A stretch of 64,000 bases of DNA from Anaerolineae bacterium (GTDB taxonomy: Bacteria > Chloroflexota > Anaerolineae > B4-G1 > DUEL01). The notes under the pieces are model-generated. The model had not been told where the DNA came from, did not search any database, and was given only the letters and a program-made list of their open reading frames with translations. Positions 1-64,000 of this stretch are shown here, in pieces (positions within the stretch are counted from its first letter, which is position 1; each line of letters starts with the position of its first letter). The translations under genes were made by a program, and so were the position numbers. The stretch is taken from the NCBI GenBank assembly GCA_041082215.1, contig JBDOIF010000152.1, positions 1,235 to 65,234 of the forward strand. The letters run 5' to 3'.

Positions 1-130
1 CCTCATGCCCGAAACGGCGGATGGCATCCAGGATGGGGCAGAGCTGCCCGCCAGGAATGCCGAATATGAAACGGACCTTTTCCTGGATCAGACATTTGAC
101 CAGGAGATCAGCGCCCATGGTTGTGCTCAT
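1..130 (-). CDS. Thiamine-pyrophosphate-dependent enzyme (acetolactate-synthase-large-subunit-like), N-terminal fragment running off the window start
   Basis: Minus-strand translation from ATG at 130..128 gives MSTTMGADLLVKCLIQEKVRFIFGIPGGQLCPILDAIRRFGHE, a typical TPP-enzyme N-terminal domain; GGAGGAGG RBS at 140..131. The plus-strand ORF 5..274 is rejected in its favour. Confidence 0.5.
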   Translation of the reverse strand, partial: MSTTMGADLLVKCLIQEKVRFIFGIPGGQLCPILDAIRRFGHE

Positions 131-405
131 TTCCTCCTCCTTTGGACTCTGAGAGAAGCGTCGAGTGGCTGGTTTTGTAATTATATCTTACACCCGGCGC
201 AAAGGGAAGTAGGGGCGACCGATCGGGCGCATTTCAGTTTGGTGGCGAGTTACACCTTAATTTTGCCCACCTGATGGTGGTTTGATCCCTCACTCCTCCC
301 CCTAGGGGTGGGATGAGGGCCAGGTAGAGTAATTAGCCTCCAGCGCAGGCAGCTACCACATCTTCCAAAAAACTGAAATGCGCCCGACCGATCCGGCCGC
401 ACCTA

Positions 406-433
406 CTTGCTATTCCCTGGCTTCGCCGTATAA
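406..433 (+). promoter_or_regulatory. Sigma-70-like promoter candidate (TTGCTA-N16-TATAAT) for the hybrid kinase gene
   Basis: TTGCTA at 406..411 and TATAAT at 428..433, about 47 nt upstream of the ATG at 480. Confidence 0.35.
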
Positions 434-479
434 TGAAATTGTCCATCCTGAACCCTGTAAAAAGAGACGGCCCCTGAAG

Positions 480-1772
480 ATGAGCAGAGAGAAGCCGGCG
501 GAGGGAAAACCGAGGCGGACGGTCCTGATCGCGGAGGATGAGCGATCGCTGGCAGCCGCCATTGCCGCGACGCTGGACCTGGAGGGGCTGGAGACGGTGG
601 TGACCCACGATGGGGAGCAGGCTCTGGCCCTGGCCCGCGCACTGCAGCCCGACCTGGTCCTTCTGGATGTGATGATGCCAGGCCGGTCGGGCATCGAGGT
701 ATGCGCGACCCTGAAGACCGATCCTGCCACCGCATCGATCCCCGTCATCCTTGTCACGGCCAAGACGGAAAAGGCCGACCGGCTGGTGGGGCTTGCAGCA
801 GGGGCCGACGAGTACCTCACCAAACCCTTCAGCCCGACCGAGCTGATTGATCTGGTCAAAGAGGCCCTTTCCGGCCATCCTCTCCAGTTCCGCGCCCATC
901 AGCCCGACCCCTCCTCTATGCCCGCCGATCAGCTGGTGGTCTATGCCCGGGAACTACGGGAGCTGTTCGAGCGGGAACGGCAGGAGCGACAGGCGCTGGA
1001 ACAGGCGCGCCGCCGTCTGGAGGAGCTGGACCGGCTGAAGGCTTCGTTTCTCAGCGCGGTGACCCACGAATTGCTCACCCCCTTCGCGGCTATCGGCCTG
1101 GCCTTGCAGGTCCTCCAGCGGACCAGCGAGGGGTTCACGCAGCTCCAGCAGGAGGCCCTGGATGACCTGATGACGGAGATCGCAGGCCTCCACCGTATGA
1201 TCACCGGCGTGGTCAAGTTCGCCGAACTGGTCACCAAGCGGCGCGAACCCCAGCCTGGCTATATCCGTCTGGACCGGGTGATCCCGTGGGCAGTACACCC
1301 GGCCGCTGTGCTGGCCCAGGCGCGGGGGGTGGACTTCCGGGTCTTCGTGCCGGAGGACCTCCCACCGGTCCACGCCGACCCCGAGCTTCTCGGCGAGGCG
1401 GCCTTCCAGATGGCCCACAACGCGGTGAAGTTCAACCTGCCGGGAGGAAAGGCCCGGGTGCGCGTCTTCCTTTCCGATCCGTGGGTTGTGATCGAGGTAT
1501 CGGATACAGGGGTGGGGCTGACGCCAGACCGGCTGGAGGTCCTCGGGCAGCCCTTTGAGCAGAGCGCCGACTCCCTGAGACGGGGACGCGCAGGGCTGGG
1601 GATCGGCTGGGCTTTCGTATGCTACGTGGCGGAGGTCCACGGCGGCTGGACCCGCGTTGAGAGTCCAGGCCCTGGTCAGGGCAGCACATTCTCCCTGGGC
1701 ATACCGGCGGGCGAGGAAGCCCGTCTGCCGGAGGAAGAGGGGGACAGCCATTCGGAGCTTCACCCTGAATAG
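480..1772 (+). CDS. Hybrid response-regulator receiver / histidine kinase (REC-HisKA-HATPase)
   Basis: The N-terminus (TVLIAEDERSLAAAIA...LVLLDVMMPGRSG...EYLTKPF) is a CheY-like REC domain; LKASFLSAVTHELLTPF is an H-box; the C-terminus has G-box motifs (GVGLTPDRL, GLGIGWAFV). Start moved to the internal ATG at 480 (MSREK), in frame with ORF 378..1772. Confidence 0.8.
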   Translation: MSREKPAEGKPRRTVLIAEDERSLAAAIAATLDLEGLETVVTHDGEQALALARALQPDLVLLDVMMPGRSGIEVCATLKTDPATASIPVILVTAKTEKADRLVGLAAGADEYLTKPFSPTELIDLVKEALSGHPLQFRAHQPDPSSMPADQLVVYARELRELFERERQERQALEQARRRLEELDRLKASFLSAVTHELLTPFAAIGLALQVLQRTSEGFTQLQQEALDDLMTEIAGLHRMITGVVKFAELVTKRREPQPGYIRLDRVIPWAVHPAAVLAQARGVDFRVFVPEDLPPVHADPELLGEAAFQMAHNAVKFNLPGGKARVRVFLSDPWVVIEVSDTGVGLTPDRLEVLGQPFEQSADSLRRGRAGLGIGWAFVCYVAEVHGGWTRVESPGPGQGSTFSLGIPAGEEARLPEEEGDSHSELHPE

Positions 1773-2827
1773 GAGGGCAAATTGGCCCTTCGCCAGCGAG
1801 GGCCTTCCGGCGTGTCTTCCACCGTATAGCCAAGGCGGGCGATCTCTTCCCGCAACCTGTCCGCCCTGACCCAATCCCGCGCCCGGCGGGCTGCTTCCCG
1901 CTCCTCGATAAGGGCCGCTACCTCCAGTGGCAGCTCCTCTTTTACTTGCTCTGCCGCCAGTGCCGCCTCTACCACCCGGGCAGGCAGCCCCTCCTCCAGG
2001 GCAGGCAGCCGCACCTCCCCCAGCAGCCCCAGCGGGAAGGTGGACCCGCCGGAGAAGATCCGCTCTTCCCCGCTCCGCCGGACCGTCGCGCCGGACCGAC
2101 CCACGACCTGCGCCATCCCTTTGGCGAAGTCCAGCACCACGGCCGTGTGCTCGTCAATCCCCAGAATCGTGGCCGTCGGCGGAAGCATCTCCTCCAGCCG
2201 GGCCATCCGTTCCACCCCCATAAAGGCGCAGCGGGTATCCAGATTCTCCCCTCCCTCCGTGTTGTCCCAGTGGGTGACGACGGCCAGCTCCAGTCCGTAG
2301 GGCCGGAAGAGGTCCAGCCCCTCCTCCCAATAGGGATCGGCGCCTGCCTTGTAGATTTCGTAGACCGGCAGGGCATACGCTCCCGAAGCGATGGCCGCCG
2401 CGCTGGCCAGGGCCAGCGCTGCCCCTCGCCGCTGTCGGGCGACGATCGTATGCCAGGCCCACGTGCCCCTGAGGTGGCGGACGGCATAGGTGGGGCTGCC
2501 CGGCCCCATAAAGATATAGTTGGCCTTCAGAAGCGGGGCGGTCAGCTCCGGGTCGTCGGTGCTGTAGGGGCCGTCCCTCCGGCGCGCCGGCACCACCGTC
2601 ACCTGGGGGCGGAAGTTCTGCAACCGCTCCTCGATGAACCCGGCCAGCCGGCCGGCAACCCAGACGGAGTTGGGCTGGAACCCCGCCGGGGTCTCCAGAA
2701 CCGCGACCCGGATCGGCGGTTCGAGCCGACGAAACAGCATCTCATGCACCCGTCGCCCGGCAGGCGCGATCTCTCCAGAGCCGAAAAGGGCGATCGGACC
2801 GGGCTGAATGCCCATCTCTTTCACCAC
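1760..2827 (-). CDS. Peptidase S51 (cyanophycinase/PepE)-like protein with a basic C-terminal helical tail
   Basis: FMGPGSPTYAV and a LASAAAIASGAYAL Ser-nucleophile-like motif resemble S51 peptidases; the C-terminal EEREAARRARDWVRADRLREEIARLGYTVEDTPEGPRW resembles the C-terminal helix of class-I aaRS such as CysRS. Function uncertain. Confidence 0.35.
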   Translation of the reverse strand: MVKEMGIQPGPIALFGSGEIAPAGRRVHEMLFRRLEPPIRVAVLETPAGFQPNSVWVAGRLAGFIEERLQNFRPQVTVVPARRRDGPYSTDDPELTAPLLKANYIFMGPGSPTYAVRHLRGTWAWHTIVARQRRGAALALASAAAIASGAYALPVYEIYKAGADPYWEEGLDLFRPYGLELAVVTHWDNTEGGENLDTRCAFMGVERMARLEEMLPPTATILGIDEHTAVVLDFAKGMAQVVGRSGATVRRSGEERIFSGGSTFPLGLLGEVRLPALEEGLPARVVEAALAAEQVKEELPLEVAALIEEREAARRARDWVRADRLREEIARLGYTVEDTPEGPRWRRANLPSYSG

Positions 2828-2852
2828 GGTTGCTTCCCTTCCCCTTTCACAG

Positions 2853-2858
2853 TATAAT
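2853..2858 (+). promoter_or_regulatory. TATAAT -10 box upstream of the MNT/HEPN pair
   Basis: cacagTATAATcag at 2853..2858, then GGAGGG RBS (2867..2872) and ATG at 2875. Confidence 0.35.
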
Positions 2859-2874
2859 CAGTTACGGAGGGAAA

Positions 2875-3195
2875 ATGCTGGCAGACGCAGATAGAGAAAT
2901 CGCGCGCGAACTCTTGCGCCGTCTGGTGACCATTGTGCCGGTGCTTGACCTGCGTGTGTTCGGTTCTCGGGCCAGGGGTGATGCTGTGCCCGATTCAGAC
3001 CTTGACGTGTTCATCGAGTTGGAGACATGCACCCCCCAGTTGCGCCAGCGTATCAGCGAGATTGCCTGGGAAGTAGGTTTTGAAAAGGAGCGGGTGATCA
3101 CCACAGTGGTCGTTACCCGTGCCGAATTGGAGCACGGCGCGATGGGAGCCAGCCCCCTGGTCCTGAACGTCGAGCGGGAAGGTATCCGGCCTTGA
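2875..3195 (+). CDS. Nucleotidyltransferase-domain protein (MNT-type antitoxin)
   Basis: The FGSRARGDAVPDSDLDVFIEL motif (GS...D.D) is typical of a minimal nucleotidyltransferase; 4-bp ATGA overlap with the downstream HEPN gene. Confidence 0.75.
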   Translation: MLADADREIARELLRRLVTIVPVLDLRVFGSRARGDAVPDSDLDVFIELETCTPQLRQRISEIAWEVGFEKERVITTVVVTRAELEHGAMGASPLVLNVEREGIRP

Positions 3196-3599
3196 AGCCC
3201 GATCAATTGAAGGCACTGCTCTGTTACCGGATGGAGCAGGCCCGTGAATCCCTGCGCGAAGCGGAAATTCTTATGAGGGAATCCGCTCTGCGCGGCGCGA
3301 TTAACCGGGCCTACTATGCAATGTTTTACGCGCTCCTGGCCCTCCTGGCTACCAGGCAATTAGGTACCTCCAAGCACAGCGGCGCACTGGCTCTCTTCGA
3401 CCGCGAGTTCGTGAGAACCAGCGTATTCCCCCGCGAGTTCTCTCGCTCCCTTCACCTGGCTTTTGACCGCCGTCAGACCCACGATTACGGCGAGATGGTC
3501 CCAGTAACCCGTGAGATTGCCGAGGAATCCCTGGCAGATGCCCGCAAATTTGTGGATGCTGTTGAAACATACCTGATCTCCGTCGGTCACTTAGACTAG
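3192..3599 (+). CDS. HEPN-domain protein (toxin partner of the MNT)
   Basis: HEPN-like helices ending in FDRRQTHDYG (R-x4-6-H motif); translationally coupled to the MNT gene. Confidence 0.75.
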   Translation: MKPDQLKALLCYRMEQARESLREAEILMRESALRGAINRAYYAMFYALLALLATRQLGTSKHSGALALFDREFVRTSVFPREFSRSLHLAFDRRQTHDYGEMVPVTREIAEESLADARKFVDAVETYLISVGHLD

Positions 3600-3613
3600 A
3601 CTACCGTTTCTCC

Positions 3614-4396
3614 TCACCCCCGCACCGTCACCAGGTTGCCGGATTCGTACCGCCGCAGCCCCCAGGCGAAGACCCCCCGCGCCGCCAGGACGATGCCTGC
3701 GGTGAAGGCGACCAGCACCGCCAGCCGCCCCCAGTCGAAATCGCTCAACAGCGACGCCGGCATCGAGCCGACAAAGGCCGCCGGAATCAGGGTGTAGAGC
3801 AGCACCCGCACCACGCCAGGAAAGATCTCCACTGGATAAAGGCCGAAGGTGATCAGGGCGTTGATCGCCTGCATCGCCAGGTTGTCGGCGTTGCCCACCC
3901 AGAAGGCCAGCGACCCCACCAGCGTGCCGAAAGCGACCATGATCAGGCCCGCCAGAAGGCCCACCAGCAGGAAGAGCAGCACCCCATCCCACCGCACCGG
4001 CCCGGCGATCAGGAAGACGACCAGGCCGAAGAGGATATCCCCCCAGGCGGAGATGGACATCCGTGAGACCAGCAGATGGACCAGCGGGTCGGCCGGGAGC
4101 GCCAGGTAGTAGTCCAGTTCGCCGCCCGTGATGGCCTGCGCGACGCGGAAACTGTTGCCGCAGACGACGTTGGCCAGCCCGAAGCCGAAGGCGACGACCC
4201 CGTAAATGGTCATCACGCCGGAGAGGTCCCACCCCTGCAGCGTCGGCAGCCGGTTGAAGAGGACCCACCAGAAGAAGAGGAGCATCACGTCGTTGAGCAC
4301 CATGCCGAAGACCTGGAGGAGGAAAGCCCCCCGGTAGGCCATCGCCGACATCAGGTTGTGGCGGACATAGCCCCAGACCAGCCGCGCCGTCTTCAT
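3614..4396 (-). CDS. ABC-2 family transporter permease
   Basis: Six-TM hydrophobic protein, last gene of a three-gene minus-strand operon with an ABC ATPase. Confidence 0.7.
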   Translation of the reverse strand: MKTARLVWGYVRHNLMSAMAYRGAFLLQVFGMVLNDVMLLFFWWVLFNRLPTLQGWDLSGVMTIYGVVAFGFGLANVVCGNSFRVAQAITGGELDYYLALPADPLVHLLVSRMSISAWGDILFGLVVFLIAGPVRWDGVLLFLLVGLLAGLIMVAFGTLVGSLAFWVGNADNLAMQAINALITFGLYPVEIFPGVVRVLLYTLIPAAFVGSMPASLLSDFDWGRLAVLVAFTAGIVLAARGVFAWGLRRYESGNLVTVRG

Positions 4397-4397
4397 C

Positions 4398-5186
4398 TTA
4401 TCCCCCGTGCACCACCATCCGCCGCTGCGCCAGCCGCCACACCAGCGTCACCGCCGCCGCCGTCAGCCCGATGTAGGCCGCCTGCCCTGCCGCCGCCCGC
4501 AACACCTCCCCCGGCGCGAAGGCGACGAAGGCGCGGGCAGGGGCATAGGTGATGAACTGGAAAGGGAGCCACTCCGCCAGCCGCCGCAGACCTGCCGGGA
4601 ACATCTCCAGGGGGAGAAACAGCCCGCCCACGGTGAAAAGAAGCTTCTGGTAGATCCAGAAGACCGGGCTGATCTCCTCGATCCAGAAGGCCAGAAGGCC
4701 GATGAGGACGGCGATAAGCGCGTCCAGCACCAGCGCCAGCGCGGCCATCCCCAGGAAGGCCGCAAATCCTGGCAGGCTTCCCGCCACCCGTCCCGTCCCC
4801 AGCCCCACCACCGCCGACGCTGTCAGCAGATTCATCATGAAGCGGGGAACGGAGTTACCCAGAGAGTAGGCCACCTGATAGAAGGGGTAGCTCATCGGGC
4901 GGGCCAGCGTGTAGGCCAGGTCGCCGGAGCGGACTGCCTGACCGATCTCCATAAAGACCCGCGATGTCGAAAGGGTCACCGTCTCCGTCATCGCCAGATA
5001 CCAGACCATCGCCGGGAGCGAGTAGCCCGCCAGCTCCGCCCGCCCGCTGACGCCGAAGGCCGTGCTCCAGAGGGCCAGGAAGACCCCCATAAAGAGCGCC
5101 ATCTGCGCCGCCCGCATCGCCATCTCGGCGCGGTAGGTCCACTGCTGCCGGGCGGCGGTCCATAAAACGAACCCGTACCGCGTCAT
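4398..5186 (-). CDS. ABC-2 family transporter permease
   Basis: Polytopic membrane protein; start overlaps the stop of the ATPase gene (5183..5186). Confidence 0.7.
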   Translation of the reverse strand: MTRYGFVLWTAARQQWTYRAEMAMRAAQMALFMGVFLALWSTAFGVSGRAELAGYSLPAMVWYLAMTETVTLSTSRVFMEIGQAVRSGDLAYTLARPMSYPFYQVAYSLGNSVPRFMMNLLTASAVVGLGTGRVAGSLPGFAAFLGMAALALVLDALIAVLIGLLAFWIEEISPVFWIYQKLLFTVGGLFLPLEMFPAGLRRLAEWLPFQFITYAPARAFVAFAPGEVLRAAAGQAAYIGLTAAAVTLVWRLAQRRMVVHGG

Positions 5187-6196
5187 CCCCCCGTCTCCGC
5201 GTCCTTCCCTCCCTGCGTCTCCGTGTCCCCGTAGATCCGCGCGATGATCTCCTCCATCGGCGGGTTATCCACGTTGATATCCGCCACGGCGTACCGACTC
5301 AGCAGCCGGGCCACCACCTCCTCGATGGGCACGATGCCCGTATCCACCTGCAACTTGACGCCGTATCCCTTGTGCTTCAGCACCTCCACGCCAGGCAGCT
5401 CAAGCCCCTGCCACGGTTCCCCCAGCTTCAGGGAGATGGTCTTGGTGTGGATGTACTCCCGCTTGAGGGTGGAGACCCGACCGTCGAAGATCACCTCTCC
5501 GTGGTTGATGACCATGGCCCGCTGGCAGAGCACCTCCACATCGCCAGCGTCGTGGGAGGTGAGAAAGATAGTGACCCCCTCCTGCTGGTTGAGTTCCAGG
5601 ATGAGGTCGCGAATGCGCTGCTTGACGACCACATCCAGCCCGATGGTCGGCTCGTCCAGGAAGAGGATGCGGGGGCGGTGGAGGAGGGAGGCGGCGATCT
5701 CACACCGCATCCGCTCCCCCAGGGAGAGTTTCCGCACCGGAACCTGGAGGTAATCGCCGATCTCGAAGAGGTCCACCAGGTAGGCCAGCCGCTGCCGGTA
5801 GGCCCGCCCGTCCAGCTCGTAGATGCGGGCCAGGAGGTCGAAGGAGTCGCTGGGCGGCAGGTGGTACCAGAGCTGGGATTTCTGGCCGAAGACGGCGCCG
5901 ATCTGGTAGGCCAGGCGGGCGCGCTCCCGCCAGGGGACCATCCCCAGCACCTGTGCCTGGCCGGAGGTGGGGTAGAGGATGCCCACCAGCATCTTGATCG
6001 TGGTGGACTTGCCCGCTCCGTTGGGGCCGATGAAGGCCACCCGCTCGCCCGGTTCCACAGCAAAGGAGATCCCCCTCACCGCCCGCACCTCCCGGCGGAC
6101 GGGCCGGAAGAGGGCGCGCAGGCTCCCCGAAAGCCCGGGCTGCTTCTCGCGGGCGAGAAAGGTTTTGGTCAGTTGGCGGGTTTCGATGATCGGCAA
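5183..6196 (-). CDS. ABC transporter ATP-binding protein
   Basis: Walker A GPNGAGKST, signature LSLGERMR, Walker B ILFLDEPTIGLD. Confidence 0.9.
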   Translation of the reverse strand: MPIIETRQLTKTFLAREKQPGLSGSLRALFRPVRREVRAVRGISFAVEPGERVAFIGPNGAGKSTTIKMLVGILYPTSGQAQVLGMVPWRERARLAYQIGAVFGQKSQLWYHLPPSDSFDLLARIYELDGRAYRQRLAYLVDLFEIGDYLQVPVRKLSLGERMRCEIAASLLHRPRILFLDEPTIGLDVVVKQRIRDLILELNQQEGVTIFLTSHDAGDVEVLCQRAMVINHGEVIFDGRVSTLKREYIHTKTISLKLGEPWQGLELPGVEVLKHKGYGVKLQVDTGIVPIEEVVARLLSRYAVADINVDNPPMEEIIARIYGDTETQGGKDAETGG

Positions 6197-6211
6197 AGAG
6201 ACCCCCCTCTC

Positions 6212-7315
6212 TTAGAAATAGGCTTCGTATCCCCCAATCCCCAGCTCGTCCCGCATCACCTGCAGTTCCCGGCGCAGGTTGGGGTTGATGGGGATGCCCT
6301 GCTGGCGGACTTCCTGCTCCTTTTCGTACTCCTTCTCCCCGGCGACGTAGATGCGGTCGTGGCCGGGGGCCTTGCGGGCGTTCTGGAGCGCGCGGAGGAT
6401 CGCCCCGGCGATGCGACGGAACTCCTCCAGCGGAATGAAGTGTTCGATATCCATCGCGAGGAAGAAGTGGCCCAGCATGTAGGGCCGGCGGGAGCCGTCG
6501 GGGGCGACGCCCAGCAGGTCCTTCATAAACGGCCCGCCGGAGAGGGCCGAGGAGAGGATCTCCACCATCACCCCCAGGCCGTACCCCTTGTGGCCGCCCA
6601 TCTCCTCCCCCGCCCCGCCCAGCGGCAGGAAGGCCGCCTTCGCTGTTCCCAGGTCCTCCAGGATACGGGCCGGGTCGGTGAGCGGGTTGCCGTGCTCGTC
6701 AATCACCCAGCCCTCCGGCACCGGCTTCTCGGCGCGGGCCAGCACCTCGATCTTGCCCCGCTGGGTGATGGGCGTGGCGGCGTCGAAGCAGAAGGGGTAC
6801 GGCAGGTCAGTTGGGGCAGCGAAAGCGATGGGGTTGGTCCCCAGCATCGGGTCGGTGCTGAAGGTCGGGGCGACGGACGGCCGGGTGTTGGTCACCGTCA
6901 GGCCAATCATCCCTTCGGCGGCGGCCATCAGGGGGTAGTAGCCGGCGATGCCGAAGTGGGTCGAGTTGCGCACCGCCACCGCCCCCAGTCCGTACCGCCG
7001 GGCCTTCTCCATCGCCAGCCGCATCGAGCGGTAAGCAATGACCTGGCCCATCCCGTGGTGACCGTCCGCCAGCGCCGTCGTCTCGGTCTCTTTGACTACC
7101 TCGAAGTGGGTTTGGGTGAACTGTACCCCCGCCTTGATCCGGTCGTAATAGTACTTCAGCCGACCGATGCCGTGGGAGTCAATCCCCCGCAGGTCGGAGG
7201 TGATGAGGACGTCGGCGCAGATACGGGCGTCCTCCTCTGGCACGCCCAGGGCACGGAAGACGTCGAGCATGAAGCGCTCGGCCACTTCGACTGGCAAGCA
7301 GATCATTTCTGTCAT
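6212..7315 (-). CDS. Ldh_2-family (malate / L-sulfolactate / ureidoglycolate dehydrogenase-type) oxidoreductase
   Basis: MTEMICLPVEVAERFMLDVFRALGVPEEDARICADVLITSDLRGIDSHGIGRL is a typical Ldh_2 N-terminus; the tracked ORF start at 7378 is repeat-derived, so the start is placed at MTEM (7315). Confidence 0.7.
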   Translation of the reverse strand: MTEMICLPVEVAERFMLDVFRALGVPEEDARICADVLITSDLRGIDSHGIGRLKYYYDRIKAGVQFTQTHFEVVKETETTALADGHHGMGQVIAYRSMRLAMEKARRYGLGAVAVRNSTHFGIAGYYPLMAAAEGMIGLTVTNTRPSVAPTFSTDPMLGTNPIAFAAPTDLPYPFCFDAATPITQRGKIEVLARAEKPVPEGWVIDEHGNPLTDPARILEDLGTAKAAFLPLGGAGEEMGGHKGYGLGVMVEILSSALSGGPFMKDLLGVAPDGSRRPYMLGHFFLAMDIEHFIPLEEFRRIAGAILRALQNARKAPGHDRIYVAGEKEYEKEQEVRQQGIPINPNLRRELQVMRDELGIGGYEAYF

Positions 7316-7351
7316 CTTGCTTTCTCCGCCTTTCCCGAGGAACTGTACGCT

Positions 7352-7404
7352 GTGGGCAAGCTGAAGCTTACCTCTCATATTCGGGCAAGCTGAAGCTTGC
7401 CCTG
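7352..7404. repeat. Two tandem copies of a palindromic AAGCTGAAGCTT-core hairpin element
   Basis: gtGGGCAAGCTGAAGCTTaCC (7352..7372, imperfect) and cGGGCAAGCTGAAGCTTGCCCtg (perfect 20-bp palindrome at 7383..7402). Confidence 0.6.
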
Positions 7405-7518
7405 CAAAAGATTATAGGCGGGGGGGAGCATCTCCGCAAGCTGCGGGTTGCGTCCTCCGCGTCCTCTGTGGTAAAATCGGCCCCGGTCCAGAACCCACTT
7501 TCTACAGGAGAAAGCCCG

Positions 7519-8388
7519 ATGGAGACCATTTTGAAGAGCGCTCGGAAAACCGTCGTCATCGGCCCGGAGAGGCCCACGGTGCTCATTGGGGAGCGGATCA
7601 ACCCCACCGGCAAGAAGCGGCTGGCCGCGGCGCTGGCCGAGGGCGACCTGGAGATCGTGCGTCAGGAGGCGGTTGCCCAGGTCGAGGCGGGAGCCGACGT
7701 GCTGGATGTCAACGTTGGCGCAGCGGGGGTGGACGAGGTGAAGATGCTCCCCCGCGCCATCCGCACGGTGATGGAGGTGGTGGATGTGCCGGTGTGTATA
7801 GACACGGCCAACGTCGGTGCGTTGCGGGCCGCCCTGGAACTCCACCGGGAGCTGGCCCCGGAGGGGAAGCCGCTGGTCAATTCGGTCAACGGCGAGGAGG
7901 CCCGGCTGGAGGGGGTGCTGCCGCTGGTGGCGGAATACGGCGCGGCCGTGATCGGCCTGACGATGGACGATGAGGGGATCCCGCAGGTCCCCGAGCGGCG
8001 GCTGGAGATCGCGCGCAAGATCGTCGAGCGGGCGGAGGGGATGGGGATCCCCCGTGCAGATGTGCTGATAGACTGCCTGGCGTTGACCGTCGGCGCCGAC
8101 TCCCGCGCCGGCCGGGTTACGCTCGACGCCATCCGGCTGGTGCGACAGGAGCTGGGGGTCAATATGACCATCGGGGCGAGCAACATCTCCTTCGGCCTGC
8201 CGGAGCGGGAGGTGATCAACCAGGTCTTCCTGAGCATGGCGATCCTGGAGGGGGTCAACTGCCCCATTGTGGATGCGGCCAGGATGCGGCCGGCGATCCT
8301 GGCGGCGGACCTGGTCCTGGGTCGGGACGACTACGGGATGCGGTACATCCGCGCCTACAAGAAACGCCGGCAGGCGGGGGTGGGCTAA
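7519..8388 (+). CDS. Pterin-binding methyltransferase (methyltetrahydrofolate:corrinoid methyltransferase / MtrH / AcsE-like)
   Basis: VIGERINPTGKKRL, DVLDVNVG, VCIDTANVGAL and NSVNGEE match the pterin-binding (DHPS-like TIM barrel) family of methyl-H4folate methyltransferases. Start set at METILK (7519). Confidence 0.65.
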   Translation: METILKSARKTVVIGPERPTVLIGERINPTGKKRLAAALAEGDLEIVRQEAVAQVEAGADVLDVNVGAAGVDEVKMLPRAIRTVMEVVDVPVCIDTANVGALRAALELHRELAPEGKPLVNSVNGEEARLEGVLPLVAEYGAAVIGLTMDDEGIPQVPERRLEIARKIVERAEGMGIPRADVLIDCLALTVGADSRAGRVTLDAIRLVRQELGVNMTIGASNISFGLPEREVINQVFLSMAILEGVNCPIVDAARMRPAILAADLVLGRDDYGMRYIRAYKKRRQAGVG

Positions 8389-8391
8389 ATT

Positions 8392-8421
8392 TGTAGGACA
8401 AGCTTCAGCTTGTCCTACAAC
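8392..8421. repeat. Perfect 30-bp palindrome (TTGTAGGACAAGCTTCAGCTTGTCCTACAA), same AAGCTT-core family as 7352..7404
   Basis: Lies between the convergent methyltransferase (+) and etfA (-) genes and probably acts as a bidirectional terminator. Confidence 0.6.
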
Positions 8422-8474
8422 AAAACGCCGCGCCAACCGGGAGGTCAGCGCGGCGTTCTGTGTCCTCACATCCC

Positions 8475-9461
8475 CTATGAACCCAGCCGCTCCTTCAGCA
8501 CGGCGGTCAGCGCCGGGACCACCTTGAAGAGGTCGCCGACGATGCCGTAGTGGGCCAACTGGAAGATCGGCGCTTCCGGGTCCTTGTTGATGGCAACGAT
8601 GACCTTGCTGGTGCGCATCCCGGCCTGGTGCTGGATCGCGCCGGAGATGCCGCAGGCGATATAGAGGTCGGGGCTGACCGTCTTCCCTGTCTGGCCGACC
8701 TGGTGCTCGTAGGGGATCCAGCCCGCGTCAACGGCGGCGCGGGAGGCGCCGACGGCCGCGTTGAGCACGCTGGCCAGCTCCCGGATCGGCCCGAAGCCCT
8801 CCGGCCCACCCACGCCCCGTCCTCCTGAGACGATGATGGCGGCGTCCGCCAGGCTCACTCCGCCCTCCGTCGTCCGGAAGTCGGTCACTTTGCAGGGGAT
8901 CTCTTCTTCCTTCAAAACCGGTTCCACCCGCACCACCTCTCCGGTCCGTGAAGGATCGGGGTCAGGCTTGGGGAACGCCCGCGTGCGGGTGGTGAAGATG
9001 GCCGGCCGCCGCTCCGGCACCGTGCAGGTGGAAAGGAGCTTGCCGGCATAGATAGGTCGGGTCGCCACCAGCTTCCCGTCCTCGAACTCCAGCGCGGTGC
9101 AGTCGGCGACGCATCCGGTCTCCAGGTCCACCGCCACCGCCGGCCCCAGGTCCCGCCCGCGGAAGGTGGCGCCGAGCAGAATGACCTCCGGTTTCTGTTC
9201 CTGCGCCAGCCGGGTCAGGAGGGCTGCATACGGCTCCAGGCGGAAATCGGCCAGGGTAGGATCGTCGGCCAGGAAGACCTTGTCGGCCCCGTAGGCGATG
9301 GCTTCCTGAGCCAGCCCTTCCACGCCGTGTCCGAAGAGGCAGGCACAGACCTGCCCACCCAGCTTCTGGCTCAGCCTGCGAGCGACGCCGATGGCCTCCC
9401 AGGAAGCCGGGGCCACCTCGCCGCGGAACTGCTCAACCCAGACGAAAACGTCCTTGCCCAT
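8475..9461 (-). CDS. etfA: Electron transfer flavoprotein alpha subunit
   Basis: EtfA N-terminus [12 protein letters not shown] and the C-terminal FAD-binding region; directly follows etfB. Confidence 0.85.
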
Positions 9462-9471
9462 CGCTCACCCC

Positions 9472-10275
9472 CTAGATGACCTTCTCGGCCAGCAGCTTTT
9501 CGACCAGGATGCGGGCTGCCTCGTCAACCGTCTCGGCTGCGATGATCTCCGCTGCTCCCTCCCGGGCCGGCGGCGGGAAGATCCGCTCCCACCGAACGCC
9601 CGACCCCGCTGCCCCGGCCCTGTCCGGCTCCGCGCCGATGTCGGCCGCCTTCCAGACCGGATACTCGGCGCGGGTGGCCTTCCGGATGCCCATAAAGGAC
9701 GGATAACGCGGCTCGTTGATCCCCTTCACCGTACCGACGACGGCCGGGAGCGGGGCCTTCACCACCTGCCGCCCCTGCTCCAGGAGCCGCTCCACGGTGA
9801 TGGAGCGCCCCTCCGGGTCCAGTTCGGCGATCTTGATGACGTAAGTCAGCGGAGCGAAGCCCAGCCGCCGGGCCAGTTCGATCGCCACCTGCCCGGTCTG
9901 GCTGTCAATCGCCGACTTGCCGAAGAGGACCAGGTCCACATCCCCCATCTTCTCGATGGCCTTTGCCAGCACATAGGAGGTCGCCAGCGTGTCCGACCCA
10001 TGAAAGGAGTCGTCCCAGATGCGGATCGCCTCGTCGCATCCCATAGCGATGGCGTGCTTGAGGGCCTCCAGTGCCGCCTCCGGCCCCATCGAGATGACGG
10101 TGACCTTTGGTGCTCCCCCGAACCGCTCCTTGATCAGCAGCGCTTCCTCGACCGCGTACTCGTCCCATGGGTTGATAATGATGGGCGAGTCCCCCCACGA
10201 TACGTTGCCCGCCTCGTCAACGGTCAGTTTGGCTGCCGAGTCGGGCGTCTGTTTGGTGCAGACGACGATGTGCAC
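9472..10275 (-). CDS. etfB: Electron transfer flavoprotein beta subunit
   Basis: MHIVVCTKQTPDSAAKLTVDEAG...WDEYAVEEALLIKE is a canonical EtfB N-terminus. Confidence 0.85.
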   Translation of the reverse strand: MHIVVCTKQTPDSAAKLTVDEAGNVSWGDSPIIINPWDEYAVEEALLIKERFGGAPKVTVISMGPEAALEALKHAIAMGCDEAIRIWDDSFHGSDTLATSYVLAKAIEKMGDVDLVLFGKSAIDSQTGQVAIELARRLGFAPLTYVIKIAELDPEGRSITVERLLEQGRQVVKAPLPAVVGTVKGINEPRYPSFMGIRKATRAEYPVWKAADIGAEPDRAGAAGSGVRWERIFPPPAREGAAEIIAAETVDEAARILVEKLLAEKVI

Positions 10276-10322
10276 AGCTCACCTCCTCTGAACGTGAAAC
10301 CTGGAACCTTAACCGGGGTTAT

Positions 10323-10357
10323 CAGACGTCAAACGTCAGACGTCATATGTCGAACGA
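10323..10357. repeat. Tandem heptanucleotide repeat (CAGACGT/CAAACGT, about 5 units), same family as 59150..59238
   Basis: cagacgtcaaacgtcagacgtcatatgtcgaacga, in the etfB / LysM-gene intergenic space. Confidence 0.6.
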
Positions 10358-10430
10358 TAACTGACCGACAGTCATTATATCCGCGAATGGAAAAGGCGCA
10401 AGTCCCTTCTCTTCTCCTGAGCGGGACCGG

Positions 10431-11456
10431 CTACGGATTCACGATAAGGATCTGTCCCACCTCGATTGTAGCATCCGCCCCTATGCCGTTGAGCGACGCC
10501 AGCGTGTCCACGCTCATCCCGAAGCGGCGGGCGATGGAGTAGAGCGTGTCGTGCGGCTGGACATAATAACCACAGGTCCCCCGCGGCGGCGGGACCGGGA
10601 TCAGGATCATCGCCCCGGCCTGGACCTGCTCCGGGTCGCTGATCTGGCTGGCGGCGGCGATGGCCTGAGCGGTGGTGCCGAACTTCAGCCCGATGCGGAA
10701 GAGGTTCTCCCCCGGCTGGACGACGTAATAGATGCCTCTTCTGCTTGCCTGAGGGGAGGGTTGAGGAGAAGCAGCGGCAGTCGGCTGGGCCGTCGGCACG
10801 GCCGTTGGCTGGGCCGTCGGCCCGGCGGTCGGCTGGGGCGCTTCCCCTTCTCCCCCCTCTCCCACAACGCTGACCAGCCCGGCGGAGAGGGGGGCGATCT
10901 CCAGAGGGTCTCCCTCAGCGTCGAGCGCCGCAACCTGCTCAAAGCGGAGAGCGGAGCTTCCCGCAGCCAATCCGCGCAGGATGAAGGAGGCCACCACCCC
11001 GTTTCCATCCACCCCGGTTCCAGGAGCCATCGCTACCTGGTAGAGGATGCGTCCGCCCTCCTGATCCACCCGGTTTTCCATCACCTGCCCCGGCGGTGGC
11101 ATCCGCCCCGGCGCGATCTGCACCCCCTCCGCCCCGGGGTCGGCATCCTCCACACCGACCAGGGTGGGGGCAAAGCTCAGCTCCACCAGGATGCCGTTCA
11201 ACTGTCGGGCACCGTCCACCCAGATGTTGACGGTGGCCGTTTCCCCTACCCCCAGCTCGACGACCGCCGGCTCCAGATAAAGGCTGGGGGGAAGCCCCTC
11301 CGCCGTCGCAACCGGACTGAGTTCAAAGGGGACGATCGGGGTGGGGACCGTCGGCGCGGTCGTCGGTGTGGTCGGCGTCTCCTCATAGACAGGCTCCACG
11401 CAGCCGGATAGAAGCAACGTCAGGCCGATCCCCAGCATCCATTTCCAAACACGCAT
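10431..11456 (-). CDS. Secreted lipoprotein with two C-terminal LysM domains
   Basis: Lipobox LLLSGC near the N-terminus (start set at MRVWKW); a Pro/Thr/Ala linker; two LysM motifs (YYVVQPGENLFRIGLKFG and YYVQPHDTLYSIARRFG). Confidence 0.75.
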   Translation of the reverse strand: MRVWKWMLGIGLTLLLSGCVEPVYEETPTTPTTAPTVPTPIVPFELSPVATAEGLPPSLYLEPAVVELGVGETATVNIWVDGARQLNGILVELSFAPTLVGVEDADPGAEGVQIAPGRMPPPGQVMENRVDQEGGRILYQVAMAPGTGVDGNGVVASFILRGLAAGSSALRFEQVAALDAEGDPLEIAPLSAGLVSVVGEGGEGEAPQPTAGPTAQPTAVPTAQPTAAASPQPSPQASRRGIYYVVQPGENLFRIGLKFGTTAQAIAAASQISDPEQVQAGAMILIPVPPPRGTCGYYVQPHDTLYSIARRFGMSVDTLASLNGIGADATIEVGQILIVNP

Positions 11457-11556
11457 CGCTACCTCCTCGAGGGGGAAAACTGGATTTCCGCTTGTCATTA
11501 TATCATTATATATGGAGGCACAGAGAACGCGGGGTTTCTCCGTGCCCTCCGCCGCA

Positions 11557-12393
11557 TCAGGTTTCGGGTTTCAGGCGGTAGAGGACCTCCGCCAACCGGG
11601 CCCAATCCTCCAGGCGGAGCCGTTCTGCCCGCTGACGGGGGTCGAGACCGGCCGCCAGCAATGCCCCGGCAACCTGCTGCGGGTCCAGCCCCAATCCCGC
11701 TGCCAGGCTGTTGCGCAACTGCTTGCGCGGCTGGGAGAAACCGGCCCGCACGATATGGAAAAAGGCCGCCACGTCCCCTACCGCCACAGGGGGAAAAGGG
11801 TAGGGATCGATCTGCACCACCGCCGACTCCACCTCCGGCCGGGGGTCGAAAGCGCCGGGCTTCAGGCGGAAGAGCACCCGGGGCCGACCGTAGAACTGAA
11901 CGCTTACCGCCAGCAAGCTCATCCGTCCGCCCCGGGCCTCGATCCGTTCCGCCACCTCCCGCTGGACCGTGACCACCAGGCGACGGGGCGGATGGGAGCT
12001 TTCCAGCAGGTGGCGAAGGACAGCGGAGGTGATGCCATAAGGGAGGTTGGCGACCACCCGGTACGGATGTCCCTCCATCAGGTCCGCCGGGTCGAGCGCC
12101 AGGATGTCCCCCTGAACGATCTGGACGTTGCGGCAGTCAGCCAGCTCCGCTTCAAGGACCGGGATCAGCCGCCGGTCCAGCTCCACCGCCACAACCCGCT
12201 CTGCCCGCTCCGCCAGCGCCCGGGTGAGCGTGCCCAGACCCGCCCCCACCTCCAGCGCCCATTCTCCTGCTTCCAGCTCCGCCGCGTCCGCGATCCGCTC
12301 CAGCGCCCCCCGGTCCACCAGAAAATGCTGCCCCAGCTCCTTCCGGGGCTCCAGCTCGTAGCGGCGCAGGATTTCTCGGATCGAACGATTCAT
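11557..12393 (-). CDS. rsmA: 16S rRNA (adenine1518/1519-N6)-dimethyltransferase
   Basis: LGQHFLVD, LEVGAGLGTLTRAL and NLPYGITS are KsgA/RsmA signature motifs. Confidence 0.9.
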   Translation of the reverse strand: MNRSIREILRRYELEPRKELGQHFLVDRGALERIADAAELEAGEWALEVGAGLGTLTRALAERAERVVAVELDRRLIPVLEAELADCRNVQIVQGDILALDPADLMEGHPYRVVANLPYGITSAVLRHLLESSHPPRRLVVTVQREVAERIEARGGRMSLLAVSVQFYGRPRVLFRLKPGAFDPRPEVESAVVQIDPYPFPPVAVGDVAAFFHIVRAGFSQPRKQLRNSLAAGLGLDPQQVAGALLAAGLDPRQRAERLRLEDWARLAEVLYRLKPET

Positions 12394-12651
12394 TGAAACT
12401 CAGCCGCCGGACAGTTTTATAGATCCCGAATACCACGAATCAGGCAAATGACACGAATTGTGCGAAACAGGCCCAAATAGGACCAGAACTGCCCGCAAGT
12501 ATTCGTGAGATTCGGTCTGTTCGCGCCATTCGCGATAAGGCTCCTGGGCTCCGACAAAGGTGTCAGGTGGTTAAATTGAAACCGCAGATTCAACCACGGA
12601 GACGCAGAGGACACCGAGAAGCCGTGAAGTGCCTTCCGCCCCTTCGTGGTC

Positions 12652-14034
12652 TCATTGCCCGATGATGTAGTTGATCTGATCCGGCGGAGGGACGGGGGTG
12701 AGGAGATAGACGTCCACCCACCGGTACCACAGCACCAGGTTGTCGTCGTCGTATCCCAGGTCAATCCGGCGGCCCTTGATCGCCCCGCCCGTATCCCCGG
12801 CCACGCCGATCCCATAGCCGGGCACGTAGACCTGGCTGCGCAGAGGAATGATGCGGGGGTCCACCGCGACGATGCCATACCCCATCGGCCAGCCCAGCCG
12901 TGTGCGGCCATAGTAAGGGCTGGACCGGGGGGTGCCGGCAGTGGCGGCGCTGTAGGAGGTGGCCAGCATCCGGACCACCCGCCAGTACTCCACCGTCCCC
13001 TCTGGCGTCTCCAGTTGACGGACCACGATCTGGGTCCCGTAGCCGATGATCTTGGTGGTCGGCGGGACGGCGACGTACTCGTTCTCCAGCGTGCGGGAGA
13101 CCTCCTGTCCATTCTCATAACGGACCCGCAGCCGTCGCTCCAGCACGCCGGGGGCGCCTTCCTGGATCAGCCGCTGATGGTCCAGCTCCAGTTCGGGGTC
13201 GGGTTGCCACACCACATCGAAGGGGATCGGCTCCTGCTGGATGAGGAACCGCTCGGAGACGCGCACCACCTCGACGGTCGTCTCCTCATCCAGGGAGGCG
13301 TCCGCGGGGGGAAGGGAGTAATCCTGTCCGGTGAGGACGATCCCCAGGTCGGCCAGAACCTGTCCGACCCGGTCCCGATGGGTGCGGGTGCGGATCGTCC
13401 GCCCGTCTACCCGCACCGTCACCGGGCGGGACCGCTCGATGTAGACATGGGCACCGGCGGTCAGCGGCGTCCCCAGGTCTGGCTCCACCCGGTCCGCCAG
13501 GTAGAGAGTAAGCCCTGTCTCCCACAGCGCGCCGCCCACGGTCCTGGCGGTGGTGTAGAAGGTGAACGAGCGCCCGTCCTCGTGGATCGTGACCGGCACG
13601 GCCCGCTCCACCCGAATGGTCTGCGGGCTGTTCTCCACGACGATCCGGTCGTGGGGCGTCAGGGAGACCCCCGCCTCGGCGAGGACCTGTCGGGGGTCGG
13701 TGGCGTGGGTGCGGACGGGCCAGGCTTCCCCGTCCGCCTCAACCCAGACCGGGCGGGCCCGCACCACGCGGACGGTCATCCCCGGCTCCAGGGGGTGGTC
13801 GGGCTCCGGCTCAACCCAATCCTCCGGGCAGACCTCCAGCCCGACGTCCAGCAGGAGTGCGCCCACCGTCGCCTGATGGGTGCGGACGGGCCGGGACTCC
13901 CCGTCCACGACCAGGGTGACAGCCTTCAGCGTGGATTGATACCCGGCAGCCAGCCCTCCGATGAGGAGCAACGCTGCCAGGATCGTCAAACCCCGCCGGA
14001 GGGACGGCGATAAATCCGGTGATTTGTGCCTCAC
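12652..14034 (-). CDS. YabE-like cell-wall protein (DUF348 / G5 / 3D domains)
   Basis: N-terminal TM anchor, repeated G5-like segments, and a C-terminal 3D (MltA-like) domain SYSAATAGTPRSSPYYGRTRLGWPMGYGIVAVDPRIIPL... Confidence 0.65.
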   Translation of the reverse strand: MRHKSPDLSPSLRRGLTILAALLLIGGLAAGYQSTLKAVTLVVDGESRPVRTHQATVGALLLDVGLEVCPEDWVEPEPDHPLEPGMTVRVVRARPVWVEADGEAWPVRTHATDPRQVLAEAGVSLTPHDRIVVENSPQTIRVERAVPVTIHEDGRSFTFYTTARTVGGALWETGLTLYLADRVEPDLGTPLTAGAHVYIERSRPVTVRVDGRTIRTRTHRDRVGQVLADLGIVLTGQDYSLPPADASLDEETTVEVVRVSERFLIQQEPIPFDVVWQPDPELELDHQRLIQEGAPGVLERRLRVRYENGQEVSRTLENEYVAVPPTTKIIGYGTQIVVRQLETPEGTVEYWRVVRMLATSYSAATAGTPRSSPYYGRTRLGWPMGYGIVAVDPRIIPLRSQVYVPGYGIGVAGDTGGAIKGRRIDLGYDDDNLVLWYRWVDVYLLTPVPPPDQINYIIGQ

Positions 14035-14090
14035 AAACCCTCTCTTAATGATAGGGCTTACTCAGTTCGACCTTTTCTCACCACGGAGAG

Positions 14091-14115
14091 AGGGGCGAAG
14101 CCTGGCTTCGCCCCT
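14091..14115 (-). terminator. GC-rich hairpin downstream of the SRP RNA 3' end
   Basis: aGGGGCGAAGCCtGGCTTCGCCCCt is a perfect 10-bp stem lying right after the predicted SRP RNA 3' end on the minus strand. Confidence 0.4.
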
Positions 14116-14119
14116 GTCC

Positions 14120-14400
14120 TGGCCGTGCACCCCCCTTCGAACCGCACTGCCCGGCTTGTCGTTGCCGTCCGGCTCCGGGCCGGCACCCCTGCGGCACCCG
14201 GGAGGGACTCTTTACCGTTGCTTCCTTCCGGACCTGGCGGGGTTCGGAGGCTCCCGCCGCGCAGGACCAGCCCCTCAACGCCTTCCGACACCGGCAGTCC
14301 CGTTCAGGCAAGCCCTCGGGGGGGAATTCGACCCCGCTATGGCGGATTGCGGGTACAGGGCACCGCCAGCTCCCCGTCTAGCACGGCCAGAGCTCATCTT
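14120..14400 (-). ncRNA. ffs: Signal recognition particle RNA, long (Bacillus-type) form with Alu domain
   Basis: The minus strand carries the domain-IV motif CAGGTCCGGAAGGAAGCAAC (complement of 14221..14240). The 5' part GGCCGTGCTAGACGGGGAGCTGGCGGTGCCCTGTACCCGCAATCCGCCATAGCGGGGTCGAATTCCC is near-identical in pattern to the B. subtilis scRNA Alu domain, and the 3' GAAGGGGGGTGCACGGCC matches the scRNA 3' end. Ends are approximate. Confidence 0.75.
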
Positions 14401-14439
14401 ACTCCAGGCAGGGGGTTTTGTCAAACCGGTTGCTGGTTG

Positions 14440-16680
14440 CTAGTCGGTTTCGCCGCCGATGACGCGGCGGGGCCGACCGGCAGCCTCCTGTGGCCCGACC
14501 AGCCCCATCTCCTCCAGTTGCTCCATCAGCCGGGCAGCGCGGGGGTAGCCGATACGTAGCTGCCGCTGCAGGTAGGAGGCGGAGATCGTCTTCCGTCTCC
14601 GCACCAGCTCGACGGCCTGCTCTAACAGCCCGTCATCCTCATCCGCACTGCCGAGGTCTGTTCCCTCTTCATGTCGCATCATAGGCTCCCAGGGGGCCTC
14701 CGCTGGCCATCCCGGCACCTGACTCCGCCAGAAATCCACCACCCGCTGAACTTCCTCCTCCCCCACGTAGCAACCCTGCACCCGCACCGGCCGTCCGGCG
14801 TCGGCGGCCAGATAGAGCATGTCGCCCCGTCCCAGGAGCGTTTCCGCCCCCGGCATGTCCAGAATCACCCGCGAATCCACCTGGCTGGCGGTGGCGAAGG
14901 AGATGCGGGCCGGAAAGTTGGCTTTGATGAGGCCGGTGACCACGTCGGTGCTGGGCCGCTGCGTGGCGACGACCAGGTGGATGCCGGTCGCCCGGGCCAT
15001 CTGCGCGATGCGGCAGATGGTCCGCTCCGTCTCCTCGGGGGCAAGCATCATCAGATCGGCCAGCTCGTCAATGAGGACGACGATGCGGGGAAGCCGCTCC
15101 TCCGGATTCCGACGCCCCACCTTCTCATTGTAGTCGTCCAGATGACGGGCACCGGCAGCGGCGAACTGCTTATACCGCCGATCCATCTCGTGCGCCACCC
15201 ACCGCAGCACCCGCGCGATGCGGTCCAGCTCCACTTCGGCATGGCCCAGCAGGTGGGGCAGGCCGTTGAAACGGACCAGCTCCACCATCTTGGGGTCAAT
15301 CATCACCATCCTCAGTTCGTCGGGACGGTTGATCATCGCCAGGCAGACGGCCATCGCCTTGATGCAGACCGATTTGCCGGAGCCGGTGGTGCCGGCGATG
15401 AGCAGATGGGGCATCACCCCCAGGTCGGCGACCACGGCGCTCCCGGCCACGTCCTCCCCCAGCGCGATGGCCAGGGGGGAGTCCAGCGCCTGGAACTCCT
15501 CGCTCTCCATCACTGAGCGGAGGGTGACCAGGCCGATCTCCTCGTTTGGGACCTCGATGCCGACCACGGAGCGGCCCGGCACCGGGGCCTCTACCCGCAG
15601 GGAAGGGGCAGCCAGCGCCAGCGCCAGGTCGTCGGTCAGGGCGGCGATCTGGCTCACCCGCACCTTATGGGCCCGCTGCTGCCCGTTGGGTCCGGCCCGC
15701 TGGGTAAAGCCAGGGGCGACGCCGAACTGGGTCACCGTGGGGCCGCGACGCACTTCCACGACCTCCACCGGCAAGCCAAACTGGGCAAGGGTCTCTTCAA
15801 TGATGCGGCTCTTCAGCCGTACCTCCTCATCGGAGAGGCCGGGTTGCTCCCCTTCCTCCAGAAGGTCGAGGGGAGGGAGCATCAGCTCCCCTGGTGGAGG
15901 AGCCGCGGCGGAGAGAGGGACGGGTTTCGGCTTCAGCGGAGGCTCCCGGACGGCGGCGGGGGCGGTGGTGGGCCGCTCCACCGGTGGAGGCGACGGGGCT
16001 GGCGCAGGAGGTTCCCGGACGGCGGATCGGCGTGCCGGAGCTGCTCCTGTCCGCGGGGCCGCACCGGTGCGACGGGAGGGCGCAGCGGTGGGCTGCGGAC
16101 GACGCTGGACCGGACGGGTCCTCCGCACCCTCTCCCACACATCCCGCAACGTTACGTCGAACGCAAGCCCCAGGCCGATCAGGAGGAGCAGGAAAAAGAG
16201 GATCCCGGCGACCAGCACACCCATATAGAGGCTCAAGACGTGGGCCAGCGCCCACCCCACCAGCCCTCCGCCCCATCCGCTCTCGACCAGCGCCCAGGGG
16301 TTGGCGCGGCCAGCCACCAGGTGGGTCAGAGCCAGGAGGGCGAAGAAAACCAGCTCCAGGCCCACGGCCGGCCGCCACCGCCAGACGATGGGGCGGTCCA
16401 GATGGTGCTGGAGGATCAGCACCCCCGCCCCTCCTATCGCCACGGTGACCGGCACGATACCCCAGCCGAAAAGGAACCGCAGCAGGCTGACCCAGGCGTC
16501 GGTCCAGCGGCCGGAGGTCACTCCCAGCAGCGCCAGAAAGGTCAGCAGGGCCAGCACAATCAGACCGACCGCCATCGTCTGCTGGACCAGAGGGCTGGTA
16601 AGCCAGGCCAGCCAGTAGGAGAACTCTCCTGGTCGCCCTTTTTGCGGGCTGCCCTTCCGATCGGCCTCCCGACGTGTCAT
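14440..16680 (-). CDS. ftsK: DNA translocase FtsK/SpoIIIE
   Basis: N-terminal TM segments, a Pro/Ala-rich linker, Walker A GTTGSGKS, and a C-terminal winged-helix gamma domain. Confidence 0.9.
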   Translation of the reverse strand: MTRREADRKGSPQKGRPGEFSYWLAWLTSPLVQQTMAVGLIVLALLTFLALLGVTSGRWTDAWVSLLRFLFGWGIVPVTVAIGGAGVLILQHHLDRPIVWRWRPAVGLELVFFALLALTHLVAGRANPWALVESGWGGGLVGWALAHVLSLYMGVLVAGILFFLLLLIGLGLAFDVTLRDVWERVRRTRPVQRRPQPTAAPSRRTGAAPRTGAAPARRSAVREPPAPAPSPPPVERPTTAPAAVREPPLKPKPVPLSAAAPPPGELMLPPLDLLEEGEQPGLSDEEVRLKSRIIEETLAQFGLPVEVVEVRRGPTVTQFGVAPGFTQRAGPNGQQRAHKVRVSQIAALTDDLALALAAPSLRVEAPVPGRSVVGIEVPNEEIGLVTLRSVMESEEFQALDSPLAIALGEDVAGSAVVADLGVMPHLLIAGTTGSGKSVCIKAMAVCLAMINRPDELRMVMIDPKMVELVRFNGLPHLLGHAEVELDRIARVLRWVAHEMDRRYKQFAAAGARHLDDYNEKVGRRNPEERLPRIVVLIDELADLMMLAPEETERTICRIAQMARATGIHLVVATQRPSTDVVTGLIKANFPARISFATASQVDSRVILDMPGAETLLGRGDMLYLAADAGRPVRVQGCYVGEEEVQRVVDFWRSQVPGWPAEAPWEPMMRHEEGTDLGSADEDDGLLEQAVELVRRRKTISASYLQRQLRIGYPRAARLMEQLEEMGLVGPQEAAGRPRRVIGGETD

Positions 16681-16687
16681 CCGAGCC

Positions 16688-17689
16688 CTACCCGTCCGCC
16701 TGCGCTACCGGCCCCTGGCCATCCGCCTCCTCCAGCTGGCGCAGGCTGAGGCCGAGGCGACGGCGAGCGCCGTCCACACTGACCACCCGCAAACGTACCC
16801 ATTGCCCTTCCTGAACCACCTTGCGAGGGTGCAAATTCTCCCCTTCTTTCAATTCAGAGGCGTGGATCAGCCCCTCCAGCCCCTCTTCGACCCTGACAAA
16901 AGCGCCGAAGTCCACCACGTTGGTGATCACCCCCTCCACCACCTGTCCCACGTGGTACCGCTGTTCAACCGTATCCCAGGGGTTGGTCTGGGCCCGTTTG
17001 AGGCTCAACCCCACCCGCCCCCGTTCCCGGTCCACATTGAGGACGTAAACCTGCACCTCCTGCCCGGGGCGGAGGACATCGGAGGGGTGCTCGATGCGGC
17101 TCCAGGAGATTTCAGAGATATGGATCAGCCCCTCCAGCCCTCCCAGGTCAATGAAGGCGCCGAATGAGCAGAGGTTCGTCACGCGCCCCCTGCGGATATC
17201 CCCCGGCTCCAGGCTCTCCAGCAACGCCAGTCGGCGGGCCTCGTCGGAGCGGCTGGCCCGCTCAGAGAGCACCAGTCGGCTTCGCTCCTCATCCACCTCG
17301 ATGACCCGGAGGCGGAGCACCCGACCGAGCCGGGCTCGCAGCTCCCGCTCCCGCTCCCCCTCGTCCAGGTAGGGCGGAAAGTCGGCCAGGTGGGAGACAG
17401 GGACAAAACCCTGGTGGCCGTTCCATTCGACCAGAAGGCCGCCCCGATTGTAACCGGTGGCCTGCAATTCCAGCACCGTCCCCTCATCCATCGCCTGTCT
17501 GGCCGCCCGCCACCTCCCATCCGAGGGGGGCGGAGAGCTTGCGGGCCTCTCCACAGCAATTCCCAGCATGCGCCAGACCATCTCCGTTTCCACCGGAGGG
17601 GCCGGTAGCTGGCTATGCTCGCCCTCTTCCACCAGAGCCCGCCAGTACGATTCGTCACAAGGCGCATTCCCAGGCAAGAACTCCACCAT
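16688..17689 (-). CDS. S1 RNA-binding domain protein (multi-S1 repeat)
   Basis: Repeated S1 motifs (GRVTNLCSFGAFIDLGGLEGLIHISE..., GVITNVVDFGAFVRVEEGLEGLIHASE...). Confidence 0.75.
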   Translation of the reverse strand: MVEFLPGNAPCDESYWRALVEEGEHSQLPAPPVETEMVWRMLGIAVERPASSPPPSDGRWRAARQAMDEGTVLELQATGYNRGGLLVEWNGHQGFVPVSHLADFPPYLDEGERERELRARLGRVLRLRVIEVDEERSRLVLSERASRSDEARRLALLESLEPGDIRRGRVTNLCSFGAFIDLGGLEGLIHISEISWSRIEHPSDVLRPGQEVQVYVLNVDRERGRVGLSLKRAQTNPWDTVEQRYHVGQVVEGVITNVVDFGAFVRVEEGLEGLIHASELKEGENLHPRKVVQEGQWVRLRVVSVDGARRRLGLSLRQLEEADGQGPVAQADG

Positions 17690-17754
17690 CTTACCTCCCT
17701 ACTGAAGAGACAGACGTACGGATTGATCGGACACGAATTCAAACGAGTTCCAGT

Positions 17755-19683
17755 TCAGCCCCTGCTTCCTTCTTCTCTGTCTGTTTGCTCCTCCCGTTCC
17801 ATCTGTGCCAGCACACGCGCCACTTCCTCGATGGCGATCCGCTGCTTCCGATACAGGTCAGATTCGCTCATCGCCAGCCGCATCGCCACATCCCGTACCC
17901 GGAGCCCCTTAATGAATTTTAGCTCCAGGATGTTGTAGAGCAACCACTCCGCTGCCGTCATGCTCCGGTTCCCCTGAGGTCGAAGCCGTTCGATCGCATC
18001 GCGCAGGACGGCCCGGAGGGCATTGACGGAGCTGCCGTATCGCTCCGATGCCCGCCTGACCACCCGAAGGCCGAGCAGGGGGCTGTGGGTCAGTTCGGGG
18101 CCGCCCCAGTAGTCGGAAAGGGCGCCCCGCACCCATCGGGTGAATTCGGCGTTCACGGCCGGGTCGGCCAGGTCGGTGAGGGCCGTCGGCCCCTCGTACC
18201 GCAACACCCCCCGCCGTCGCTGGATCTCCTCGATCTGGGGGATCATCTGCTCCAGCGCGCCGAAGAGGCCCTGCTGGATCAGCCGGTCCTCCAGCGCTGC
18301 CTCCACCTGCCCGACGAGGGTCAACAGCCCCTCCTCCTCCTCCGGCGATAGATCAGGCTCCGGCACCCGGGCGGCGAGCCCCAGAATGCCGATCACCGTC
18401 TCGCCCGAGCGGGTGTGCAGGGGCAGAAGCCAGTAGCCGTCCCAGACGAAGAATCGGCCGTAGGGGCGCAGGCTCCGTTCCCCACCTTCCTTTGCAACGG
18501 CCGTCACCGCTTCAGGGGGCAACGCTTCGGTGGAAAGGCCAAGGGAGCCACAGATCACCTCCAGGCGGGCCTGCCCTCCATCCACAACAGCAATGAAGGC
18601 GGCGGAGGTGCGCAGCAGATCGCAGAGGGCGGTCAGGACGTTCTCCAGAAACTGACGGAGGTCGGTCGTGGTCAGCAACCGATTGCTCAACCCCTGCAGC
18701 CACTCAATCTCCTCCCGATCCCGCCGGTACAGCAACCGGTCAATCAGCGGCTTGGAGAGCTCCACTCCCAGTTGGATCAGGAGGATGGTGATCACCACAC
18801 CGAAGAGGGTCAGGCGGAGGGCGGGAAGCCCCAGGAAGCCGTCAGCGCGGGAGGCGGCGATGACGACCATCACCACTGCCGTCGCCTGCACCGGCCCCCG
18901 GAGGAGATAGCGGACGAAGCGATGCTTCACCACGCGGTCAGGGGTCAGCGCGCCGAAGAAGGCCACGGTATAGGCCATCACCAGCAACATCAGGCCAACG
19001 GCCAGGTTGCCGAAGATCAGCACCACCCACAAAAGCGCGCCAGGGAGCTGCTGTGGCCAGCCGGTGATGAGCAGGTAGGGGAAGACCCCCGCCGCAGGCG
19101 CGGCGAAGGAGAACGCCAGGTAGGTCATACGGCGACGGGAGGTGGAGGTAAGGCAGCGGGTCCACGCCTTGACGACGTTCCGCCCTCCCCATCCCACGGC
19201 CACGGTGAAATACATGAAGAAGGCCCAGAAATGGGGGCCGGCTTTGAGATGGAAGGCGCCAGCTTCCTGGGTTCCGTCCTTCACCAGAATATCGGTGAGG
19301 GCGGCTATGGCGAGCATCAACCCTCCGAGTCCGTAGGCCACCCGGACGGCGAGGGAACGGGAACGGCTGCGGTCGTTGGTTGTCTGGAGAAGGGCGTCGC
19401 TGAAGTGGAGATAGGCGGCGGGGGTGAAGGCAATCCCCAACCATTGCAGCCGCAACCAGCGGAGGGCCGCCTCCAGCGTGGCCCCCGCCACAGCCAGGTC
19501 AACAAAATAGACGATGAGAACGCAGGCCAGAAGGGCGCAGAAGGCCCGGGCCACATTGTTGCGGAAGTTATAGATGAGAATATAGACCAGAAGGGCAAAG
19601 GAGAGAATGACGATCCCCGAAGTGAAGACCGCGTTGATCAGCGAGAGCAAGCCCACCCAGTCCACAGAAGATATCCCCACCAT
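17755..19683 (-). CDS. Polytopic membrane sensor with cytoplasmic GAF-like domain and C-terminal sigma-70-region-4/LuxR-like HTH
   Basis: About 10 predicted TM helices over the first ~300 aa; a GAF-like region; the C-terminal RSMTAAEWLLYNILELKFIKGLRVRDVAMRLAMSESDLYRKQRIAIEEV is a region-4-type HTH. Confidence 0.5.
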   Translation of the reverse strand: MVGISSVDWVGLLSLINAVFTSGIVILSFALLVYILIYNFRNNVARAFCALLACVLIVYFVDLAVAGATLEAALRWLRLQWLGIAFTPAAYLHFSDALLQTTNDRSRSRSLAVRVAYGLGGLMLAIAALTDILVKDGTQEAGAFHLKAGPHFWAFFMYFTVAVGWGGRNVVKAWTRCLTSTSRRRMTYLAFSFAAPAAGVFPYLLITGWPQQLPGALLWVVLIFGNLAVGLMLLVMAYTVAFFGALTPDRVVKHRFVRYLLRGPVQATAVVMVVIAASRADGFLGLPALRLTLFGVVITILLIQLGVELSKPLIDRLLYRRDREEIEWLQGLSNRLLTTTDLRQFLENVLTALCDLLRTSAAFIAVVDGGQARLEVICGSLGLSTEALPPEAVTAVAKEGGERSLRPYGRFFVWDGYWLLPLHTRSGETVIGILGLAARVPEPDLSPEEEEGLLTLVGQVEAALEDRLIQQGLFGALEQMIPQIEEIQRRRGVLRYEGPTALTDLADPAVNAEFTRWVRGALSDYWGGPELTHSPLLGLRVVRRASERYGSSVNALRAVLRDAIERLRPQGNRSMTAAEWLLYNILELKFIKGLRVRDVAMRLAMSESDLYRKQRIAIEEVARVLAQMEREEQTDREEGSRG

Positions 19684-19713
19684 ACCCGGCTTCGTTTCAC
19701 AAACGCTTTCAAC

Positions 19714-20253
19714 TCAAATCCGTCTGCGCAGGGCCAGTCCGAACAGCAGGGCGATATCCTGCGAGCGCCAGTGCTGGTCGTGGTAGCCGCAGAAGGAAAG
19801 GCCCAGCGACCGGCAGAAGCGGACCCCCGGATCGTTTCGCGTCTGTACTTCCACCACAAGCCGCCGCAGGTCCTGGCTCACTGCCCAGGCAGCGGCCTCG
19901 TGAAGGAGCTGACTGCCAACGCCCTGTCGCCGCCGGGCCGGCTCCACGACCAGGTCCTGCACCCAGACTATCCCGTGCCCCAGGAGGGTCCGCGCTGCCA
20001 GGTAGCCCCAGATTTTCCCCTCGTCGGTCGCCACCAGGAAGAGATCGCACCCCTTCCAGCCGTCCACCAGCTCTTCCCCCTGGCGGGGGTAGGGGAGGCG
20101 GACCTGACGGGGCAGGCGCACGGGCTGAAAGGCGATGGTGACCGCCCCCTCGTGCTCCTGCTCCTCCATCCGCCAGGCGTACTCGGTGAGGATGGAGTGG
20201 TCCAGACGAAAACAGGCCTCCAGGTCCGCAGGACGGGCCTCGCGGATGCGCAC
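19714..20253 (-). CDS. GNAT-family N-acetyltransferase
   Basis: Acetyl-CoA binding motif RRQGVGSQLL and overall GNAT topology. Confidence 0.75.
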   Translation of the reverse strand: MRIREARPADLEACFRLDHSILTEYAWRMEEQEHEGAVTIAFQPVRLPRQVRLPYPRQGEELVDGWKGCDLFLVATDEGKIWGYLAARTLLGHGIVWVQDLVVEPARRRQGVGSQLLHEAAAWAVSQDLRRLVVEVQTRNDPGVRFCRSLGLSFCGYHDQHWRSQDIALLFGLALRRRI

Positions 20254-20336
20254 GATGCTCCCTCCAGCTCAGGTGGGTTTATTCTACCATCGGAAACTGG
20301 AGGGGACAAGTGGGGTGGAGGGGAGGGAATTGATGG

Positions 20337-20365
20337 TTGCATCTCCCCTTCAAGTCTGCTATAAT
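20337..20365 (+). promoter_or_regulatory. Near-consensus extended -10 promoter (TTGCAT-N17-TGcTATAAT)
   Basis: TTGCAT at 20337..20342, TGc at 20357..20359 and TATAAT at 20360..20365; GGGAGGG RBS and ATG at 20404 follow. Confidence 0.5.
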
Positions 20366-20403
20366 GTGTAAAATCGTATTGCGCACAGAGCGCGGGAGGG
20401 AAG

Positions 20404-21000
20404 ATGCAGATCGTGCAGGCATTCCTCAGTCTCTCTACGGCCTTCGGCCTCTCCGCGTCCGCCGGGCTGAATGCCTACATCCCTCTGCTGACCATCGCAC
20501 TGGTGGACCGGTTGACTGATGGCCTCATAGACCTGCAGGGGCCGTGGGTCTGGCTGAGCAGTTGGTGGACCATTGGGGTGCTGGCAGTGCTGCTGACGGT
20601 CGAGCTGCTGGTGGATAAGGTCCCCGCCCTGGACACCGTCAACGACATCATCCAGACAGTGGTCCGCCCCGCAGCAGGGGCGATCCTCTTTGCAGCTTCC
20701 ACCCGCGCCATCGGCCTTCACCCCGTTCTGGCCGCCATCTGCGGCGTGATCCTGGCGGGCGGTGTGCACACGGTCAAGGCGGGGGGGCGGCCCGTGGTGA
20801 CGGCCACCACCGGGGGCACAGCCAACCCCATCGTCAGCACCATAGAGGACATCGTCGCCGCGATCGGCTCTGTCATCGCCGTTGTCTACCCTTATCTGGT
20901 GGTCGTTTTCTTCCTGCTGCTGGTCCTGCTGATCGTCCTGCTGGTGGTCTGGCGGCGGCGGCGTGCGGCGGCGGGACACACTCACGCGAAAGGGAGCTGA
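20404..21000 (+). CDS. DUF4126-family membrane protein
   Basis: Four hydrophobic helices with the pattern LVDKVPALDTVNDIIQTVVRPAAGA typical of DUF4126. Confidence 0.5.
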   Translation: MQIVQAFLSLSTAFGLSASAGLNAYIPLLTIALVDRLTDGLIDLQGPWVWLSSWWTIGVLAVLLTVELLVDKVPALDTVNDIIQTVVRPAAGAILFAASTRAIGLHPVLAAICGVILAGGVHTVKAGGRPVVTATTGGTANPIVSTIEDIVAAIGSVIAVVYPYLVVVFFLLLVLLIVLLVVWRRRRAAAGHTHAKGS

Positions 21001-21003
21001 GAA

Positions 21004-21327
21004 ATGGAACAACAACCCTACGGTTACGGCTACACGCCAGCTCCGCCGACCAGTGGGCTGGCCATCGTCTCCCTGATCTCCAGCATCCTCGGGCTGACCT
21101 TCCTCCCCGTCGTCGGGAGCATTGTCGGCCTGATCCTGGGCTATATGGCCAGGCGGCAGATTCAGGAGAGCGCCGGCGCTCAGGGCGGTGAAGGGCTGGC
21201 CAAAGCGGGGATCATCGTCGGCTGGGTAGGCATCGGCCTGTTTGTCCTGGGTATCTGCATCGCGCTTGCGATCATCGCTATGAGCGGTGGCCTGGCCGCC
21301 TGCGCAGCGTTGGGGAACTTCCAGTAA
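21004..21327 (+). CDS. DUF4190-family small membrane protein
   Basis: Two-TM protein in which the GLILGYMARRQI pattern lies between the helices. Confidence 0.5.
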   Translation: MEQQPYGYGYTPAPPTSGLAIVSLISSILGLTFLPVVGSIVGLILGYMARRQIQESAGAQGGEGLAKAGIIVGWVGIGLFVLGICIALAIIAMSGGLAACAALGNFQ

Positions 21328-21329
21328 CT

Positions 21330-21602
21330 TTGCCTGTCCCCCGTTCCCCTTACCCGTCCTTCCTTGCCCTGGGGATCGGCGTGGTGAGCCTGGGCCTGCT
21401 GCCCTTCATCCCCATCCTTCCAGGGCTGGGGAGCCTGCTGGCCCTGACGCTGGGCCTGCTGGCCTACCGCCGTCTGCCCGCAGGGCGGAGAGGGAGGGCG
21501 GTCGTAACTATAGCCATCGGAGGAATGGGGGCCATGCTGGCGTTGACCCAGCTACTGGCCGCTCTCCTTGCTGTGCTCGCCGCTCCCGGCGCCGAAAGAT
21601 AG
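21330..21602 (+). CDS. Small membrane protein, DUF4190-like paralog
   Basis: Hydrophobic two-helix protein immediately after the previous gene; start uncertain. Confidence 0.4.
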   Translation: MPVPRSPYPSFLALGIGVVSLGLLPFIPILPGLGSLLALTLGLLAYRRLPAGRRGRAVVTIAIGGMGAMLALTQLLAALLAVLAAPGAER

Positions 21603-21680
21603 GTTGGGGGGTGGCAAGGGCTGGCCGCGCTCCTCTTGTCCAGACGTTTTTCCAGTTCATCCTCATTCAGGAGAGAAACG

Positions 21681-21884
21681 ATGGGAGAACAGGGTTACGA
21701 GACATTCGAAGCTCCAGTCCAGAAGAAGAGCAACAGAGGGCTTATCATCGCCATCATCGTTATCGCTGTCCTGCTCTGTTGCTGCTGCGTGGCGCTCCTG
21801 GCCTTCGGCTGGTTCTACGGGGACCAGATCCTGGAAGCCCTGAAGCAGATGGGCCGGGTGATGCCCGCGCTGCCGATCGGTTAG
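21681..21884 (+). CDS. Small single-TM membrane protein
   Basis: MGEQGYETFEAPVQKK, then a TM helix with a CCCC run; start set at the internal ATG. Confidence 0.35.
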   Translation: MGEQGYETFEAPVQKKSNRGLIIAIIVIAVLLCCCCVALLAFGWFYGDQILEALKQMGRVMPALPIG

Positions 21885-21918
21885 TACCTTCTCCACAATC
21901 CTGCCGGTCTCACCATAA

Positions 21919-21976
21919 GGACACGGAGAACACGGAGCCCCTCACGGGTCCTCCGTGTCCTCCGTGTCTCCGTGGT
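21919..21976. repeat. Inverted arrangement of CACGGAGA nonamer/heptamer repeats forming a hairpin
   Basis: ggACACGGAGAACACGGAG...gtCCTCCGTGTCCTCCGTGTCTCCGTGg, between the small membrane gene and uvrC; same family as 28336..28364. Confidence 0.55.
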
Positions 21977-22026
21977 TTCTGATACGATGTTCTTTCCCGG
22001 CCGGATGGTCGGGCGGCCTGTACGGG

Positions 22027-23889
22027 ATGATGAGAGCCGGTATTCCAGAAGCTGTCCTGCAGGTCCTGCAAAACCTGCCTGCCCGCCCCGGCGTCTATCT
22101 GATGCACGACGCCAGGGGACAGGTGATCTACGTGGGCAAGGCGGTCAACCTCCGCAATCGGGTTCGTTCCTACTTCACCTCCTCCGCCCAGGAGAGCGCC
22201 AAAATCCGACGGCTGGTGGCAGAGGTGACGGAGCTGGAATTTATCGTCACCGATACGGAGCTGGAAGCTCTCATCCTCGAGGCCAACCTCATCAAGAGCC
22301 ACCGCCCCCGCTTCAATGTGCGGCTTCGGGACGACAAGCGGTACCCCTATATCAAGATCACCTGGGCGGACCCCTTTCCCCGGGTCCTGATCACGAGGCG
22401 GATGGAACGGGACGGCAGCCGGTACTTCGGCCCGTATACCTCCGCTTCGGCGGTCCGGGAGACGCTGGAGATGCTCCGGCGGACCTTCCCCTACCTCACC
22501 TGCGATCGGGAGATCACGGGGAAGGACGAGCGGGCCTGCCTCTACCACGACATCAGGCTCTGTCTGGCTCCATGCATCGGTGCGGTGAGCCAGGAGGAGT
22601 ACCGGGCGATGATCCGGGGGCTGATCCGCTTCCTGGAGGGGCGCGGCGAGGAGGTGCTGGACGACCTGGAGGCACGGATGCGGGCGGCTGCCGACGGGCT
22701 GGACTTCGAGCGGGCGGCGCTCCTGCGGGATCAGCTCCAGGCGGCGCGACGGGTGGTGGAGCGACAGAAAATCGTCGCCACGGCCGGCAGCGACCAGGAC
22801 GTGATCGCCTTCGCCCGGGACGACGGCAACGCCTGCGCGCAGGTCTTCTTCATCCGCGGCGGCAAGCTCCTGGGACGGGAATATTTCCTGCTGGAAGGGG
22901 CCGAGGCGGAAGAGGACCGGGAGGTGATGGCCGCCTTCCTCAAGCAGTTCTACGAGGAGGCAGCCTATGTTCCGCCGGAGGTCATCCTGCCAGAGGACGT
23001 GGACGAGGCCCTTGTGATCGAGGAGTGGCTGCGCTCCAAGCGGGGGGCGAAGGTGGCCCTCCGGGTCCCCCGTCGGGGGCGGAAGCGGGAGCTGGTGCAG
23101 ATGGCGGCGGAGAACGCAGCCCAGATGCTGGCCGTGGTCCGTGCCCAGTGGGAGACGGACGCCCACAAGCAGGAACAGGCACTGGACGAGCTGCAGGAGG
23201 CGCTGGGGCTGCCCAATCGCCCTGCCCGCATCGAATGCTACGACATCTCCACCACCCAGGGGGCCCAGCCAACGGGGAGCCTGGTGGTCTTCGAACAGGG
23301 GGTGCCCCGTAAGTCCCACTACCGCCGCTTCACGGTCCGCACCGTGGAGGGGCCGGACGACTACGCCTGTATGCGGGAGGTGCTGACCCGCCGGTTCGAG
23401 CGGTGGCAGGCTGCCACGTCGGAGGAGCTGAAGGGAGCGCGGGAGATCAAGGCGTGGGCGCTTCTGCCGGACCTCCTGATCGTGGACGGGGGAAAGGGGC
23501 AGTTGGCTGTGGCAGTGGAGGTGCTGGAGCGTTTCGGTCTACGGGATCGGGTGCCGGCGGCGGCGCTGGCTAAAAGGGAGGAGGAGCTTTTCCTGCCGGG
23601 GCTGCCCCAACCAGTGCGGCTGCCAGAGGGGTCCCAGGGGCTTTTTCTCCTCCAGCGCATTCGGGATGAGGCCCACCGCTTCGCCATCGCCCACCACCGG
23701 CTGCGACGGGGGCGGGCAGGGCTGGCTTCCGAGCTGGACGGGATCCCGGGCGTCGGGCCGGCCCGGAGACGGGCGCTGCTGCGGGCCTTCGGCTCGGTGG
23801 AGCGGATCCGGGCCGCCAGCGTGGAGGAGTTGACCGCCGTGCCGGGCATCTCCCGCAGGGTGGCAGAGGCGATTAAGGAACATCTCTAG
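22027..23889 (+). CDS. uvrC: Excinuclease ABC subunit C
   Basis: GIY-YIG N-terminus (GVYLMHDARGQVIYVGKAVNLRNRVRSYF), UvrC central domain, C-terminal RNaseH-like and HhH regions. Start set at MMRAG. Confidence 0.9.
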   Translation: MMRAGIPEAVLQVLQNLPARPGVYLMHDARGQVIYVGKAVNLRNRVRSYFTSSAQESAKIRRLVAEVTELEFIVTDTELEALILEANLIKSHRPRFNVRLRDDKRYPYIKITWADPFPRVLITRRMERDGSRYFGPYTSASAVRETLEMLRRTFPYLTCDREITGKDERACLYHDIRLCLAPCIGAVSQEEYRAMIRGLIRFLEGRGEEVLDDLEARMRAAADGLDFERAALLRDQLQAARRVVERQKIVATAGSDQDVIAFARDDGNACAQVFFIRGGKLLGREYFLLEGAEAEEDREVMAAFLKQFYEEAAYVPPEVILPEDVDEALVIEEWLRSKRGAKVALRVPRRGRKRELVQMAAENAAQMLAVVRAQWETDAHKQEQALDELQEALGLPNRPARIECYDISTTQGAQPTGSLVVFEQGVPRKSHYRRFTVRTVEGPDDYACMREVLTRRFERWQAATSEELKGAREIKAWALLPDLLIVDGGKGQLAVAVEVLERFGLRDRVPAAALAKREEELFLPGLPQPVRLPEGSQGLFLLQRIRDEAHRFAIAHHRLRRGRAGLASELDGIPGVGPARRRALLRAFGSVERIRAASVEELTAVPGISRRVAEAIKEHL

Positions 23890-23903
23890 GGGACGCGGAG
23901 ACG

Positions 23904-24905
23904 ATGAGGGCAATGCTTCTGCCCAGGCCCCGGCCAGCGGAGGAACGGCCGCTCGAGCTTGCCGACCTTCCCCTTCCCCAACCCGGCCCCGGCCAGGTCC
24001 GCATCCGGGTGCGGGCCTGCGGGGTCTGCCATACCGACCTCCACACGGTGGAAGGGGACCTCGCCCTGCCGAAGCTCCCCCTTGTCCCCGGCCACCAGAT
24101 CGTGGGGGTGGTGGAGGAAAGGGGAGAGGGGGCGGACCGGTTCGAGGTCGGGCAGCGGGTAGGGGTGCCCTGGCTCTACCATACCTGCGGCGCATGCGAG
24201 TTCTGCCGGCGGGGGCTGGAAAACCTCTGCACCGAGGCCCGCTTTACCGGCCTCCACGCCGACGGCGGCTACGCCGAGGCGATGGTGGCCCATCAGGACT
24301 TTGCCTATCCCCTCCCCGAAGGTTTCCCGGATGTGGCAGCGGCGCCTCTCCTCTGCGCGGGGATCATCGGCTACCGGGCGCTCAGGCTGAGCGGGGTGGA
24401 GCCAGGGCAGCGGCTGGGGATGTACGGCTTCGGCGGCTCGGCTCACATCACCATCCAGGTGGCCCGCCACTGGGGCTGCGAGGTCTACGTCTTCACCCGC
24501 AGCGAAAGCCACCGACGGCACGCCCTGGAGCTGGGGGCGGCCTGGGTGGGGGGCGCGGAAGAGGATCCCGGGGTCCGGCTGCACGGGAGCATCATTTTCG
24601 CTCCGGCAGGAAAGCTGGTGCCGGAGGCGCTTCGGGTGCTGGAGCGGGGCGGCACGCTGGCGCTGGCCGGAGTGACGATGACCCCCATCCCGGAGCTGGA
24701 TTACGACCGGCTGCTCTACTGGGAACGGTCGGTCAGAAGCGTGGCCAACTTCACCCGGCAGGATGCGGAAGAGCTGCTGGCGCTGGCCGCCGAGATCCCC
24801 ATCCGCACCACTGTGCAGACCTTTCCCCTGGAAGCGGCCAACGAGGCGCTGCTGGCCCTCAAGCGGAGCCAGATCGAAGGGACGGGGGTGCTGGTCATCG
24901 GATAG
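23904..24905 (+). CDS. Zinc-binding alcohol dehydrogenase (MDR family)
   Basis: GVCHTDLH zinc motif and Rossmann glycine motif GFGGSAH. Confidence 0.85.
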   Translation: MRAMLLPRPRPAEERPLELADLPLPQPGPGQVRIRVRACGVCHTDLHTVEGDLALPKLPLVPGHQIVGVVEERGEGADRFEVGQRVGVPWLYHTCGACEFCRRGLENLCTEARFTGLHADGGYAEAMVAHQDFAYPLPEGFPDVAAAPLLCAGIIGYRALRLSGVEPGQRLGMYGFGGSAHITIQVARHWGCEVYVFTRSESHRRHALELGAAWVGGAEEDPGVRLHGSIIFAPAGKLVPEALRVLERGGTLALAGVTMTPIPELDYDRLLYWERSVRSVANFTRQDAEELLALAAEIPIRTTVQTFPLEAANEALLALKRSQIEGTGVLVIG

Positions 24906-27900
24906 CGGCCGGCAACCGCGCCCGGAGCGGGGCCGGGAGGAGCGGCGCCAGCATTTCCCATTCCTGCGGGGTGATCGCCCGCAACCCAACCAGCGCCACC
25001 AGGTAGACCCCCAGCCCTGCCAGCCCTGCCAGCGGACGGTTCAGGAGAGCCACCCCTCCGGTCACCACACCCATCGCCAGCCCGGCCAGGGCCAGCCGCC
25101 CGATCGTCTGCCGCCAGCCCACCGGCCCCAACTGGCGGCGCAGGTCCAGGTAGAACAGCCCCGCCAGCAGCAGTTCTCCCCCCACGATGATCCACGCCGA
25201 GGCAATGTAGCTGAAAGCCGGCACGAAGAGGAGGTTTGCCACCACGGCGAAGACCACCCGCGCCCCTGAGGCCAGGAGGACGTACCGCTGGCGGTTGAGG
25301 GCGATCAGCACATAGTTGGTCAGGCTGTTGAGCCAGCCGAAGAGGATGGACCAGATCAGCAGCCGCAGCGCCGTCGCGCCATGGGGGAGGAACCGGCTGC
25401 CGCTGAGCAGCCCGACCAGCCCCGTCGCCGCCAGCGCGACCACCACCGCTACCGGCAACGCCACCGCCGTCAGCAGCTTGACGGAGAGCTGATAGGAGCG
25501 GCGGAGGCCGGCCCGGTCCTGGGCTGCCTGCTGGGACATCACCGGAAAGACGGCGAGGGTGAAGAAGGAGGGGATGATGTTCAGGGCGTCCACCCACTTG
25601 CGGGCGGCGTCATACCAGCCGACGGCGGCATCCCCCTGGAGGTTCTGGAGCAACAGCACGTTGACGCCCGGGAAGAGGGCCTGCAGCAGGATGGAGGCCA
25701 TCAGGGGCCAGCTCTCGGAGAGCATCAGCCGTTGCAGGGGCCAGGCCACCTGTTCGCGGGTGGGCGGAAGGCGGGACCAGACCAGCCGGTGGGCCAGTAC
25801 CGCCAGTACCGCCAGGGTCGCCAGGTTGGTCAGGACCGCCGCTCCGGCCAGCCCCACGATCCCCATCCCGGCCACCAGCACCAGCACCCCCAGCGTGACC
25901 CGCACCACCGTGGTCACCGTCTGGATGGCGGCGGGGATTTCGTGCTTTTCGAAGCCGCGAAAGAGGGCGGCAAACCCGTAGGCCACGCTCCCCGGCAGCA
26001 GGCCGACGTAGAGCAGCGCCGTCGCCCAGACCGTCTCCTCCGCCAGTGCCCCACCCAGCCCCTGCCATCCGGCCAGAAACCCCCCCAGCATGGGGGCCAC
26101 CGCGGCGTAGAGAAGTAGCCGGAGGACGGTGGTGTTGAGGAAAATCCTGCGCGCCTGATCCCGCTGACGGGCCACCTCCCGCATCATGTACATGTCCAGG
26201 CCGAAGTTGGCCAGCGTGTCAAACCAGAGGTAAATGTTGACCGCCGTCGCGTACTGGCCGTTCCCCACCGGTCCCAGGATGCGGGCCATCAGCGCGGCGA
26301 AGGCGAACTCGATGGCCCGGTTGAAGAGGTTGAGGACAATGGGGGCCAGAGAGTTCTTCGCCACCCGCCGGACGGTGCTGACCTCGTCCTCCTCCCGGTA
26401 AAAGAACCGCCAGAGGTAGAGGCCGACGAGGAAGAGCACCATCATCCCGGCGATGAAGGTGATGAAGGCGCCGACCTTCACGCTGTTGGGGCTGTATTTG
26501 AAGCGGACGGTCCAGGCCCCCGGCTCCAGGAATACTCCCCGGAAGTTCCCGTCCACCCGGGCCACTGCCACCTCCTGTTCTGCCTCTTCTCCCGCCCCCT
26601 GAGGCCGCACGAAGGCCCGCCAGCCGGGGAAGTAGGAGTCGGTCAGCACCAGCCAGCTCGGCTCGGAGACGCTGACATCAATAAAGACCTCGTTGAGGGT
26701 GTAGCTGGTGACTCGTTGCTGGTTGCTGATTGCTGGTTGCTCGCTGCCAGCAACCAGCGACCAGTGACCAGTTTCGAGTATTACGTAGCGGTGGGGGTCA
26801 TAGGTCCGCAGGGCCTGAGCGACGTCGTCGGCCACGACGGCGGCGGTGGCGGGGAGGGTAAAGGCGCGGGGGAGCGCCGAGAGGTTTTCGTACACTCGCA
26901 CCGCCTCGTCCTGATAGACCAACCGGTATTTGGCCGGGTTGGGGATTTCCACCTCGGTGACGATGTATTTGACGTTGAGCAGGTCGAGGAGGGGGCTATC
27001 GAGGCTGGACCACTGCCGGAGGGGGGCAATCCGATTGTACTGGAGCTGGTCCTGTGGCTCGATCAGCTCCATATAAGCGGCGTACTGCTGGGGAAAGATA
27101 GAGTCGTACCCATCCACTGCCTGGAGTCCGTAGAACATCCCCACATTGGCGTTCATTGTCTTGGTAGTGCCGGGCGGGGTGAAGGCGGCGTACCGCCAGA
27201 GGGAGCCGTCCTGCCGCAGGAACGCCACCACCGGCGGGGTGTAGTCCAGAAGCGCCGGGTCCACTGCCGGATGGAACCCCGCGCCGAAGGAGACCAGGTC
27301 CACCACCAGCACTGTCACGGCCAGGAACTCCCACACCGGCCGGCGGCGGAGGAAGATGGGGCAGCGGCTCACCCGCAGGGCGATGCCGGTGGCAGCAAGC
27401 AGCAGTCCGAAGAGGGCAACCCACCTGAACTCGTAGGAGTAGAAGGCCCGATGGTCGGGAAAGGCGCTGGAGGCCAGGGCCAGATTCCAGAAGGCCTGCT
27501 CCACCAGCGGCTCGATCTGTCCGAAGAAGGCCCGGCTGAGGACCAGCCCGACCAGGGTCACCACCCCTCCCCAGAAAGCCATCGCGGCCAGCAGGCTCAC
27601 CAGCGACGGAGCGGCGTCCAGGAGGAGAAACCTGCCCACTCCCCGCTTTCCCCCTCCTGTCCCCTCTTCCCTGCTTCGCCTCACCTCATCCACCCCGAAC
27701 CCTGCCAGCACCGCTACCGACAGGGTGAGGGGGAAGACCCAGCGGAAGGGAGAGTGGGACTGGTGGAGGTAGGGCAGGGCGTAGACGAGGGCGTAGAGGG
27801 GGGTTCCGAAGATGCAGCCGAAGGAGAAGAAGGCGAGAAGGGTAAAAAAGGCACCGATCGCAGGGCGCATAGCGCAGGGCAGCCTGCGGAATACGCAATA

Positions 27901-29124
27901 CGCCATACGGAATACAGCCACTGCGGCCAGGAAAAGCGGCAGAAGCCCCACATAGGCCCCACCCTCGACGTAGTTCTTGATCCCCCAGTCGTGGCTGAGG
28001 ATCGGCTCCCCGTGGGCGTTGACGGAGGCGGGGACCGTGCGCCACTGGAAAAGGTCAAAATAGCTGTGGTGAGCCGGGTTGCCGAAGAAATTGGGGATGG
28101 CGAAGGCGATAATGCGGCGCGGCGGGTATGCCCAGCCGAGCACCTGCTGGAGTGTCGGTGCCGCCTGTGCGCTGCGGAAGCCGGTGGTGGCCACCTCGTA
28201 GAGGGGGACGAACTGCACCGCCCCCAGCGCCAGCCCCAGCAGGACCATCAGGACCAGCCATGCCGCCGTTCTTAACCGCAAAGGGCACAAAGTCTTCTTT
28301 AAGGAAACCACGGAGGGAGCCCTGAAAACTCTGCGAAACTCTGTGTTCTCCGTGTCTCCGTGGTTAGAACCTGATGGAACTGCATAAGTCCTGCCAATCA
28401 ACCGCCAGACGGCGTAGGCTCCGGTCACCAGGAGCACGAAGTAGGTGTTCTCAGCGTGGCCCGCCAGCATCTGGCAGCCCAGCCCCATCCCTCCCAGGAG
28501 CACCCAGGGAAGGCTGGATGGGCGGCTACCCAGTGCCGGCCGCTGCTGGATCACCCGCTCCACCATCGCCAGGATGAAGGGAAGCCAGGAAGAGCCTGCG
28601 ATGATCATCGGGTGGACCACGGAGACCAGCATAAAACCGCTGAACTGGAAGGTGATCCCGGCGATGAGCCCCCCCAGCCGGCTGGCCCCCAGCGTACGGG
28701 CGAGGAGGTAAGCCCACCAGCCAGCCAGCCCCAGTTGGAGCCAGGTAAAGACCCCGTAGGCCCGCCACAGTGGGAGGACATAGAAGACAAGGCTCAGGGG
28801 GTAGAGGACCGAATGCTGCCCGTTGGCGAAGAAGGGATGGCCGGCGAAGACATAGGGGTCCCAGAGAGGCAGCTCCCGCGCCTGGATTGCTTCCACCAGA
28901 AGCCGCTTCCAGGCATAGTTTTCCAGGATCAGGTCGGCCAGCAGGTGGTTTTGGGGGACCCCCACTCCCAGCTCCTCTGCTGCTGCCCGATAGGGCTGGT
29001 GCAGAAAGAGAGCGTCGGCAGGGAGGAGGGTGCGGTCGTCCAGGACGACGGGGGCGAAGAGGATCAGCGGCAGAAAGAGGAGGATGGAGGCCGCAGCCAG
29101 GGTGGAAAGCCTGCAACGGATCAT
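24895..29124 (-). CDS. Giant fusion protein: N-terminal YfhO-family membrane glycosyltransferase-like domain (about 900 aa) fused to a C-terminal Wzx/MATE-like polysaccharide flippase domain (about 500 aa)
   Basis: The N-terminus ([12 protein letters not shown]...[22 protein letters not shown]...) is typical of YfhO. From [37 protein letters not shown] onward it is a canonical Wzx-family flippase. Start set at MIRCRL (29124), overlapping the upstream GT2 stop by 4 bp. Confidence 0.6.
26713..26775. repeat. Palindromic TTGCTGG-type heptamer array embedded in frame in the YfhO-Wzx CDS
   Basis: gttgctggttgctgattgctggttgctcg / ctgccagcaaccagcgaccagtgaccag are reverse complements of each other; translated as [14 protein letters not shown]. 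Confidence 0.55.
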
Positions 29125-29858
29125 GCGCCTGCCCGGAGGGACCGCAGGTGCCGGTGTCGCCAGCGGACCTCCCACACCCGCAGTGCCGCCTCGATCTTGA
29201 CCGGCATCGTCATCTTGGAGCGACCGATGCGCCGGTCCTCGAAGTAGATGGGGACTTCTAAGACGCGGTAGCCGAGCCGTTCGCAGACGTAGGCCATCTC
29301 CACCTGGAAGACGTAGCCCTGGGAGCGGATGGCACTCAGGTCAATGCCCTCCAGGGCCTCCCGCTTCCAGGCCTTGAATCCGGCGGTGATATCTCGCACC
29401 CGGCAGCCGAGGATGATGCGGGCGTAGAGGTTGGCCCACCAGGAAAGGATCACCCGCCCCAGGCCCCACTTCTCATCGGTGCGGCCCCCCTTTACATAGC
29501 GGGATCCCACCACGACATCGTATTGGGGGATATGGGCCAGGAGCCGGGGGACGTCGGAGGGAGCGTGGGAGAAGTCGCAGTCCATCTGCACGATTGCCTC
29601 CGCTCCGTGGGCCAGCGCCCACCGGAAGCCGTCCACATAGGCCCGTCCCAGCCCCCGTAGTCCGGTCCGATGGAGGACGTAGAGCCTGCCGGGGTTTTCC
29701 TCCGCCAGCCGGTCAGCGATCGCTCCGGTGCCGTCGGGCGATTCGTCGTCCACGATCAGGATGTCCAGGTCGGGGACCCCCAGCTCCCACAGCGCCCTTG
29801 CCATGGGGGTCACGTTTTCCGCCTCGTTATACGTTGGTATCACAACGGTTGTTTTCAT
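29121..29858 (-). CDS. GT2 polyprenyl-phosphate mannose/glucose synthase (Dpm1-like)
   Basis: [12 protein letters not shown]...[13 protein letters not shown]...QMDCDFSH are GT2 / DPM-synthase motifs. Confidence 0.8.
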
Positions 29859-29939
29859 CCGGGCCTTTCTTTCAAAGCAAAAGGGCGCGGCTGGGTGGAA
29901 GCAAGCCGCAGCCCGGCGTTTGGAGCAGACCGATGGGGG

Positions 29940-30806
29940 TTACGAGGAGGCCAGCGAACCCCGGATCGCCTCCCGCAACCCATTCAGGTCCGAAAAAGCC
30001 CCGGGGCCGGTGAGCGTGCCCAGCCGGACCGACAGATGGGGGAGGGGGGAACCATCCCGGCTGCGGCCGGTTTCCCAGTCAACGCGGGGGTAGAAGAAGA
30101 TCAGCGTTTCCCGCAGGCGGGTGCTCAGCCGTTCCCGCGCCCGCAGGACATTTTCGGGGTGGAGGGGGAGGAAGAACACCGTGTCGTCCAGGTGGCCGAC
30201 GAAGGCATCCACTCCCTCTTCCTCTCGGGCGATGCGCTGGATCATCAGTGCCACGGCGCGGAGTACGTCGTCGCGGGCCACGAAGCCGTAGACATCGGCA
30301 AACCTTTCCAGGCCATCCAGCGCCACAGTCACAACGGCCCAGGGGTCCTTTGTTGTCAGGAGCTCCCTGAGCCGTGCTTCGGCGAGGGCGGCGAAGGGAA
30401 TGCCGGTCACCGGGTGGGTGACCGGCTCTGTGCTGGCCCGCCGCAGGACGTTGCGGACCCGCAGCTTGAGTTCCTGGACGTCGAAGGGCTTGGTGATGTA
30501 GTCTACCGCTCCCAGCTCCAGCCCGGCCAGTCGGTCAATCCGCTCCCGCCTTTCGGTGAGGAAGATGATGGGGATATGGGCGGTCCGCCTGTGGCTGCGC
30601 AGTCGTCGGCAGATCTCGTAGCCGTCTATATCCGGCAGGCGGATGTCCAGCACGATCAGATCGGGTGGGTTCTTTTTTGCGAGGGCCAGAGCTTCGTTCC
30701 CCCAGCCTACAGCCGTGACCGCGTACCCCTGTGCCTCGAAGTACGAGGTCAGCATCTCGGCCGTGTTTGGCTCATCTTCGACAATTAGGATATGCCGCGG
30801 CTCCAT
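29940..30806 (-). CDS. Response regulator with C-terminal degenerate GGDEF-like domain
   Basis: REC domain (ILIVEDEPNTAEML...DLIVLDIRLPDIDG...DYITKPF); the C-terminal GGDEF fold carries GHLDD in place of GG(D/E)EF. Confidence 0.65.
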   Translation of the reverse strand: MEPRHILIVEDEPNTAEMLTSYFEAQGYAVTAVGWGNEALALAKKNPPDLIVLDIRLPDIDGYEICRRLRSHRRTAHIPIIFLTERRERIDRLAGLELGAVDYITKPFDVQELKLRVRNVLRRASTEPVTHPVTGIPFAALAEARLRELLTTKDPWAVVTVALDGLERFADVYGFVARDDVLRAVALMIQRIAREEEGVDAFVGHLDDTVFFLPLHPENVLRARERLSTRLRETLIFFYPRVDWETGRSRDGSPLPHLSVRLGTLTGPGAFSDLNGLREAIRGSLASS

Positions 30807-30827
30807 CGCCGCCCCCGATGGTCCTGA

Positions 30828-31460
30828 CTAGCCGATAGGTTCTTTATAAATCGCATAGGTGCAGACCTTGCCGCCGGCGGCTGCGCATTCGATCTCGTCT
30901 ATACGGAACTTTTTGCCGCCGCTGACCCAGTGAAGCCCTTCTTCGATGACCCCCATCCCGGCGAAACAGATGGGCCGGTCCGCATGGCGACCCCAGCAGA
31001 CCGGGCAGGGGTGCATTGTGTAGGTGTAGTATTCTCCCTTGTCCTCCACTTCGCTGACCTGGTCGCTGAACTGGGTGAAGATTTTGGCCAGCGCCGGTAG
31101 CCCGGCCTTCAATTTGGCGGGAAGGGGTAGCACTTTAAAGGCGAGGTCTCCCACACCAGCCAGAGGGCCAAACCCTGGCAGCCCCAGGGCGAAGGCTGCC
31201 CGACCGGCCCGCAACTGAAGCCCCCGCCCTCCGCGCGGGCCGTACATCTCCTCCAGCGCCCAGTTCAGGGCCGAAAAATCGGCAAAGTCGAATTCTTTGT
31301 CGAAGTTGTCCGGGGGATAATTGTCGATCAGATGGGAGAGGCCGGCCAGGTTGAGGATCGCGTTGAGGCCGTTTTTCCCCATCACCTCCTCGATGGCCTG
31401 GATGTAGATCCGGGCCAGCTTGTTGGGGTAGAAGTAACCGCTGGGCTCGATCCGTCTCAC
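30828..31460 (-). CDS. V4R (4-vinyl reductase) domain protein
   Basis: C-terminal HPCPVCWG...CFAGMGVIEEGLHW Cys motif and overall V4R-like sequence. Confidence 0.5.
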   Translation of the reverse strand: MRRIEPSGYFYPNKLARIYIQAIEEVMGKNGLNAILNLAGLSHLIDNYPPDNFDKEFDFADFSALNWALEEMYGPRGGRGLQLRAGRAAFALGLPGFGPLAGVGDLAFKVLPLPAKLKAGLPALAKIFTQFSDQVSEVEDKGEYYTYTMHPCPVCWGRHADRPICFAGMGVIEEGLHWVSGGKKFRIDEIECAAAGGKVCTYAIYKEPIG

Positions 31461-31484
31461 GTCTAGCCTCCTGTGCCGCCTCTG

Positions 31485-31874
31485 CTACAAAATATCTGCC
31501 AGCTCTTCGGCCGCGCGACGCATCTCCAGGAAAACCAGCCCCAGCTTGGCGCCTGCCCGGGCCAGGACGGTCAGGACGGCCTCTTCACCGACTGCGGTCA
31601 GGATGACATAGCCGCCCTCACCCTTCACGTACACCTCGTCCAGCGTCCCCCGGCCCAGCTCGCTGGCGATCCGTTCGCCCAGCGAGAGCATCGCCGCAGA
31701 CATCGCCGAGACCCGGTCCTCCTCCACCCCCGCCGGCAGGGATGAAGCCATCGTCAGCCCGTCTACACTCACCACAGCGGAGGCCTCGATGTCGGGGGTG
31801 CTCATCTGGAGTTCACGCAGGCGTTCTACCAGCCGCTCGGTGCGGGACCTTTCTACCATTCCGTGCTCCTTCAA
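31485..31874 (-). CDS. Roadblock/LC7 (MglB-like) domain protein
   Basis: ASAVVSVDGLTMASSL...GGYVILTAVGEEAVLTVLA is a typical Roadblock/LC7 fold signature. Confidence 0.65.
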   Translation of the reverse strand: MKEHGMVERSRTERLVERLRELQMSTPDIEASAVVSVDGLTMASSLPAGVEEDRVSAMSAAMLSLGERIASELGRGTLDEVYVKGEGGYVILTAVGEEAVLTVLARAGAKLGLVFLEMRRAAEELADIL

Positions 31875-32029
31875 GGTGGGGTTGCCCTTCCAATAAACTT
31901 CCCACTGCCGGAGCTCCCGGCGGGAGGAATAACGAAATAAAGGTTACCATAGGTAGCGAAGCTTGTCAAGTTCTCTTGTTTGAAGGTCGGACGTGAGTTC
32001 AGACACAAACGCTCATCGGCCGCTTCTGA

Positions 32030-32110
32030 CCTCACCCCATCCCCCTCACCCCACCCCCTGGCTCCCTGCCGCGCGGGAGAGGGGAGGGGGTAGGGGGAAG
32101 GGTGAGGGTC
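32030..32110. repeat. About 80-nt C-rich / G-rich imperfect hairpin (G-quadruplex-capable arm)
   Basis: gacctcaccccatccccctcaccccaccccctggctccctgccgcgcgggagaggggagggggtagggggaagggtgagggtc; the arms are reverse complements, and the G-arm has four or more G3-5 runs. Downstream of comEA. Confidence 0.5.
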
Positions 32111-32153
32111 GCTTTCCCACCATGTCCGAAGCCCGGCTCCTGAAAGCAACCGC

Positions 32154-32765
32154 TCAGTCCACCGTGATCCGACCCCGGATCTCCTCGAAGACCGCCGGGC
32201 CAATGCCAGGGACCTCCATCAGCTCTTCCACGCTCTTGAAGGGGCCGTATGTCTCCCGGTATTCGACGATCCGCTGGGCTGTGGAAGGGCCGATGTGGGG
32301 GAGCATTTCCAGCTCCTCAACGGTGGCGATGTTGATGTTTACTATCCCCCCGCTGGCGGAAGCAACCCCGCCGGAAAGAACAGGGATAGGGGGCTCCTCC
32401 CCCACGCGCGGCACGTAGACCTGTTGCTGGTCTCTCAGCTCCTGCGCCAGGTTGATGCGCTCGAGATCGGCTTCGGGCGCCGGACCCCCGGCTGCGCGCA
32501 CGGCGTCTTCCACCAGGCTGCCGGGGGGAAGACGGTAGACCGCGGGCTGCTGCACCGCCCCACAGACGTAAACTCGCAGAGGGAGGGGGGTGGGAGTGGG
32601 GAGGGGGGTGGCCGTGGGGTCAGGGGTGCTGACCTCGATGGGAGGGGCCTGGGGATGGGGGGTGAAGAAGCCCAGCAGGCCGCCTGCGATCAGGCTCAGC
32701 ACAGAGCAGAGGACCAGAAGGCTGCGGTGACGCGCGACGCCGCTCCCCAAATCCGTGTTTTCCAT
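32154..32765 (-). CDS. comEA: ComEA-like DNA-binding protein (tandem helix-hairpin-helix)
   Basis: N-terminal TM; C-terminal VNINIATVEELEMLPHIGPSTAQRIVEYRETYGPFKSVEELMEVPGIGPAVFEEI has HhH motifs. Confidence 0.75.
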   Translation of the reverse strand: MENTDLGSGVARHRSLLVLCSVLSLIAGGLLGFFTPHPQAPPIEVSTPDPTATPLPTPTPLPLRVYVCGAVQQPAVYRLPPGSLVEDAVRAAGGPAPEADLERINLAQELRDQQQVYVPRVGEEPPIPVLSGGVASASGGIVNINIATVEELEMLPHIGPSTAQRIVEYRETYGPFKSVEELMEVPGIGPAVFEEIRGRITVD

Positions 32766-32898
32766 GTGCTTTTCTCCGTTGTAAGCTGCGTTTGTGCCTG
32801 ATTATACTCCGGGAGGCAAAAGAGACAAGTCCACCTTCTCCCCTTGTCCACTCCTCCCTTTCATGCTACAATCTTCCAGGCCTGGGAGTGCGGAAAGC

Positions 32899-33795
32899 AT
32901 GCTCGATGTGGGGATTGTGATCGTTAACTACAACACGCGCGACCTGTTGCGCACCTGCCTGCAAACCGTCTATGCCAGCCGGGGGCAGCTCTCCTTCGAG
33001 GTATGTGTGGTGGACAACGGCTCCGCCGACGGCAGCGCCGATATGGTCGCAGCCGAGTTCCACCAGGTCCGCCTGATCGCCAACGCCGACAACCACGGCT
33101 ACCCGGCAGCCAACAACCAGGGGTTACGGGCCTTCGGCTACCCCGACGGGGCCGACGCTCCCCGTTTCGCCCTGCTCCTGAACCCCGACACCGAGCTTCC
33201 GGAAGACGCGCTGACAGAGATGCTGGCCTTTATGACAGCGAGGCCCGACGCTGGCGTGGCTGGCCCCAAACTGGTCCGGCCGGACGGCTCGCTGGACCTG
33301 GCCTGTCGTCGTTCCTTCCCGTCCCCTGCTGTCTCCTTTTACCGGCTTGTCGGCCTTTCCCGCCTCTTCCCCCGCAGCCGCCGCTTCGGCCGCTATAACC
33401 TGACCTACCTCGACCCCGACCAGACGGCCGAGGTGGACGCCGTCGTGGGGGCCTTCATGCTCGTCCGCCGGGAGGCGATCCGGGACGCCGGGCTGCTGGA
33501 TGAGACTTTTTTTATGTATGGGGAGGACCTGGACTGGTGTTACCGCATCAAAGCGGCAGGGTGGAAGGTGTACTATAACCCGGCCGTCACGGTCCTCCAC
33601 GTGAAACGGGCGTCCAGCCAGCACAGCCCCCGCGCGCGGGTGGAGTTCTGGCGGGCGATGGAGCTTTTCTATACCAAGCACTATGCTTCCCATACCCCCC
33701 GTCCCCTCCACACGCTCATCCTCGGCACCCTGCGCGCGCGGACCGATCTGGAGCGGCTGAGGCAGAAGCTCACGGCCGGGCCGGAGGTGGTTTGA
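32899..33795 (+). CDS. Family-2 glycosyltransferase
   Basis: VIVNYNTRDLL...VVDNGSADGS...NHGYPAANN motifs; start at MLDVGIV is uncertain (an alternative ATG lies at 32863). Confidence 0.75.
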   Translation: MLDVGIVIVNYNTRDLLRTCLQTVYASRGQLSFEVCVVDNGSADGSADMVAAEFHQVRLIANADNHGYPAANNQGLRAFGYPDGADAPRFALLLNPDTELPEDALTEMLAFMTARPDAGVAGPKLVRPDGSLDLACRRSFPSPAVSFYRLVGLSRLFPRSRRFGRYNLTYLDPDQTAEVDAVVGAFMLVRREAIRDAGLLDETFFMYGEDLDWCYRIKAAGWKVYYNPAVTVLHVKRASSQHSPRARVEFWRAMELFYTKHYASHTPRPLHTLILGTLRARTDLERLRQKLTAGPEVV

Positions 33796-35219
33796 TGAGA
33801 GCCTTGATGAAAAAGCAAAGGGCTCACATCTTTTTTGTCGTTACCCTCGCCTTCACCGACGTGGTGATGAGTGGTGCGGCCTTCTACGCCGCCTACTGGC
33901 TGCGCCGCTATCTCCCTCTGCCAACCCCGGCCATTGATATGGGCCGGCCCGCCCGGTACATCCTGCTAATGTTCACCCATGTCCTCTCCGTCCTTATCGT
34001 GCTCCTCTACAGCCGTATGTACCGGCTGGTCCGAAGCCCTTCCCGGGTGGACGAGTTCTACCAGATTTTCGGCGCGGGGACGGTGGGGACGGTGACCGGC
34101 GTCGCTCTATCGTACCTCTTTTTCAAGAACACCCCGCTTGAGGTGGATTACCCGCGGGGGATGATCGGATATACCTGGCTGCTGACCATCGCCCTGATCA
34201 CGGTGGGACGGCTGGCCCACGGCCGACTCCGCGCCGCCCTCCAGGCCCGGGGCTGGGGGCGGGACCGGGTGCTGGTGGTCGGCACCGGGGATGTCGCCCG
34301 GATGATCCTTCAGAAGATCCTGGGCAACCCCTCTCTGGGCTACGAGGTGGTGGGCGCGGTGGCGGTCAACGGCCATCCGGAGGCTGCCCTGCCTGCTCCC
34401 ATCCTCGGCCACGCTGGCAACCTGGCCGAGATGATCGAACAGCACCAGGTGGACGAGGTGATCATCGCCCTGCCAGAGGCCTCCCATCAGGACATCCTGC
34501 TGCTGATCTCGGAATGCGAGCGGGGTAAGGCGACCATCAAGGTGTTCCCTGACCTCTTCCAGATTATGGCCGGTCAGATGAGCATCGGCGATCTGGGAGG
34601 ACTCCCCCTGCTGACCGTGCGGGACATCGCCCTGCGGGGCTGGCGGCGGGCAGCCAAACGGGCTATGGACATCGTTGGAGCCACCGTCGGGCTGGTCCTT
34701 CTCTCCCCGCTGATGCTCTTAACCGCTATTCTGATCAAGCTGGACTCCCCCGGCCCGGTCTTCTACGTCCAGGAGCGGATGGGGCTGGATGCCCGTCCCT
34801 TTCCCATGTTGAAGTTCCGCTCGATGCGTCAGGACGCGGAACGGACAGGACCGGGGTGGACCCGCCCCAACGACCCCCGTGTTACCCGGCTGGGTAGCTT
34901 CCTGCGCCGCCTCAACGTGGATGAGCTGCCCCAGTTGATCAATGTGCTGCTGGGTGAGATGAGCCTGGTCGGGCCGCGGCCGGAGCGCCCTGTTTATGTC
35001 TCCCAGTTCCGCCGCTCCATCCCCCGCTACATGGAGCGCCACCGGGAAAAGGCGGGGATGACGGGCTGGGCCCAGATCAACGGGCTGCGTGGCGATACCT
35101 CCATCGCCGAACGGACAAAATACGACCTCTGGTATATCGAGAACTGGTCGCTCCTCCTGGATATCAAGATCCTCATCCGCACCCTTTTCAACGTCTTTCG
35201 TGCCCCCAACGCCTACTGA
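33792..35219 (+). CDS. Polyprenyl-phosphate glycosyl-1-phosphate transferase (bacterial sugar transferase, WcaJ/PssY-like)
   Basis: N-terminal TM block and a C-terminal bacterial sugar transferase domain ([11 protein letters not shown]...[16 protein letters not shown]...[16 protein letters not shown]). Confidence 0.85.
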
Positions 35220-35294
35220 TTGGCTCCCGGCCCGTTCCGATTTGGTCAATCGCACGGGAGTGTGGTATACTCAGAAGAGCAGAGAGGGCGGGGT

Positions 35295-35996
35295 ATGGAC
35301 GAGATCCGGATCATCATTGTGGACGATCACCCCTTTTTCCGCGAGGGGCTGCGGAATGTGCTCGCCTCCGAACAGGACATCCGGGTTGTGGGCGAGGCAG
35401 GAGACGGAGAGGAGGCCGTGGAAAAGGCTGCCGAGCTCCAGCCCGACGTCATCCTGATGGACGTCAATCTGCCCCGGATGAACGGACTGGAGGCGATGCG
35501 GCGCATTAAAGAAGCCCGCCCCGAAACCAACTTCGTCATCCTCACCGCCTACGACGACGAGGAGCAGGTCTACCACGCCGTGCGGGCCGGCGCCTCCGCC
35601 TACCACGCCAAAGATGTGGACCCCAGGAGGCTCGTGACGACGATCCGGGAGGTCAACGCTGGCCGATATGTGGTGGGCGGTGCGACGCTGACGGAGACGG
35701 AGATCGGCCAGTGGCTCCTGGAAAAGTTCCGCCTCTTCGGCGGGGAGATGTTCGAAGAAGGCCGCTACCTCTCCCCCCTGTCGGCGCGGGAGATGGAGAT
35801 CCTCCGCATGGTTGTGGCCGGGATGAGCAACAAGGAAATCGCCTACCGCCTGGGCATCAGCCATCAGACAGTGAAGAACCACATCACGGCCATCCTGAAC
35901 AAGCTCGGCGTGGCCGACCGGACCCAGGCCGCTGTCTATGCGCTCCGCCGGGGCTGGGTGCCGCTCCGGTCGGCCTCCGGGGGGGAGTCCTCGTAG
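35295..35996 (+). CDS. NarL/FixJ-family response regulator (REC + LuxR HTH)
   Basis: IIVDDHPFFREGL...VILMDVNLPRMNG; C-terminal LSAREMEILRMVVAGMSNKEIAYRLGISHQTVKNH. Confidence 0.85.
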   Translation: MDEIRIIIVDDHPFFREGLRNVLASEQDIRVVGEAGDGEEAVEKAAELQPDVILMDVNLPRMNGLEAMRRIKEARPETNFVILTAYDDEEQVYHAVRAGASAYHAKDVDPRRLVTTIREVNAGRYVVGGATLTETEIGQWLLEKFRLFGGEMFEEGRYLSPLSAREMEILRMVVAGMSNKEIAYRLGISHQTVKNHITAILNKLGVADRTQAAVYALRRGWVPLRSASGGESS

Positions 35997-36006
35997 GGGG
36001 GCAACT

Positions 36007-37056
36007 ATGGTCGTGCAGGGTCAGTCCGATTCCTCGTTCCAGCAGTTCGTGGAAGAGTGCCGCAAAGAGTACGAGCAGATCCAGACCGAGCTGAAGGAGG
36101 TGGACCTGCTGATCCAGCAGACGGTGGGAGAGGTGGATCGGCTCTCCCAGCGCAGTGCCCAGGTTGCCAACCGGCTGCGGCAGGTCGAATCGCTCTTCGA
36201 CACCATCCCCCGGGAGGACATCCGTGAGGCATATACCGCTGTGCTGGAGACCCAGCAGCGCCTCTTCACGATGCGCGGCCAGCTGGAGAAGCTCCAGTCC
36301 GACCAGCGGAATATGGATCGGCTGGCCCGCCTCCTGCGGCGTGTCCTGGAGTTTTCCCAGGTGGACGTATCTTTACAGGGCCAGGTAGCAGAGGAGGAGG
36401 AAGGGGAAACCATGCCCCTGGTCATCCGCATCATCGAGGCCCAGGAGCGGGAACGAAAGGACATGGCCCGTCAGATCCACGACGGGCCTGCCCAGGCCCT
36501 GACCAACCTGGTCCTCCAGGCAGAGATCTGCGAGCGGCTATTTGATTCCAACCCCGAAAGAGCACGGGCGGAGCTGGCCAACCTGAAGACGGCAGTAGCC
36601 GCCACGTTCCAGAAGGTCCGTGGCTTCATCAGCGACCTGCGGCCCATGATGCTGGACGACCTGGGGCTGGTGCCCACTCTGAAGCGACACATCGAGGGGT
36701 TCAATGAGACCAACGAGATGCAGGTTAGCCTCCTGGTCACTGGCCGGGATAGAAGGTTTGCCCCTTACAAGGAAGTGACCGCCTTCCGCGTGATCCAGAC
36801 ACTGCTCATCAACGCCCGCGACCTCTCCCACGCCTCCAACGTTCAGGTCTCCCTCGACGTGGGGGAGAACTCCCTCCACGCGGCCGTAGAGGATGACGGC
36901 AGCGGGTTCGAGATGGAAGAGCTGGCCAGCGGGCCGATCGCCGAGCAGATGGGCCTGCGGGCGTTGCGGGAACGGGTGGAGATGGTGGGGGGGGAGTTCT
37001 GGGTGGAAAGCAGCCCCGGTCGGGGCACCAGGGTCAGCTTTGACATCCCCCTGTGA
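36007..37056 (+). CDS. Sensor histidine kinase, HisKA_3 (NarX/DegS-type), probably cytoplasmic
   Basis: H-box ERERKDMARQIHDGPAQALTNL and an HATPase region with ...DDGSGF...; no clear TM segment, a coiled N-terminus. Confidence 0.8.
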   Translation: MVVQGQSDSSFQQFVEECRKEYEQIQTELKEVDLLIQQTVGEVDRLSQRSAQVANRLRQVESLFDTIPREDIREAYTAVLETQQRLFTMRGQLEKLQSDQRNMDRLARLLRRVLEFSQVDVSLQGQVAEEEEGETMPLVIRIIEAQERERKDMARQIHDGPAQALTNLVLQAEICERLFDSNPERARAELANLKTAVAATFQKVRGFISDLRPMMLDDLGLVPTLKRHIEGFNETNEMQVSLLVTGRDRRFAPYKEVTAFRVIQTLLINARDLSHASNVQVSLDVGENSLHAAVEDDGSGFEMEELASGPIAEQMGLRALRERVEMVGGEFWVESSPGRGTRVSFDIPL

Positions 37057-37097
37057 CGCTCCGGGCCGACCCGGTCCGCTATAGTACTCACTTCCTA

Positions 37098-37128
37098 TTG
37101 ACCCCTCAGTGCTTTTGTGGCATCATAT
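37098..37128 (+). promoter_or_regulatory. Promoter candidate upstream of the flp pilin (TTGACC ... CATCATAT)
   Basis: TTGACC at 37098..37103 and an AT-rich -10-like catcatat at about 37121..37128; GGAGGTG RBS at 37191..37197. Confidence 0.3.
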
Positions 37129-37198
37129 GCATAGACGTTGAGGGGGATTGCCTCCCCGCAGGGTTATTCTCACACAGAGAGGAGGTGAATGAACATGT

Positions 37199-37351
37199 TG
37201 TATCTGCCGCGCGAAGAGGGCCAGGGCCTGGTCGAGTATGCTTTGATCCTCGTTCTGGTGGCCATCGTCGTGATCGTCATTCTGGCGCTGCTGGGCCCGG
37301 CCATTGGGAACATCTTCTCCAACATCGTCAGCGCGATCTAGTGTCCCTAGC
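37199..37351 (+). CDS. flp: Flp/Fap-family type IVb pilin (50 aa), missing from the ORF track
   Basis: MNMLYLPREEGQGLVEYALILVLVAIVVIVILALLGPAIGNIFSNIVSAI; the G/xxxxEY processing motif (GQGLVEYALI) plus a hydrophobic helix; strong RBS. Confidence 0.7.
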
Positions 37352-37384
37352 CCCCCATCTCTATTCCAGCATAAGCTGAGCCCC

Positions 37385-37421
37385 GCTCTCCGGCGGGGCT
37401 CAGCGTCTTTCAACTCCCTGA
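37385..37421 (+). terminator. Rho-independent terminator after flp
   Basis: GCTGAGCCCCGCtctccGGCGGGGCTCAGC hairpin followed by GTCTTTC. Confidence 0.6.
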
Positions 37422-37445
37422 CCGATTTAACCGTCTCTCCACCTT

Positions 37446-38243
37446 TCACGCTTGCGGCCCTGTCCTCCCCAATCGCTGCTCCAGGGCTTCCATTACTTCG
37501 GAGACCGCCTCTTCAATATTGGGATAGGCCAGCCAGACCGTCGCCAGGCCAAACAGGGCGCCTGTCACAACGCGCCGCAGAGGGGTGCTCTCCAGCGAGG
37601 GGACCGGCAGGGCGGGGTAAAGAAGACGAAGGGCATGGGAGAAAAGCTGGAGGCCTCCGTCCAGCCCGACGGGCAGGACGCCGAAAAGGAGATAGGCCCA
37701 AAACGGCAGCGGGCGCAGCCGTCGGCGGACCAGCCCGTAAGCCAGCCCGCCAAGGAGCACAGAACCGTAAATGGCCGTGTCCCGCTGACAGAGGGCCACC
37801 TTGAACCCCAGCACCGCGTCGCCGATGTAGCCATGGGGAACGAGGGCCTCTGGACCGACCCGCTGGCTCAGCTCCTCCATCGTATAGGCTGGCCGCAGGC
37901 CGAAGAGATACCAGGAGCGGTAGGGCAACTGATGGCAGAGGGGGCGGTACATCGCATAGATGACCTGTGCCGGCCCCTCCACCCCCCAATGCATCAGGAC
38001 CGGGGCCAGAAAGGGGAGGCCAACGTAGAGAAAGGCCACCAGGTTGAACAGGGCCAGCCAGCGGCGCATCAGCCAGTAGATCAACCGGTCCGCCGCCAGG
38101 ACCAGGCGGCGCTCCCCCGGGGAAAGGGGCCGGTCCAGGCCAGCGCGGGCCGTCCGCCGCCTTTCAACCTCCGCCAGGACCTCCTCCGTCGTCGGTTCCG
38201 GCGCGGCTGCAGGGCATCCTCCGTTCGACGTTTCCCGGTCCAC
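37446..38243 (-). CDS. DUF2085-family membrane protein
   Basis: CHQLPYRSWYLFG...CQRDTAIYG motifs and four TM helices. Confidence 0.5.
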   Translation of the reverse strand: MDRETSNGGCPAAAPEPTTEEVLAEVERRRTARAGLDRPLSPGERRLVLAADRLIYWLMRRWLALFNLVAFLYVGLPFLAPVLMHWGVEGPAQVIYAMYRPLCHQLPYRSWYLFGLRPAYTMEELSQRVGPEALVPHGYIGDAVLGFKVALCQRDTAIYGSVLLGGLAYGLVRRRLRPLPFWAYLLFGVLPVGLDGGLQLFSHALRLLYPALPVPSLESTPLRRVVTGALFGLATVWLAYPNIEEAVSEVMEALEQRLGRTGPQA

Positions 38244-38256
38244 GTTCCGTGTCCCC

Positions 38257-39213
38257 TCACCGCAGATAGACCAGCGGGTCTACCGGCTGCCCCTGATGGC
38301 GCAGCTCAAAGTGGAGGTGGGGGCCGGTGGAGTAGCCGGTGGACCCCGCCGCGCCGATGACCTCCCCCTGCGCCACCTCCTGCCCCGTCACCACAGAAAT
38401 GTAGGAAAGATGGGCATACCAGGTCTGCCACCCGTCTGCATGGTCAATCAGCACCAGATTGCCGTACCCCCCGGACGGCCCGGCAAAGGAAACGGTGCCG
38501 GCGGCGGCAGCGACGATGGGATCGTATAATGCGGCGGCGATGTCGAGCCCGTTGTGGGAAGGATTCTCCGGGTCGTGGAAGTACCAGCCAGAAATGGCCC
38601 TTCGCGGGCTGGGCCAGATAAAGCCCCACCCTCTGGAGGCCTGTCCCTCCTCGCCCGGGGGTAGCCCGTCCAGCGAAAGGGTGCCGGTATAGATTTCGGG
38701 CCGGGTGAGCAGCCGCTCTTCGGAGAGGGTGACCAGCAGGGTGTATCGTCCCGGCCGGCCGGAGCGGGCCGTCAGCCGCAGAAGATAGGAGCCGGTCTGA
38801 TCCAGCTCCTGCTCGACAATGTAGGGGGGCAGGGTGACCGTGCCGGCCTCCTGGATCAGCGTCACCCCTTCAGGCCCCAGGAGCGTCGCCTCCACCTCCG
38901 CCTCCGGCCCCGAAGCGGTGGCGGGGCGGAACCAGACCTCCACCGTCGCCAGGTGCCCGGCGGTGGTGGCGAAGACCCAGCGGTCGGTTTCTCCTACCTC
39001 CAGCTCCCCTTCCGCCATCTCGCCGACCACCAGCAGCTCCTGGGGGGGCGGCGTGCTGTTAGGAAGGGGAAGAGCGTCCCCCGCCGGGCGGCCGTCCCCA
39101 GGGGGTGGGGAACCGCACGCCACCCCGGCCGCCAGCAACAGAGCGGCCGGAAGGAAAAGCCAGATGGGCCAGCGCGTCCTCACCCTTCCTCCACCCCGGA
39201 CCCTCGCTGCCAT
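38257..39213 (-). CDS. Secreted M23-family metallopeptidase
   Basis: Signal peptide; C-terminal HNGLDIAA...GNLVLIDHADGWQTWYAHL...GSTGYSTGPHLHFE (HxxxD / HxH motifs). Confidence 0.85.
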   Translation of the reverse strand: MAARVRGGGRVRTRWPIWLFLPAALLLAAGVACGSPPPGDGRPAGDALPLPNSTPPPQELLVVGEMAEGELEVGETDRWVFATTAGHLATVEVWFRPATASGPEAEVEATLLGPEGVTLIQEAGTVTLPPYIVEQELDQTGSYLLRLTARSGRPGRYTLLVTLSEERLLTRPEIYTGTLSLDGLPPGEEGQASRGWGFIWPSPRRAISGWYFHDPENPSHNGLDIAAALYDPIVAAAAGTVSFAGPSGGYGNLVLIDHADGWQTWYAHLSYISVVTGQEVAQGEVIGAAGSTGYSTGPHLHFELRHQGQPVDPLVYLR

Positions 39214-39833
39214 ACGTGAAGCACCCTCACCGACGGATCGGCGCAGATGGCCTCCAGGAGGGCCTCCCGCTCCACCCCCTCCACCCGCAGGGTCAGGTTC
39301 ATCCTTTCCCCCCCACCCGGACGGTGGGAGACGATGGAGCAGATGTTCCCTCCGATCGCGGCGATCCGACCGGCCATCTTGGCCAGCTCCCCCGGCCGGT
39401 CTGGCACCTGGACAGTGATCCGCAGCGAGGGGGTGTCGGCCCCCAGCGCCTCAGCAAACTGGGCGAAGATGTCGGAACGGGTGATGATCCCAACCAGCCG
39501 CCCGCCTTCTTCCACAACCGGCAACCCACCGATGTCGTGCTCGATCATGAGACGGGCGGCCTCCTCCAGGGGGTAGTCGGGCGGGACGGTGACGACAGGG
39601 GAGCGCATCACCTGCTCCACCCGGTGCTGGCGCTGCATCACGCCGGGGGAAGGGGCGGTGGAAAGAAAGAGCCGCAGGTCGTTTTCGGTGACGATCCCCA
39701 CCACCCGCCCCTCCTCATCCACGACCGGCAGACGACAGAAGCCTCCGCTCTTGCAAAGGGCCACCCCCGCCAGTGGATCGCTGCCCGGGCGAAGGGTGAC
39801 CGGGTTAGGTGTCATTCGATCCCGTACCAGCAT
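39180..39833 (-). CDS. CBS-pair + ACT domain protein (AcuB-like)
   Basis: Two CBS motifs (VTLRPGSDPLAGVALCKSGGFCRLPVVDEEGRVVGIVTENDL; VTVPPDYPLEEAARLMIEHDIGGLPVVEEGGRLVGIITRSDI) and a C-terminal ACT-like region. Start set at MLVRDRM. Confidence 0.7.
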   Translation of the reverse strand: MLVRDRMTPNPVTLRPGSDPLAGVALCKSGGFCRLPVVDEEGRVVGIVTENDLRLFLSTAPSPGVMQRQHRVEQVMRSPVVTVPPDYPLEEAARLMIEHDIGGLPVVEEGGRLVGIITRSDIFAQFAEALGADTPSLRITVQVPDRPGELAKMAGRIAAIGGNICSIVSHRPGGGERMNLTLRVEGVEREALLEAICADPSVRVLHVWQRGSGVEEG

Positions 39834-40035
39834 CGCGGTCCTCCCTGCAAAGATTATACCTCCCGGGAGGGGAAGCGCAACCTGGCGGTTCGTCATTTTA
39901 CCCCAAACAGGATATAATTATCCTGTCCCTAATACCCTGAACACCGCTCCCCTGGTAGGGCCTTCCGAAAACCACAAAGGACACGAAGGACGCAAAGGGC
40001 ACAAAAGTTTAAAATGTGTTTTTAAATATTTCCTT

Positions 40036-41577
40036 ATGCAACCAACAACCCGAAAAGCAGAGCATACCTATCTTTACCTCACCGTCTTCACGGGCGGGCT
40101 GGTCTCCCTGGGTGTGGAACTTTCCGCCTCCCGACTGCTGGCCCCCTATTTCGGCGACTCCCACCCTGTCTGGGCGGCCATCATCGGCCTGATCCTCCTC
40201 TACCTCACCGTGGGCTACTTCCTCGGCGGCCGTTGGGCCGACCGCTCCCCCCGCCCCGCCACCCTCTATCAGATCGTCGTCTGGGCTGCCCTGATGGTGG
40301 GGCTGGTCCCCTTCGTCTCCCGGCCCATCCTGCTCATGGCCGTGCGCGGCTTTGCCCGCTACGACCTGGCCCTCCTGGTGGGGCCGTTCCTGGCGGTCCT
40401 CCTCCTCTTCTCCTTCCCTGTCACGCTGATGGGTTGTGTCTCCCCCTTCGTCATCCGGCTGCTGATGGAGCAGCCGGAGCGGGCCGGGGATGTGGCAGGG
40501 CGGACCTACGCCATTTCCACGGCGGGCAGCCTGCTGGGAACCCTTTTGCCGGTCTTTCTCCTCATCCCTGCCCTGGGCACTCGCAACACCTTTGTCCTTC
40601 TCTCCCTGCTCCTGATGGGGGTGGGACTGGTGGGGCTGGCCCGCGTCGCCCCCCGACGTGCCCTGATCTATATCTGGATGCCTCTGGCGGTGCTCCTCCC
40701 TGCCTTCCTCCTCCACCGGCAGCCCCTCAAGCCCGGGGAAGGGGCCATTTACGAGGCCGAGTCCGCCTATAATTACATCCAGGTGGTGGAAAAGGGCAGC
40801 TGGCGCCAGCTTTACCTGAACGAGGGGCAGGGCATCCACTCCGTCTACCGGCCCGGGCAGCGAAGGGTAGGGGGGACGTGGGATTATTTTCTCATCGCGC
40901 CCTTCTTCAACCCGCCTCCCTTTCCGCCCGGCCGGGTTGAGAGCCTGGCGATGGTCGGCCTGGCCGCCGGCACGATCCCCAAAGAGTACACCGCCTTCTT
41001 CGGCCCCATCCCCATTGACGGGGTGGAGCTGGACCCGGAGATTGTACAGGTGGGGCGGGCGTTCTTTGCGATGGACGAGCCTAACCTGAACGTCGTCGTC
41101 GGCGACGGACGGGCCTTCCTGGCCCGCTCCGCCCGGAGCTATACAGTGGTAGGGGTGGATGCCTACCGGCTCCCCTATATCCCCTGGCACCTGACCACGG
41201 TGGAGTTCTTCCGGGAGGTGAGGGACCACCTCACCGATGACGGCGTCGCGGTGGTCAACGTGGGGCGGACACCGGAGGATGACCGGCTGGTGCGGTCCCT
41301 CGCCGCCACCCTCCTCCAGGTCTTTCCCACCGTCCATCGGATAGATGTGCCAGCTTCCTTCAACACCATCCTGGTAGCGACGGTCCGGCCGACGGTGCCG
41401 GAGAACCTGCTGGCCAACCGGTCCCTGCTGACCGATCCGGTCCTTCAGGAGATCGCCGACGAGGCGTGGGCCAGCCTCCGGCCCCTCGAACCCGGCCCCC
41501 CTGTCCTCACCGACGACCGGGCCCCCGTGGAGATGCTCACCCACGCGGTGGTGCTGAGCTATCTTTTGGGAGAATAG
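40036..41577 (+). CDS. Membrane-anchored spermidine-synthase-family protein (N-terminal polytopic domain + C-terminal aminopropyltransferase fold)
   Basis: About 7 TM helices, then YNYIQVVEKGSW..LYLNEG..HS...VGLAAGTIPKE...GVELDPEIV..VVGDGRAFL...YTVVGVDAY; start at ATG 40036, the upstream part of tracked ORF 39589 is spurious. Confidence 0.7.
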   Translation: MQPTTRKAEHTYLYLTVFTGGLVSLGVELSASRLLAPYFGDSHPVWAAIIGLILLYLTVGYFLGGRWADRSPRPATLYQIVVWAALMVGLVPFVSRPILLMAVRGFARYDLALLVGPFLAVLLLFSFPVTLMGCVSPFVIRLLMEQPERAGDVAGRTYAISTAGSLLGTLLPVFLLIPALGTRNTFVLLSLLLMGVGLVGLARVAPRRALIYIWMPLAVLLPAFLLHRQPLKPGEGAIYEAESAYNYIQVVEKGSWRQLYLNEGQGIHSVYRPGQRRVGGTWDYFLIAPFFNPPPFPPGRVESLAMVGLAAGTIPKEYTAFFGPIPIDGVELDPEIVQVGRAFFAMDEPNLNVVVGDGRAFLARSARSYTVVGVDAYRLPYIPWHLTTVEFFREVRDHLTDDGVAVVNVGRTPEDDRLVRSLAATLLQVFPTVHRIDVPASFNTILVATVRPTVPENLLANRSLLTDPVLQEIADEAWASLRPLEPGPPVLTDDRAPVEMLTHAVVLSYLLGE

Positions 41578-41579
41578 GG

Positions 41580-42269
41580 ATGAATCGCTTCTGGTCTCGG
41601 CTGTTCCATACCCTGATCGTCCTGGCCCTGCCAGTGGTGTTCCTCTCGGCAAGCCTGCGGGCCGTGACTGCCCACTGGCTGGTCCGCTGGGAGTACGGGA
41701 AGGCTGGCTTCCCCCCCGACCCTTTCGGGCTGACGACGGAGGAACGCATCCGGCTGGCGGGGACCTGCGTGGACTATCTGGCGACGGGTGCGGGGATCGA
41801 GCTCCTGGCCGACCTGCGGCTCCCCGATGGGAGGCCCGCTTTCAACCAGCGGGAGCTGGACCATATGGTGGACGTGAAGCGGGTGTTTGGGGGGATCCTC
41901 TGGGCGGGGCTGGTCGCCGGGGTGGTAGCCGTGGGGGGAACGGCGGCCCTTGCCGCCCGCCCGGCGACCCGGTCCCGTGCCCCGGCTGCGCTGATGGGCG
42001 GCTCTCTCCTCACCTTCGGCCTGCTCGTCCTGATAGGGGGGCTGATGCTGGCCCGGTGGGAGGTCTTCTTCACCGGCTTCCACGAGCTGCTATTCCCGCC
42101 GGGTACGTGGACCTTTCCCACCTCCGACACCCTCATCCGCCTCTATCCGGAGCGGTTCTGGATGGACGTAGGGGCGACGGTGGTGGGACTGATCGTCGTT
42201 CAGATGGCCGTCGCTGGCGGGGGGGCCTTTTTCTGGCAGAGGCTGGGAAGACGCGAATGGAACGAATGA
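41580..42269 (+). CDS. TIGR01906/DUF1461-like integral membrane protein
   Basis: MNRFWSRLFHTLIVLALPVVFLSASLRAVTAHWLVRWEYGKAGFPPDPFGLTTEERIRLA matches this family pattern; begins 3 nt after the previous gene. Confidence 0.5.
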   Translation: MNRFWSRLFHTLIVLALPVVFLSASLRAVTAHWLVRWEYGKAGFPPDPFGLTTEERIRLAGTCVDYLATGAGIELLADLRLPDGRPAFNQRELDHMVDVKRVFGGILWAGLVAGVVAVGGTAALAARPATRSRAPAALMGGSLLTFGLLVLIGGLMLARWEVFFTGFHELLFPPGTWTFPTSDTLIRLYPERFWMDVGATVVGLIVVQMAVAGGGAFFWQRLGRREWNE

Positions 42270-42330
42270 GAGCGAATGAAACGAATTCGCCTGATTCAGG
42301 AGATTCGCGATCCGCGGACGCACAAGGAGA

Positions 42331-42942
42331 TCACCTGTCCTGAAGTCGAAAAGCGGCCTGCGCTGCCTGCCACTCCTGGGGCGTGTTGATATTGCGGAAG
42401 GAGCGCAGGTCGGGATCGAGCCGGGCGACCTCCTCTTCCGTCACATACCGCACGCGGACGTGGGGAAAGAAGGAGATGATGCGACGGTGGCCGGCGCGGA
42501 TGGCAGCCTCCATTGCCGGAAGACAGGTACGGCGGTAGGCGGCGTGAAGGGTCTCTACCTGCTCCCCCTGCCGGAGCGCAGCCACGTCGAACCCTTCCGC
42601 CCAGGCGACGAAGGCCCGCAGGAGAACCGGATTCAGGAACGGCATGTCGCAGCCGACGGCCAGGATCAGGTCGTATCCGGCCGCCTGAAGCCCTGCATGC
42701 AGTCCGCCCAGCACGCCAACGCCGGGAAATCGGTCCGGGACGACAGGCACACCCAGCCCGGCATACCGCTGGACGTCGTTTGCCACAATCAGCACCTCGG
42801 CGCAGACCCCGGCCATTCGGTCCAGGACGTGGGCGATGAGCGGCCGGCCCCCCAGGTCCAGAAACGCTTTATCCCGTCCCATCCTCCGGCTGGCCCCGCC
42901 GGCCAGCACCACACCCGTCACCGACAGACGCTCCACCATTTC
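42331..42942 (-). CDS. mobA: Molybdenum cofactor guanylyltransferase
   Basis: GVVLAGGASRRMGRDKAFL...DRFPGVGVLGGLHAGL; start set at MVERL. Confidence 0.8.
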   Translation of the reverse strand, partial: EMVERLSVTGVVLAGGASRRMGRDKAFLDLGGRPLIAHVLDRMAGVCAEVLIVANDVQRYAGLGVPVVPDRFPGVGVLGGLHAGLQAAGYDLILAVGCDMPFLNPVLLRAFVAWAEGFDVAALRQGEQVETLHAAYRRTCLPAMEAAIRAGHRRIISFFPHVRVRYVTEEEVARLDPDLRSFRNINTPQEWQAAQAAFRLQDR

Positions 42943-42977
42943 GTTCCCTGTAAATACAGGCGAGGCACGCCTCGCCC

Positions 42978-43319
42978 CTACTCTACCTCTATGCTTTCCA
43001 CCAGCAATTCCTTGCCCCCCACGGCGATCGGCTGGAGCAGGCCGCACTGAGGGCAGGTCCAATCCGCTCCATCCGGCTCATACTCCGCCCCGCAGTTCAG
43101 ACAACGGAAGCGGGCGGGCACGTGTCGGAAGGCCAGCTCTGCCCCTGCTGCCATCGTATCCCGGCTGAGGAAATCGAAGTAGAACTGAACCGATTCGCCG
43201 ACGATGCCGGAGAGCTCCCCCACGGCCAGGTGGATGCGAAGGATACGATTCGCCCCGGCCTGTTTGGCGTGGGCCAGGGCGATGTCCAGAATGGATTGGG
43301 TTACGGAGAGTTCATGCAT
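42978..43319 (-). CDS. hypA: Hydrogenase/metalloenzyme nickel-insertion protein HypA
   Basis: MHELSVTQSILDIALAHA, C-terminal CLNCG...CPQCG zinc motif. Confidence 0.85.
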   Translation of the reverse strand: MHELSVTQSILDIALAHAKQAGANRILRIHLAVGELSGIVGESVQFYFDFLSRDTMAAGAELAFRHVPARFRCLNCGAEYEPDGADWTCPQCGLLQPIAVGGKELLVESIEVE

Positions 43320-43334
43320 ACGGAATACGGAGCA

Positions 43335-43364
43335 CGGAGTACGTATTGCGTGTTGCGTACTCCG
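43335..43364 (-). terminator. Repeat-derived hairpin (CGGAGTACG / CGTACTCCG) immediately 3' of fdhA
   Basis: cggagtacgTATTGCGTGTTGcgtactccg lies 2 nt after the fdhA stop; TACGGAA/TATTGCG repeat family. Confidence 0.45.
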
Positions 43365-43365
43365 T

Positions 43366-45471
43366 TTACGAAACCGGCTCCACCCGCACCGCGCAGACCT
43401 TGTACTCCGGGATTTTGGCGAGGGGGTCCAGCGCGGCGTGGGTGAGCGCGTTCGCCGCCGCCTCCGCGTAGTGGAAGGGGATGAAGACGACGCCGGGCCG
43501 GATGCGCTTCGTCAGCCGCACCGCAACCTCGATCTCCCCTCGGCGACTCATCACCCGCACCCGCCGAGCGCCGTCCAGGCCGATGCGGGCCGCGTCGTCC
43601 GGATGCATCTCCACATACGGCTCCGGCGCCTCCTGCTCCAGTTTGGGCGACCGGCGGGTCATGGTGCCGGTGTGGAACTGGAACATGGTGCGGCCCGTGG
43701 TCAGGATGAACGGGTACTCCTCATCGGGCAGTTCCGCCGCCTCCTGGAACTCTATCGCGTGGAAGCGGCCCAGGCCTCGGGTGAACTTCTCCTTGTGCAG
43801 GTACGGGGTGCCGGGGTGTTCGGCCGACGGGACGGGCCACTGCAGGGAGCCCTCCCGGTCCAGCCGCTCGTAGGTGACGCCGCCGTAGGAGGGCGCGACG
43901 CGGGCGATTTCAGACATGATTTCGGCGGGGGAGGAGTAGTCCCATTGCGTATTGCGTATTGCGTATTGCGTATCGCGTGCTGCGTGTTGCGTAAGGCGCT
44001 TGGCCAGTTCACAGAGGATTTCCCAGTCGGCCTTGGCCTGGCCCGGCGGGTCCACGGCCTTCCGCACCCGCTGGATGCGCCGGTCGGTGGCGGTGAAGGT
44101 GCCGTCTTTCTCGGCAAACGATGCGCCCGGCAGAACCACGTGCGCCAGTTGTGCCGTCTCCGTCAGGAAGATGTCCTGAACGACCAGGAAGTCCAGTTTC
44201 TCCAGGCACTCCCGCGCGTGGTGGATGTCGGGGTCGGAGAGAAGGGGGTTCTCGCCCATCACGAAGAGGCCCCGCAGGCGCCCCTCCCCTGCCGCGTGGA
44301 CCATCTCCACGACGGTCATGCCAACCTTGTCGGACAACCCCTCCATGCCCCAGGCGGCCTCAAATCTGGCCTTCGCCTCCGGCGAGGTGACGGGCTGGTA
44401 GGCCGGGTAGACGTTGGGGAGGCCGCCCATGTCGCAGGCGCCCTGGACGTTGTTCTGGCCCCGCAGGGGGTTGACCCCGCCGCCAGGGACGCCCAGATTG
44501 CCGGTGAGCATGGCCAGGTTGGCTACGCTCTTGACGTTGTCGGTGCCGGTGGTGTGCTGGGTGATCCCCATTGCATAGAGAATGGCGGCAGGCTTGTTCT
44601 GGGCGTACATCCGCGCCGCGGCGCGCAGGTCCTCCGCTGGGATGCCGGTAATCTCCTCCACCCGCTCCGGCGGGTACTGCTGGACCACCTGCCACATTTC
44701 CTCAAAGCCCTCGGTCCGCTGCCGGATAAACTCCTGGTCGGCCAGTTCCTCGGTGATGATGACGTACATCAGGCCGTTGAGCCAGGCGACATCGGTGCCG
44801 GGGCGGGGGCGCAGGTAGAGGTCGGCCATCCGGCCGATCTGGACCTCGCGCGGGTCGATGACGACAATTTTCGCCCCCCGCTCCTTTGCTTTGAGGACAT
44901 GGCTGGCGATGAGGGGGTGGCCCTCGGTGGTGTTGGAGCCGGTGATCAGGAAGCAGCGGGTGTATTCGCTGAACTCCGGGATGGAGTTAGTCATCGCGCC
45001 ACTGCCGAATGCGGCGGCCAGACCGGCCACCGTGGGGGCGTGTCAGAGACGGGCGCAGTGGTCCACGTTGTTGGTCCTGAAGACGGCGCGGGCCAGTTTC
45101 TGGGCCAGGTAGTTCTCCTCGTTGGTGCACTTGGCGGAGACCAGGAAGCCCAGGGCGTCGGGGCCGTATGTGTCGCGGATGTGGAGCAGCCGATCCGCGA
45201 CCAGGCCCAGCGCCTCGTCCCAGGACGCCTCCCGGAACCCCCCCTGTGTCCCCCCCGCATGCAGGGGGGAGCGGATGAGGGGGGTCGTCAGCCGGTCCGG
45301 GTGGCGGACGAAGGCGGTGGCGTTCCAGCCCTTGATGCAGAGTTTCCCCCCGCTGACGGGGTGCTCCTTCGCCGGCAACACCCCGACGATTTCGCCGTCC
45401 AGCACCTGGATGTAGAGGCCGCATCCGGTGCCGCAGTAGGGGCAGGTAGTGAAGATGTTTCGGTAGTCCAT
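43366..45471 (-). CDS. fdhA: Formate dehydrogenase catalytic subunit (FdhF/FdhA-type), selenocysteine-containing; in-frame TGA at 45043..45045 read as Sec
   Basis: Tracked ORFs 45043..45513 and 43366..45030 are in the same frame and together align with FdhF: CPYCGTGCG...NNVDHCARL-[TGA]-HAPTVAGL (E. coli: CARV-U-HGPSVAGL). Downstream MGITQHTTG, RGQNNVQGACDMG and a C-terminal KVCAVRVEP are molybdopterin-enzyme motifs. N-terminus placed at MDY (45471); the tracked upstream 14 aa are repeat-derived. Confidence 0.85.
43944..43995. repeat. TTGCGTA heptanucleotide tandem array (about 7 units) in frame inside fdhA
   Basis: attgcgtattgcgtattgcgtattgcgtatcgcgtgctgcgtgttgcgtaag, translated as ...[12 protein letters not shown]..., an insertion relative to the E. 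coli FdhF alignment. Confidence 0.7.
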
Positions 45472-45513
45472 AGGGTACTCCGTGTTACGTATTCCGTATT
45501 GCGTGTCCTGCAT

Positions 45514-47193
45514 TCACGCATCCAGACTCTTGAGAAAATCATTCGCTGCTTTTGCCAGTAATCGCGCTCTTTCCTTGAGAAACTGCTCGTAGTGCTCAAT
45601 GCTCCATTGCCCTTCTAACTGGGCCTTATTTCCAACAGCTTGCGCAAATGAATCGGGGATCAAGTGCTCAAGAAGTAACTGTTCGGAAATGTTGAATTGG
45701 GCCAGGTATTTTGCAGGTGGTTTTCCAGACAACCGGTTCACGTTTGTGCTTTCGTTCAGTACCGTGATGTTTGCCAGAGCATGAATCCGGTCATCAGGGA
45801 CACCGGCACTTCTCAGCACGCTGCGAGGATAAACGTGGTGCCACTGGGGTTCAAACCCACTCACGATTAAAGCACCTGTCCTATCATAGCCAATACGGGT
45901 TTGGTCTACCCAATCCCGCGCTTCTCGGTGAAACACCACCAGATAAAGCATCAGACGCAAGAAACGGCTACCAGCGCAGTCATACCGGCTCAGAAACTCT
46001 TCGGGGGTAATTTCGGAAGGCGCGTGTAAGCGCCCGTATAGGTTCTTTAAAGCCTGATCAAAGTCCTGCGCTTCAGTAATTGCGCGCACGTCCTCGTTCA
46101 AACTGGTAATCGCTGAACCGCTGTAACGGCCATCCCAGTTTGCCAGAAGAAACCAGCGAACAGCCTTGCTAAATCGGTAATTTTTCGTATCTTTCCAGCG
46201 GTGATGTAGCACGAAGAGAGGGATCAGACTGTTAACCGAGGGGAGCAACTTTACTGACATAATCCCGACCTCGGCCAGCCGTTTTCGAACTTCCACGATT
46301 ACTTCTCTGGTTTGTTGCCAAACAACGCTCAGGTTTTGAGGATTCCAAAAGTCTTTAGGGACTTCCTTCAGTCGGGCTCGCCCTTTACCAATGCCAGTCA
46401 TTGTGCGGACGAAGATGCCGGCATCCAGTCCCCATCCTATATCCTCCAACTCGCCGCAAAAGGGAAGATATTCCTCTCGCACCCAGCCTGGATTCCGTAC
46501 AGCGGCCAGCGCCAGAACAACATCGGCTTCCTTCACTCGCGTCCCTTCTTGATTCAACCGAGCGAAAATCTCGGCCACGTCTTCCACTTCATGGTTGATC
46601 CGAATTATGGGAATATCTCGCTCACGGATTTGCCACAAGCGCTGTAAGCGAGCATGGACTTTTGCAAACAGGTCCATCATCTGGGCAGGCTCAGGCTGAA
46701 TGGATGCCACAATCTCTTGAGCCAGTAGAGTTAGTGTCTCAACGTTCTCTGTGCTCAGTACACGGCGCAGGCTAATCCAGTGTGGATCGCGGCGACGGAT
46801 AGGGTTCGGCAGAGCAAACTCCAGATGGTCTTCGTCAGGGAGAAGATTTACCATCACATCATACCGCTCCAGGGCCCTGTTCCATTCCTGTGCGCTATCC
46901 CACCAGTATGGCTTTTGCCCTAAAAGCAGGCAAAGAGCAACCGTCCGTTGTTGCCCATCTACAATCCAAAGCGAAGCCTGCGTACCCTGGGCCGTTTTGG
47001 ACTCCTGGTACGAATACGAAGAGGAGTCCCAGAGCAAAAACGAACCGATCGGATAATCGCGATAGAGTGACTCCGCCAGTTTCTTGACCTGCTCCGGATC
47101 CCAAACGAATTCTCGCTGAAATTCAGGAATATCCACGCTCTTGTTGACCGCCTGTTTGACAATCTCCCGAACTTTCTGTTGCTCAAGTGCCAT
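45514..47193 (-). CDS. GmrSD-family type IV restriction endonuclease (DUF262 ParB-like + DUF1524 HNH-like)
   Basis: DUF262 N-terminus (IPEFQREFVW...DGQQR) and DUF1524 C-terminus (His/Asn motifs); markedly AT-richer than its surroundings. Confidence 0.75.
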   Translation of the reverse strand: MALEQQKVREIVKQAVNKSVDIPEFQREFVWDPEQVKKLAESLYRDYPIGSFLLWDSSSYSYQESKTAQGTQASLWIVDGQQRTVALCLLLGQKPYWWDSAQEWNRALERYDVMVNLLPDEDHLEFALPNPIRRRDPHWISLRRVLSTENVETLTLLAQEIVASIQPEPAQMMDLFAKVHARLQRLWQIRERDIPIIRINHEVEDVAEIFARLNQEGTRVKEADVVLALAAVRNPGWVREEYLPFCGELEDIGWGLDAGIFVRTMTGIGKGRARLKEVPKDFWNPQNLSVVWQQTREVIVEVRKRLAEVGIMSVKLLPSVNSLIPLFVLHHRWKDTKNYRFSKAVRWFLLANWDGRYSGSAITSLNEDVRAITEAQDFDQALKNLYGRLHAPSEITPEEFLSRYDCAGSRFLRLMLYLVVFHREARDWVDQTRIGYDRTGALIVSGFEPQWHHVYPRSVLRSAGVPDDRIHALANITVLNESTNVNRLSGKPPAKYLAQFNISEQLLLEHLIPDSFAQAVGNKAQLEGQWSIEHYEQFLKERARLLAKAANDFLKSLDA

Positions 47194-47233
47194 AGATGTT
47201 TCTCCTTCCGTAAGTTGGCATCCAGCAGAAGCC

Positions 47234-47428
47234 TCATTCCTGCTCCGTTCGCCACGCCAGAATCTGGTGCTGAAGTTCCACAGAGGTATAGCGAGAACCC
47301 AGGTCCCTTAAGGCACCGGCCCATTCAAACCCTGGATGAGCCCGGACCTTCTTTTCACGCTTTGCCAGCAGAAACTCAATAAAATCCCGCACTTCCTGCC
47401 GGATGTCCGCAGGAAGCATCCGATGCAT
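47234..47428 (-). CDS. DUF2281-like small protein (antitoxin-like)
   Basis: 64 aa with QEVRDFIEFLLAKREKK, the DUF2281 pattern. Confidence 0.45.
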   Translation of the reverse strand: MHRMLPADIRQEVRDFIEFLLAKREKKVRAHPGFEWAGALRDLGSRYTSVELQHQILAWRTEQE

Positions 47429-47447
47429 TATCTCACCTCCGCTATCT

Positions 47448-47520
47448 GCCCCTCCGCCAGCGTCAGCGACAGCGGCGGGGCGGCGAAGAGGTCGGCGCCG
47501 GGTGCGTAGCCCAACAAATC
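47448..47520. repeat. 73-bp direct repeat, copy A (about 88% identical to 48104..48176)
   Basis: cccctccgccagcgtcagcgacagcggcggggcggcg...cccaacaa; the first 38 nt are identical to copy B. Confidence 0.8.
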
Positions 47521-47523
47521 GGC

Positions 47524-47772
47524 CTATGCTGGAGAGAGAGCGACTTCCAGGGTTCTCATCCGGCGGTCAACCTCCTCCAGCATATCCTGAATCGCTCTGA
47601 TCGCCTCCTCGTCAAAAAGCACTTCTCCGCACTGGTCACATACCCAGGCCGGGACAGCATCCACAATGAGATGATACCCCTTGCGCGTGACCGTATAACT
47701 GACCGGTTTTCGGACCAGCGTCCCTTTACAATAGAAGCATTCCATGACAATCACCTCTTTCGGGTGCGCCAA
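47524..47772 (-). CDS. YgiT-type (MqsA-like) zinc-finger antitoxin
   Basis: MECFYCKG...VCDQCGEVLFDEEA is the YgiT-type zinc-finger motif. Confidence 0.7.
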   Translation of the reverse strand: MAHPKEVIVMECFYCKGTLVRKPVSYTVTRKGYHLIVDAVPAWVCDQCGEVLFDEEAIRAIQDMLEEVDRRMRTLEVALSPA

Positions 47773-48083
47773 TCAGGTTCCCAGTAGTCCTCGCTGGGCA
47801 GGTAAGCAGTGATGATTGCCAGATAATCCTTCTTCGGCGCACAGACTACGTGCACCGGACGACCCATATGCCCCCAACCCAGCATCAGGCAACTATGCCC
47901 CCGGGCATCCTCCGGATAGTCTTCTATCACTTCGCCGTAGAGAACCACCGCGCGAACTTCATCCGGAGAAATCATCCGGTCAGGAGCATTCATCTGATGT
48001 AAGGCGTGCGGCAGGTAAAGAATCCGCTTCGCAGCAGCTTCTCTAACCTTCTCCAGAATGCTCCTATGGCTCTCGGGTCTCAT
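47751..48083 (-). CDS. DUF4258-family toxin-like protein
   Basis: MRPESHRSILEKVREAAAKRILYLPHALHQMNAPDRMISPDEV...; its ATG (48083..48081) overlaps the TGA of the upstream fdhB-like gene by 1 nt. Confidence 0.6.
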   Translation of the reverse strand: MRPESHRSILEKVREAAAKRILYLPHALHQMNAPDRMISPDEVRAVVLYGEVIEDYPEDARGHSCLMLGWGHMGRPVHVVCAPKKDYLAIITAYLPSEDYWEPDWRTRKR

Positions 48084-48913
48084 CACTCCATACCTACCAT
48101 CGGCCCCTCCGCCAGCGTCAGCGACAGCGGCGGGGCGGCGGCGAGGTCCGCTCCTGGCTCGTACCCCAACAACTCCCCCACATCGCGCCGGATCAGGTCG
48201 TAGAGGACGGTCAGCGGGATGTGGGCCGGGCAGGTCAGTTCGCACTGGCGGCAGCCGACGCAGCGGGCCGCCATGTGCATGGCCCGGATAAGGTGGAAGG
48301 ACGGGAAGGGCGGGGCCAGCACCCCCGGCTCCACCCAGAGCGGGTCCTCCAGCGCGCAGGCCTCGCAGAAGCACTCCGGGCAGATGTTGCGGCAGCCGTA
48401 GCACTTGATGCATTTGGCGAACTGCTCCCGCCAGAAGGCCCAGCGCTCCGCCCAATCCATACTCTCGTACCGGGCGATGATGGGGTTGGGCGAGCCAGCG
48501 AGAGCTGGCGTCCCCAGCGCCACGGCTTGAGGCCAGCCCTCCGTCTTCGGGAAGGGGGCATCGCAGTGGCACGCCTCCGCCTCCTCCGCGGTGCAGGCCA
48601 CCCCCAGGATGTACAGGCGCTCGGGGTCTATCTGATTCCGCTTGGCCATCTCCACCAGCGCGCGCAGATCGCAGGCACGGGCGACAATGCCGAAGCGGGC
48701 CTGCGGGTAGCGCTTCTGGAGCAGGGAGACGACGGACGCCAGAGGGTAGCGAGGGGAGAGAACCAGTTCGGAGAGGTCATCTCCCTGGCGGAAGAGATAC
48801 GGCGCGGTGCCCACAGCCGTCCGCCGCAGGCCGACAACGCCGTCCAGTTCAGGAAGTTTCTCCGCCACGTGGGCGCGCAGGGTGTCCAAAAGGTCGTTAT
48901 CGGTCATCGGCAA
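48083..48913 (-). CDS. FrhB/FdhB-family iron-sulfur protein (putative formate dehydrogenase beta / electron-transfer subunit)
   Basis: An FrhB_FdhB-like core (FGIVARACDLRALVEMAKRNQIDPERLYILGVAC) and two C-terminal Cys clusters (CIKCYGCRNICPECFCEAC; CVGCRQCELTCP). Its last ~25 codons are encoded by repeat copy B. Confidence 0.5.
   Translation of the reverse strand: MPMTDNDLLDTLRAHVAEKLPELDGVVGLRRTAVGTAPYLFRQGDDLSELVLSPRYPLASVVSLLQKRYPQARFGIVARACDLRALVEMAKRNQIDPERLYILGVACTAEEAEACHCDAPFPKTEGWPQAVALGTPALAGSPNPIIARYESMDWAERWAFWREQFAKCIKCYGCRNICPECFCEACALEDPLWVEPGVLAPPFPSFHLIRAMHMAARCVGCRQCELTCPAHIPLTVLYDLIRRDVGELLGYEPGADLAAAPPLSLTLAEGPMVGME
48104..48176. repeat. 73-bp direct repeat, copy B, forming the 3' end of the fdhB-like gene
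   Basis: See copy A; together they bracket the YgiT/DUF4258 cassette. Confidence 0.8.
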
Positions 48914-48929
48914 ATACTCCCCATAGAGA

Positions 48930-49316
48930 TTATCGGAGTCCCAGCAATCGGCGGGCGAACCGCCGTACCTTTCCGGCTATTTGCACGGCTATCCTTGCTT
49001 CTTCCGGAAGGGGTTCTTCGCCGGGATAGCGTACTTCTACAGCATAAGCAGAGAGCCGATCCAGGTCATCCGGATGAATGGGTACGATGATCCCTGCCTG
49101 TTCACACAAAGTACCCAGCGCTGCCAGGTCGTGTGTCTTCGGGAAATCCTGCCCATGGAAAACCAGCAGGGCTTTCAGATATTTCTCAGCGCATTGTTGT
49201 GCATGAAAGCAGGCGCCATACAATAATGGCCTTTTGCGACGTATAGCAGATTGGGCCAGCCAGTAGTCCTCCTCGGCCCGGGTTGCCCACGAGGCAGGGT
49301 CAAGAATGGCGCTCAT
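48930..49316 (-). CDS. HEPN-domain protein
   Basis: HEPN helices with the ...EVRYPGEE motif; paired with the upstream nucleotidyltransferase. Confidence 0.65.
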   Translation of the reverse strand: MSAILDPASWATRAEEDYWLAQSAIRRKRPLLYGACFHAQQCAEKYLKALLVFHGQDFPKTHDLAALGTLCEQAGIIVPIHPDDLDRLSAYAVEVRYPGEEPLPEEARIAVQIAGKVRRFARRLLGLR

Positions 49317-49677
49317 ACAGGGTCAAGCCCTTTTCCAGAATTTCTCTAATGAAGAAATCGCCTTCCGCCAGAGCCTGCTGGATTTCCGCGGGCGTTCTGA
49401 CCAGAATATCCACCGGAAAGGGGCGGGGGCGCAGCAGGCGGGAGACCTTCAGGTACCGCTCGACGGGGGGGGCCACGCTCTCCATCACCACCAGCAGGTC
49501 CACATCGCTATCAGTTGTGGCTCCACCCCGAGCATAGGAACCAAAGAGGACGATTTTCTCTGGCTGCAGCGCATCGGCCAGCCGCCGGATCAGCGCGTGA
49601 AAGGCTCGGGCGTCCACTTCTGGAAACCCCCGGGCCCGAATCGGGGTGGGAAGATCTACAGCCGCTCGTTCAGCCAT
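49300..49677 (-). CDS. Nucleotidyltransferase (MNT) antitoxin
   Basis: LFGSYARGGATTDSDVDLLVV; start uncertain (set at MAERAAV). Confidence 0.65.
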   Translation of the reverse strand: MAERAAVDLPTPIRARGFPEVDARAFHALIRRLADALQPEKIVLFGSYARGGATTDSDVDLLVVMESVAPPVERYLKVSRLLRPRPFPVDILVRTPAEIQQALAEGDFFIREILEKGLTLYERHS

Positions 49678-50063
49678 TCCGAGTGCTCCCCCAGCCAGCG
49701 CCGGTAAGCCGAAGCGACCGCCTCCAGGTCGGTCAGGCGCTGGCTGCAAATCTCGTACAATTCCTCGGGACTCACCTCGTGGTAAAAGTGAACCAGCCGG
49801 TTTCTGTAGCCAGCCAGTATGCGCAACAGAGCCGCTTCTTCGGGAGAAAGAACAGCCTGCTCTTCCAGCCGAATAGCGATCTCCCAGTATTCGCTTACAC
49901 CGGTCCCGAAGCCCTTCGCCAGAATATACCGGCCCAGGTCCAGCAGGGCCTCCAGCGCCCGGTGCAGGCAGGATTCCGCTGTCCAGAGATTGCGCCGATC
50001 GGCGAAAAAAGCATCCCGGTCGGTCAGGGGCAGAGAGCGGATTTCCCCGATCATCCGCTCCAC
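49656..50063 (-). CDS. hepT: HepT-like (DUF86) HEPN toxin
   Basis: RNLWTAESCLHRALEALLDLGRYILAK...YRNRLVHFY; R-x4-HxY motif. Confidence 0.75.
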   Translation of the reverse strand: MERMIGEIRSLPLTDRDAFFADRRNLWTAESCLHRALEALLDLGRYILAKGFGTGVSEYWEIAIRLEEQAVLSPEEAALLRILAGYRNRLVHFYHEVSPEELYEICSQRLTDLEAVASAYRRWLGEHSEWLNERL

Positions 50064-50109
50064 CCAGGCCAGACGATCCGCACTACACGCCGGGAAAGGG
50101 TGCCAGGAG

Positions 50110-50538
50110 TCATACCGGTTTTCCCAGGATCAACGCGATGCGCTCCCGCTCCAGCGGGGCGAGATCCCCCGCACGGCGCAGGACGTAGAGGTCGTACTCG
50201 TCGGCGTCGTCCTCGTCGCGGGCGTGGAGGCGCTCACCCCGGATAATCTCCGCTGCCAGGAAGGGGTCCGCGTCGTCCAGCGAGACCAGGTCCACCCTAT
50301 GGACGCCGAAGAGGTCCTCCAGGGCAATCGCCAGCCGGACCTTGTCGTGGACGGAGAGCCGGAGTCCCCGCGCGGGCTTCACCCCGATGTCCAGGTCGGA
50401 CGGGCCCGGGGTCAGAGCCGGGAGTCCCCCCTCCAGCCACGCCCGGGCCTCCCCGGCCCGGCTGCCGAAGGCATAGAGGATGTCCACGCCGAAGGATTCG
50501 CAGAGTTGCCGGAGCCGCACGCTCCGGTCCTCGTTCAT
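50110..50538 (-). CDS. mntA: MntA-like nucleotidyltransferase antitoxin
   Basis: ILYAFGSRAG...SDLDIGV. Confidence 0.75.
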   Translation of the reverse strand: MNEDRSVRLRQLCESFGVDILYAFGSRAGEARAWLEGGLPALTPGPSDLDIGVKPARGLRLSVHDKVRLAIALEDLFGVHRVDLVSLDDADPFLAAEIIRGERLHARDEDDADEYDLYVLRRAGDLAPLERERIALILGKPV

Positions 50539-50552
50539 TTCTCCATCTCCTC

Positions 50553-50762
50553 CTACTTCCGGTGACGGGTGGCCTCAAGTTCCTCTGGACTCCAGCTCGC
50601 CTCCGGCGGTCGCCTACCCACCACTGTTTCCCGTACCGGCACAATCATCACCACCGGCAGACCGTCCCGCTCCACGATGAAGGTCTCGCCGTCCCGATAC
50701 ACCCGCCGGATCACCTCCCCAAACCGGTTCTTCGCCTCCGTCGCCGAAATGACCGTGGGCAT
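50553..50762 (-). CDS. Phd/YefM-family antitoxin (apparent orphan)
   Basis: MPTVISATEAKNRFGEVIRRVYRDGETFIVERDGLPVVMIVPV. Confidence 0.7.
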   Translation of the reverse strand: MPTVISATEAKNRFGEVIRRVYRDGETFIVERDGLPVVMIVPVRETVVGRRPPEASWSPEELEATRHRK

Positions 50763-50855
50763 CGCTTCGCCTCCTTCCAGATTGGCTAACACAATCCAAT
50801 TATAGCCGACGTTGCCCAATCTGGTAAGCGCGCGTAGCGCGAGATTTATCTTGCG

Positions 50856-51275
50856 CTACAGGCCCAGTTCCTGCTCGATCGGCCCCAGGGCGCGGATGGT
50901 CTCCACGAACTCGGCGGTCACCTGGGCAAACTTGGGGGCCTCCGCCGAGGAGACCCAGTCCAGTCGCAGCCGCTGGGGGTTGATGCCCACGTAGGAAAGC
51001 AGGTTACGCAGCAGGGGCATCCGTTTGGCGGTGCGGTGATTACCGTTGATGTAATGGCAGTCGCCGATGTGGCAGCCCAGCACCAGCACCCCGTCGGCGC
51101 CAGCGCGAAAGGCCCGCAGCACCATTTCCGGCGACACCCGCCCGGAGCACATCACCCGGATGGGCAGGACGTTGGGCGGCGACTTCATCCGCGCGATGCC
51201 CGCGTTATCGGCTCCGGCGTAGGAGCACCAGTTGCACAGAAAAGCGACAATGCGAGGTTGAAAAACTTCGCTCAT
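50856..51275 (-). CDS. mvhD: MvhD/FlxD-type hydrogenase iron-sulfur subunit (HdrA-associated)
   Basis: IVAFLCNWCSYAGAD...VMCSGRVSPEMVLRAF..GADGVLVLGCHIGDCHY. Confidence 0.85.
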   Translation of the reverse strand: MSEVFQPRIVAFLCNWCSYAGADNAGIARMKSPPNVLPIRVMCSGRVSPEMVLRAFRAGADGVLVLGCHIGDCHYINGNHRTAKRMPLLRNLLSYVGINPQRLRLDWVSSAEAPKFAQVTAEFVETIRALGPIEQELGL

Positions 51276-51301
51276 AGCGTACTCCGTATTGCGTATTCCG
51301 T

Positions 51302-51802
51302 TTATGACATGGGCACTTCGCTCAGGAGTTCAGAAAGTTCGGCATCAGGGTCGGTGGTAGAGTAGAGATAGGGCGCGCTACTTTCACACAGTTGTACGAT
51401 ACCGGTGGTTTCCCGCTCCTCAGGAATAATAGAGAGGAGCAGGCGGACAATCTGGGTCAGCAGGTGGAGCCGATGAGCCAGGACAGCCTCTTTCAGGCCA
51501 TGGCGCCCCTCGTAGTACCAGGTTCGGGCCTCGCGGGCGGAGCCCAGGGCGTACTCGTAGAATCGGGCCCGCTCCTTCCCGGACCGGCGGCTGTACCCTT
51601 CGGCGATGTTGGCGGCGATAGAACCCAGGGCCCGATATAACTGGTCGGCCAGGCCGCGCATCCGGGCATCCTCAGCCAGCACCGAAACATCGTGCCAGCC
51701 CAGGTCGGCAGCGAAGAGGGCCAGCCGGTACACCCGCATCTGCCAGAGCGGATCCGCCGTAATCTCCGACGGCACGCTCTGCAACCACTCCTCGTGCGTC
51801 AT
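51302..51802 (-). CDS. Four-helix-bundle protein (TIGR02436 / 23S-rRNA-IVS-protein family)
   Basis: MTHEEWLQS...YRLALFAADL...LGSIAANIAEGYSRRSGKERARFYEYALGSAREARTWYYEG is characteristic of this family; the tracked N-terminal 24 aa are repeat-derived. Confidence 0.7.
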   Translation of the reverse strand: MTHEEWLQSVPSEITADPLWQMRVYRLALFAADLGWHDVSVLAEDARMRGLADQLYRALGSIAANIAEGYSRRSGKERARFYEYALGSAREARTWYYEGRHGLKEAVLAHRLHLLTQIVRLLLSIIPEERETTGIVQLCESSAPYLYSTTDPDAELSELLSEVPMS

Positions 51803-51825
51803 CGCCCACCTCCAACGGAACATGG

Positions 51826-51870
51826 AGTACGGAATACGTGCTGCGTACTGCGTATTCCGTATTCCGTGCT
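51826..51870. repeat. TACGGAA-family palindromic repeat hairpin between the 4HB gene and hdrA
   Basis: ggagtacggaatacgTGCTGCGTACTGcgtattccgtattccgtgctcc. Confidence 0.6.
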
Positions 51871-51877
51871 CCACGCG

Positions 51878-53833
51878 CTACACCCAGACGCCCGCTAAGA
51901 GGCCCTCTATCTGCGCCACAATCTGCTCGTCGGTAAAGTGAAGGCCGGTGATGGCATGGGATGGGCAGGTGGCGACGCAGGTGCCACATCCCTGACACAG
52001 CGCCGGGTTTACCTGCGCTTTCCCTTCCACGCGGGAGATCGCGGAGTAAGGGCAGGCCAGGATGCACTCACCGCACCCCACGCAGGCCTCCCGATCCACC
52101 ACGGCGACGGTGGGCGATATGGTGACCTCGCCCTGGTTGAACAACCGCACCACCTCCAGCGCCGCCGCCCCGGCATGGGCCACCGTGTCGGGGATGTCCC
52201 GTGGCCCCTGGGCACAGCCGGCCAGGAAGACCCCCGCCGTGGCCGTCTCCACCGGCCGCAGTTTGGGGTGCGCTTCGGCAAACCAGCCGTCGGGTGTGCG
52301 GCCCAGGCCGAACAACGGGGCGATGCGGTCCACATCGGGCTGCGGCTCGATGGCCGACTCCAGGATCACCAGGTCCACGTCCACAAACACCAGCCGTCCC
52401 AGGTTGGCATCCTCTCCCTTCACGCGGAGTTTGCCATCCGGCATGACTTCCACCTCGGCTCCCTTGCCCCGGACGAAGACGACTCCCTCCTCCTGCACCC
52501 GCTCGTAGAACTCCTCATAGGCCTTGCCGAAGGCCCGCATATCCATATAGAAATCGTACACCTCGGCTCCGGTCTTATCCCGCACCTGGTGGGCGTGCTT
52601 GAGGGCGTACATGCAACAGATGCGGGAGCAGTAAGGGTGAGCGTTCTCGTCGCGGCTGCCGACGCAATGGATGATGGCCACCCGCTGGGGCTTCTTCCCC
52701 TCGGCGGTGACGATCTCCCCCCCGGTGGGGCCGGTGGCGCTGGTGAGCCGCTCAAACTGTAGCCCGGTGATGATATTGGGCGAGAGGCCGTAGGAATACT
52801 GCGGAAGTTTCGCGGGGTCCCACATCGCAAACCCGGTCGCCACGATGATGGCGCCGACCTGAACTTCGAGCAGTTGATCCTCCTGGGTGTAATCAATCGC
52901 CCCGGTGGGGCAGAACTTCTCGCAGACCTTACACTTGCCCTGGGTAAAGAACCGGCAGTTCTCCCGGTCAATCACCGGGATGTTCGGGATGGCCTGGGCG
53001 AAGGGGCGGTAGATGGCCTTCCGCTTCCCCATCCCCGCCTCGAAGGCTGTATCCACCACTTTGGTGGGGCACTTCTCCTGGCAGAGGCCACAGCCGGTGC
53101 ACTTCTCCTCATCCACCGACCGCGCCCGTTTGCGGATGCGGGCGGTGAAATGGCCCACATAGCCGGAGACCTCTTCAACTTCACTGTAGGTCAGGAGGGT
53201 GATGTTGGGATGCCGACCGGCATCCATCATCTTGGGGCCCAGGATTCAGGTACTACAGTCCAGCGTGGGGAAAGTCTTATCCAACTGGGCCATATGGCCG
53301 CCGATGGATGGCTCCCGTTCCACCAGATAGACCGGGTAGCCCGCGTCAGCGATGGAGAGGGCGGCCTGGATGCCGGCGATGCCGCCGCCCACCACCAGCG
53401 CCGCTTTTGTCACCGGCTCCCGCCGGGGCTCCAGCGGGGCCTGGTATGCCACCCGGAAAACCGCCGACCGCACCAGCCGCTTCGCCTTCTCCGTGGCTGC
53501 CTCTTTATCATCGGTGATCCAGGAGACATGCTCGCGGATGTTGGCCATCTGGAAGAAATAGGGGTTGAGCCCGGCGGCCCCCAGGGCTCGCTGGAAGGTC
53601 GTCTCGTGCATCCGGGGGGTGCAGGACGCCACCACGACCCGGTTCAGGCCCAGGTTGCGGATGTCCTCCTGGATCATCAACTGGCCCGGCTCGGAGCACA
53701 TGTACTTGTACACCCGGGCGACGGCGACGCCAGGCAGTTTAGAAGCCATCTCTGCGACCGCCTCCACATCCACCGTGGCCGAGATATTGATGCCGCATTC
53801 ACAGATGTAGACGCCGATTCGGGGTTGCTCCAT
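51878..53833 (-). CDS. hdrA: Heterodisulfide reductase subunit A, selenocysteine-containing paralog 1; in-frame TGA at 53246..53248
   Basis: Tracked ORFs 53246..53971 and 51878..53230 are in one frame: ...GGGIAGIQAAL...KTFPTLDCST-[TGA]-ILGPKMMDAGRHPNITLLTYSEV..., which aligns with the HdrA consensus KTFPTLDCS-x-C-ILxPKMVEVxRHPNI with TGA at the Cys position. Also an FAD Rossmann motif, four or more ferredoxin Cys clusters, and an N-terminal YICECG. Start set at MEQPRIGVY. Confidence 0.85.
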
Positions 53834-53865
53834 AGCGAGCGCTCCTTCCATTTCGGTCTCAGACA

Positions 53866-55065
53866 TCAGGACTCTGCAGCCTGAATAGACTGCCAGAGCA
53901 GTTCCATTACATCCATTGCCCGCACGCGGATGCGGTTCTGCCGCGCTCCTTCCTGGAGGGTGCGCTTGCACTGCTGGCAGGCGGACGCCAGGATGCTGGC
54001 TCCTGTCGCCTGGATCTGGGCCAGCCGTTTTGCCGCGACGCCCATTGTGACAGCAGGGTCAGCCATCTCTACATCTCCGCCGCCGCCACAGCACAGCGCG
54101 CTCTGGCGAGACATAGACATCTCTCTCAATTCCAGCCCCGGAATGCGGGTCAGTATTTCCCGGGGTGGATCATATACGCCGCTCTTGCGCCCCAGGTCAC
54201 AGGGGTCGTGATAGGTCACCACGCCTTCCACTGGTCCCAATGGCGGGGCGGATTGTGCCATTCGTTCTGCCAGGAACTCGGTAGCATGCTGGAAATGGAG
54301 CCCTCGCACATCCGCCATCTCCGGATACAGGTGGGACCAGGCGTAGTAACAGGACGGACAGGTGAAGACCACCCTTTCCGCGCCCACCCTGCGCACCTGT
54401 TCCAGGTTGTGTCGGGCGATTTCCGCCATCTGATCCCGCAGTCCCGCGACATAGAGCGGGTATCCGCAACACCACTCGTCTCCGCCCAGGGTGGTAAACT
54501 CCACCTCTGCCCGCTCCAGCACTTTGACCGTTGCCTGAGGGATGGAGTACGCGCGCGGGTAGAACGACCCCACGCATCCCACAAAATAAACGACCTCCGC
54601 CGTTCGCCGCAGGGGTTGCACGCCCACCGGTGGGTCGGGCATATTCTGGCTCCATACCAGACGGTTGGCGTTCTCGTCGCCGGAGATGTTGTACTGGCTG
54701 GTGACGGTCTGGCTGACTCGCAGCAGCAGTTGGGGGACTTCCAGGCCCTGGCGCTGGACGTACTCCCGAAGGGCCACCATCGTATCCGTGATCTGGATGC
54801 CCCGGGGGCAACGGACCTGGCAGGACTTACAAACCGTGCAGAGCCAGAAGGTGCGGCTGGTCAATACCTCCGCCGTTAGTCCCAGCTGCACCATTCGCCA
54901 CAACTGACGCGGGGTATAATCCATCGCGTAGGAGGTGGGACAGGAAGCGGAGCATGTGCCGCACTGGATGCAGGAGAGAATCTTTTCCCAGCGGCCGGGG
55001 GTCACCTGCTGAGCAAACGTCCGGTCCGCCTGGGCGAGGTCCAGGATTTCAGGGGGGTTGGTCAT
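53866..55065 (-). CDS. HdrC-HdrB fusion protein (HdrD/GlpC-like; 2x[4Fe-4S] + two CCG domains)
   Basis: N-terminal CIQCGTCSASCP...CTVCKSCQVRCP; C-terminal CCG motifs (DEWCCGYP..., LCCGGGG). Confidence 0.8.
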   Translation of the reverse strand: MTNPPEILDLAQADRTFAQQVTPGRWEKILSCIQCGTCSASCPTSYAMDYTPRQLWRMVQLGLTAEVLTSRTFWLCTVCKSCQVRCPRGIQITDTMVALREYVQRQGLEVPQLLLRVSQTVTSQYNISGDENANRLVWSQNMPDPPVGVQPLRRTAEVVYFVGCVGSFYPRAYSIPQATVKVLERAEVEFTTLGGDEWCCGYPLYVAGLRDQMAEIARHNLEQVRRVGAERVVFTCPSCYYAWSHLYPEMADVRGLHFQHATEFLAERMAQSAPPLGPVEGVVTYHDPCDLGRKSGVYDPPREILTRIPGLELREMSMSRQSALCCGGGGDVEMADPAVTMGVAAKRLAQIQATGASILASACQQCKRTLQEGARQNRIRVRAMDVMELLWQSIQAAES

Positions 55066-55196
55066 CTACAGCCTCCCGGTTTGGGATTCAGAAGCAGCGG
55101 GGGATGTTGTATCACATAAACTATATCCTGTCAAGAGAAATACCTGAAGGATACAGCAGGCATCGTGTCGGGTAACCTGGCAAACCCTTATTGAAA

Positions 55197-55238
55197 GAAG
55201 CGTTTTGCGATGGCAAAGTCATCGCAAAACGCTTCTAT
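55197..55238. terminator. Perfect 16-bp-stem hairpin (GAAGCGTTTTGCGATG gcaaagt CATCGCAAAACGCTTC) downstream of the FNT-REC gene
   Basis: Unusually AT-rich palindrome in the 190-bp gap between the FNT-REC gene and the hdrCB gene. Confidence 0.45.
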
Positions 55239-55256
55239 GTAGTAGTAAACCGGCCC

Positions 55257-56522
55257 TTATCCGCCCGCCTGGGGCAAAAAGCGGCGAACGGTGTGCAGAA
55301 GATGGTCCGGGTCTATCGGTTTGCTGATCCAGGCGTCTATCGGGATGTGCAGGGTATCGGGCAGAAGGCCAGCGTACTGGCTGCTATCAATGCTGGAGAC
55401 CATCACCACCGGGATAGGCCGCAGGGCCGGGTCCGCCGCGATTTCCTGGGCGACACCCGCGCCTTCCAGCGGCGTCGCCATCATCACGTCCAGCATGACC
55501 AGGTCCGGCTTCTCCTCCCGCATCATCTTCAACGCCTGCTGCCCGTTGCTGGCGGTCGCGACCTGATACCCCGCTTTGCTGAGAATCCGCCGGGAGAGGT
55601 CCACGAAGTCCGGGTCATCGTCCACCACCAGAATCCTCAGCGCCACTCCTGGCTTGACCTCCACCTTCTTCTTCGGTCGCAGATAGATGAACCAGTAGGC
55701 CAGGCCGACAAAGCCTGCGCCGCCGATGATGTTCCCGATGGTCACCGGCAGCAGATTTCTCAGGAAGAAGCCCCCCCAGGTAAGCGCGGCGAAGTCGGCG
55801 GGCGTCTTGCCGATGGCTTCCCAGAAAGCCGCTGGTGCCCATGACTTGATGAAAAGGCCGATCGGGATGAGGTACATATTGGCGATACTGTGCTCAAACC
55901 CGGCGGCGACAAAGGCAGTAATGGGGAAGATGATGGAGAGGATTTTATCCGTTGTGGACCGGGCCGACGCGCAGAGCCACACCGCCAGGCAGACCAGCGC
56001 ATTACACATAATGCCCAGCGCGGTGGCCTGAAGGAATCCCAGGCTGCATTTCGCGTTGGCGATAGAGAGTGCGTTCAATCCCAGCGCGCCCGAGGCAAAG
56101 GTGTACTGGCTGGTAAGAAACATCACCAGCGCGGTGAAGATAGAACCGATGAAGTTGCCCGCGTAGACAATGGCCCAGTTGCGCAGGAGTTGGACAGTGG
56201 TGACCCGGCGGCTGGCGTAGGCCATCACAATGAGATTGTTGCCGGTGAACAGTTCTGCCCCAGCGACCACGACCGCGATCAGGCCGAGGCAGAAGACCAG
56301 GCCGCCTGCCAGCCGGATCAGTCCATACGGCACACCAGCCGCGCTCAAGCCGGTCGTCACGGTGGTCAGGAAGATACCACCCGTTCCGATAAACGCGCCG
56401 GCCAGAACGGCAAGAGCGAACATCGTCCAGAAATCCAGGTTCGCTTTGGTGACCCCCACCTCTTCCATACGGCTGGCCATTTTCGCCGGTGGGAAGGCAT
56501 CAATTTGCAATTCACTGCTCAT
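55257..56522 (-). CDS. Formate/nitrite transporter (FocA/FNT) fused to a C-terminal response-regulator receiver domain
   Basis: An FNT core (FLTTVTTGLSAAG...LFTGNN...AAGFEHSIANMY) followed by RILVVDDDPDFVDLSRRILSKAGYQVATASNGQQALKMMREEKPDLVMLDVMM..., i.e. a CheY-like REC with the phospho-acceptor Asp context. Confidence 0.75.
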   Translation of the reverse strand: MSSELQIDAFPPAKMASRMEEVGVTKANLDFWTMFALAVLAGAFIGTGGIFLTTVTTGLSAAGVPYGLIRLAGGLVFCLGLIAVVVAGAELFTGNNLIVMAYASRRVTTVQLLRNWAIVYAGNFIGSIFTALVMFLTSQYTFASGALGLNALSIANAKCSLGFLQATALGIMCNALVCLAVWLCASARSTTDKILSIIFPITAFVAAGFEHSIANMYLIPIGLFIKSWAPAAFWEAIGKTPADFAALTWGGFFLRNLLPVTIGNIIGGAGFVGLAYWFIYLRPKKKVEVKPGVALRILVVDDDPDFVDLSRRILSKAGYQVATASNGQQALKMMREEKPDLVMLDVMMATPLEGAGVAQEIAADPALRPIPVVMVSSIDSSQYAGLLPDTLHIPIDAWISKPIDPDHLLHTVRRFLPQAGG

Positions 56523-56590
56523 CGGTCTCCTCCTGTGGAAGCGGGATGGATTAGAACGGTTCCTGCAGTGTGCAACTGCATCCGGCTATG

Positions 56591-56779
56591 TTATTGTGCC
56601 ACCAGTTCCACCACGTCCATCACCCGGATACGGAGTTTCTCGTGCCGGGCTGCGCCCGCCAGGGTCCGCTTGCACTGATGGCAGTTGGAGAGCAGGATTT
56701 TCGCGCCTGTGACCTGTACCTCACCGATGCGCCGCTGGGGGACCGCTGCGACCAGTTCTTTGCGCCTCTGCGGTGGGTT
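56591..56779 (-). pseudogene. In-frame HdrB C-terminal remnant following the hdrC TGA (deletion scar, or part of a recoded read-through)
   Basis: After the TGA at 56780..56782 the same frame continues NPPQRRKELVAAVPQRRIGEVQVTGAKILLSNCHQCKRTLAGAARHEKLRIRVMDVVELVAQ*, homologous to the C-terminus of the HdrCB fusion (ILASACQQCKRTLQEGARQNRIRVRAMDVMELLWQ). Confidence 0.45.
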
Positions 56780-57160
56780 TCATCCTGTGGCCTTTCCCAG
56801 GACCGCCCGCACCCGCCCGGGTGGGGCCAGCTCCACCGGTTCCAATCCCCACAGCGCGCGCCCTTCATTGACCTCCGGGCCCACACACAGGGCATAGCCA
56901 CAGGCCAGGACATTCTCAAAGGCCTGTCGGTACCCCTCCGGCGCCGACCTTCGGCGGCGTGCTTCCATCATCAACTCGTGGATGTCCACCCCGGCGGGGC
57001 AGGCCTCCTGGCAGCGCCAGCAGGAGGTGCAGAGCCACACATCGTAAACAGGATCACCGGCCAGGAAGGAGACGATGGCGTGCCCTCCCACCGTCTCCAC
57101 CGGGCAGACGGTGACACAGAGGCCACAGCCCAAACACTCGTCCGGTCGGTTCACTGCCAT
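56780..57160 (-). CDS. hdrC: Heterodisulfide reductase subunit C-like ferredoxin
   Basis: CLGCGLCVTVCP...CTSCWRCQEACP. Confidence 0.75.
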   Translation of the reverse strand: MAVNRPDECLGCGLCVTVCPVETVGGHAIVSFLAGDPVYDVWLCTSCWRCQEACPAGVDIHELMMEARRRRSAPEGYRQAFENVLACGYALCVGPEVNEGRALWGLEPVELAPPGRVRAVLGKATG

Positions 57161-58005
57161 TCCTCCTTCCGCAGCCCCAGCCGCTCCGCCGGAAGCCCCA
57201 TTGCCAGCCCGATCAACTGTGGCAGAAGGAGCGCTCGCCTGCGCAGGGCTTCGTCATTGCCCGCAATCTTGCGCTGAAAGCGACGGAGGAGCAAATGGCA
57301 GTTCCCGCAAGCATAGAGCAGCAGGTCGGCCTCTTGCACCGCCTCGAGTCTCCGCCGCCCGGCCCTCAGGGCCAGTTCTGGATCGGCCAGATAGACCGTC
57401 GCCCCGCAGCACTCGTCCTCCCCGCCATACTCCAGGACCTCCGCGCCGGTCAGCTCCACCAGGCGGCGAAGGCTCTGTGGTTCCACCGGGTCGTCGAAGC
57501 CCATCACCTCGCCGGGGCGAAAGGCCTGGCAGGGGTTGATGAACGCCACCCGGAAGGGTAGCGGGCGGACGATCCGCGCCCGCACTCCCTCCTCCCGCTC
57601 GGCCAGCAACCGGATCAGGTGGATCGGCTCCACCTCCCCCGCGACCGAAAGCCCCATTGGCTCCAGCCGCCGGTTCGCCTCGGTCCGCACCCTGGGATCG
57701 GCCCGGAGCGCGCGAGCGGCGCGGGCCAGGGTGTTGGTGCAACCCCCGCACACTGTGACCACCTGCCGGTGGCCCATCCGCTCCACCAGCGCCAGGTTGT
57801 AGGCTGCCAGGTAAACCCAATCAGCGGTGAAGGATTCGACGACGGGCGAGCCACAACAGGCGGCCTGCTGGACCAGCTCCAGTTCCATTCCCAGCGCCTC
57901 CAGCACCGCCCGGGTGGCCGCCTCGTATTCGGGCATGCGCTGGAGGACCAGGCAGCCGGGGTAGAAGGCAAATTGCAGGTTACAGGTTGCAGACTGCAGA
58001 GCCAA
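57151..58005 (-). CDS. hdrB: Heterodisulfide reductase subunit B-like (two CCG domains)
   Basis: FYPGC...CCGSP and INPCQ...CCGAT motifs; the N-terminal ~10 aa overlap a CAGGTTR repeat (57975..58002), so the start is uncertain. Confidence 0.75.
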   Translation of the reverse strand: MALQSATCNLQFAFYPGCLVLQRMPEYEAATRAVLEALGMELELVQQAACCGSPVVESFTADWVYLAAYNLALVERMGHRQVVTVCGGCTNTLARAARALRADPRVRTEANRRLEPMGLSVAGEVEPIHLIRLLAEREEGVRARIVRPLPFRVAFINPCQAFRPGEVMGFDDPVEPQSLRRLVELTGAEVLEYGGEDECCGATVYLADPELALRAGRRRLEAVQEADLLLYACGNCHLLLRRFQRKIAGNDEALRRRALLLPQLIGLAMGLPAERLGLRKEEWQ

Positions 58006-58087
58006 AAGCCGGCGTCCCTATAATATGCTGCGATCCCGTGTATAACAAGTGCAGGTCGGCACGCAGAAGGGATGACATCCGTCGCTC

Positions 58088-59128
58088 TTACAGCGCCACC
58101 ACCCGGGCGAAGTCCGCCGGGGTCACGCCGGGGGTCTCGATATGGTACTCGGCATAGAAGCGGGAGATGATCGGCTCCACTTCCTCCAGCCTTGCCCCTA
58201 TCAGTGCGCTTTCCAGATCTGTCAGCCGCTCCGCTGGATAGAAGAAGAAGTCGCCAGAGAGGGAGACACTCTCGATCACTCCTTCTCGCACCTCGGCCGT
58301 GGCGCGGATGAGGCCGCCGGGGGCTTTGTAGGCCCGCTGAACCACCTGGACGCCGGAGCGGATGGTGACGGCACGGCCTTCCTGGGGCCGGCCGTGGCGG
58401 AACAGCCACTCGTCGGTGAGCATCCTCTGCGCCAGCCGGTCCGCCTCCGCCCGCCATTCGGCATCCACCTCCGTCACCACCTCCATCGGCCCCAGCACAT
58501 CGGCGAACCTCTCCGCCAGCAGGTCCCACAGTTCCTCGCGCGGCGGCGCTGTGCCCAGCTCCCTCCGGATAGTGGAGAGATTATCCTGCAGGGTCTTGTA
58601 GACTTTATCGCGGAACTTCTCGTCGGGCACCCGCAGCACCCGTACCATCGTCTCGTAGTCAAAATCCACAATCAGGTTGCCGACGAAGACGATGTAGTCG
58701 CCGATCTCGGCCACGCCGTTGCCGGAAATCTTGCGGCCGTTGGCGATGATGTCGTTGACCGGCTTGTACTCGGCGGGGATGCCCAGAGCCCGGTAGGCGG
58801 CGATGGGGGCCTGGAGAAACTTCTGGTAGAACGCTGCCTTGTCCTTCGGGACCAGCGGGTTATCCTTGTGGATGATTAACTGGTAGAAGAGTTGTTCGCC
58901 ATCCAGATAGACGGCGCCCCCTCCCACCTCTCGCCGGAAGACCGGAATGCCGCGCTCCCGGCAGTAGTCCAGGTCCACCTCCTGCGCGGCGTCCTGGAAG
59001 TAGCCGATGCAGACGTAGGGGGATGCAGGGGAAAGCAGATTCAGCCCCTCCCGCCCGATGCGAGGAAGGGCATGGTAGAGAATTTGGGAGTCCTGCCAGG
59101 GTACGGTCTCGAGGCGGTAGAGTTTCAT
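58088..59128 (-). CDS. lplA: Lipoate-protein ligase A-like (LplA/LipB/BirA catalytic fold + LplA C-terminal domain)
   Basis: MKLYRLETVPWQDSQILYHAL...RREVGGGAVYLDGEQL...K(I)SGNG lysine motif; AGGAGG RBS before the ATG at 59128. The tracked N-terminal 11 aa are rejected. Confidence 0.7.
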   Translation of the reverse strand: MKLYRLETVPWQDSQILYHALPRIGREGLNLLSPASPYVCIGYFQDAAQEVDLDYCRERGIPVFRREVGGGAVYLDGEQLFYQLIIHKDNPLVPKDKAAFYQKFLQAPIAAYRALGIPAEYKPVNDIIANGRKISGNGVAEIGDYIVFVGNLIVDFDYETMVRVLRVPDEKFRDKVYKTLQDNLSTIRRELGTAPPREELWDLLAERFADVLGPMEVVTEVDAEWRAEADRLAQRMLTDEWLFRHGRPQEGRAVTIRSGVQVVQRAYKAPGGLIRATAEVREGVIESVSLSGDFFFYPAERLTDLESALIGARLEEVEPIISRFYAEYHIETPGVTPADFARVVAL

Positions 59129-59149
59129 GAATTCCTCCTGTTTTTGGGT

Positions 59150-59238
59150 GTCGGGCGTCAAACGTCAGGCGTCAAACGTCAAACGTCAAACGTCAGGCGT
59201 CAAACGTCAAACGTCAAACGTCAAACGTCAGGCATCAA
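59150..59238. repeat. Tandem array of about 13 GTCAAAC / GTCAGGC heptamers
   Basis: gtcgggcgtcaaacgtcaggcgtcaaacgtcaaacgtcaaacgtcaggc...gtcaggcatcaacc, between mvhD2 and lplA. Confidence 0.85.
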
Positions 59239-59656
59239 CCGCTGCTCGCATCTCCAGCGGGCCCAGCCGGCGCACCTTTTCGGTGAACTCCCGCACCGTC
59301 TGGGCAAACAGCTCCCCCTCCGAGGAAGAGACCCACTTGACCAGGAATCGCTCCGGCTCGATGCCGGTGAACGCCAGCAGGGCCTTGAGGACCGGCATTC
59401 GGCGGGCGGTGCGGTGGTTGCCGGTGGCGTAGTGGCAGTCGCCGATATGGCAACCCAGCACCATTACCCCATCGGCTCCCTCTTTGAAAGCGCGGATCAC
59501 CAGCTCCGGCGCGACCCGTCCCGAGCAGGGGACGCGGATGATCTTGAGGTTGGGAGGGTACTTCAGCCGGGTCGCCCCGGCCAGGTCCGCTCCGGCATAA
59601 CTGCACCAGTTGCAGAGGAAACCGATGATCTTCGGCTCGTAAGCCTGCTCGCTCAT
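59228..59656 (-). CDS. mvhD: MvhD/FlxD-type iron-sulfur subunit, paralog 2
   Basis: IIGFLCNWCSYAGADLAG...VPCSGRVAPELVIRAF..GADGVMVLGCHIGDCHY. Confidence 0.85.
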   Translation of the reverse strand: MSEQAYEPKIIGFLCNWCSYAGADLAGATRLKYPPNLKIIRVPCSGRVAPELVIRAFKEGADGVMVLGCHIGDCHYATGNHRTARRMPVLKALLAFTGIEPERFLVKWVSSSEGELFAQTVREFTEKVRRLGPLEMRAAVDA

Positions 59657-59665
59657 CCCAGCCTC

Positions 59666-59715
59666 CTACGGAATACGCAGTACGTACTACGTATTGCGTG
59701 TCGCGTATTGCGCCC
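59666..59715. repeat. TACGGAA/TATTGCG-family repeat overlapping the hdrA2 3' end
   Basis: ctacggaatacgcagtacgtactacgtattgcgtgtcgcgtattgcgc; it encodes the last residues (AMRAQYATRNT) of the tracked HdrA2 ORF. Confidence 0.6.
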
Positions 59716-61678
59716 GCATCGCGAAGATCGCCCCCATCATCTCCGAAACCAGTTGCCGGTCGGTGAAGTGACGGAGGGTGATCGCTTTGGAAGGGCAGGC
59801 TCCGGCGCAGGTGCCGCACCCCTTGCAGAGCGCATCGATCACATGGGCGACCCTGCGCTCTTTCAGGTATTCGATGGCCGCGTACGGACAGGACTGGATA
59901 CACTGCCCGCAGCCGGTGCACATCAGCTCGTCCACGAGGGCGGTGGCCGACTCTACCTTCACCTCTCCCTGGCCGATGAGGGAAAGGACCCGCGCCGCCG
60001 CCGCCGAGCCCTGGGCCACCGAGTCCGGGATGTCCTTCGGCCCCTGAGCGCACCCGGCGACGAGCACCCCGTCGGTCATCGTCGCCACCGGGTCCAGCTT
60101 GGGGTGCTTTTCCCTGAACCACCCGTCGGCGTCGGTGCTGATGCCGAAGAGACGGGCCACTTCCCGGCTGTCGTGGCGCGGTTCCAGGCCGATCGCCAGC
60201 ACCACCATATCCACCGGCAGCCGTCGCTGCCGCCCCACCAGGGAATCGTCGAACTGGACGACCAGTTTTCCCTCCTCCTCCGGCCCGCGTGCAGCGTCCG
60301 TCACCTGGGCCACCTTCCCGCGGATGAAGTGGATCCCCTCATCCAGCATCCGGTGGTAGAACTCCTCATATAGCTTGCCGGGGGCGCGAATGTCAATATA
60401 GAAGTTATATACCTCGGCGTGGGTCTTATGGCGGATCAGGTGGGCCAGCTTCAGGGAGTACATACAGCAGACCCGGGAGCAGTATTCGTGGTACTTCTTG
60501 TCCCGGCTGCCCACGCAGTGGATGATGGCCACCTGTCGGGGGACCGTTTCCCCATCCCGCAGGACCACCTTGCCGCCGGTAGGACCAGCCCCGCTGAGCA
60601 TCCGCTCCATCTCCAGGCTGGTGAAGACGTTGGGGAAACGGCCGTAGCCGTACTGGGGAATCCGTCGGGCGTCGAAGGGATCGAAGCCGGTGGCGAGGAT
60701 GATGTTGCCCACCTGGACCTCCAGGATGGTGTCCTGCTGGTTGTAGTCTATGGCGCCGGTGGGGCAGACCTTTTCACAGAGGCGGCAACGGCCTTTGGTA
60801 AACCAGAGGCAGTTGTCGCGGTCAATGACGGGGACGGGGGGCACTGCCTGGGCGAAGGGGCGGTAGACCGCCTTCCGATACCCCAGCCCCGCCTCGTAGG
60901 CGGCGTCAACGACTTTCGTGGGGCACTTTTCCTCACACGTACCGCATCCGGTGCACTTCTCTGCATCCACCGACCGGGCCCGAACGCGGATGCGGACCAC
61001 AAAGTTGCCCACATAGCCGGAGACGCTTTCCACCTCGCTGTAGGTCAGGAGATTGATGTTGGGATGCCGACCGGCATCCATCATTTTGGGCCCGAGAATT
61101 CAGGCACTACAGTCGAGCGTGGGGAAGGTCTCATCCAGTTGAGCCATCCGGCCGCCGATGGAAGGCTCCCGTTCCACCAGATAGACCGGGTAGCCGGCGT
61201 TGGCCAGCTCCAGGGCCGCCTGGATGCCGGTGATCCCCCCGCCGACGACCAGCGTGGCCGGGTTGATGCGCACCCGGTTTTCCTCCAGGGGCTGGTGGTG
61301 GCGCACCCTTAGGACCGCCGCCTCGACCAGGGCTTTTGCCTTCCCGGTGGCGATCTCGGGGTCATCGTGGACCCAGGAACACTGTTCGCGGATGTTGGCC
61401 ATCTCGAAGAAGTAGGGGTTGAGACCTGCCTCTGCCACAGCTCGCTGGAAGGTCGGCTCGTGCATCCGCGGGGTGCAGGAAGCCACCACCACCCGGTCCA
61501 GTCCCAGCTCCTGAATGTCCTTTTTGATCAGCTCCTGGCCCAGGCTGGAACACATGAAGCGGTAGTCGCGGGCCACGGCCACCCCCGGCAGGTCGGCGGC
61601 CCAGCGGGCCACCTCCGCCACGTCTACCACACCGGCGATGTTGGAACCACAGTGGCAGATGTAGACGCCGATCTTCAT
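59687..61678 (-). CDS. hdrA: Heterodisulfide reductase subunit A, selenocysteine-containing paralog 2; in-frame TGA at 61100..61102
   Basis: Tracked ORFs 61100..61708 and 59687..61084 share a frame: ...ETFPTLDCSA-[TGA]-ILGPKMMDAGRHPNINLLTYSEV...; the same architecture as paralog 1 (about 75% identity by eye). Start set at MKIGVY. Confidence 0.85.
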
Positions 61679-61753
61679 CGAGCACCCCCATTTGTAGTTG
61701 TGCGGCACTTCGCTACGCTTCGTGCCTCAATACGAACACCCAACCGTTTGTAG

Positions 61754-62740
61754 TCAGCGACGGAGCGAAGCGGAGTCGCGCTGTACGGCCGCCAGCGGTT
61801 CGGGCATCGGCAGGCCGGTCCGCTCCCGGCGCGGTTTGCGTTCCGCTGTCTCCTCTTCGGGTGGCGGGTTGCGGAACTTCTCCAGCACCCGTTCCGCCGA
61901 CACGATCTCCTGCCCAAAGCCCAGTTTCTCCGGCTCCAATCCGAAGGCCAGGCCCATCATCTGGGTGAAGTAGAGGACCGGGATGTGGAAATCGGTGCCG
62001 AAGTGGGAGTTGACCTGTCCCTGGTAGGCGTCCAGGTTGAGCTGGCACATCGGGCAGGCAGTGACGAGGGCGTCCACCTCCAGCTTGGCCGCGTTGTAGA
62101 GCAGGTAGTGGATCATCCTGTAGGCGGTCTCGGCGTCCAACTGGGTCATATGGCCGCCGCAGCAGTTGGCCCGCAGGGTGTAATCCACCACCTCCGCCCC
62201 CAGCGTCTCCAGCAGCCGCTCCATCCGCGAGGGGTATTCGAAGTTGTCGCGCCCCTCTGGGCGGACAGTGACACAGCCGTAGTAGGCGGCCAGCCGCAGC
62301 CCCCGCAGCGGCGCCTTCACGTGGGCTCCGATCTCCTCCAGGCTGAAATCCTCCACAACCACCTCCAGCGCGTGGCGGGAGTGGACCCGGCCCGGATCAT
62401 AGTGGAGCTTCCCCGCCGCCAGCGCCTCGTTCACCGCCGCTGCCAGCTTGGGATGGGCAAGCATATTCTTGTCGGTCTTCAGCATATTGTAGTAACAGGC
62501 GGAGCAGGGGGCCACCACCTCCTTCAGGTCGGGGGGCACCAGCGCCAGGTTGCGGGCCACCAGCGCGTAAGCGGGGAGCAGGTCGAGGGAAAAGTACTCC
62601 GTTGCCCCGCAGCAGTTCCAATCGGGGATCTCCACCAGCTCGATCCCCAGAACCTCTGCCACGGCGCGGAAAGACTCGTCGTAGGCCGCAGCGTTCCGTT
62701 CCAGCGAACAACCGGGGTAGTAGGCGTACCGTCTCACCAT
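61754..62740 (-). CDS. hdrB: Heterodisulfide reductase subunit B-like, paralog 3
   Basis: MVRRYAYYPGC...NCCGATE and GCV...NCCGGH CCG motifs; start set at the ATG 62740 (GGGAGGTG RBS), and the long tracked upstream extension is rejected. Confidence 0.8.
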   Translation of the reverse strand: MVRRYAYYPGCSLERNAAAYDESFRAVAEVLGIELVEIPDWNCCGATEYFSLDLLPAYALVARNLALVPPDLKEVVAPCSACYYNMLKTDKNMLAHPKLAAAVNEALAAGKLHYDPGRVHSRHALEVVVEDFSLEEIGAHVKAPLRGLRLAAYYGCVTVRPEGRDNFEYPSRMERLLETLGAEVVDYTLRANCCGGHMTQLDAETAYRMIHYLLYNAAKLEVDALVTACPMCQLNLDAYQGQVNSHFGTDFHIPVLYFTQMMGLAFGLEPEKLGFGQEIVSAERVLEKFRNPPPEEETAERKPRRERTGLPMPEPLAAVQRDSASLRR

Positions 62741-63279
62741 GCACCTCCCAGTTCTTTGGCCCTGCGGAGGATAGCGCGCAGTTGGCGGATGCCCTGGATC
62801 CGTTTGGGCGTGAAGGACATCCGGCCCCGGGTCACCATGCCCAGCATCAGGGGGGACATGCGGATGCTCTGGAGGGGATGGTGGCGAAGGTAGTGCCCGG
62901 TCGCCAGACCCAGTTCGAAACTGCGCCCGTAAGTCTCCACCTGCCCCACGAAGGTCTCGGAGAAGCCGGTGATGGAAGCAGTGTAGTAGCCAGCCTGGAT
63001 GGCCAGCCGCTTGAGCTGGTACATAATGTCTGTGATCGGGATCTCCTGGGGGCAGCGGATGGTGCAGTAGTAGCAGGAGACGCAGAACCAGAAGGTGTTG
63101 CTTTTGAGGACCTCCTCCCGCATTCCGGCCAGGATCATTGCGAAGATCTCCCGCGGCGTGTAGTCCATAGCCGGGCCGGAAGGGCACGACCCGCCACAGG
63201 AACCGCACTGAATACAGGCCCTCAGCCGCTCCCCGCCGGGGATCGCCATCACCTCTTCTAGGAAGCTCTTTTCTGCCAT
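62734..63279 (-). CDS. hdrC: Heterodisulfide reductase subunit C-like, paralog 3
   Basis: CIQCGSCGGSCP...CVSCYYCTIRCP; start set at MAEKSF (could be MARRRD at 63324). Confidence 0.75.
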   Translation of the reverse strand: MAEKSFLEEVMAIPGGERLRACIQCGSCGGSCPSGPAMDYTPREIFAMILAGMREEVLKSNTFWFCVSCYYCTIRCPQEIPITDIMYQLKRLAIQAGYYTASITGFSETFVGQVETYGRSFELGLATGHYLRHHPLQSIRMSPLMLGMVTRGRMSFTPKRIQGIRQLRAILRRAKELGGAW

Positions 63280-63304
63280 ACTCTCCTCCTGATCCGACCG
63301 GCTC

Positions 63305-64000
63305 TTATCCCGCCTCCGTGCCAAAGAGCAGCCTCTCCACTTCCCGTAGCCGCTCCAGTCCTTTCACCTCGAAAGGGAGCAGAGGGAGCTTGACCAGCGT
63401 GATCCGGTCGCCGTACTCCTCCTCCAGCATCTGGAGGTAGGGACGCTGCATCTGTGCCCGTTGCCGCAGGAAATCCCCGTTCGCGTTCAATACCAGGTCG
63501 TTGACGATCATGTACCGGACCTCAAGCCCATACCGGGCCAGGTCCCGGATCACCCGGCGGCTCTGGTAGACCCCCAGAGCTTCGGGGATGGTGACCAGGA
63601 TGAACTCGACATTGGCCGGATCGGTGAAGAAGCGAATCGTCTGCTCCGAGAGGGCCTTCCAGCTCTCGATGATCTCCAGAAAGGGGGTCCTGGAGAGTTT
63701 AAAGGTGTCCCGCACCTCCAGATAGACCTTGGGCGCTACCCGCAGATGTTCCAGGAACCGCTGCGGCAGGCCCAGGAGGCGGAGCGTATCGCCAGCCGGC
63801 GCCGTATCCCAGACGATCATGTCGTAGCGCCGATCCCGTACCCGTTCCAGGATGTAATCCAGCAGAAACTCCTCCTGGATGCCGGGGGCCATAGCCACAT
63901 AATCTACCACCTCGTCATAGGGCAGGTCAATCAACGCCGACGCCGCCTCATACACTTCCGGCCCGAACTTCTCCTTCCAGCGGCGCATCACCTCGTCGGG
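63305..64000 (-). CDS. ArsA/GET3-family ATPase-like protein, C-terminal part (N-terminus beyond window end)
   Basis: MIVWDTAPAGDTLRLLGLP...FILVTIPEALGVYQSRRVIRDLARYGLEVRYMIVNDL resembles the ArsA-type anion-transporting ATPase distal region; the frame is open to the window edge. Confidence 0.5.
   Translation of the reverse strand, partial: PDEVMRRWKEKFGPEVYEAASALIDLPYDEVVDYVAMAPGIQEEFLLDYILERVRDRRYDMIVWDTAPAGDTLRLLGLPQRFLEHLRVAPKVYLEVRDTFKLSRTPFLEIIESWKALSEQTIRFFTDPANVEFILVTIPEALGVYQSRRVIRDLARYGLEVRYMIVNDLVLNANGDFLRQRAQMQRPYLQMLEEEYGDRITLVKLPLLPFEVKGLERLREVERLLFGTEAG

Follow-up and report, generated by a model that had tools for sequence, protein, structure and literature searches.

A conserved lipoate-protein ligase encoded among bifurcating Hdr genes of an Anaerolineae bacterium, and its possible GcvH-type lipoyl carrier

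Sequence comparison confirmed that positions 58088-59128 of the window (the whole stretch of 64,000 nucleotides analysed here) encode a real lipoate-protein ligase, with both of its domains and intact motifs. By the same evidence this enzyme is a member of a distinct, conserved clade, which we call LplAX, and its accessory domain is of the archaeal LplB type. The conservation of its gene next to hdr and GcvH-like genes led us to propose, from synteny, a GcvH-type carrier as the target of lipoylation by LplAX, and the dithiol/disulfide of that carrier as what these Hdr enzymes would reduce or oxidise, a reading to which we assign a probability of about 0.5.

The lplA open reading frame lies on the minus strand, with an ATG at 59128, the sequence AGGAGG 5 nt upstream of it and a TAA at 58088-58090; a longer frame starting at a TTG (59161) was discarded, as the ribosome-binding site and the homologues favour the ATG. 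The encoded protein of 346 aa comprises a catalytic domain (Pfam LplA-B_cat, E 6e-40; 137.7 bits, cut-off 27) and a C-terminal domain (Pfam Lip_prot_lig_C, E 5e-7), as in ligases of the Lpl(AB) architecture (PF03099/PF21948). These matches and the flanking genes bear out the initial annotation in its description of a full-length, two-domain ligase of the LplA family within hdr genes. The closest solved structures are all lipoate-protein ligases, namely 1vqz (E 4e-26), 6jom, 5iby and the T. acidophilum LplA and LplB pair, and the ligase matches in the PDB range from E 4e-26 to 1e-18. The C-terminal domain matched T. acidophilum LplB (3r07_C) with E 6e-13, and LplAX scored 66 bits on the NCBIfam LplB model (NF053749), for which the cut-off is 65. 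Two motifs are intact and conserved across the clade, RRxxGGGxV(Y/F)LD and, around the catalytic lysine, RK(I/V)(S/A)G, with RK..G and GGG present without exception in an alignment of 25 members. Against 1vqz, GRKISGNG was aligned to GKKFCGNA, at the catalytic Lys, and RREVGGGAVYLD to RRISGGGAVYHD, in the region of the RRxxGGG loop. A loss of ligase function through the changes of HD to LD and HHG to FVG was considered and dropped, since the functional Mycoplasma ligase 6jom carries the same substitutions.

The view that this is not a canonical housekeeping LplA held up: on the canonical equivalog model TIGR00545 the protein stayed below the cut-off (150 bits against 280), and E. coli LplA (1x2g) gave only about 22-23 bits. 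Canonical housekeeping LplA enzymes have been placed in clade 2, and sLpl(AB) and the ligases of archaeal origin in clade 3 (PMC10332631). With HMM and PDB bit scores taken as proxies for a tree to place LplAX relative to the sHdr ligases, T. acidophilum LplA and LplB combined reached about 120-125 bits versus 95 for the best clade-2 structure. The database holds an identical 346-aa protein and more than 120 clusters at 72-87% identity. In a search of representatives the identity fell gradually from 56% to 32% (311 clusters at E<=1e-30) with no sharp clade edge, and LplAX was therefore defined operationally, by at least 45% identity together with synteny. Its hosts are anaerobic Chloroflexota, Desulfobacterota and WOR-3, and across phyla the ligase is conserved at least as well as the redox subunits of the accompanying modules (57% versus 27-44%). 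The neighbourhoods were compared in 38 loci of species-representative genomes from these three groups, with 45-87% identity to LplAX, referred to below by their L numbers.

Table 1. Features around the ligase gene, listed in the direction of the minus strand (positions are those of the window)
Feature	Position	Strand	Basis
ArsA/Get3-like ATPase, first gene of the cluster, truncated at the end of the window	63305..64000	-	Pfam ArsA_ATPase E 6e-35
HdrC1, 2x[4Fe-4S] ferredoxin-like	62734..63324	-	Pfam Fer4_8/17/9; 81% identity to L003 HdrC
HdrB1, two CCG domains	61754..62740	-	Pfam CCG E 3e-22; 74% identity to L003 HdrB; start codon checked
HdrA1, full-length bifurcating type	59687..61678	-	5odc_A 731 bits, residues 2-649
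MvhD (FlpD) electron-transfer subunit, module 1	59228..59656	-	Pfam FlpD E 8e-54
Heptanucleotide TTTGACG, x10.7 in tandem (- strand), occupying the spacer between mvhD and lplA	59156..59230	.	TRF score 122
LplAX, lipoate- or octanoate-protein ligase with two domains (Lpl(AB) type), 346 aa	58088..59128	-	Pfam, PDB and NCBIfam matches; conserved motifs
HdrB2, 284-aa protein with CCG domains, next gene after the ligase	57151..58005	-	Pfam CCG x2, E 7e-27
HdrC2, 126 aa, 2x[4Fe-4S], HdrB2 partner	56783..57160	-	NCBIfam CoB_CoM_SS_C E 3e-11
HdrD C-terminus relic, in frame after the hdrC2 TGA stop	56594..56779	-	tblastn 67% identity, residues 347-401 of L003 HdrD
Formate/nitrite transporter fused to a response-regulator receiver (FocA::REC)	55257..56522	-	Pfam Form_Nir_trans E 5e-79, Response_reg E 1e-20
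HdrD, fused Fer4 + 2 CCG, module 2	53866..55065	-	Pfam CCG E 1e-33 and Fer4_8
HdrA2, in-frame TGA (Sec) 53246-53248	51878..53833	-	conserved Sec position
MvhD2	50856..51275	-	83% identity to L003 MvhD2; phmmer
FdhB-like Fe-S subunit	48083..48913	-	69-93% identity to equivalents in L003, L001, L018
Formate dehydrogenase alpha (FdhA), in-frame TGA (Sec) 45043-45045, CARL-U-HAP	43366..45471	-	relatives

In the window the ligase gene is preceded by hdrC1B1A1-mvhD and followed by hdrB2C2 in the same orientation, and past these the order continues with FocA::REC, HdrD, HdrA2, MvhD2, the FdhB-like gene and FdhA. The upstream genes make up a complete canonical bifurcating HdrABC-MvhD set (full-length HdrA, MvhD, HdrB with two CCG domains, and HdrC), and the ATPase gene before them has an equal position in L003. 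No terminator-like site was found on the minus strand between mvhD, lplA and hdrB2, which is weak evidence because the promoter/terminator scan was overall not above background; Rfam and tRNA scans of the window returned nothing relevant, and no CoM/CoB biosynthesis genes were seen in it. In-frame TGA codons at conserved selenocysteine positions were present at three junctions only, those of HdrA1 (61100-61102, motif LDCSA-U-ILGPKM, at the conserved DCSxC/U-IL position), HdrA2 and FdhA. A recoded stop codon behind the many adjacent in-frame reading frames was thus rejected, as the other junctions are normal gene boundaries with mixed stops. The place of the FdhB-like gene between MvhD2 and FdhA is conserved in relatives, whose FdhA proteins are annotated with Molybdop_Fe4S4, Molybdopterin and Molydop_binding.

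Of the claim that the ligase lies co-oriented between two hdr modules, the co-orientation stood; HdrB2C2, on the other hand, turned out to have its syntenic counterpart in the lipoate-assembly operon of L050 and not in an energy module. HdrB2 is 72% identical to the terminal CCG protein of that operon and HdrC2 63% identical to its Fer4 protein, and an HdrB2 counterpart also lies 3' of LplAX in L014. The fragment behind hdrC2 corresponds to the last ~60 residues of HdrD, which L014 carries in full at this place, and it is therefore a deletion relic; the notion that HdrC2 and this fragment form one Sec protein was dropped. The FocA::REC gene is found 3' of LplAX in L046, L006, L007 and L013 as well. 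Upstream of the ligase, the heptanucleotide repeat occupies the slot where relatives hold a GcvH-like gene (MvhD-GcvH-LplA in L015 and L029), and searches of the 64-kb window with tblastn and phmmer found no GcvH/LbpA homologue.

Genes for HdrD, HdrB, HdrA or MvhD were present in the retrieved flank of LplAX in 26 of the 38 loci, and a GcvH-like gene stood beside it in at least 14, nearly all of these hdr and GcvH-like genes being co-oriented with the ligase; the 12 loci with no Hdr neighbour include many short contigs. The electron-input modules around the carrier/ligase pair differ, comprising Fdh, the Mvh [NiFe] hydrogenase, NuoEF-like and GlcD-like proteins, and a membrane module of NarI/cytochrome-HdrD is frequent. 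The arrangements include Fdh-HdrA-MvhD with NarI/cytochrome-HdrD (L003, L046), HdrA-MvhD-[NiFe] hydrogenase (Mvh)-GcvH-NarI-HdrD (L043, L047), GcvH-CCG-HdrA-NuoE/F-LplAX (L044, L021, L022) and GlcD-HdrD-GcvH-HdrD-LplAX (L028, L030, L037). L046 repeats the order of the window, LplAX-FocA::REC-HdrD-HdrA-MvhD-FdhB-like-FdhA, with HdrD-GcvH immediately 5' of the ligase. A full lipoate-assembly operon headed by LplAX was found in two loci, L028 (LplAX-LplA2-LipT-LipS1-LipS2, with 214 bits against a cut-off of 230 for LipS1 and 231 against 270 for LipS2) and L050 (GcvH-LplAX-LplA2-LipT-LipS2-LipS1, ending in the HdrB2C2 orthologues); in both, a second ligase paralogue, LplA2::DUF116, adjoins the LipT/LipS1/LipS2 genes. 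L031 holds LplAX-LipS1, and LplAX is the sole ligase gene of the locus in the window and in most Thermoflexales-like loci. Other contexts are rpsT-GcvH-LplAX with no energy modules (L045, L050), LplAX-CutA-LipA, with a canonical lipA instead of lipS genes (the close relative L009, and probably L010, also close), and several loci with unrelated neighbours. The genes gcvT, gcvP and lpd were absent from every Pfam-annotated carrier or ligase context, and from the window.

The 15 module-associated carriers all retain the lysine, with ESGKW in place of the canonical ESVKA and ESGKW(V/L)G(R/K) as the full motif. The carrier scores 133-142 bits against the NCBIfam GcvH subfamily cut-off of 117, with the copy in L028 above the equivalog cut-off of TIGR00527 as well, and its identity to the H-proteins of T. 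thermophilus and T. maritima is about 40%, with the Lys aligned. The proposal of a lipoyl carrier in a reductive or formate-linked setting was substantiated in relatives, in which a putative lipoylated GcvH-type carrier accompanies formate-, H2- or NADH-linked Hdr proteins.

The model starts from what was observed, namely the identity of the ligase and the integrity of its motifs, the clade to which it belongs and the recurrent gene neighbourhoods. In its widest form, which we advance tentatively and hold to be somewhat less probable than the core reading given at the outset, canonical (non-sHdr) HdrB/HdrD of anaerobic Chloroflexota and Desulfobacterota would have a lipoylated GcvH-type protein as their physiological dithiol/disulfide substrate, in the place that CoM-S-S-CoB has elsewhere; soluble flavin-based bifurcating modules (Fdh-, Mvh-, NuoEF- or GlcD-linked) would reduce this protein and the quinone-linked NarI/cytochrome-HdrD membrane module would oxidise it again, with LplAX as the ligase dedicated to it and HdrB2C2 as part of a maturation/repair set. 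In the core reading, LplAX is predicted to be catalytically active as a lipoate- or octanoate-protein ligase that uses ATP. Its cognate acceptor, we infer, may be the carrier with the ESGKW(V/L)G(R/K) motif, whose lipoamide dithiol/disulfide could act as a protein-bound 'heterodisulfide' handled by the CCG subunits HdrB and HdrD. As for the direction of electron flow, electrons from formate would pass through Sec-FdhA, the FdhB-like subunit and MvhD2 to HdrA2, which would bifurcate them to ferredoxin and, via HdrD, to the lipoyl disulfide; the carrier would also be served by another soluble module, HdrC1B1A1-MvhD. The NarI/cytochrome-HdrD module of relatives might join the carrier to the quinone pool, like methanogen HdrDE. 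HdrB2C2, as a presumed part of the carrier-maturation set, may reduce or service the new lipoyl group. For the model to apply to this organism, a carrier gene must be present in another part of the genome, outside the window. A point against the model is the potential of the lipoamide couple, about -290 mV, which makes it far inferior to CoM-S-S-CoB as the high-potential acceptor in bifurcation. Other points on that side are the window with no GcvH-like gene, the similarity of the carrier to genuine H-proteins, the 12 of 38 loci with no Hdr neighbour, the housekeeping-like contexts of L045, L050, L009 and probably L010, and the second ligase paralogue of L028 and L050.

The initial annotation had taken a ligase gene in an hdr cluster as the signature of the sulfur-oxidising sHdr system, an interpretation that our results do not support. 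The sHdr systems require a lipoylated GcvH-like protein, LbpA, matured solely by their own cluster-encoded ligase (PMC6067878; PMC10332631), and they provide an experimental precedent for the pairing of carrier and ligase in our model. Under an sHdr-type or hybrid scheme of sulfur oxidation, the substrate of the ligase would be an LbpA that, once mature, presents sulfane sulfur to an Hdr-like complex. The gene order hdrC1-B1-A-x-...-B2-C2 plus a ligase is superficially like shdrC1B1AHC2B2 plus slpl(AB), LplAX is tied to LipS1, LipS2 and LipT in relatives as it is in sHdr organisms, and a rhodanese gene lies near the L046 cluster, on the opposite strand. However, HdrA1 (~663 aa) aligns end to end with methanogen HdrA and only partially with sHdrA (6tjr_A, 171 bits, residues 322-567); it is of the bifurcating type, with ferredoxin domains and Sec, and not the short sHdrA type (~340 aa), which lacks the ferredoxin and MvhD-binding domains. 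The partners are MvhD, Fdh and [NiFe] hydrogenase, and the hosts, which we take to be anaerobic lineages, also speak against sulfur oxidation of this kind. The accompaniments of sHdr that were sought in the 64 kb did not turn up either: there was no LbpA/GcvH carrier, no lipS1 or lipS2, and no DsrE (DsrE3), TusA or rhodanese among the Pfam-scanned genes, a scan that covered all but a few small open reading frames. Moreover, the carrier of the relatives is far nearer to GcvH (~40%) than is LbpA, for which 26-35% identity with E. coli GcvH is reported (PMC6067878). Membership of the window cluster in sHdr was dropped on account of the long HdrA1 and of the absent lbpA and sulfurtransferase genes, and we consider it very improbable.

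Three further explanations dispense with a dedicated Hdr carrier or with the ligase activity of LplAX. Being ~40% identical to true H-proteins and above the GcvH cut-off, the ESGKW carrier may simply be the cell's H-protein; it would then serve glycine cleavage or synthase with LplAX as its ordinary ligase, and Hdr/Fdh/Mvh would replace dihydrolipoyl dehydrogenase as an alternative L-protein and couple the oxidation or reduction of the H-protein to formate, H2 or ferredoxin; anaerobic oxidation of glycine and a reductive glycine pathway are two possible settings. The formate dehydrogenase and formate transporter of the cluster and the lack of lpd in all contexts agree with this. We nevertheless find it unlikely, given that gcvT and gcvP, which usually cluster with gcvH, never adjoin the carrier in roughly 25 contexts, that its lysine motif is unlike that of canonical H-proteins, and that the GlcD-type and NarI/cytochrome partners fit glycine metabolism poorly. 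LplAX could also be the lineage's general lipoate salvage ligase, its hdr neighbourhood being an inherited order with no functional coupling, as the LipA- and rpsT-containing loci, the unrelated neighbours at several others and the window with no carrier gene would suggest. Set against this rather unlikely account are the adjacency to CCG genes, kept between Chloroflexota and Desulfobacterota (45-60% identity) despite rearrangement and module exchange, the co-orientation and tight spacing of the genes, and a cross-phylum conservation at least like that of the redox subunits. Finally, the true ligase could be LplA2::DUF116, in which case LplAX might be an amidotransferase or a subunit for regulation or for docking of the carrier. 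In favour of this, LplA2 separates LplAX from the LipT/LipS genes in L028 and L050 and outscores it on TIGR00545 (175 bits versus 127-150 for LplAX), and the conservation of LplAX is unusual for a maturation enzyme. On the other side, the catalytic Lys, the GGG loop and an LplB domain of the adenylation type are all retained in LplAX, no other ligase gene is present at its locus in the window or at most Thermoflexales-like loci, and its architecture is not the single-domain one of LipL and LipM, all of which makes a non-ligase role improbable.

The thiol/disulfide substrate of HdrABC-, HdrD- and MvhD-containing complexes in non-methanogenic bacteria is a long-standing gap, which DsrC fills for the sulfate reducers alone. 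A module of carrier, ligase and CCG enzyme with exchangeable electron inputs offers a concrete candidate and, if the model is true, would mean that the non-classical role of lipoate, known from sHdr-LbpA of aerobic sulfur oxidisers, also includes reductive electron bifurcation linked to formate or H2. For annotation, it follows that the names 'Lipoate-protein ligase A' and 'glycine cleavage H protein' are here no proof of glycine cleavage or 2-oxoacid dehydrogenases, and that an lplA gene amid hdr genes does not equal sulfur oxidation. In the open-access literature, the coverage of which was incomplete, we found work on sHdr/LbpA alone and no description of the association of LplAX or of the carrier with Hdr.

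Compared with known systems, the LplAX loci share with sHdr-LbpA, sLpl(AB) and LipS1/LipS2/LipT of Hyphomicrobium denitrificans and Thioalkalivibrio (PMC6067878; PMC10332631) a GcvH-homologous carrier and a cluster-encoded Lpl(AB) ligase tied to CCG-domain Hdr proteins, and the same assembly genes are attached in L028, L031 and L050. They differ from them by bifurcating HdrABC-MvhD/HdrD with Sec, by Fdh, [NiFe] hydrogenase, NuoEF-like, GlcD-like and NarI/cytochrome-HdrD partners in anaerobic hosts, by the lack of sulfurtransferases, by a carrier nearer to true GcvH and, in the window, by the lack of carrier and LipS genes. With the MvhADG-HdrABC and FdhAB-HdrABC complexes of methanogens they have in common an HdrA matching 5odc_A over its full length, MvhD, HdrB, HdrC, the Sec-containing HdrA and the formate or H2 input modules, and the membrane cytochrome b-type protein plus HdrD of relatives resembles HdrDE; unlike the methanogens, which use CoM-S-S-CoB, the hosts are bacteria with no CoM/CoB genes seen, and a lipoylated protein is the proposed substrate. 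The T. acidophilum LplA-LplB pair (2ars, 3r07) matches the catalytic domain of LplAX with 72.7 bits and its accessory domain with 52 bits over the full length, including the PGVxPxD tail, whereas LplAX fuses both parts, at low identity, and scores 92 bits on NCBIfam LplA_large against a cut-off of 480. In the glycine cleavage system, the H-protein is a close homologue of the relatives' carrier, with the lipoyl lysine, and works with the L-protein, an NAD-linked flavoprotein, in contrast to the ESGKW motif, the proposed Fe-S/CCG partners and the absence of adjacent gcvT, gcvP and lpd seen here. In sulfate reducers, DsrC-DsrMK(JOP) uses a protein-borne dithiol/disulfide (or trisulfide) together with an HdrD-like CCG subunit and a NarI-type membrane cytochrome. 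The proposed carrier shares with DsrC the idea of a protein-borne substrate, but in place of a cysteine pair it would present a lipoyl cofactor on a GcvH fold, with a ligase of its own.

The ligase gene encodes an intact Lpl(AB)-type ligase. The coordinates, domains and orientation assigned to it by the initial annotation were confirmed by the open reading frame, by Pfam (LplA-B_cat, E 6e-40; Lip_prot_lig_C, E 5e-7) and by solved lipoate-protein ligases, with 1vqz (E 4e-26) followed by 6jom, 5iby, 5ij6 and 8cri, and T. acidophilum LplA plus LplB also among the matches. The protein has the RRxxGGGxV(Y/F)LD loop as well as RK(I/V)(S/A)G, the motif of the catalytic lysine, and both were invariant in 25 relatives. 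At two positions where E. coli-type ligases have histidine the residue is exchanged (HD to LD, HHG to FVG), which is no argument against activity because 6jom, an active Mycoplasma ligase, carries identical exchanges. Judging from its sequence, this protein, which together with its relatives we call LplAX, is very probably an active ligase, and it is a hitherto undescribed member of the lipoate-ligase family.

Against TIGR00545, the equivalog model of canonical LplA, the protein scored 150 bits, under the cut-off of 280, and its C-terminal domain passed the archaeal-type LplB model (66 bits vs 65). When both domains were searched separately against solved structures, T. acidophilum LplB matched the accessory domain with E 6e-13 and the top-scoring clade-2 ligase of bacteria did so with E 2e-3; for the catalytic domain, 1vqz gave 81.6 bits, T. 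acidophilum LplA 72.7 and E. coli LplA 23. These values point to clade 3 of Tanabe et al. (PMC10332631), which is of archaeal origin, includes sLpl(AB) and co-occurs with LipS1/S2. The ligase is strongly conserved: more than 120 protein clusters, all from Anaerolineae or Thermoflexales-type Chloroflexota, were 72-87% identical to it. An exhaustive search at E<=1e-30 gave 311 clusters at the 50%-identity level, along a smooth identity gradient. In one homologue cluster (P0054; 76% identity, 493 aa) a response-regulator receiver domain is fused to the ligase.

In the window (G+C ~64%), third-position G+C traced a long minus-strand gene run from 64000 to 43366; the remaining 43 kb carry housekeeping genes. 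The order in the sense of transcription is ArsA-like ATPase, HdrC1, HdrB1, HdrA1, MvhD, spacer, LplA, HdrB2 (284 aa), HdrC2 (126 aa), a relic of an HdrD C-terminus, a FocA-receiver fusion, HdrD, HdrA2, a four-helix-bundle gene, MvhD2, toxin-antitoxin-like genes (called by eye only), an FdhB-like gene, a low-GC insert, FdhA, HypA and MobA. The ligase thus lies between hdr genes, as had been annotated, with HdrC1B1A1-MvhD before and HdrB2C2 after it. The HdrA1, HdrA2 and FdhA genes, which contain in-frame TGA (Sec) codons, were each cut in two by gene callers, here and in all related loci. HdrA1 aligned end to end with methanogen HdrA (5odc_A, 731 bits), and its match to the short Hyphomicrobium sHdrA (6tjr_A, 171 bits) was partial. 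No genes for GcvH/LbpA, LipS1/S2 or LipT were found anywhere in the 64-kb window, and none for DsrE, TusA or rhodanese among its Pfam-scanned genes. By its full-length methanogen-type HdrA1, its Sec sites and these missing carrier and sulfurtransferase genes, this is a canonical formate-linked, selenium-dependent Hdr/Mvh-type cluster, not an sHdr; the sHdr signature initially read into the position of the ligase was not supported.

Features of the window and their coordinates
Feature	Position	Strand	Remark
ArsA/Get3-family ATPase gene	63305-64000	-	heads hdrC1B1A1 operon
HdrA1 in-frame TGA (Sec)	61100-61102	-	conserved LDCS(A/T)-U-ILGPKM
Heptanucleotide array	59156-59230		mvhD-lplA spacer
LplAX ligase gene	58088-59128	-	346 aa; ATG start preceded by AGGAGG
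HdrD relic	56594-56779	-	last ~62 codons, in frame past hdrC2 TGA stop
FocA-receiver fusion	55257-56522	-	formate/nitrite transporter, C-terminal response-regulator receiver domain
HdrA2 in-frame TGA (Sec)	53246-53248	-	conserved LDCS(A/T)-U-ILGPKM
Four-helix-bundle gene	51302-51874	-	'23S rRNA intervening sequence'-type, TIGR02436; between hdrA2 and mvhD2
Small toxin-antitoxin-like and nucleotidyltransferase ORFs	47751-50538		by-eye call; after 559-aa protein gene
Insert	45514-47193	-	between fdhA and fdhB-like gene; GC dip 46001-48000 (0.54 vs ~0.64)
FdhA in-frame TGA (Sec)	45043-45045	-	conserved CARL-U-HAP
Heptanucleotide array	43944-43993		inside fdhA
Other heptanucleotide arrays	51278-51301, 51851-51867, 45475-45504, 43318-43343
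Bacterial large SRP RNA	14123-14386	-	RF01854, 172 bits; sole Rfam match in window
Ldh_2-family (malate/L-lactate dehydrogenase-type) and pterin-binding-domain genes, EtfA/EtfB pair	6212-10278		~50 kb from hdr cluster

A one-genome-per-species scan yielded 38 LplAX loci, 45-87% identical to the window ligase, in Chloroflexota, Desulfobacterota (Desulfobacteraceae, Desulfatiglandales, Syntrophaceae), Thermodesulfobacteriota and WOR-3. HdrD, HdrB, HdrA or MvhD genes flank the ligase in at least 26 of the 38 and a GcvH-like gene in at least 14, both being lower bounds because many contigs are short; these neighbours nearly always share its orientation, and contexts with precomputed Pfam annotation agree. 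GcvH-LplAX is the tightest unit, and the modules around it vary: HdrCBA(::NfnB-like)-MvhD-GcvH-NarI/QmoC-like-HdrD-LplAX-HdrD-HdrA-MvhD-FdhB-like-FdhA in locus L003; cytochrome c-cytochrome b-NarI/cytochrome c-HdrD-GcvH-LplAX-FocA::REC-HdrD-HdrA-MvhD-FdhB-like-FdhA in L046, which is the window layout plus the carrier; HdrD/B-HdrA-MvhD-[NiFe] small and large subunits-GcvH-(cytochrome)-NarI-HdrD in L043 and L047; GcvH-CCG-HdrA-NuoE/NuoF/NuoG-like-LplAX in L044, L021 and L022; and cytochrome c/NarI-GlcD-HdrD-GcvH-HdrD-LplAX in the Desulfobacterota loci L028, L030 and L037. The association of LplAX with a GcvH-type carrier and with enzymes bearing CCG domains is conserved, and the electron-input modules are interchangeable. 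None of these contexts contained gcvT, gcvP or lpd. The lipoyl lysine is kept in 15/15 module-linked carriers, which are ~40% identical to genuine H-proteins and share the motif ESGKW(V/L)G(R/K), whereas the one outgroup carrier has the canonical ESVKAASD. LplAX is the best conserved of these proteins between phyla, at 57% identity against 44% for the carrier, 40% for HdrD and 27% for the membrane subunit.

The ATPase gene also heads the operon in L003 (805-1728), preceded there by a HydG/AsrB-like NAD(P)-binding Fe-S flavoprotein gene, and the L003 HdrA1 carries an NfnB/GltD-like insertion of ~465 residues. The FocA-receiver fusion is kept beside LplAX in L046 and several Thermoflexales-like loci; in L024 a pterin-binding gene directly precedes LplAX.

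Lipoate-assembly genes accompany some relatives. In L028 (Desulfatiglandales) the genes after LplAX encode a second ligase paralogue with a fused DUF116 domain, a LipT-like geranylgeranyl-reductase-family flavoprotein and two radical-SAM proteins just below the LipS1 and LipS2 cut-offs (214 bits vs 230; 231 vs 270). L031 reads HdrD-LplAX-LipS1, and L009 and probably L010, close relatives, have canonical lipA nearby instead. The Chloroflexota locus L050 reads rpsT-GcvH-LplAX-LplA2::DUF116-LipT-LipS2-LipS1-CCG(284 aa)-Fer4(126 aa), its last two proteins being 72% and 63% identical to HdrB2 and HdrC2 of the window. LplA2::DUF116 (LplA catalytic and LplB-like domains, C-terminal DUF116; L028 11059-12630, L050 10677-12350) sits between LplAX and LipT/LipS1/LipS2 in both loci. 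Since L050 ends in these counterparts and L014 has LplAX-HdrB2-HdrC2-HdrD, the window lplA-hdrB2-hdrC2 corresponds to the two ends of a carrier-maturation operon, with the middle and the carrier gene missing at this locus.

The HdrD relic past hdrC2 and the repeat-filled mvhD-lplA spacer mark rearrangements. The relic is a deletion scar joining two gene blocks, because L014 has an intact HdrD there; the spacer (100 nt) is built of (TTTGACG) x10.7, against the order MvhD-GcvH-LplAX in L015 and L029, and in relatives including L013 and L012 it holds arrays of other units. Such arrays (TTTGACG, ACGCAAT, GAATACG and similar) fill intergenic spacers of the window; the one inside fdhA creates an in-frame 12-residue insert missing from orthologues. 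GAATACG heptamers flank the four-helix-bundle gene, which is missing in the orthologous clusters L003 and L001. The low-GC insert codes for a protein of 559 aa that contains a DGQQR motif and looks, by eye, like a DUF262/GmrSD-like nuclease.

We propose that LplAX attaches either lipoate or octanoate to the ESGKW carrier, the octanoate being sulfurated later by LipS1/S2 or LipA where present, and that the carrier dithiol/disulfide would be the substrate of HdrB/HdrD. In the window organism, Sec-FdhA would oxidise formate and HdrA2 would bifurcate electrons to ferredoxin and, via HdrD, to the lipoyl disulfide, HdrC1B1A1-MvhD being a second soluble module that serves this carrier as well. A link from the carrier to quinone would be made in relatives by the NarI/cytochrome-HdrD module, analogous to HdrDE and DsrMK. 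We give this composite model a probability of about 0.5. That a GcvH-type protein is the acceptor of LplAX is probable; the role of the carrier as Hdr substrate is more tentative, with the odds slightly against it. The main weaknesses are that the support is synteny and that the carrier is missing from the window. The carrier might also be an ordinary H-protein, and the lipoamide couple provides a modest driving force as a bifurcation acceptor, which counts against the model.

An unlikely physiological variant of this model would have Hdr replace the L-protein for a genuine glycine cleavage/synthase H-protein; it is attractive because formate is involved, but gcvT and gcvP are not linked to LplAX or the carrier, which speaks against it. 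Somewhat less likely still is a housekeeping ligase functionally unconnected to hdr, given that the ligase-hdr adjacency outlasts rearrangements across phyla. LplAX could be a non-ligase partner of LplA2::DUF116, the latter being the true ligase, yet its adenylation domain and motifs are kept and we consider this improbable. Sulfur oxidation by an sHdr system, the defining features of which failed, hardly deserves credence.

The finding gains value from comparative evidence conserved over several phyla and from a hypothesis that can be tested, and loses some through the absence of the carrier from the window. If the carrier is truly the Hdr substrate, the system would speak to the still open question of which substrate bacterial Hdr complexes reduce. 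No description of an LplAX-carrier-Hdr system was found in the open-access full-text literature. An experimental precedent for the proposed model exists in sHdr, where the LbpA carrier is essential and is modified only by its own cluster-encoded ligase (PMC6067878, PMC10332631). The system looks like an undescribed variant of the Hdr and lipoyl-carrier theme, so far known only from sulfur oxidisers.

Follow-up and report, generated by a model that had tools for sequence, protein, structure and literature searches.

The second of two hdrA genes in the window (the whole 64,000-nt stretch of Anaerolineae DNA analysed here) contains an in-frame TGA that is very probably a selenocysteine (Sec) codon, and the hairpin that follows it would be its SECIS. 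This would be a selenoprotein gene of a well-known kind; HdrA belongs to the classic selenoprotein families of prokaryotes (PMC1794560, PMC13188914), and the feature leaves current knowledge of selenocysteine recoding unchanged.

This gene, hdrA paralog 2, encodes an HdrA-family flavoprotein/Fe-S subunit and lies on the minus strand (59687..61678). Its reading frame runs from an ATG at 61678 to a TAG at 59687 and is translated into 663 residues, of which residue 193 is encoded by TGA (61100..61102, minus strand). The surrounding sequence reads ETFPTLDCSA-TGA(61102-61100)-ILGPKMMDAGRHPNINLLTY, which places the TGA in the motif D-C-S-A-U (CxxU). The initial annotation had reported an in-frame TGA in a second hdrA gene, and this is confirmed on the minus strand. 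Homology to HdrA is full-length and extends across the UGA: the NCBIfam model NF040770 (HdrA2) matches residues 2-648 with 868 bits, spanning the TGA, and the PDB HdrA 5odc_A matches residues 2-649 (E = 9e-219). A second copy, hdrA paralog 1 (51878..53833, minus strand), scores 832 bits with NF040770; with its start taken at MEQPRIG, a position that is approximate (about 53833), it has 651 residues with the predicted Sec as residue 196, and like paralog 2 it terminates in TAG. Both scores are under the NF040770 cutoff of 1100 bits, and by sequence homology both paralogs are members of HdrA at the family level, not at the equivalog level. The shortfall probably arises because the model includes a fused MvhD domain, which is a separate gene here.

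HdrB/C-like and mvhD-like genes flank both copies. Directly 3' of paralog 2 is an uninterrupted mvhD-like (FlpD) gene (59231..59656, minus strand; Pfam PF02662, E = 7.6e-54), and directly 5' is an HdrB-like CCG-domain gene (61754..63208, minus strand; Pfam PF02754) that matches NCBIfam TIGR03288 (HdrB) with E = 8e-53, under the cutoff of that model. Paralog 1 is likewise followed by an mvhD-like gene (50856..51275, minus strand; PF02662, E = 8.8e-54), which aligns with the fused HdrA2 model at positions 647-777, and is preceded by a gene resembling an HdrC/B fusion (4Fe-4S dicluster plus CCG; 53866..55065, minus strand; Pfam and NCBIfam matches). Neither the two mvhD genes nor those with a CCG domain contain an in-frame TGA.

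Homologues and solved structures point to Sec at the interrupted position. The UGA site is a cysteine in 120/120 of the closest full-length homologues, and its counterpart is X197, the experimentally observed Sec197, in the Methanococcus maripaludis HdrA 9sfi_A and a Cys in 5odc_A. In the 9sfi structure Sec197 forms a selenosulfide bond to a Cys near FAD (PMC13518236), and CxxU, the arrangement found around the UGA here, is also the published motif of HdrA selenoproteins (PMC13188914).

The TGA of paralog 1 (53246..53248, minus strand) occupies the equivalent position in the motif D-C-S-T-U and is followed by the same hairpin (DCST-TGA-ILGPKMMDAGRHPNITLLTY). Identity between the two paralogs is 63% at the protein level and 69% at the DNA level, and the same codon is used for only 62% of their identical residues. 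The five codons that lead from the TGA to an in-frame ATG-ATG are ATC CTG GGC CCC AAG in paralog 1 and ATT CTC GGG CCC AAA in paralog 2; all four differences are third-position and synonymous, as expected of translated sequence (P of 4/4 third-position differences in untranslated DNA ~ (1/3)^4 = 0.012). The 31 nt right after these codons are identical between the paralogs. The codon alignment therefore bears out two further statements of the initial annotation, that the same TGA and 18-mer occur in both diverged copies (both on the minus strand) and that third codon positions around the TGA differ while the TGA and the hairpin are kept.

If the TGA were instead a true stop, the gene would be a pseudogene or would be naturally split into products of 192 and 465 residues, with translation restarting at the ATG-ATG located 18 nt 3' of the paralog 2 TGA. 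Exactly these fragments (192 aa and 465 aa) are stored as separate products in a public protein collection, in which paralog 1 appears as a 450-aa product, and no stop codon is used more often in the window than TGA. We nevertheless consider a stop very unlikely, given that both paralogs, and at least 119 further genomes, have the same TGA at the same hdrA codon, always at the redox Cys site midway through the FAD domain. Between the TGA and the ATG the paralogs show synonymous differences only, GC3 is high (0.84-0.85) both before and after the TGA, a hairpin that fits the SECIS model accompanies it, and Sec is present at this site in a solved homologue. The claim that the TGA is a recoding signal and not a pseudogene lesion is thus supported by the SECIS model, the homologues and the covariation described below. 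Because they are split at the TGA into fragments, both HdrA proteins appear to be mis-called in the public collection, and the same hdrA genes would be mis-called in at least 119 other genomes too.

The candidate SECIS of paralog 2 (upper hairpin, 61062..61079, minus strand) is supported by its fold, the published bSECIS model, covariation and frozen synonymous sites. It consists of the 18-mer GGATGCCGGTCGGCATCC (61079-61062), which starts 20 nt 3' of the TGA, behind a spacer (61080..61099, minus strand; AUUCUCGGGCCCAAAAUGAU) with the codons I-L-G-P-K-M-M. A 5' arm GGAUGCC (61079-61073) and a 3' arm GGCAUCC (61068-61062) form a perfect 7-bp stem closed by the loop GGUC (61072-61069), and the same nucleotides double as coding sequence for (M)-D-A-G-R-H-P. 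The hairpin of paralog 1 (53208..53225, minus strand) is identical in sequence and fold, and it likewise passes the bSECIS model. Exact copies of the 18-mer occur only at the two hdrA sites in the window, where ~0.23 matches would be expected even with 3 mismatches allowed. Matches with 3 mismatches at 5977 and 41157 were rejected, being located outside hdrA in unrelated frames (one ABC-ATPase-like and another).

The bSECIS model of Zhang and Gladyshev (summarised in PMC13188914) describes a loop of 3-9 nt on a stem of 4-16 bp, with at least one G among the first two loop nucleotides, usually followed by G or U, a UGA-to-loop distance of 16-37 nt and a minimum free energy (MFE) of -7.5 kcal/mol or lower. 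Both window hairpins, which are within the coding region directly 3' of an in-frame UGA, agree with the model in every respect (4-nt GGUC loop, 7 bp, 27 nt, -11.5 kcal/mol), so that the SECIS prediction proposed as a check in the initial annotation is positive for both copies. In a 48-nt context the paralog 2 hairpin folds with -12.3 kcal/mol, compared to -11.5 kcal/mol for the bare hairpin; stretches of 48-66 nt are not clearly better folded than shuffled sequence (z of -0.4 to -2.7) in this G+C-rich DNA. RNAfold places a possible lower helix beneath the stem by AUG-CAU pairing of nt 18-21 with nt 45-48 (counting the U of UGA as 1; 61055..61085, minus strand). This helix is weak and uninformative, since Met/Ile codons fix its columns and pairing is often lost at two positions (18-48 in 50 and 21-45 in 32 of the 116 bacterial sequences). 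An Rfam search of the whole window at gathering score matched no SECIS family, and one of 60980-61160 at E <= 10 gave no match to the site either. This result reflects a library without the hairpin class in question and makes no statement against a SECIS.

It could be argued that the 18-mer is identical in the two copies because of conservation of the peptide MMDAGRHP or because of gene conversion, and that the hairpin has no RNA function, whatever the TGA means. The window itself gives this argument some room. The chance of eight consecutive degenerate codons matching is ~0.62^8 = 0.02, which is modest, and a still longer run of identity between the paralogs, of 32 nt, covers the FAD-binding motif. 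With the weak folding z-scores, these observations make the in-window evidence, taken alone, only moderate for an RNA function. Codon choice is more telling within the window than codon identity or folding: GGT accounts for only 7% of Gly codons in the window hdrA genes, and under each gene's own codon usage the observed D-A-G-R-H codon set has a probability of ~0.002 in paralog 1 and ~0.0006 in paralog 2.

Comparison across genomes makes a purely peptide-driven or gene-conversion origin of the 18-mer highly improbable. hdrA genes were collected with a pattern blind to the hairpin (F-P-T-x-D-C-x-x-[TGA or TGY]-I-L-x-P-[KR]-M). Among the matches listed, the bSECIS model is passed by 98/114 bacterial TGA-type genes and by 4/116 Cys-type (TGY) genes (86% vs 3%), the latter a control set of metagenomes whose taxonomy is not known; the hairpin thus tracks TGA and not TGY. 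Shuffled sequences pass at a rate of 1.8%. None of the five archaeal TGA-type genes among the matches listed passes. Most of the 98 passing hairpins listed share the geometry seen here, with a GGUC loop in 72 and a UGA-to-loop distance of 27 nt in 75. The mean MFE over nt 13-54 is -11.9 kcal/mol in bacterial TGA genes vs -6.5 in TGY genes (p = 7e-25); the comparative counts assume independent sequences, and this and the other p-value given below are overstated because the sequences share ancestry or horizontal transfer.

Pairing in the stem is retained by compensatory changes. At least five distinct stem sequences occur at the same position in TGA-type hdrA genes, and in 116 bacterial sequences the covariation score (0.172 vs 0.076 for shuffles) was reached by 0/500 shuffles and exceeded that of every slid register. 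At pair 29-36, 57 sequences have C-G, 24 have U-A and 10 have U-G. At the codon level, Ala GCC or Val GUC is coupled to Arg CGG or CGA (48/0/6/21, Fisher p = 1.4e-13), and the shift from GCC/CGG to GUC/CGA, with G-U intermediates, is found in four different peptide contexts. An Ala-to-Val replacement (GCC to GUC) is therefore offset by a synonymous change in the Arg codon (CGG to CGA), a clean example of an in-coding RNA signal that constrains both synonymous sites and protein sequence. RNAalifold predicted no consensus structure for the mixed set of 116 bacterial sequences, because it combines hairpin classes with different registers.

The synonymous sites lead to the same conclusion. We examined 76 TGA-type hdrA genes from many phyla (among the matches listed) that encode D-[A/V]-G-R-H and were found with the hairpin-free pattern. 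Hairpin codons are nearly invariant in these genes (GAT 75/76, GCC 48/48, GGT 76/76, CAT 76/76), whereas the codons flanking the hairpin drift, with two to five synonyms each. In Cys-type genes with the same residues all synonyms are in use: the Gly is encoded by GGC in 10, GGG in 9, GGA in 9 and GGT in 5, and the His by CAC in 52 and CAT in 42. The peptide MDAGRHP is moreover specific to Sec forms. Cys-type homologues mostly have another peptide, commonest MF[ED]AGNHP, and the stem could be encoded under any codon choice in only 1 of the 120 closest, leaving 119/120 that cannot encode it. The initial annotation had recognized that full conservation of MMDAGRHP with free synonymous sites would weaken its SECIS reading; that case is rejected by the codon data from the 76 genes. 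Frozen synonymous sites, compensatory changes and the association with TGA together indicate that the 18-mer is not accounted for by conserved amino acids.

The window also holds a Sec-type fdhA gene, with an in-frame TGA at 45045 and a hairpin (45032-45012) whose GGUCU loop occupies nt 22-26, which argues indirectly that the organism has the machinery to decode Sec. At this place E. coli fdhF has G23/U24, located in its apical loop (PMC8659212). The host SelB would see the same CC-GGUC-(U)GG apex in fdhA and in hdrA. A scan that demanded at least 80 open codons on either side recovered only three convincing in-frame TGAs in the window, in the two hdrA genes and in fdhA; all three belong to classic selenoprotein families and are followed by a hairpin with a GGUC-containing loop. 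Another candidate at 57256 ('QDCGQ*') resembles CxxU and was rejected as spurious, since it is in an alternative frame overlapping a Pfam-supported CCG gene (57154-58005).

Reading of the UGA as an ordinary amino acid, through a code change (Trp/Gly), near-cognate decoding or Cys insertion, has been weighed as well. Cys insertion at Sec codons can occur in some systems under selenium or sulfur imbalance, and Sec machinery was not seen in the window: a tRNA search of the 64 kb found no tRNA, hence no tRNA-Sec, and an NCBIfam scan of 20 window ORFs found no selA, selB or selD. TGA, however, ends 57/118 long stop-to-stop frames and is the commonest ordinary stop in the window, which argues against genome-wide reassignment of UGA, and a reassigned code was rejected for the window. 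The three convincing in-frame TGAs are confined to selenoprotein families with GGUC-loop hairpins, and homologues have Cys at the site, not Trp or Gly. Decoding without selenium is thus the least probable of the alternatives considered, with only a slight chance of being correct.

We infer from these sequences that both hdrA genes encode a Sec-containing HdrA, the FAD/Fe-S subunit of a heterodisulfide-reductase-type electron-bifurcating module, and that their in-frame UGA, which is codon 193 in paralog 2, specifies Sec and not a stop. The bacterial SECIS hairpin, with its G+C-rich 7-bp stem starting 20 nt from the UGA and its GGUC loop 27 nt from it, would bind SelB with GTP and Sec-tRNA(Sec) through the apical loop. 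Held at the mRNA entrance of the oncoming ribosome, the SelB complex would allow Sec delivery to beat release factor 2, after which the ribosome would melt the hairpin and read M-D-A-G-R-H-P from the same nucleotides. The Sec would substitute for the second Cys of a C-x-x-C redox pair beside FAD, equivalent to Sec197 in Methanococcus HdrA. Two selenium-dependent HdrA modules together with a selenium-dependent formate dehydrogenase would bear on the energy metabolism and trace-element needs of this bacterium.

A cassette of the form GGAUGYC-GGUC-GRCAUCC, 27 nt from the UGA, is near-identical in at least seven named lineages (Chloroflexota, Desulfobacterota, Planctomycetota, Acidobacteriota, KSB1, Krumholzibacteriota and Glassbacteria). 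We tentatively suggest, with rather less than even confidence, that it is a distinct HdrA-specific SECIS spread by horizontal gene transfer that forces M-D-[A/V]-G-R-H-P on the protein. If so, the two Sec-HdrA modules and Sec-FdhA would suggest selenium-dependent, formate-linked electron bifurcation in a Thermoflexus/Anaerolineae-like genome, from a lineage that has received little study.

Like the SECIS of E. coli fdhF, the hdrA hairpin is an in-coding stem-loop just 3' of the Sec UGA, with a small apical loop in which G is followed by G/U; the apical loop letters of fdhF are GGUC, the same four as in hdrA. Unlike in fdhF, the upper stem of hdrA starts 20 nt from the UGA (vs 11 nt) and is a perfect 7 bp that lacks the bulged U17 (PMC8659212). 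This difference in stem position puts the hdrA loop 9 nt (three codons) further away than that of fdhF. The fdhA gene of the window, unlike hdrA, has the E. coli-like spacing between UGA and hairpin.

In archaeal selenoprotein genes the SECIS is located in the 3' untranslated region, consistent with the five archaeal TGA-type hdrA genes that have no hairpin after the UGA; at the hairpin site these encode LEANRHP, LESNRHP or VEVAKHP (n=5). The HdrA of Methanococcus maripaludis and Methanocaldococcus (Sec197, PDB 9sfi) aligns residue for residue with the window proteins and belongs to the same family, with the same residue and CxxU beside FAD (PMC13518236). The methanogen protein works in an Hdr-Vhu-Fwd assembly (PMC13518236), whereas the window HdrA genes, from Chloroflexota, are found beside HdrB/C-like and separate MvhD genes.

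Sec-HdrA has been described from Deltaproteobacteria and Clostridia, including Syntrophobacter fumaroxidans with seven copies, Syntrophus, Moorella and Carboxydothermus (PMC1794560). The window resembles these bacteria in having several Sec paralogs and in the clustering of hdrA with mvhD/frhD and GlpC/HdrD-like Fe-S genes (PMC1794560), and many Desulfobacterota hdrA genes in our scan contain either the identical 18-mer or the version with the compensating GUC/CGA pair. It differs in that the host is a member of the Chloroflexota and that frhG/frhA hydrogenase genes are not adjacent. MAGs of Anaerolineae and Thermoflexus contain the nearest DNA to the window (83-85% identical). The Cys-type HdrA proteins of Chloroflexota (the closest 120 full-length homologues, 67-73% identical) share length, domain order, fold and the C-x-x-C site with the window proteins; in the window genes TGA replaces TGY, and the peptide of the Cys forms, mostly ILTP[KR]MF[ED][AV]GNH[PK], gives way to ILGPKMMDAGRHP.

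Two hdrA genes on the minus strand of the window share an in-frame TGA and, downstream of it, an identical hairpin-forming 18-mer, as the initial annotation had read from the sequence. Paralog 2 extends from an ATG at 61678 to a TAG stop at 59687 and has a single interruption, the TGA at 61102-61100 (codon 193; translated context ...ETFPTLDCSA-TGA-ILGPKMMDAGRHPNINLLTY...). The 18-mer, GGATGCC-GGTC-GGCATCC, forms a 7-bp stem with a GGUC loop, a candidate bacterial SECIS (bSECIS), and lies at 61079-61062, 20 nt past the TGA. Paralog 1 (about 53833-51878) also terminates in TAG, with its TGA at 53248-53246 (...DCST-TGA-ILGPKMMDAGRHPNITLLTY...) and its 18-mer at 53225-53208. Exact copies occur at these two sites only in the whole window; two matches with 3 mismatches, at 5977 and 41157, are both inside unrelated genes and were rejected. 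Codon alignment confirmed the reported third-position divergence around the TGA, with 4 differences in the 5 post-TGA codons, all synonymous, followed by 31 identical nt.

Both products are assigned by sequence homology to the HdrA family. They have FAD/NAD-binding and 4Fe-4S domains (Pfam) and match solved HdrA structures over residues 2-649 (E = 9e-219), an alignment that spans the TGA. The best NCBIfam model is HdrA2 (NF040770), and its scores of 868 and 832 bits are both under the cutoff of 1100, a shortfall probably due to the fused MvhD domain of the model, since MvhD is encoded separately in the window. Upstream of each hdrA is an HdrB/C-like CCG/Fe-S gene, and downstream of it an mvhD-like gene; paralog 1 and its mvhD are separated by a PF05635-family ORF (23S rRNA intervening-sequence protein; 51302-51874, minus strand). 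The closest DNA sequences (83-85% identity) belong to Anaerolineae and Thermoflexus MAGs.

Cysteine occupies the TGA-aligned position in all 120 of the best full-length homologues (67-73% identity, Chloroflexota). In fragment alignments to PDB chains, this position corresponds to a Cys of 5odc_A and to X197 of 9sfi_A, which is Sec197, joined by a selenosulfide bond to a Cys near FAD in the Methanococcus maripaludis Hdr-Vhu-Fwd structure (PMC13518236). The motif tabulated for the HdrA selenoprotein family, CxxU (PMC13188914), is present in both paralogs. By 2006 at the latest, selenoprotein forms of HdrA had been recognised in archaea, Deltaproteobacteria, and Clostridia, frequently in several Sec copies within one genome (PMC1794560). 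Reassignment of UGA in the genetic code is excluded by stop-codon usage, since TGA closes 57 of the 118 long frames of the window and the stop of both hdrA genes is TAG.

Public gene calls give 192 + 465 residues, as expected if the TGA were a true stop in a pseudogene or split gene, yet this reading is very improbable. The same TGA is found at the redox Cys position in at least 119 genomes, from the TGA to the following ATG the paralogs differ only by synonymous changes, and HdrA homology continues on both sides. The 192 + 465 split is therefore taken as an annotation artefact; a public protein collection keeps hdrA fragments 59690-61084, 61103-61678, and 51881-53230 (minus strand) as separate proteins, indicating that gene callers split Sec hdrA genes. 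The earlier interpretation of a recoding signal rather than a pseudogene lesion stands, as does the observation behind it. Some members of the cluster around the mvhD-like gene downstream of paralog 1 (50856-51275, minus strand) are fragments of 67 residues; Sec-type MvhD genes may suffer from the same splitting.

Taken by itself, the evidence for hairpin function within the window is only moderate. The paralogs share 63% protein and 69% DNA identity, and 62% of their identical residues are encoded by the same codon, which gives a run of eight identical degenerate codons a probability of about 0.02; they are also identical across 32 nt at the FAD motif. At a G+C content of about 64%, stretches of 48-66 nt had folding energies with no clear advantage over shuffles. 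Codon choice says more than either folding energy or paralog identity. GGT makes up 7% of the Gly codons of the two hdrA genes, GAT and CAT are minority codons overall, and the probability of the observed codon set given the peptide D-A-G-R-H is 0.002 for paralog 1 and 0.0006 for paralog 2. The sequence itself shows that every wobble base of the stem has as its partner a fixed second-position base of the opposite arm.

To compare Sec-type with Cys-type genes, we searched one genome per species for the pattern F-P-T-x-D-C-x-x-TGA-I-L-x-P-[K/R]-M, which ends before the hairpin. At least 119 loci were recovered, five of them archaeal, and those listed include Desulfobacterota, Chloroflexota, Firmicutes, Planctomycetota, Acidobacteriota, KSB1, Cloacimonadota, and others. 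Replacing TGA by TGY and searching metagenomes yielded 116 unique Cys-type genes, a control whose taxonomy is unmatched to the TGA set. With the U of UGA as nt 1, 108 of the 114 bacterial TGA genes among the matches listed have an unbroken stem of 6 bp or more within nt 13-60, versus 19 of 116 TGY genes, and MFE over nt 13-54 averages -11.9 versus -6.5 kcal/mol (Mann-Whitney p = 7e-25). The published bSECIS model (PMC13188914; loop of 3-9 nt, stem of at least 4 bp, G in loop positions 1-2, 16-37 nt from UGA, -7.5 kcal/mol or lower) is passed by 98 of these 114 genes, 4 of the 116 TGY genes, and 1.8% of shuffles. It is also satisfied by the two window copies (7 bp, GGUC, 27 nt, -11.5 kcal/mol). 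None of the five archaeal genes among the matches listed does so, and their mean MFE of -2.5 kcal/mol (nt 13-54) fits the location of archaeal SECIS elements in the 3' UTR (PMC13188914).

The 18-mer identity could in principle reflect a conserved peptide, the case that the initial annotation had named as weakening its SECIS inference, or gene conversion, but the comparative data leave either reading hardly any likelihood. At least five different stem sequences are found at this place (GGAUGCC/GGCAUCC, GGAUGUC/GACAUCC, UGACGC/GCGUCA, GGUGUCC/GGACGCC, and GGAUGAC/GUCAUCC). When 116 bacterial sequences are aligned without gaps, columns 24-30 and 35-41 are paired in 79.7% of cells versus 72.0% in shuffles (0/500 as high), with a covariation score of 0.172 versus 0.076 (0/500) that exceeds all slid registers. 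At pair 29-36, 57 sequences have C-G, 24 have U-A, and 10 have U-G. Ala GCC occurs with Arg CGG in 48 cases and with CGA in none, whereas Val GUC occurs with CGA in 21 and with the wobble intermediate CGG in 6 (Fisher p = 1.4e-13), and the compensated state (GUC/CGA) is found in four different peptide contexts; all these counts are of sequences, not evolutionary events. Among the matches listed, 76 genes encode D-[A/V]-G-R-H, using GAT in 75/76, GCC in 48/48, GGT in 76/76, and CAT in 76/76, while their flanking Ile, Leu, Gly, Pro, Lys, Asn, and Glu codons have 2-5 synonyms each. Every synonym is in use in Cys-type hdrA genes with the same residues at the hairpin positions. The closest Cys-type homologues mostly have ILTP[KR]MF[ED][AV]GNH[PK] there, and in only 1 of 120 could some choice of codons encode the stem. 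The model-pass contrast, covariation, frozen codons, and Sec-specific peptide together show that amino-acid conservation does not account for the 18-mer. RNA structure constrains codons and even residues at this site, and the encoded peptide is itself a consequence of the hairpin. One Cys-type hdrA with a TGT codon (metagenome contig Ga0187770_10075508) has GGATGCT-GGAA-GGCATCC at the SECIS position and the peptide ADAGRHP; this is probably a fossil SECIS from a recent Sec-to-Cys conversion, resembling remnant structures described earlier (PMC1794560).

Paralog 2 is thus best interpreted as an HdrA selenoprotein whose gene contains a canonical bacterial SECIS in frame, of a family and mechanism already known. 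SelB with GTP and Sec-tRNA(Sec) would bind the GGUC loop, and the ribosome would receive Sec rather than RF2 at UGA-193. The hairpin would subsequently be unwound and translated as M-D-A-G-R-H-P, and Sec would form the CxxU redox pair next to FAD. The novelty lies only in finding two Sec paralogs in a Chloroflexota genome that is Thermoflexus/Anaerolineae-like; the comparison also shows many bacterial phyla sharing a single hairpin class (27 nt spacing, GGUC loop) with hardly any change.

Between the hdr modules are a formate/nitrite transporter-response-regulator receiver fusion (55257-56522) and a lipoate-protein ligase (58088-59161), both on the minus strand. Sulfur-oxidising Hdr-like systems have lipoate-binding partners, which the ligase recalls. 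A bacterial large signal-recognition-particle RNA is present at 14123-14386 (minus strand; Rfam RF01854, 172 bits). A methyltetrahydrofolate:corrinoid/iron-sulfur protein methyltransferase-like gene (7468-8385, plus strand) and an EtfAB pair (8478-10275, minus strand), together with Hdr, MvhD, and Fdh, hint at a metabolism of Wood-Ljungdahl or electron-bifurcating type, of the kind put forward for marine Chloroflexi (PMC5736913). ORFs with GmrSD-N (45517-47193) and HEPN (48933-49316) domains, both on the minus strand between the hdr cluster and fdhA, lie in or beside a G+C dip (44001-48000, GC 0.58) and may represent an inserted defence or toxin island.

A third selenoprotein gene, for an FdhA/FdhF-like molybdopterin formate dehydrogenase (43366-45513, minus strand), has the classic motif at its in-frame TGA (45045-45043) and a hairpin at 45012-45032 with an 8-bp stem and a GGUCU loop at nt 22-26. 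Heptanucleotide tandem repeats occur at 43944-43993, 43318-43343, and 45475-45504; ATTGCGT/ACGCAAT is repeated about seven times within the fdhA coding region and translated, which is odd for an essential oxidoreductase gene, and similar 7-mers are found at both fdhA ends. No tRNA-Sec was found within the 64-kb window, nor selA, selB, or selD among 20 window ORFs tested. The Sec-type fdhA with its GGUCU hairpin makes it very probable that the organism decodes Sec. In Escherichia coli fdhF, the upper stem-loop is 11 nt from UGA, and its apical loop contains U24 and G23, the named SelB contact (PMC8659212). The window fdhA has the same spacing, with its GGUCU loop where fdhF has G23/U24. The hdrA and fdhA hairpins have a CC-GGUC-(U)GG apex in common, but the hdrA hairpin differs from the fdhF type in that its loop is 9 nt further from UGA and its stem lacks the bulged U.
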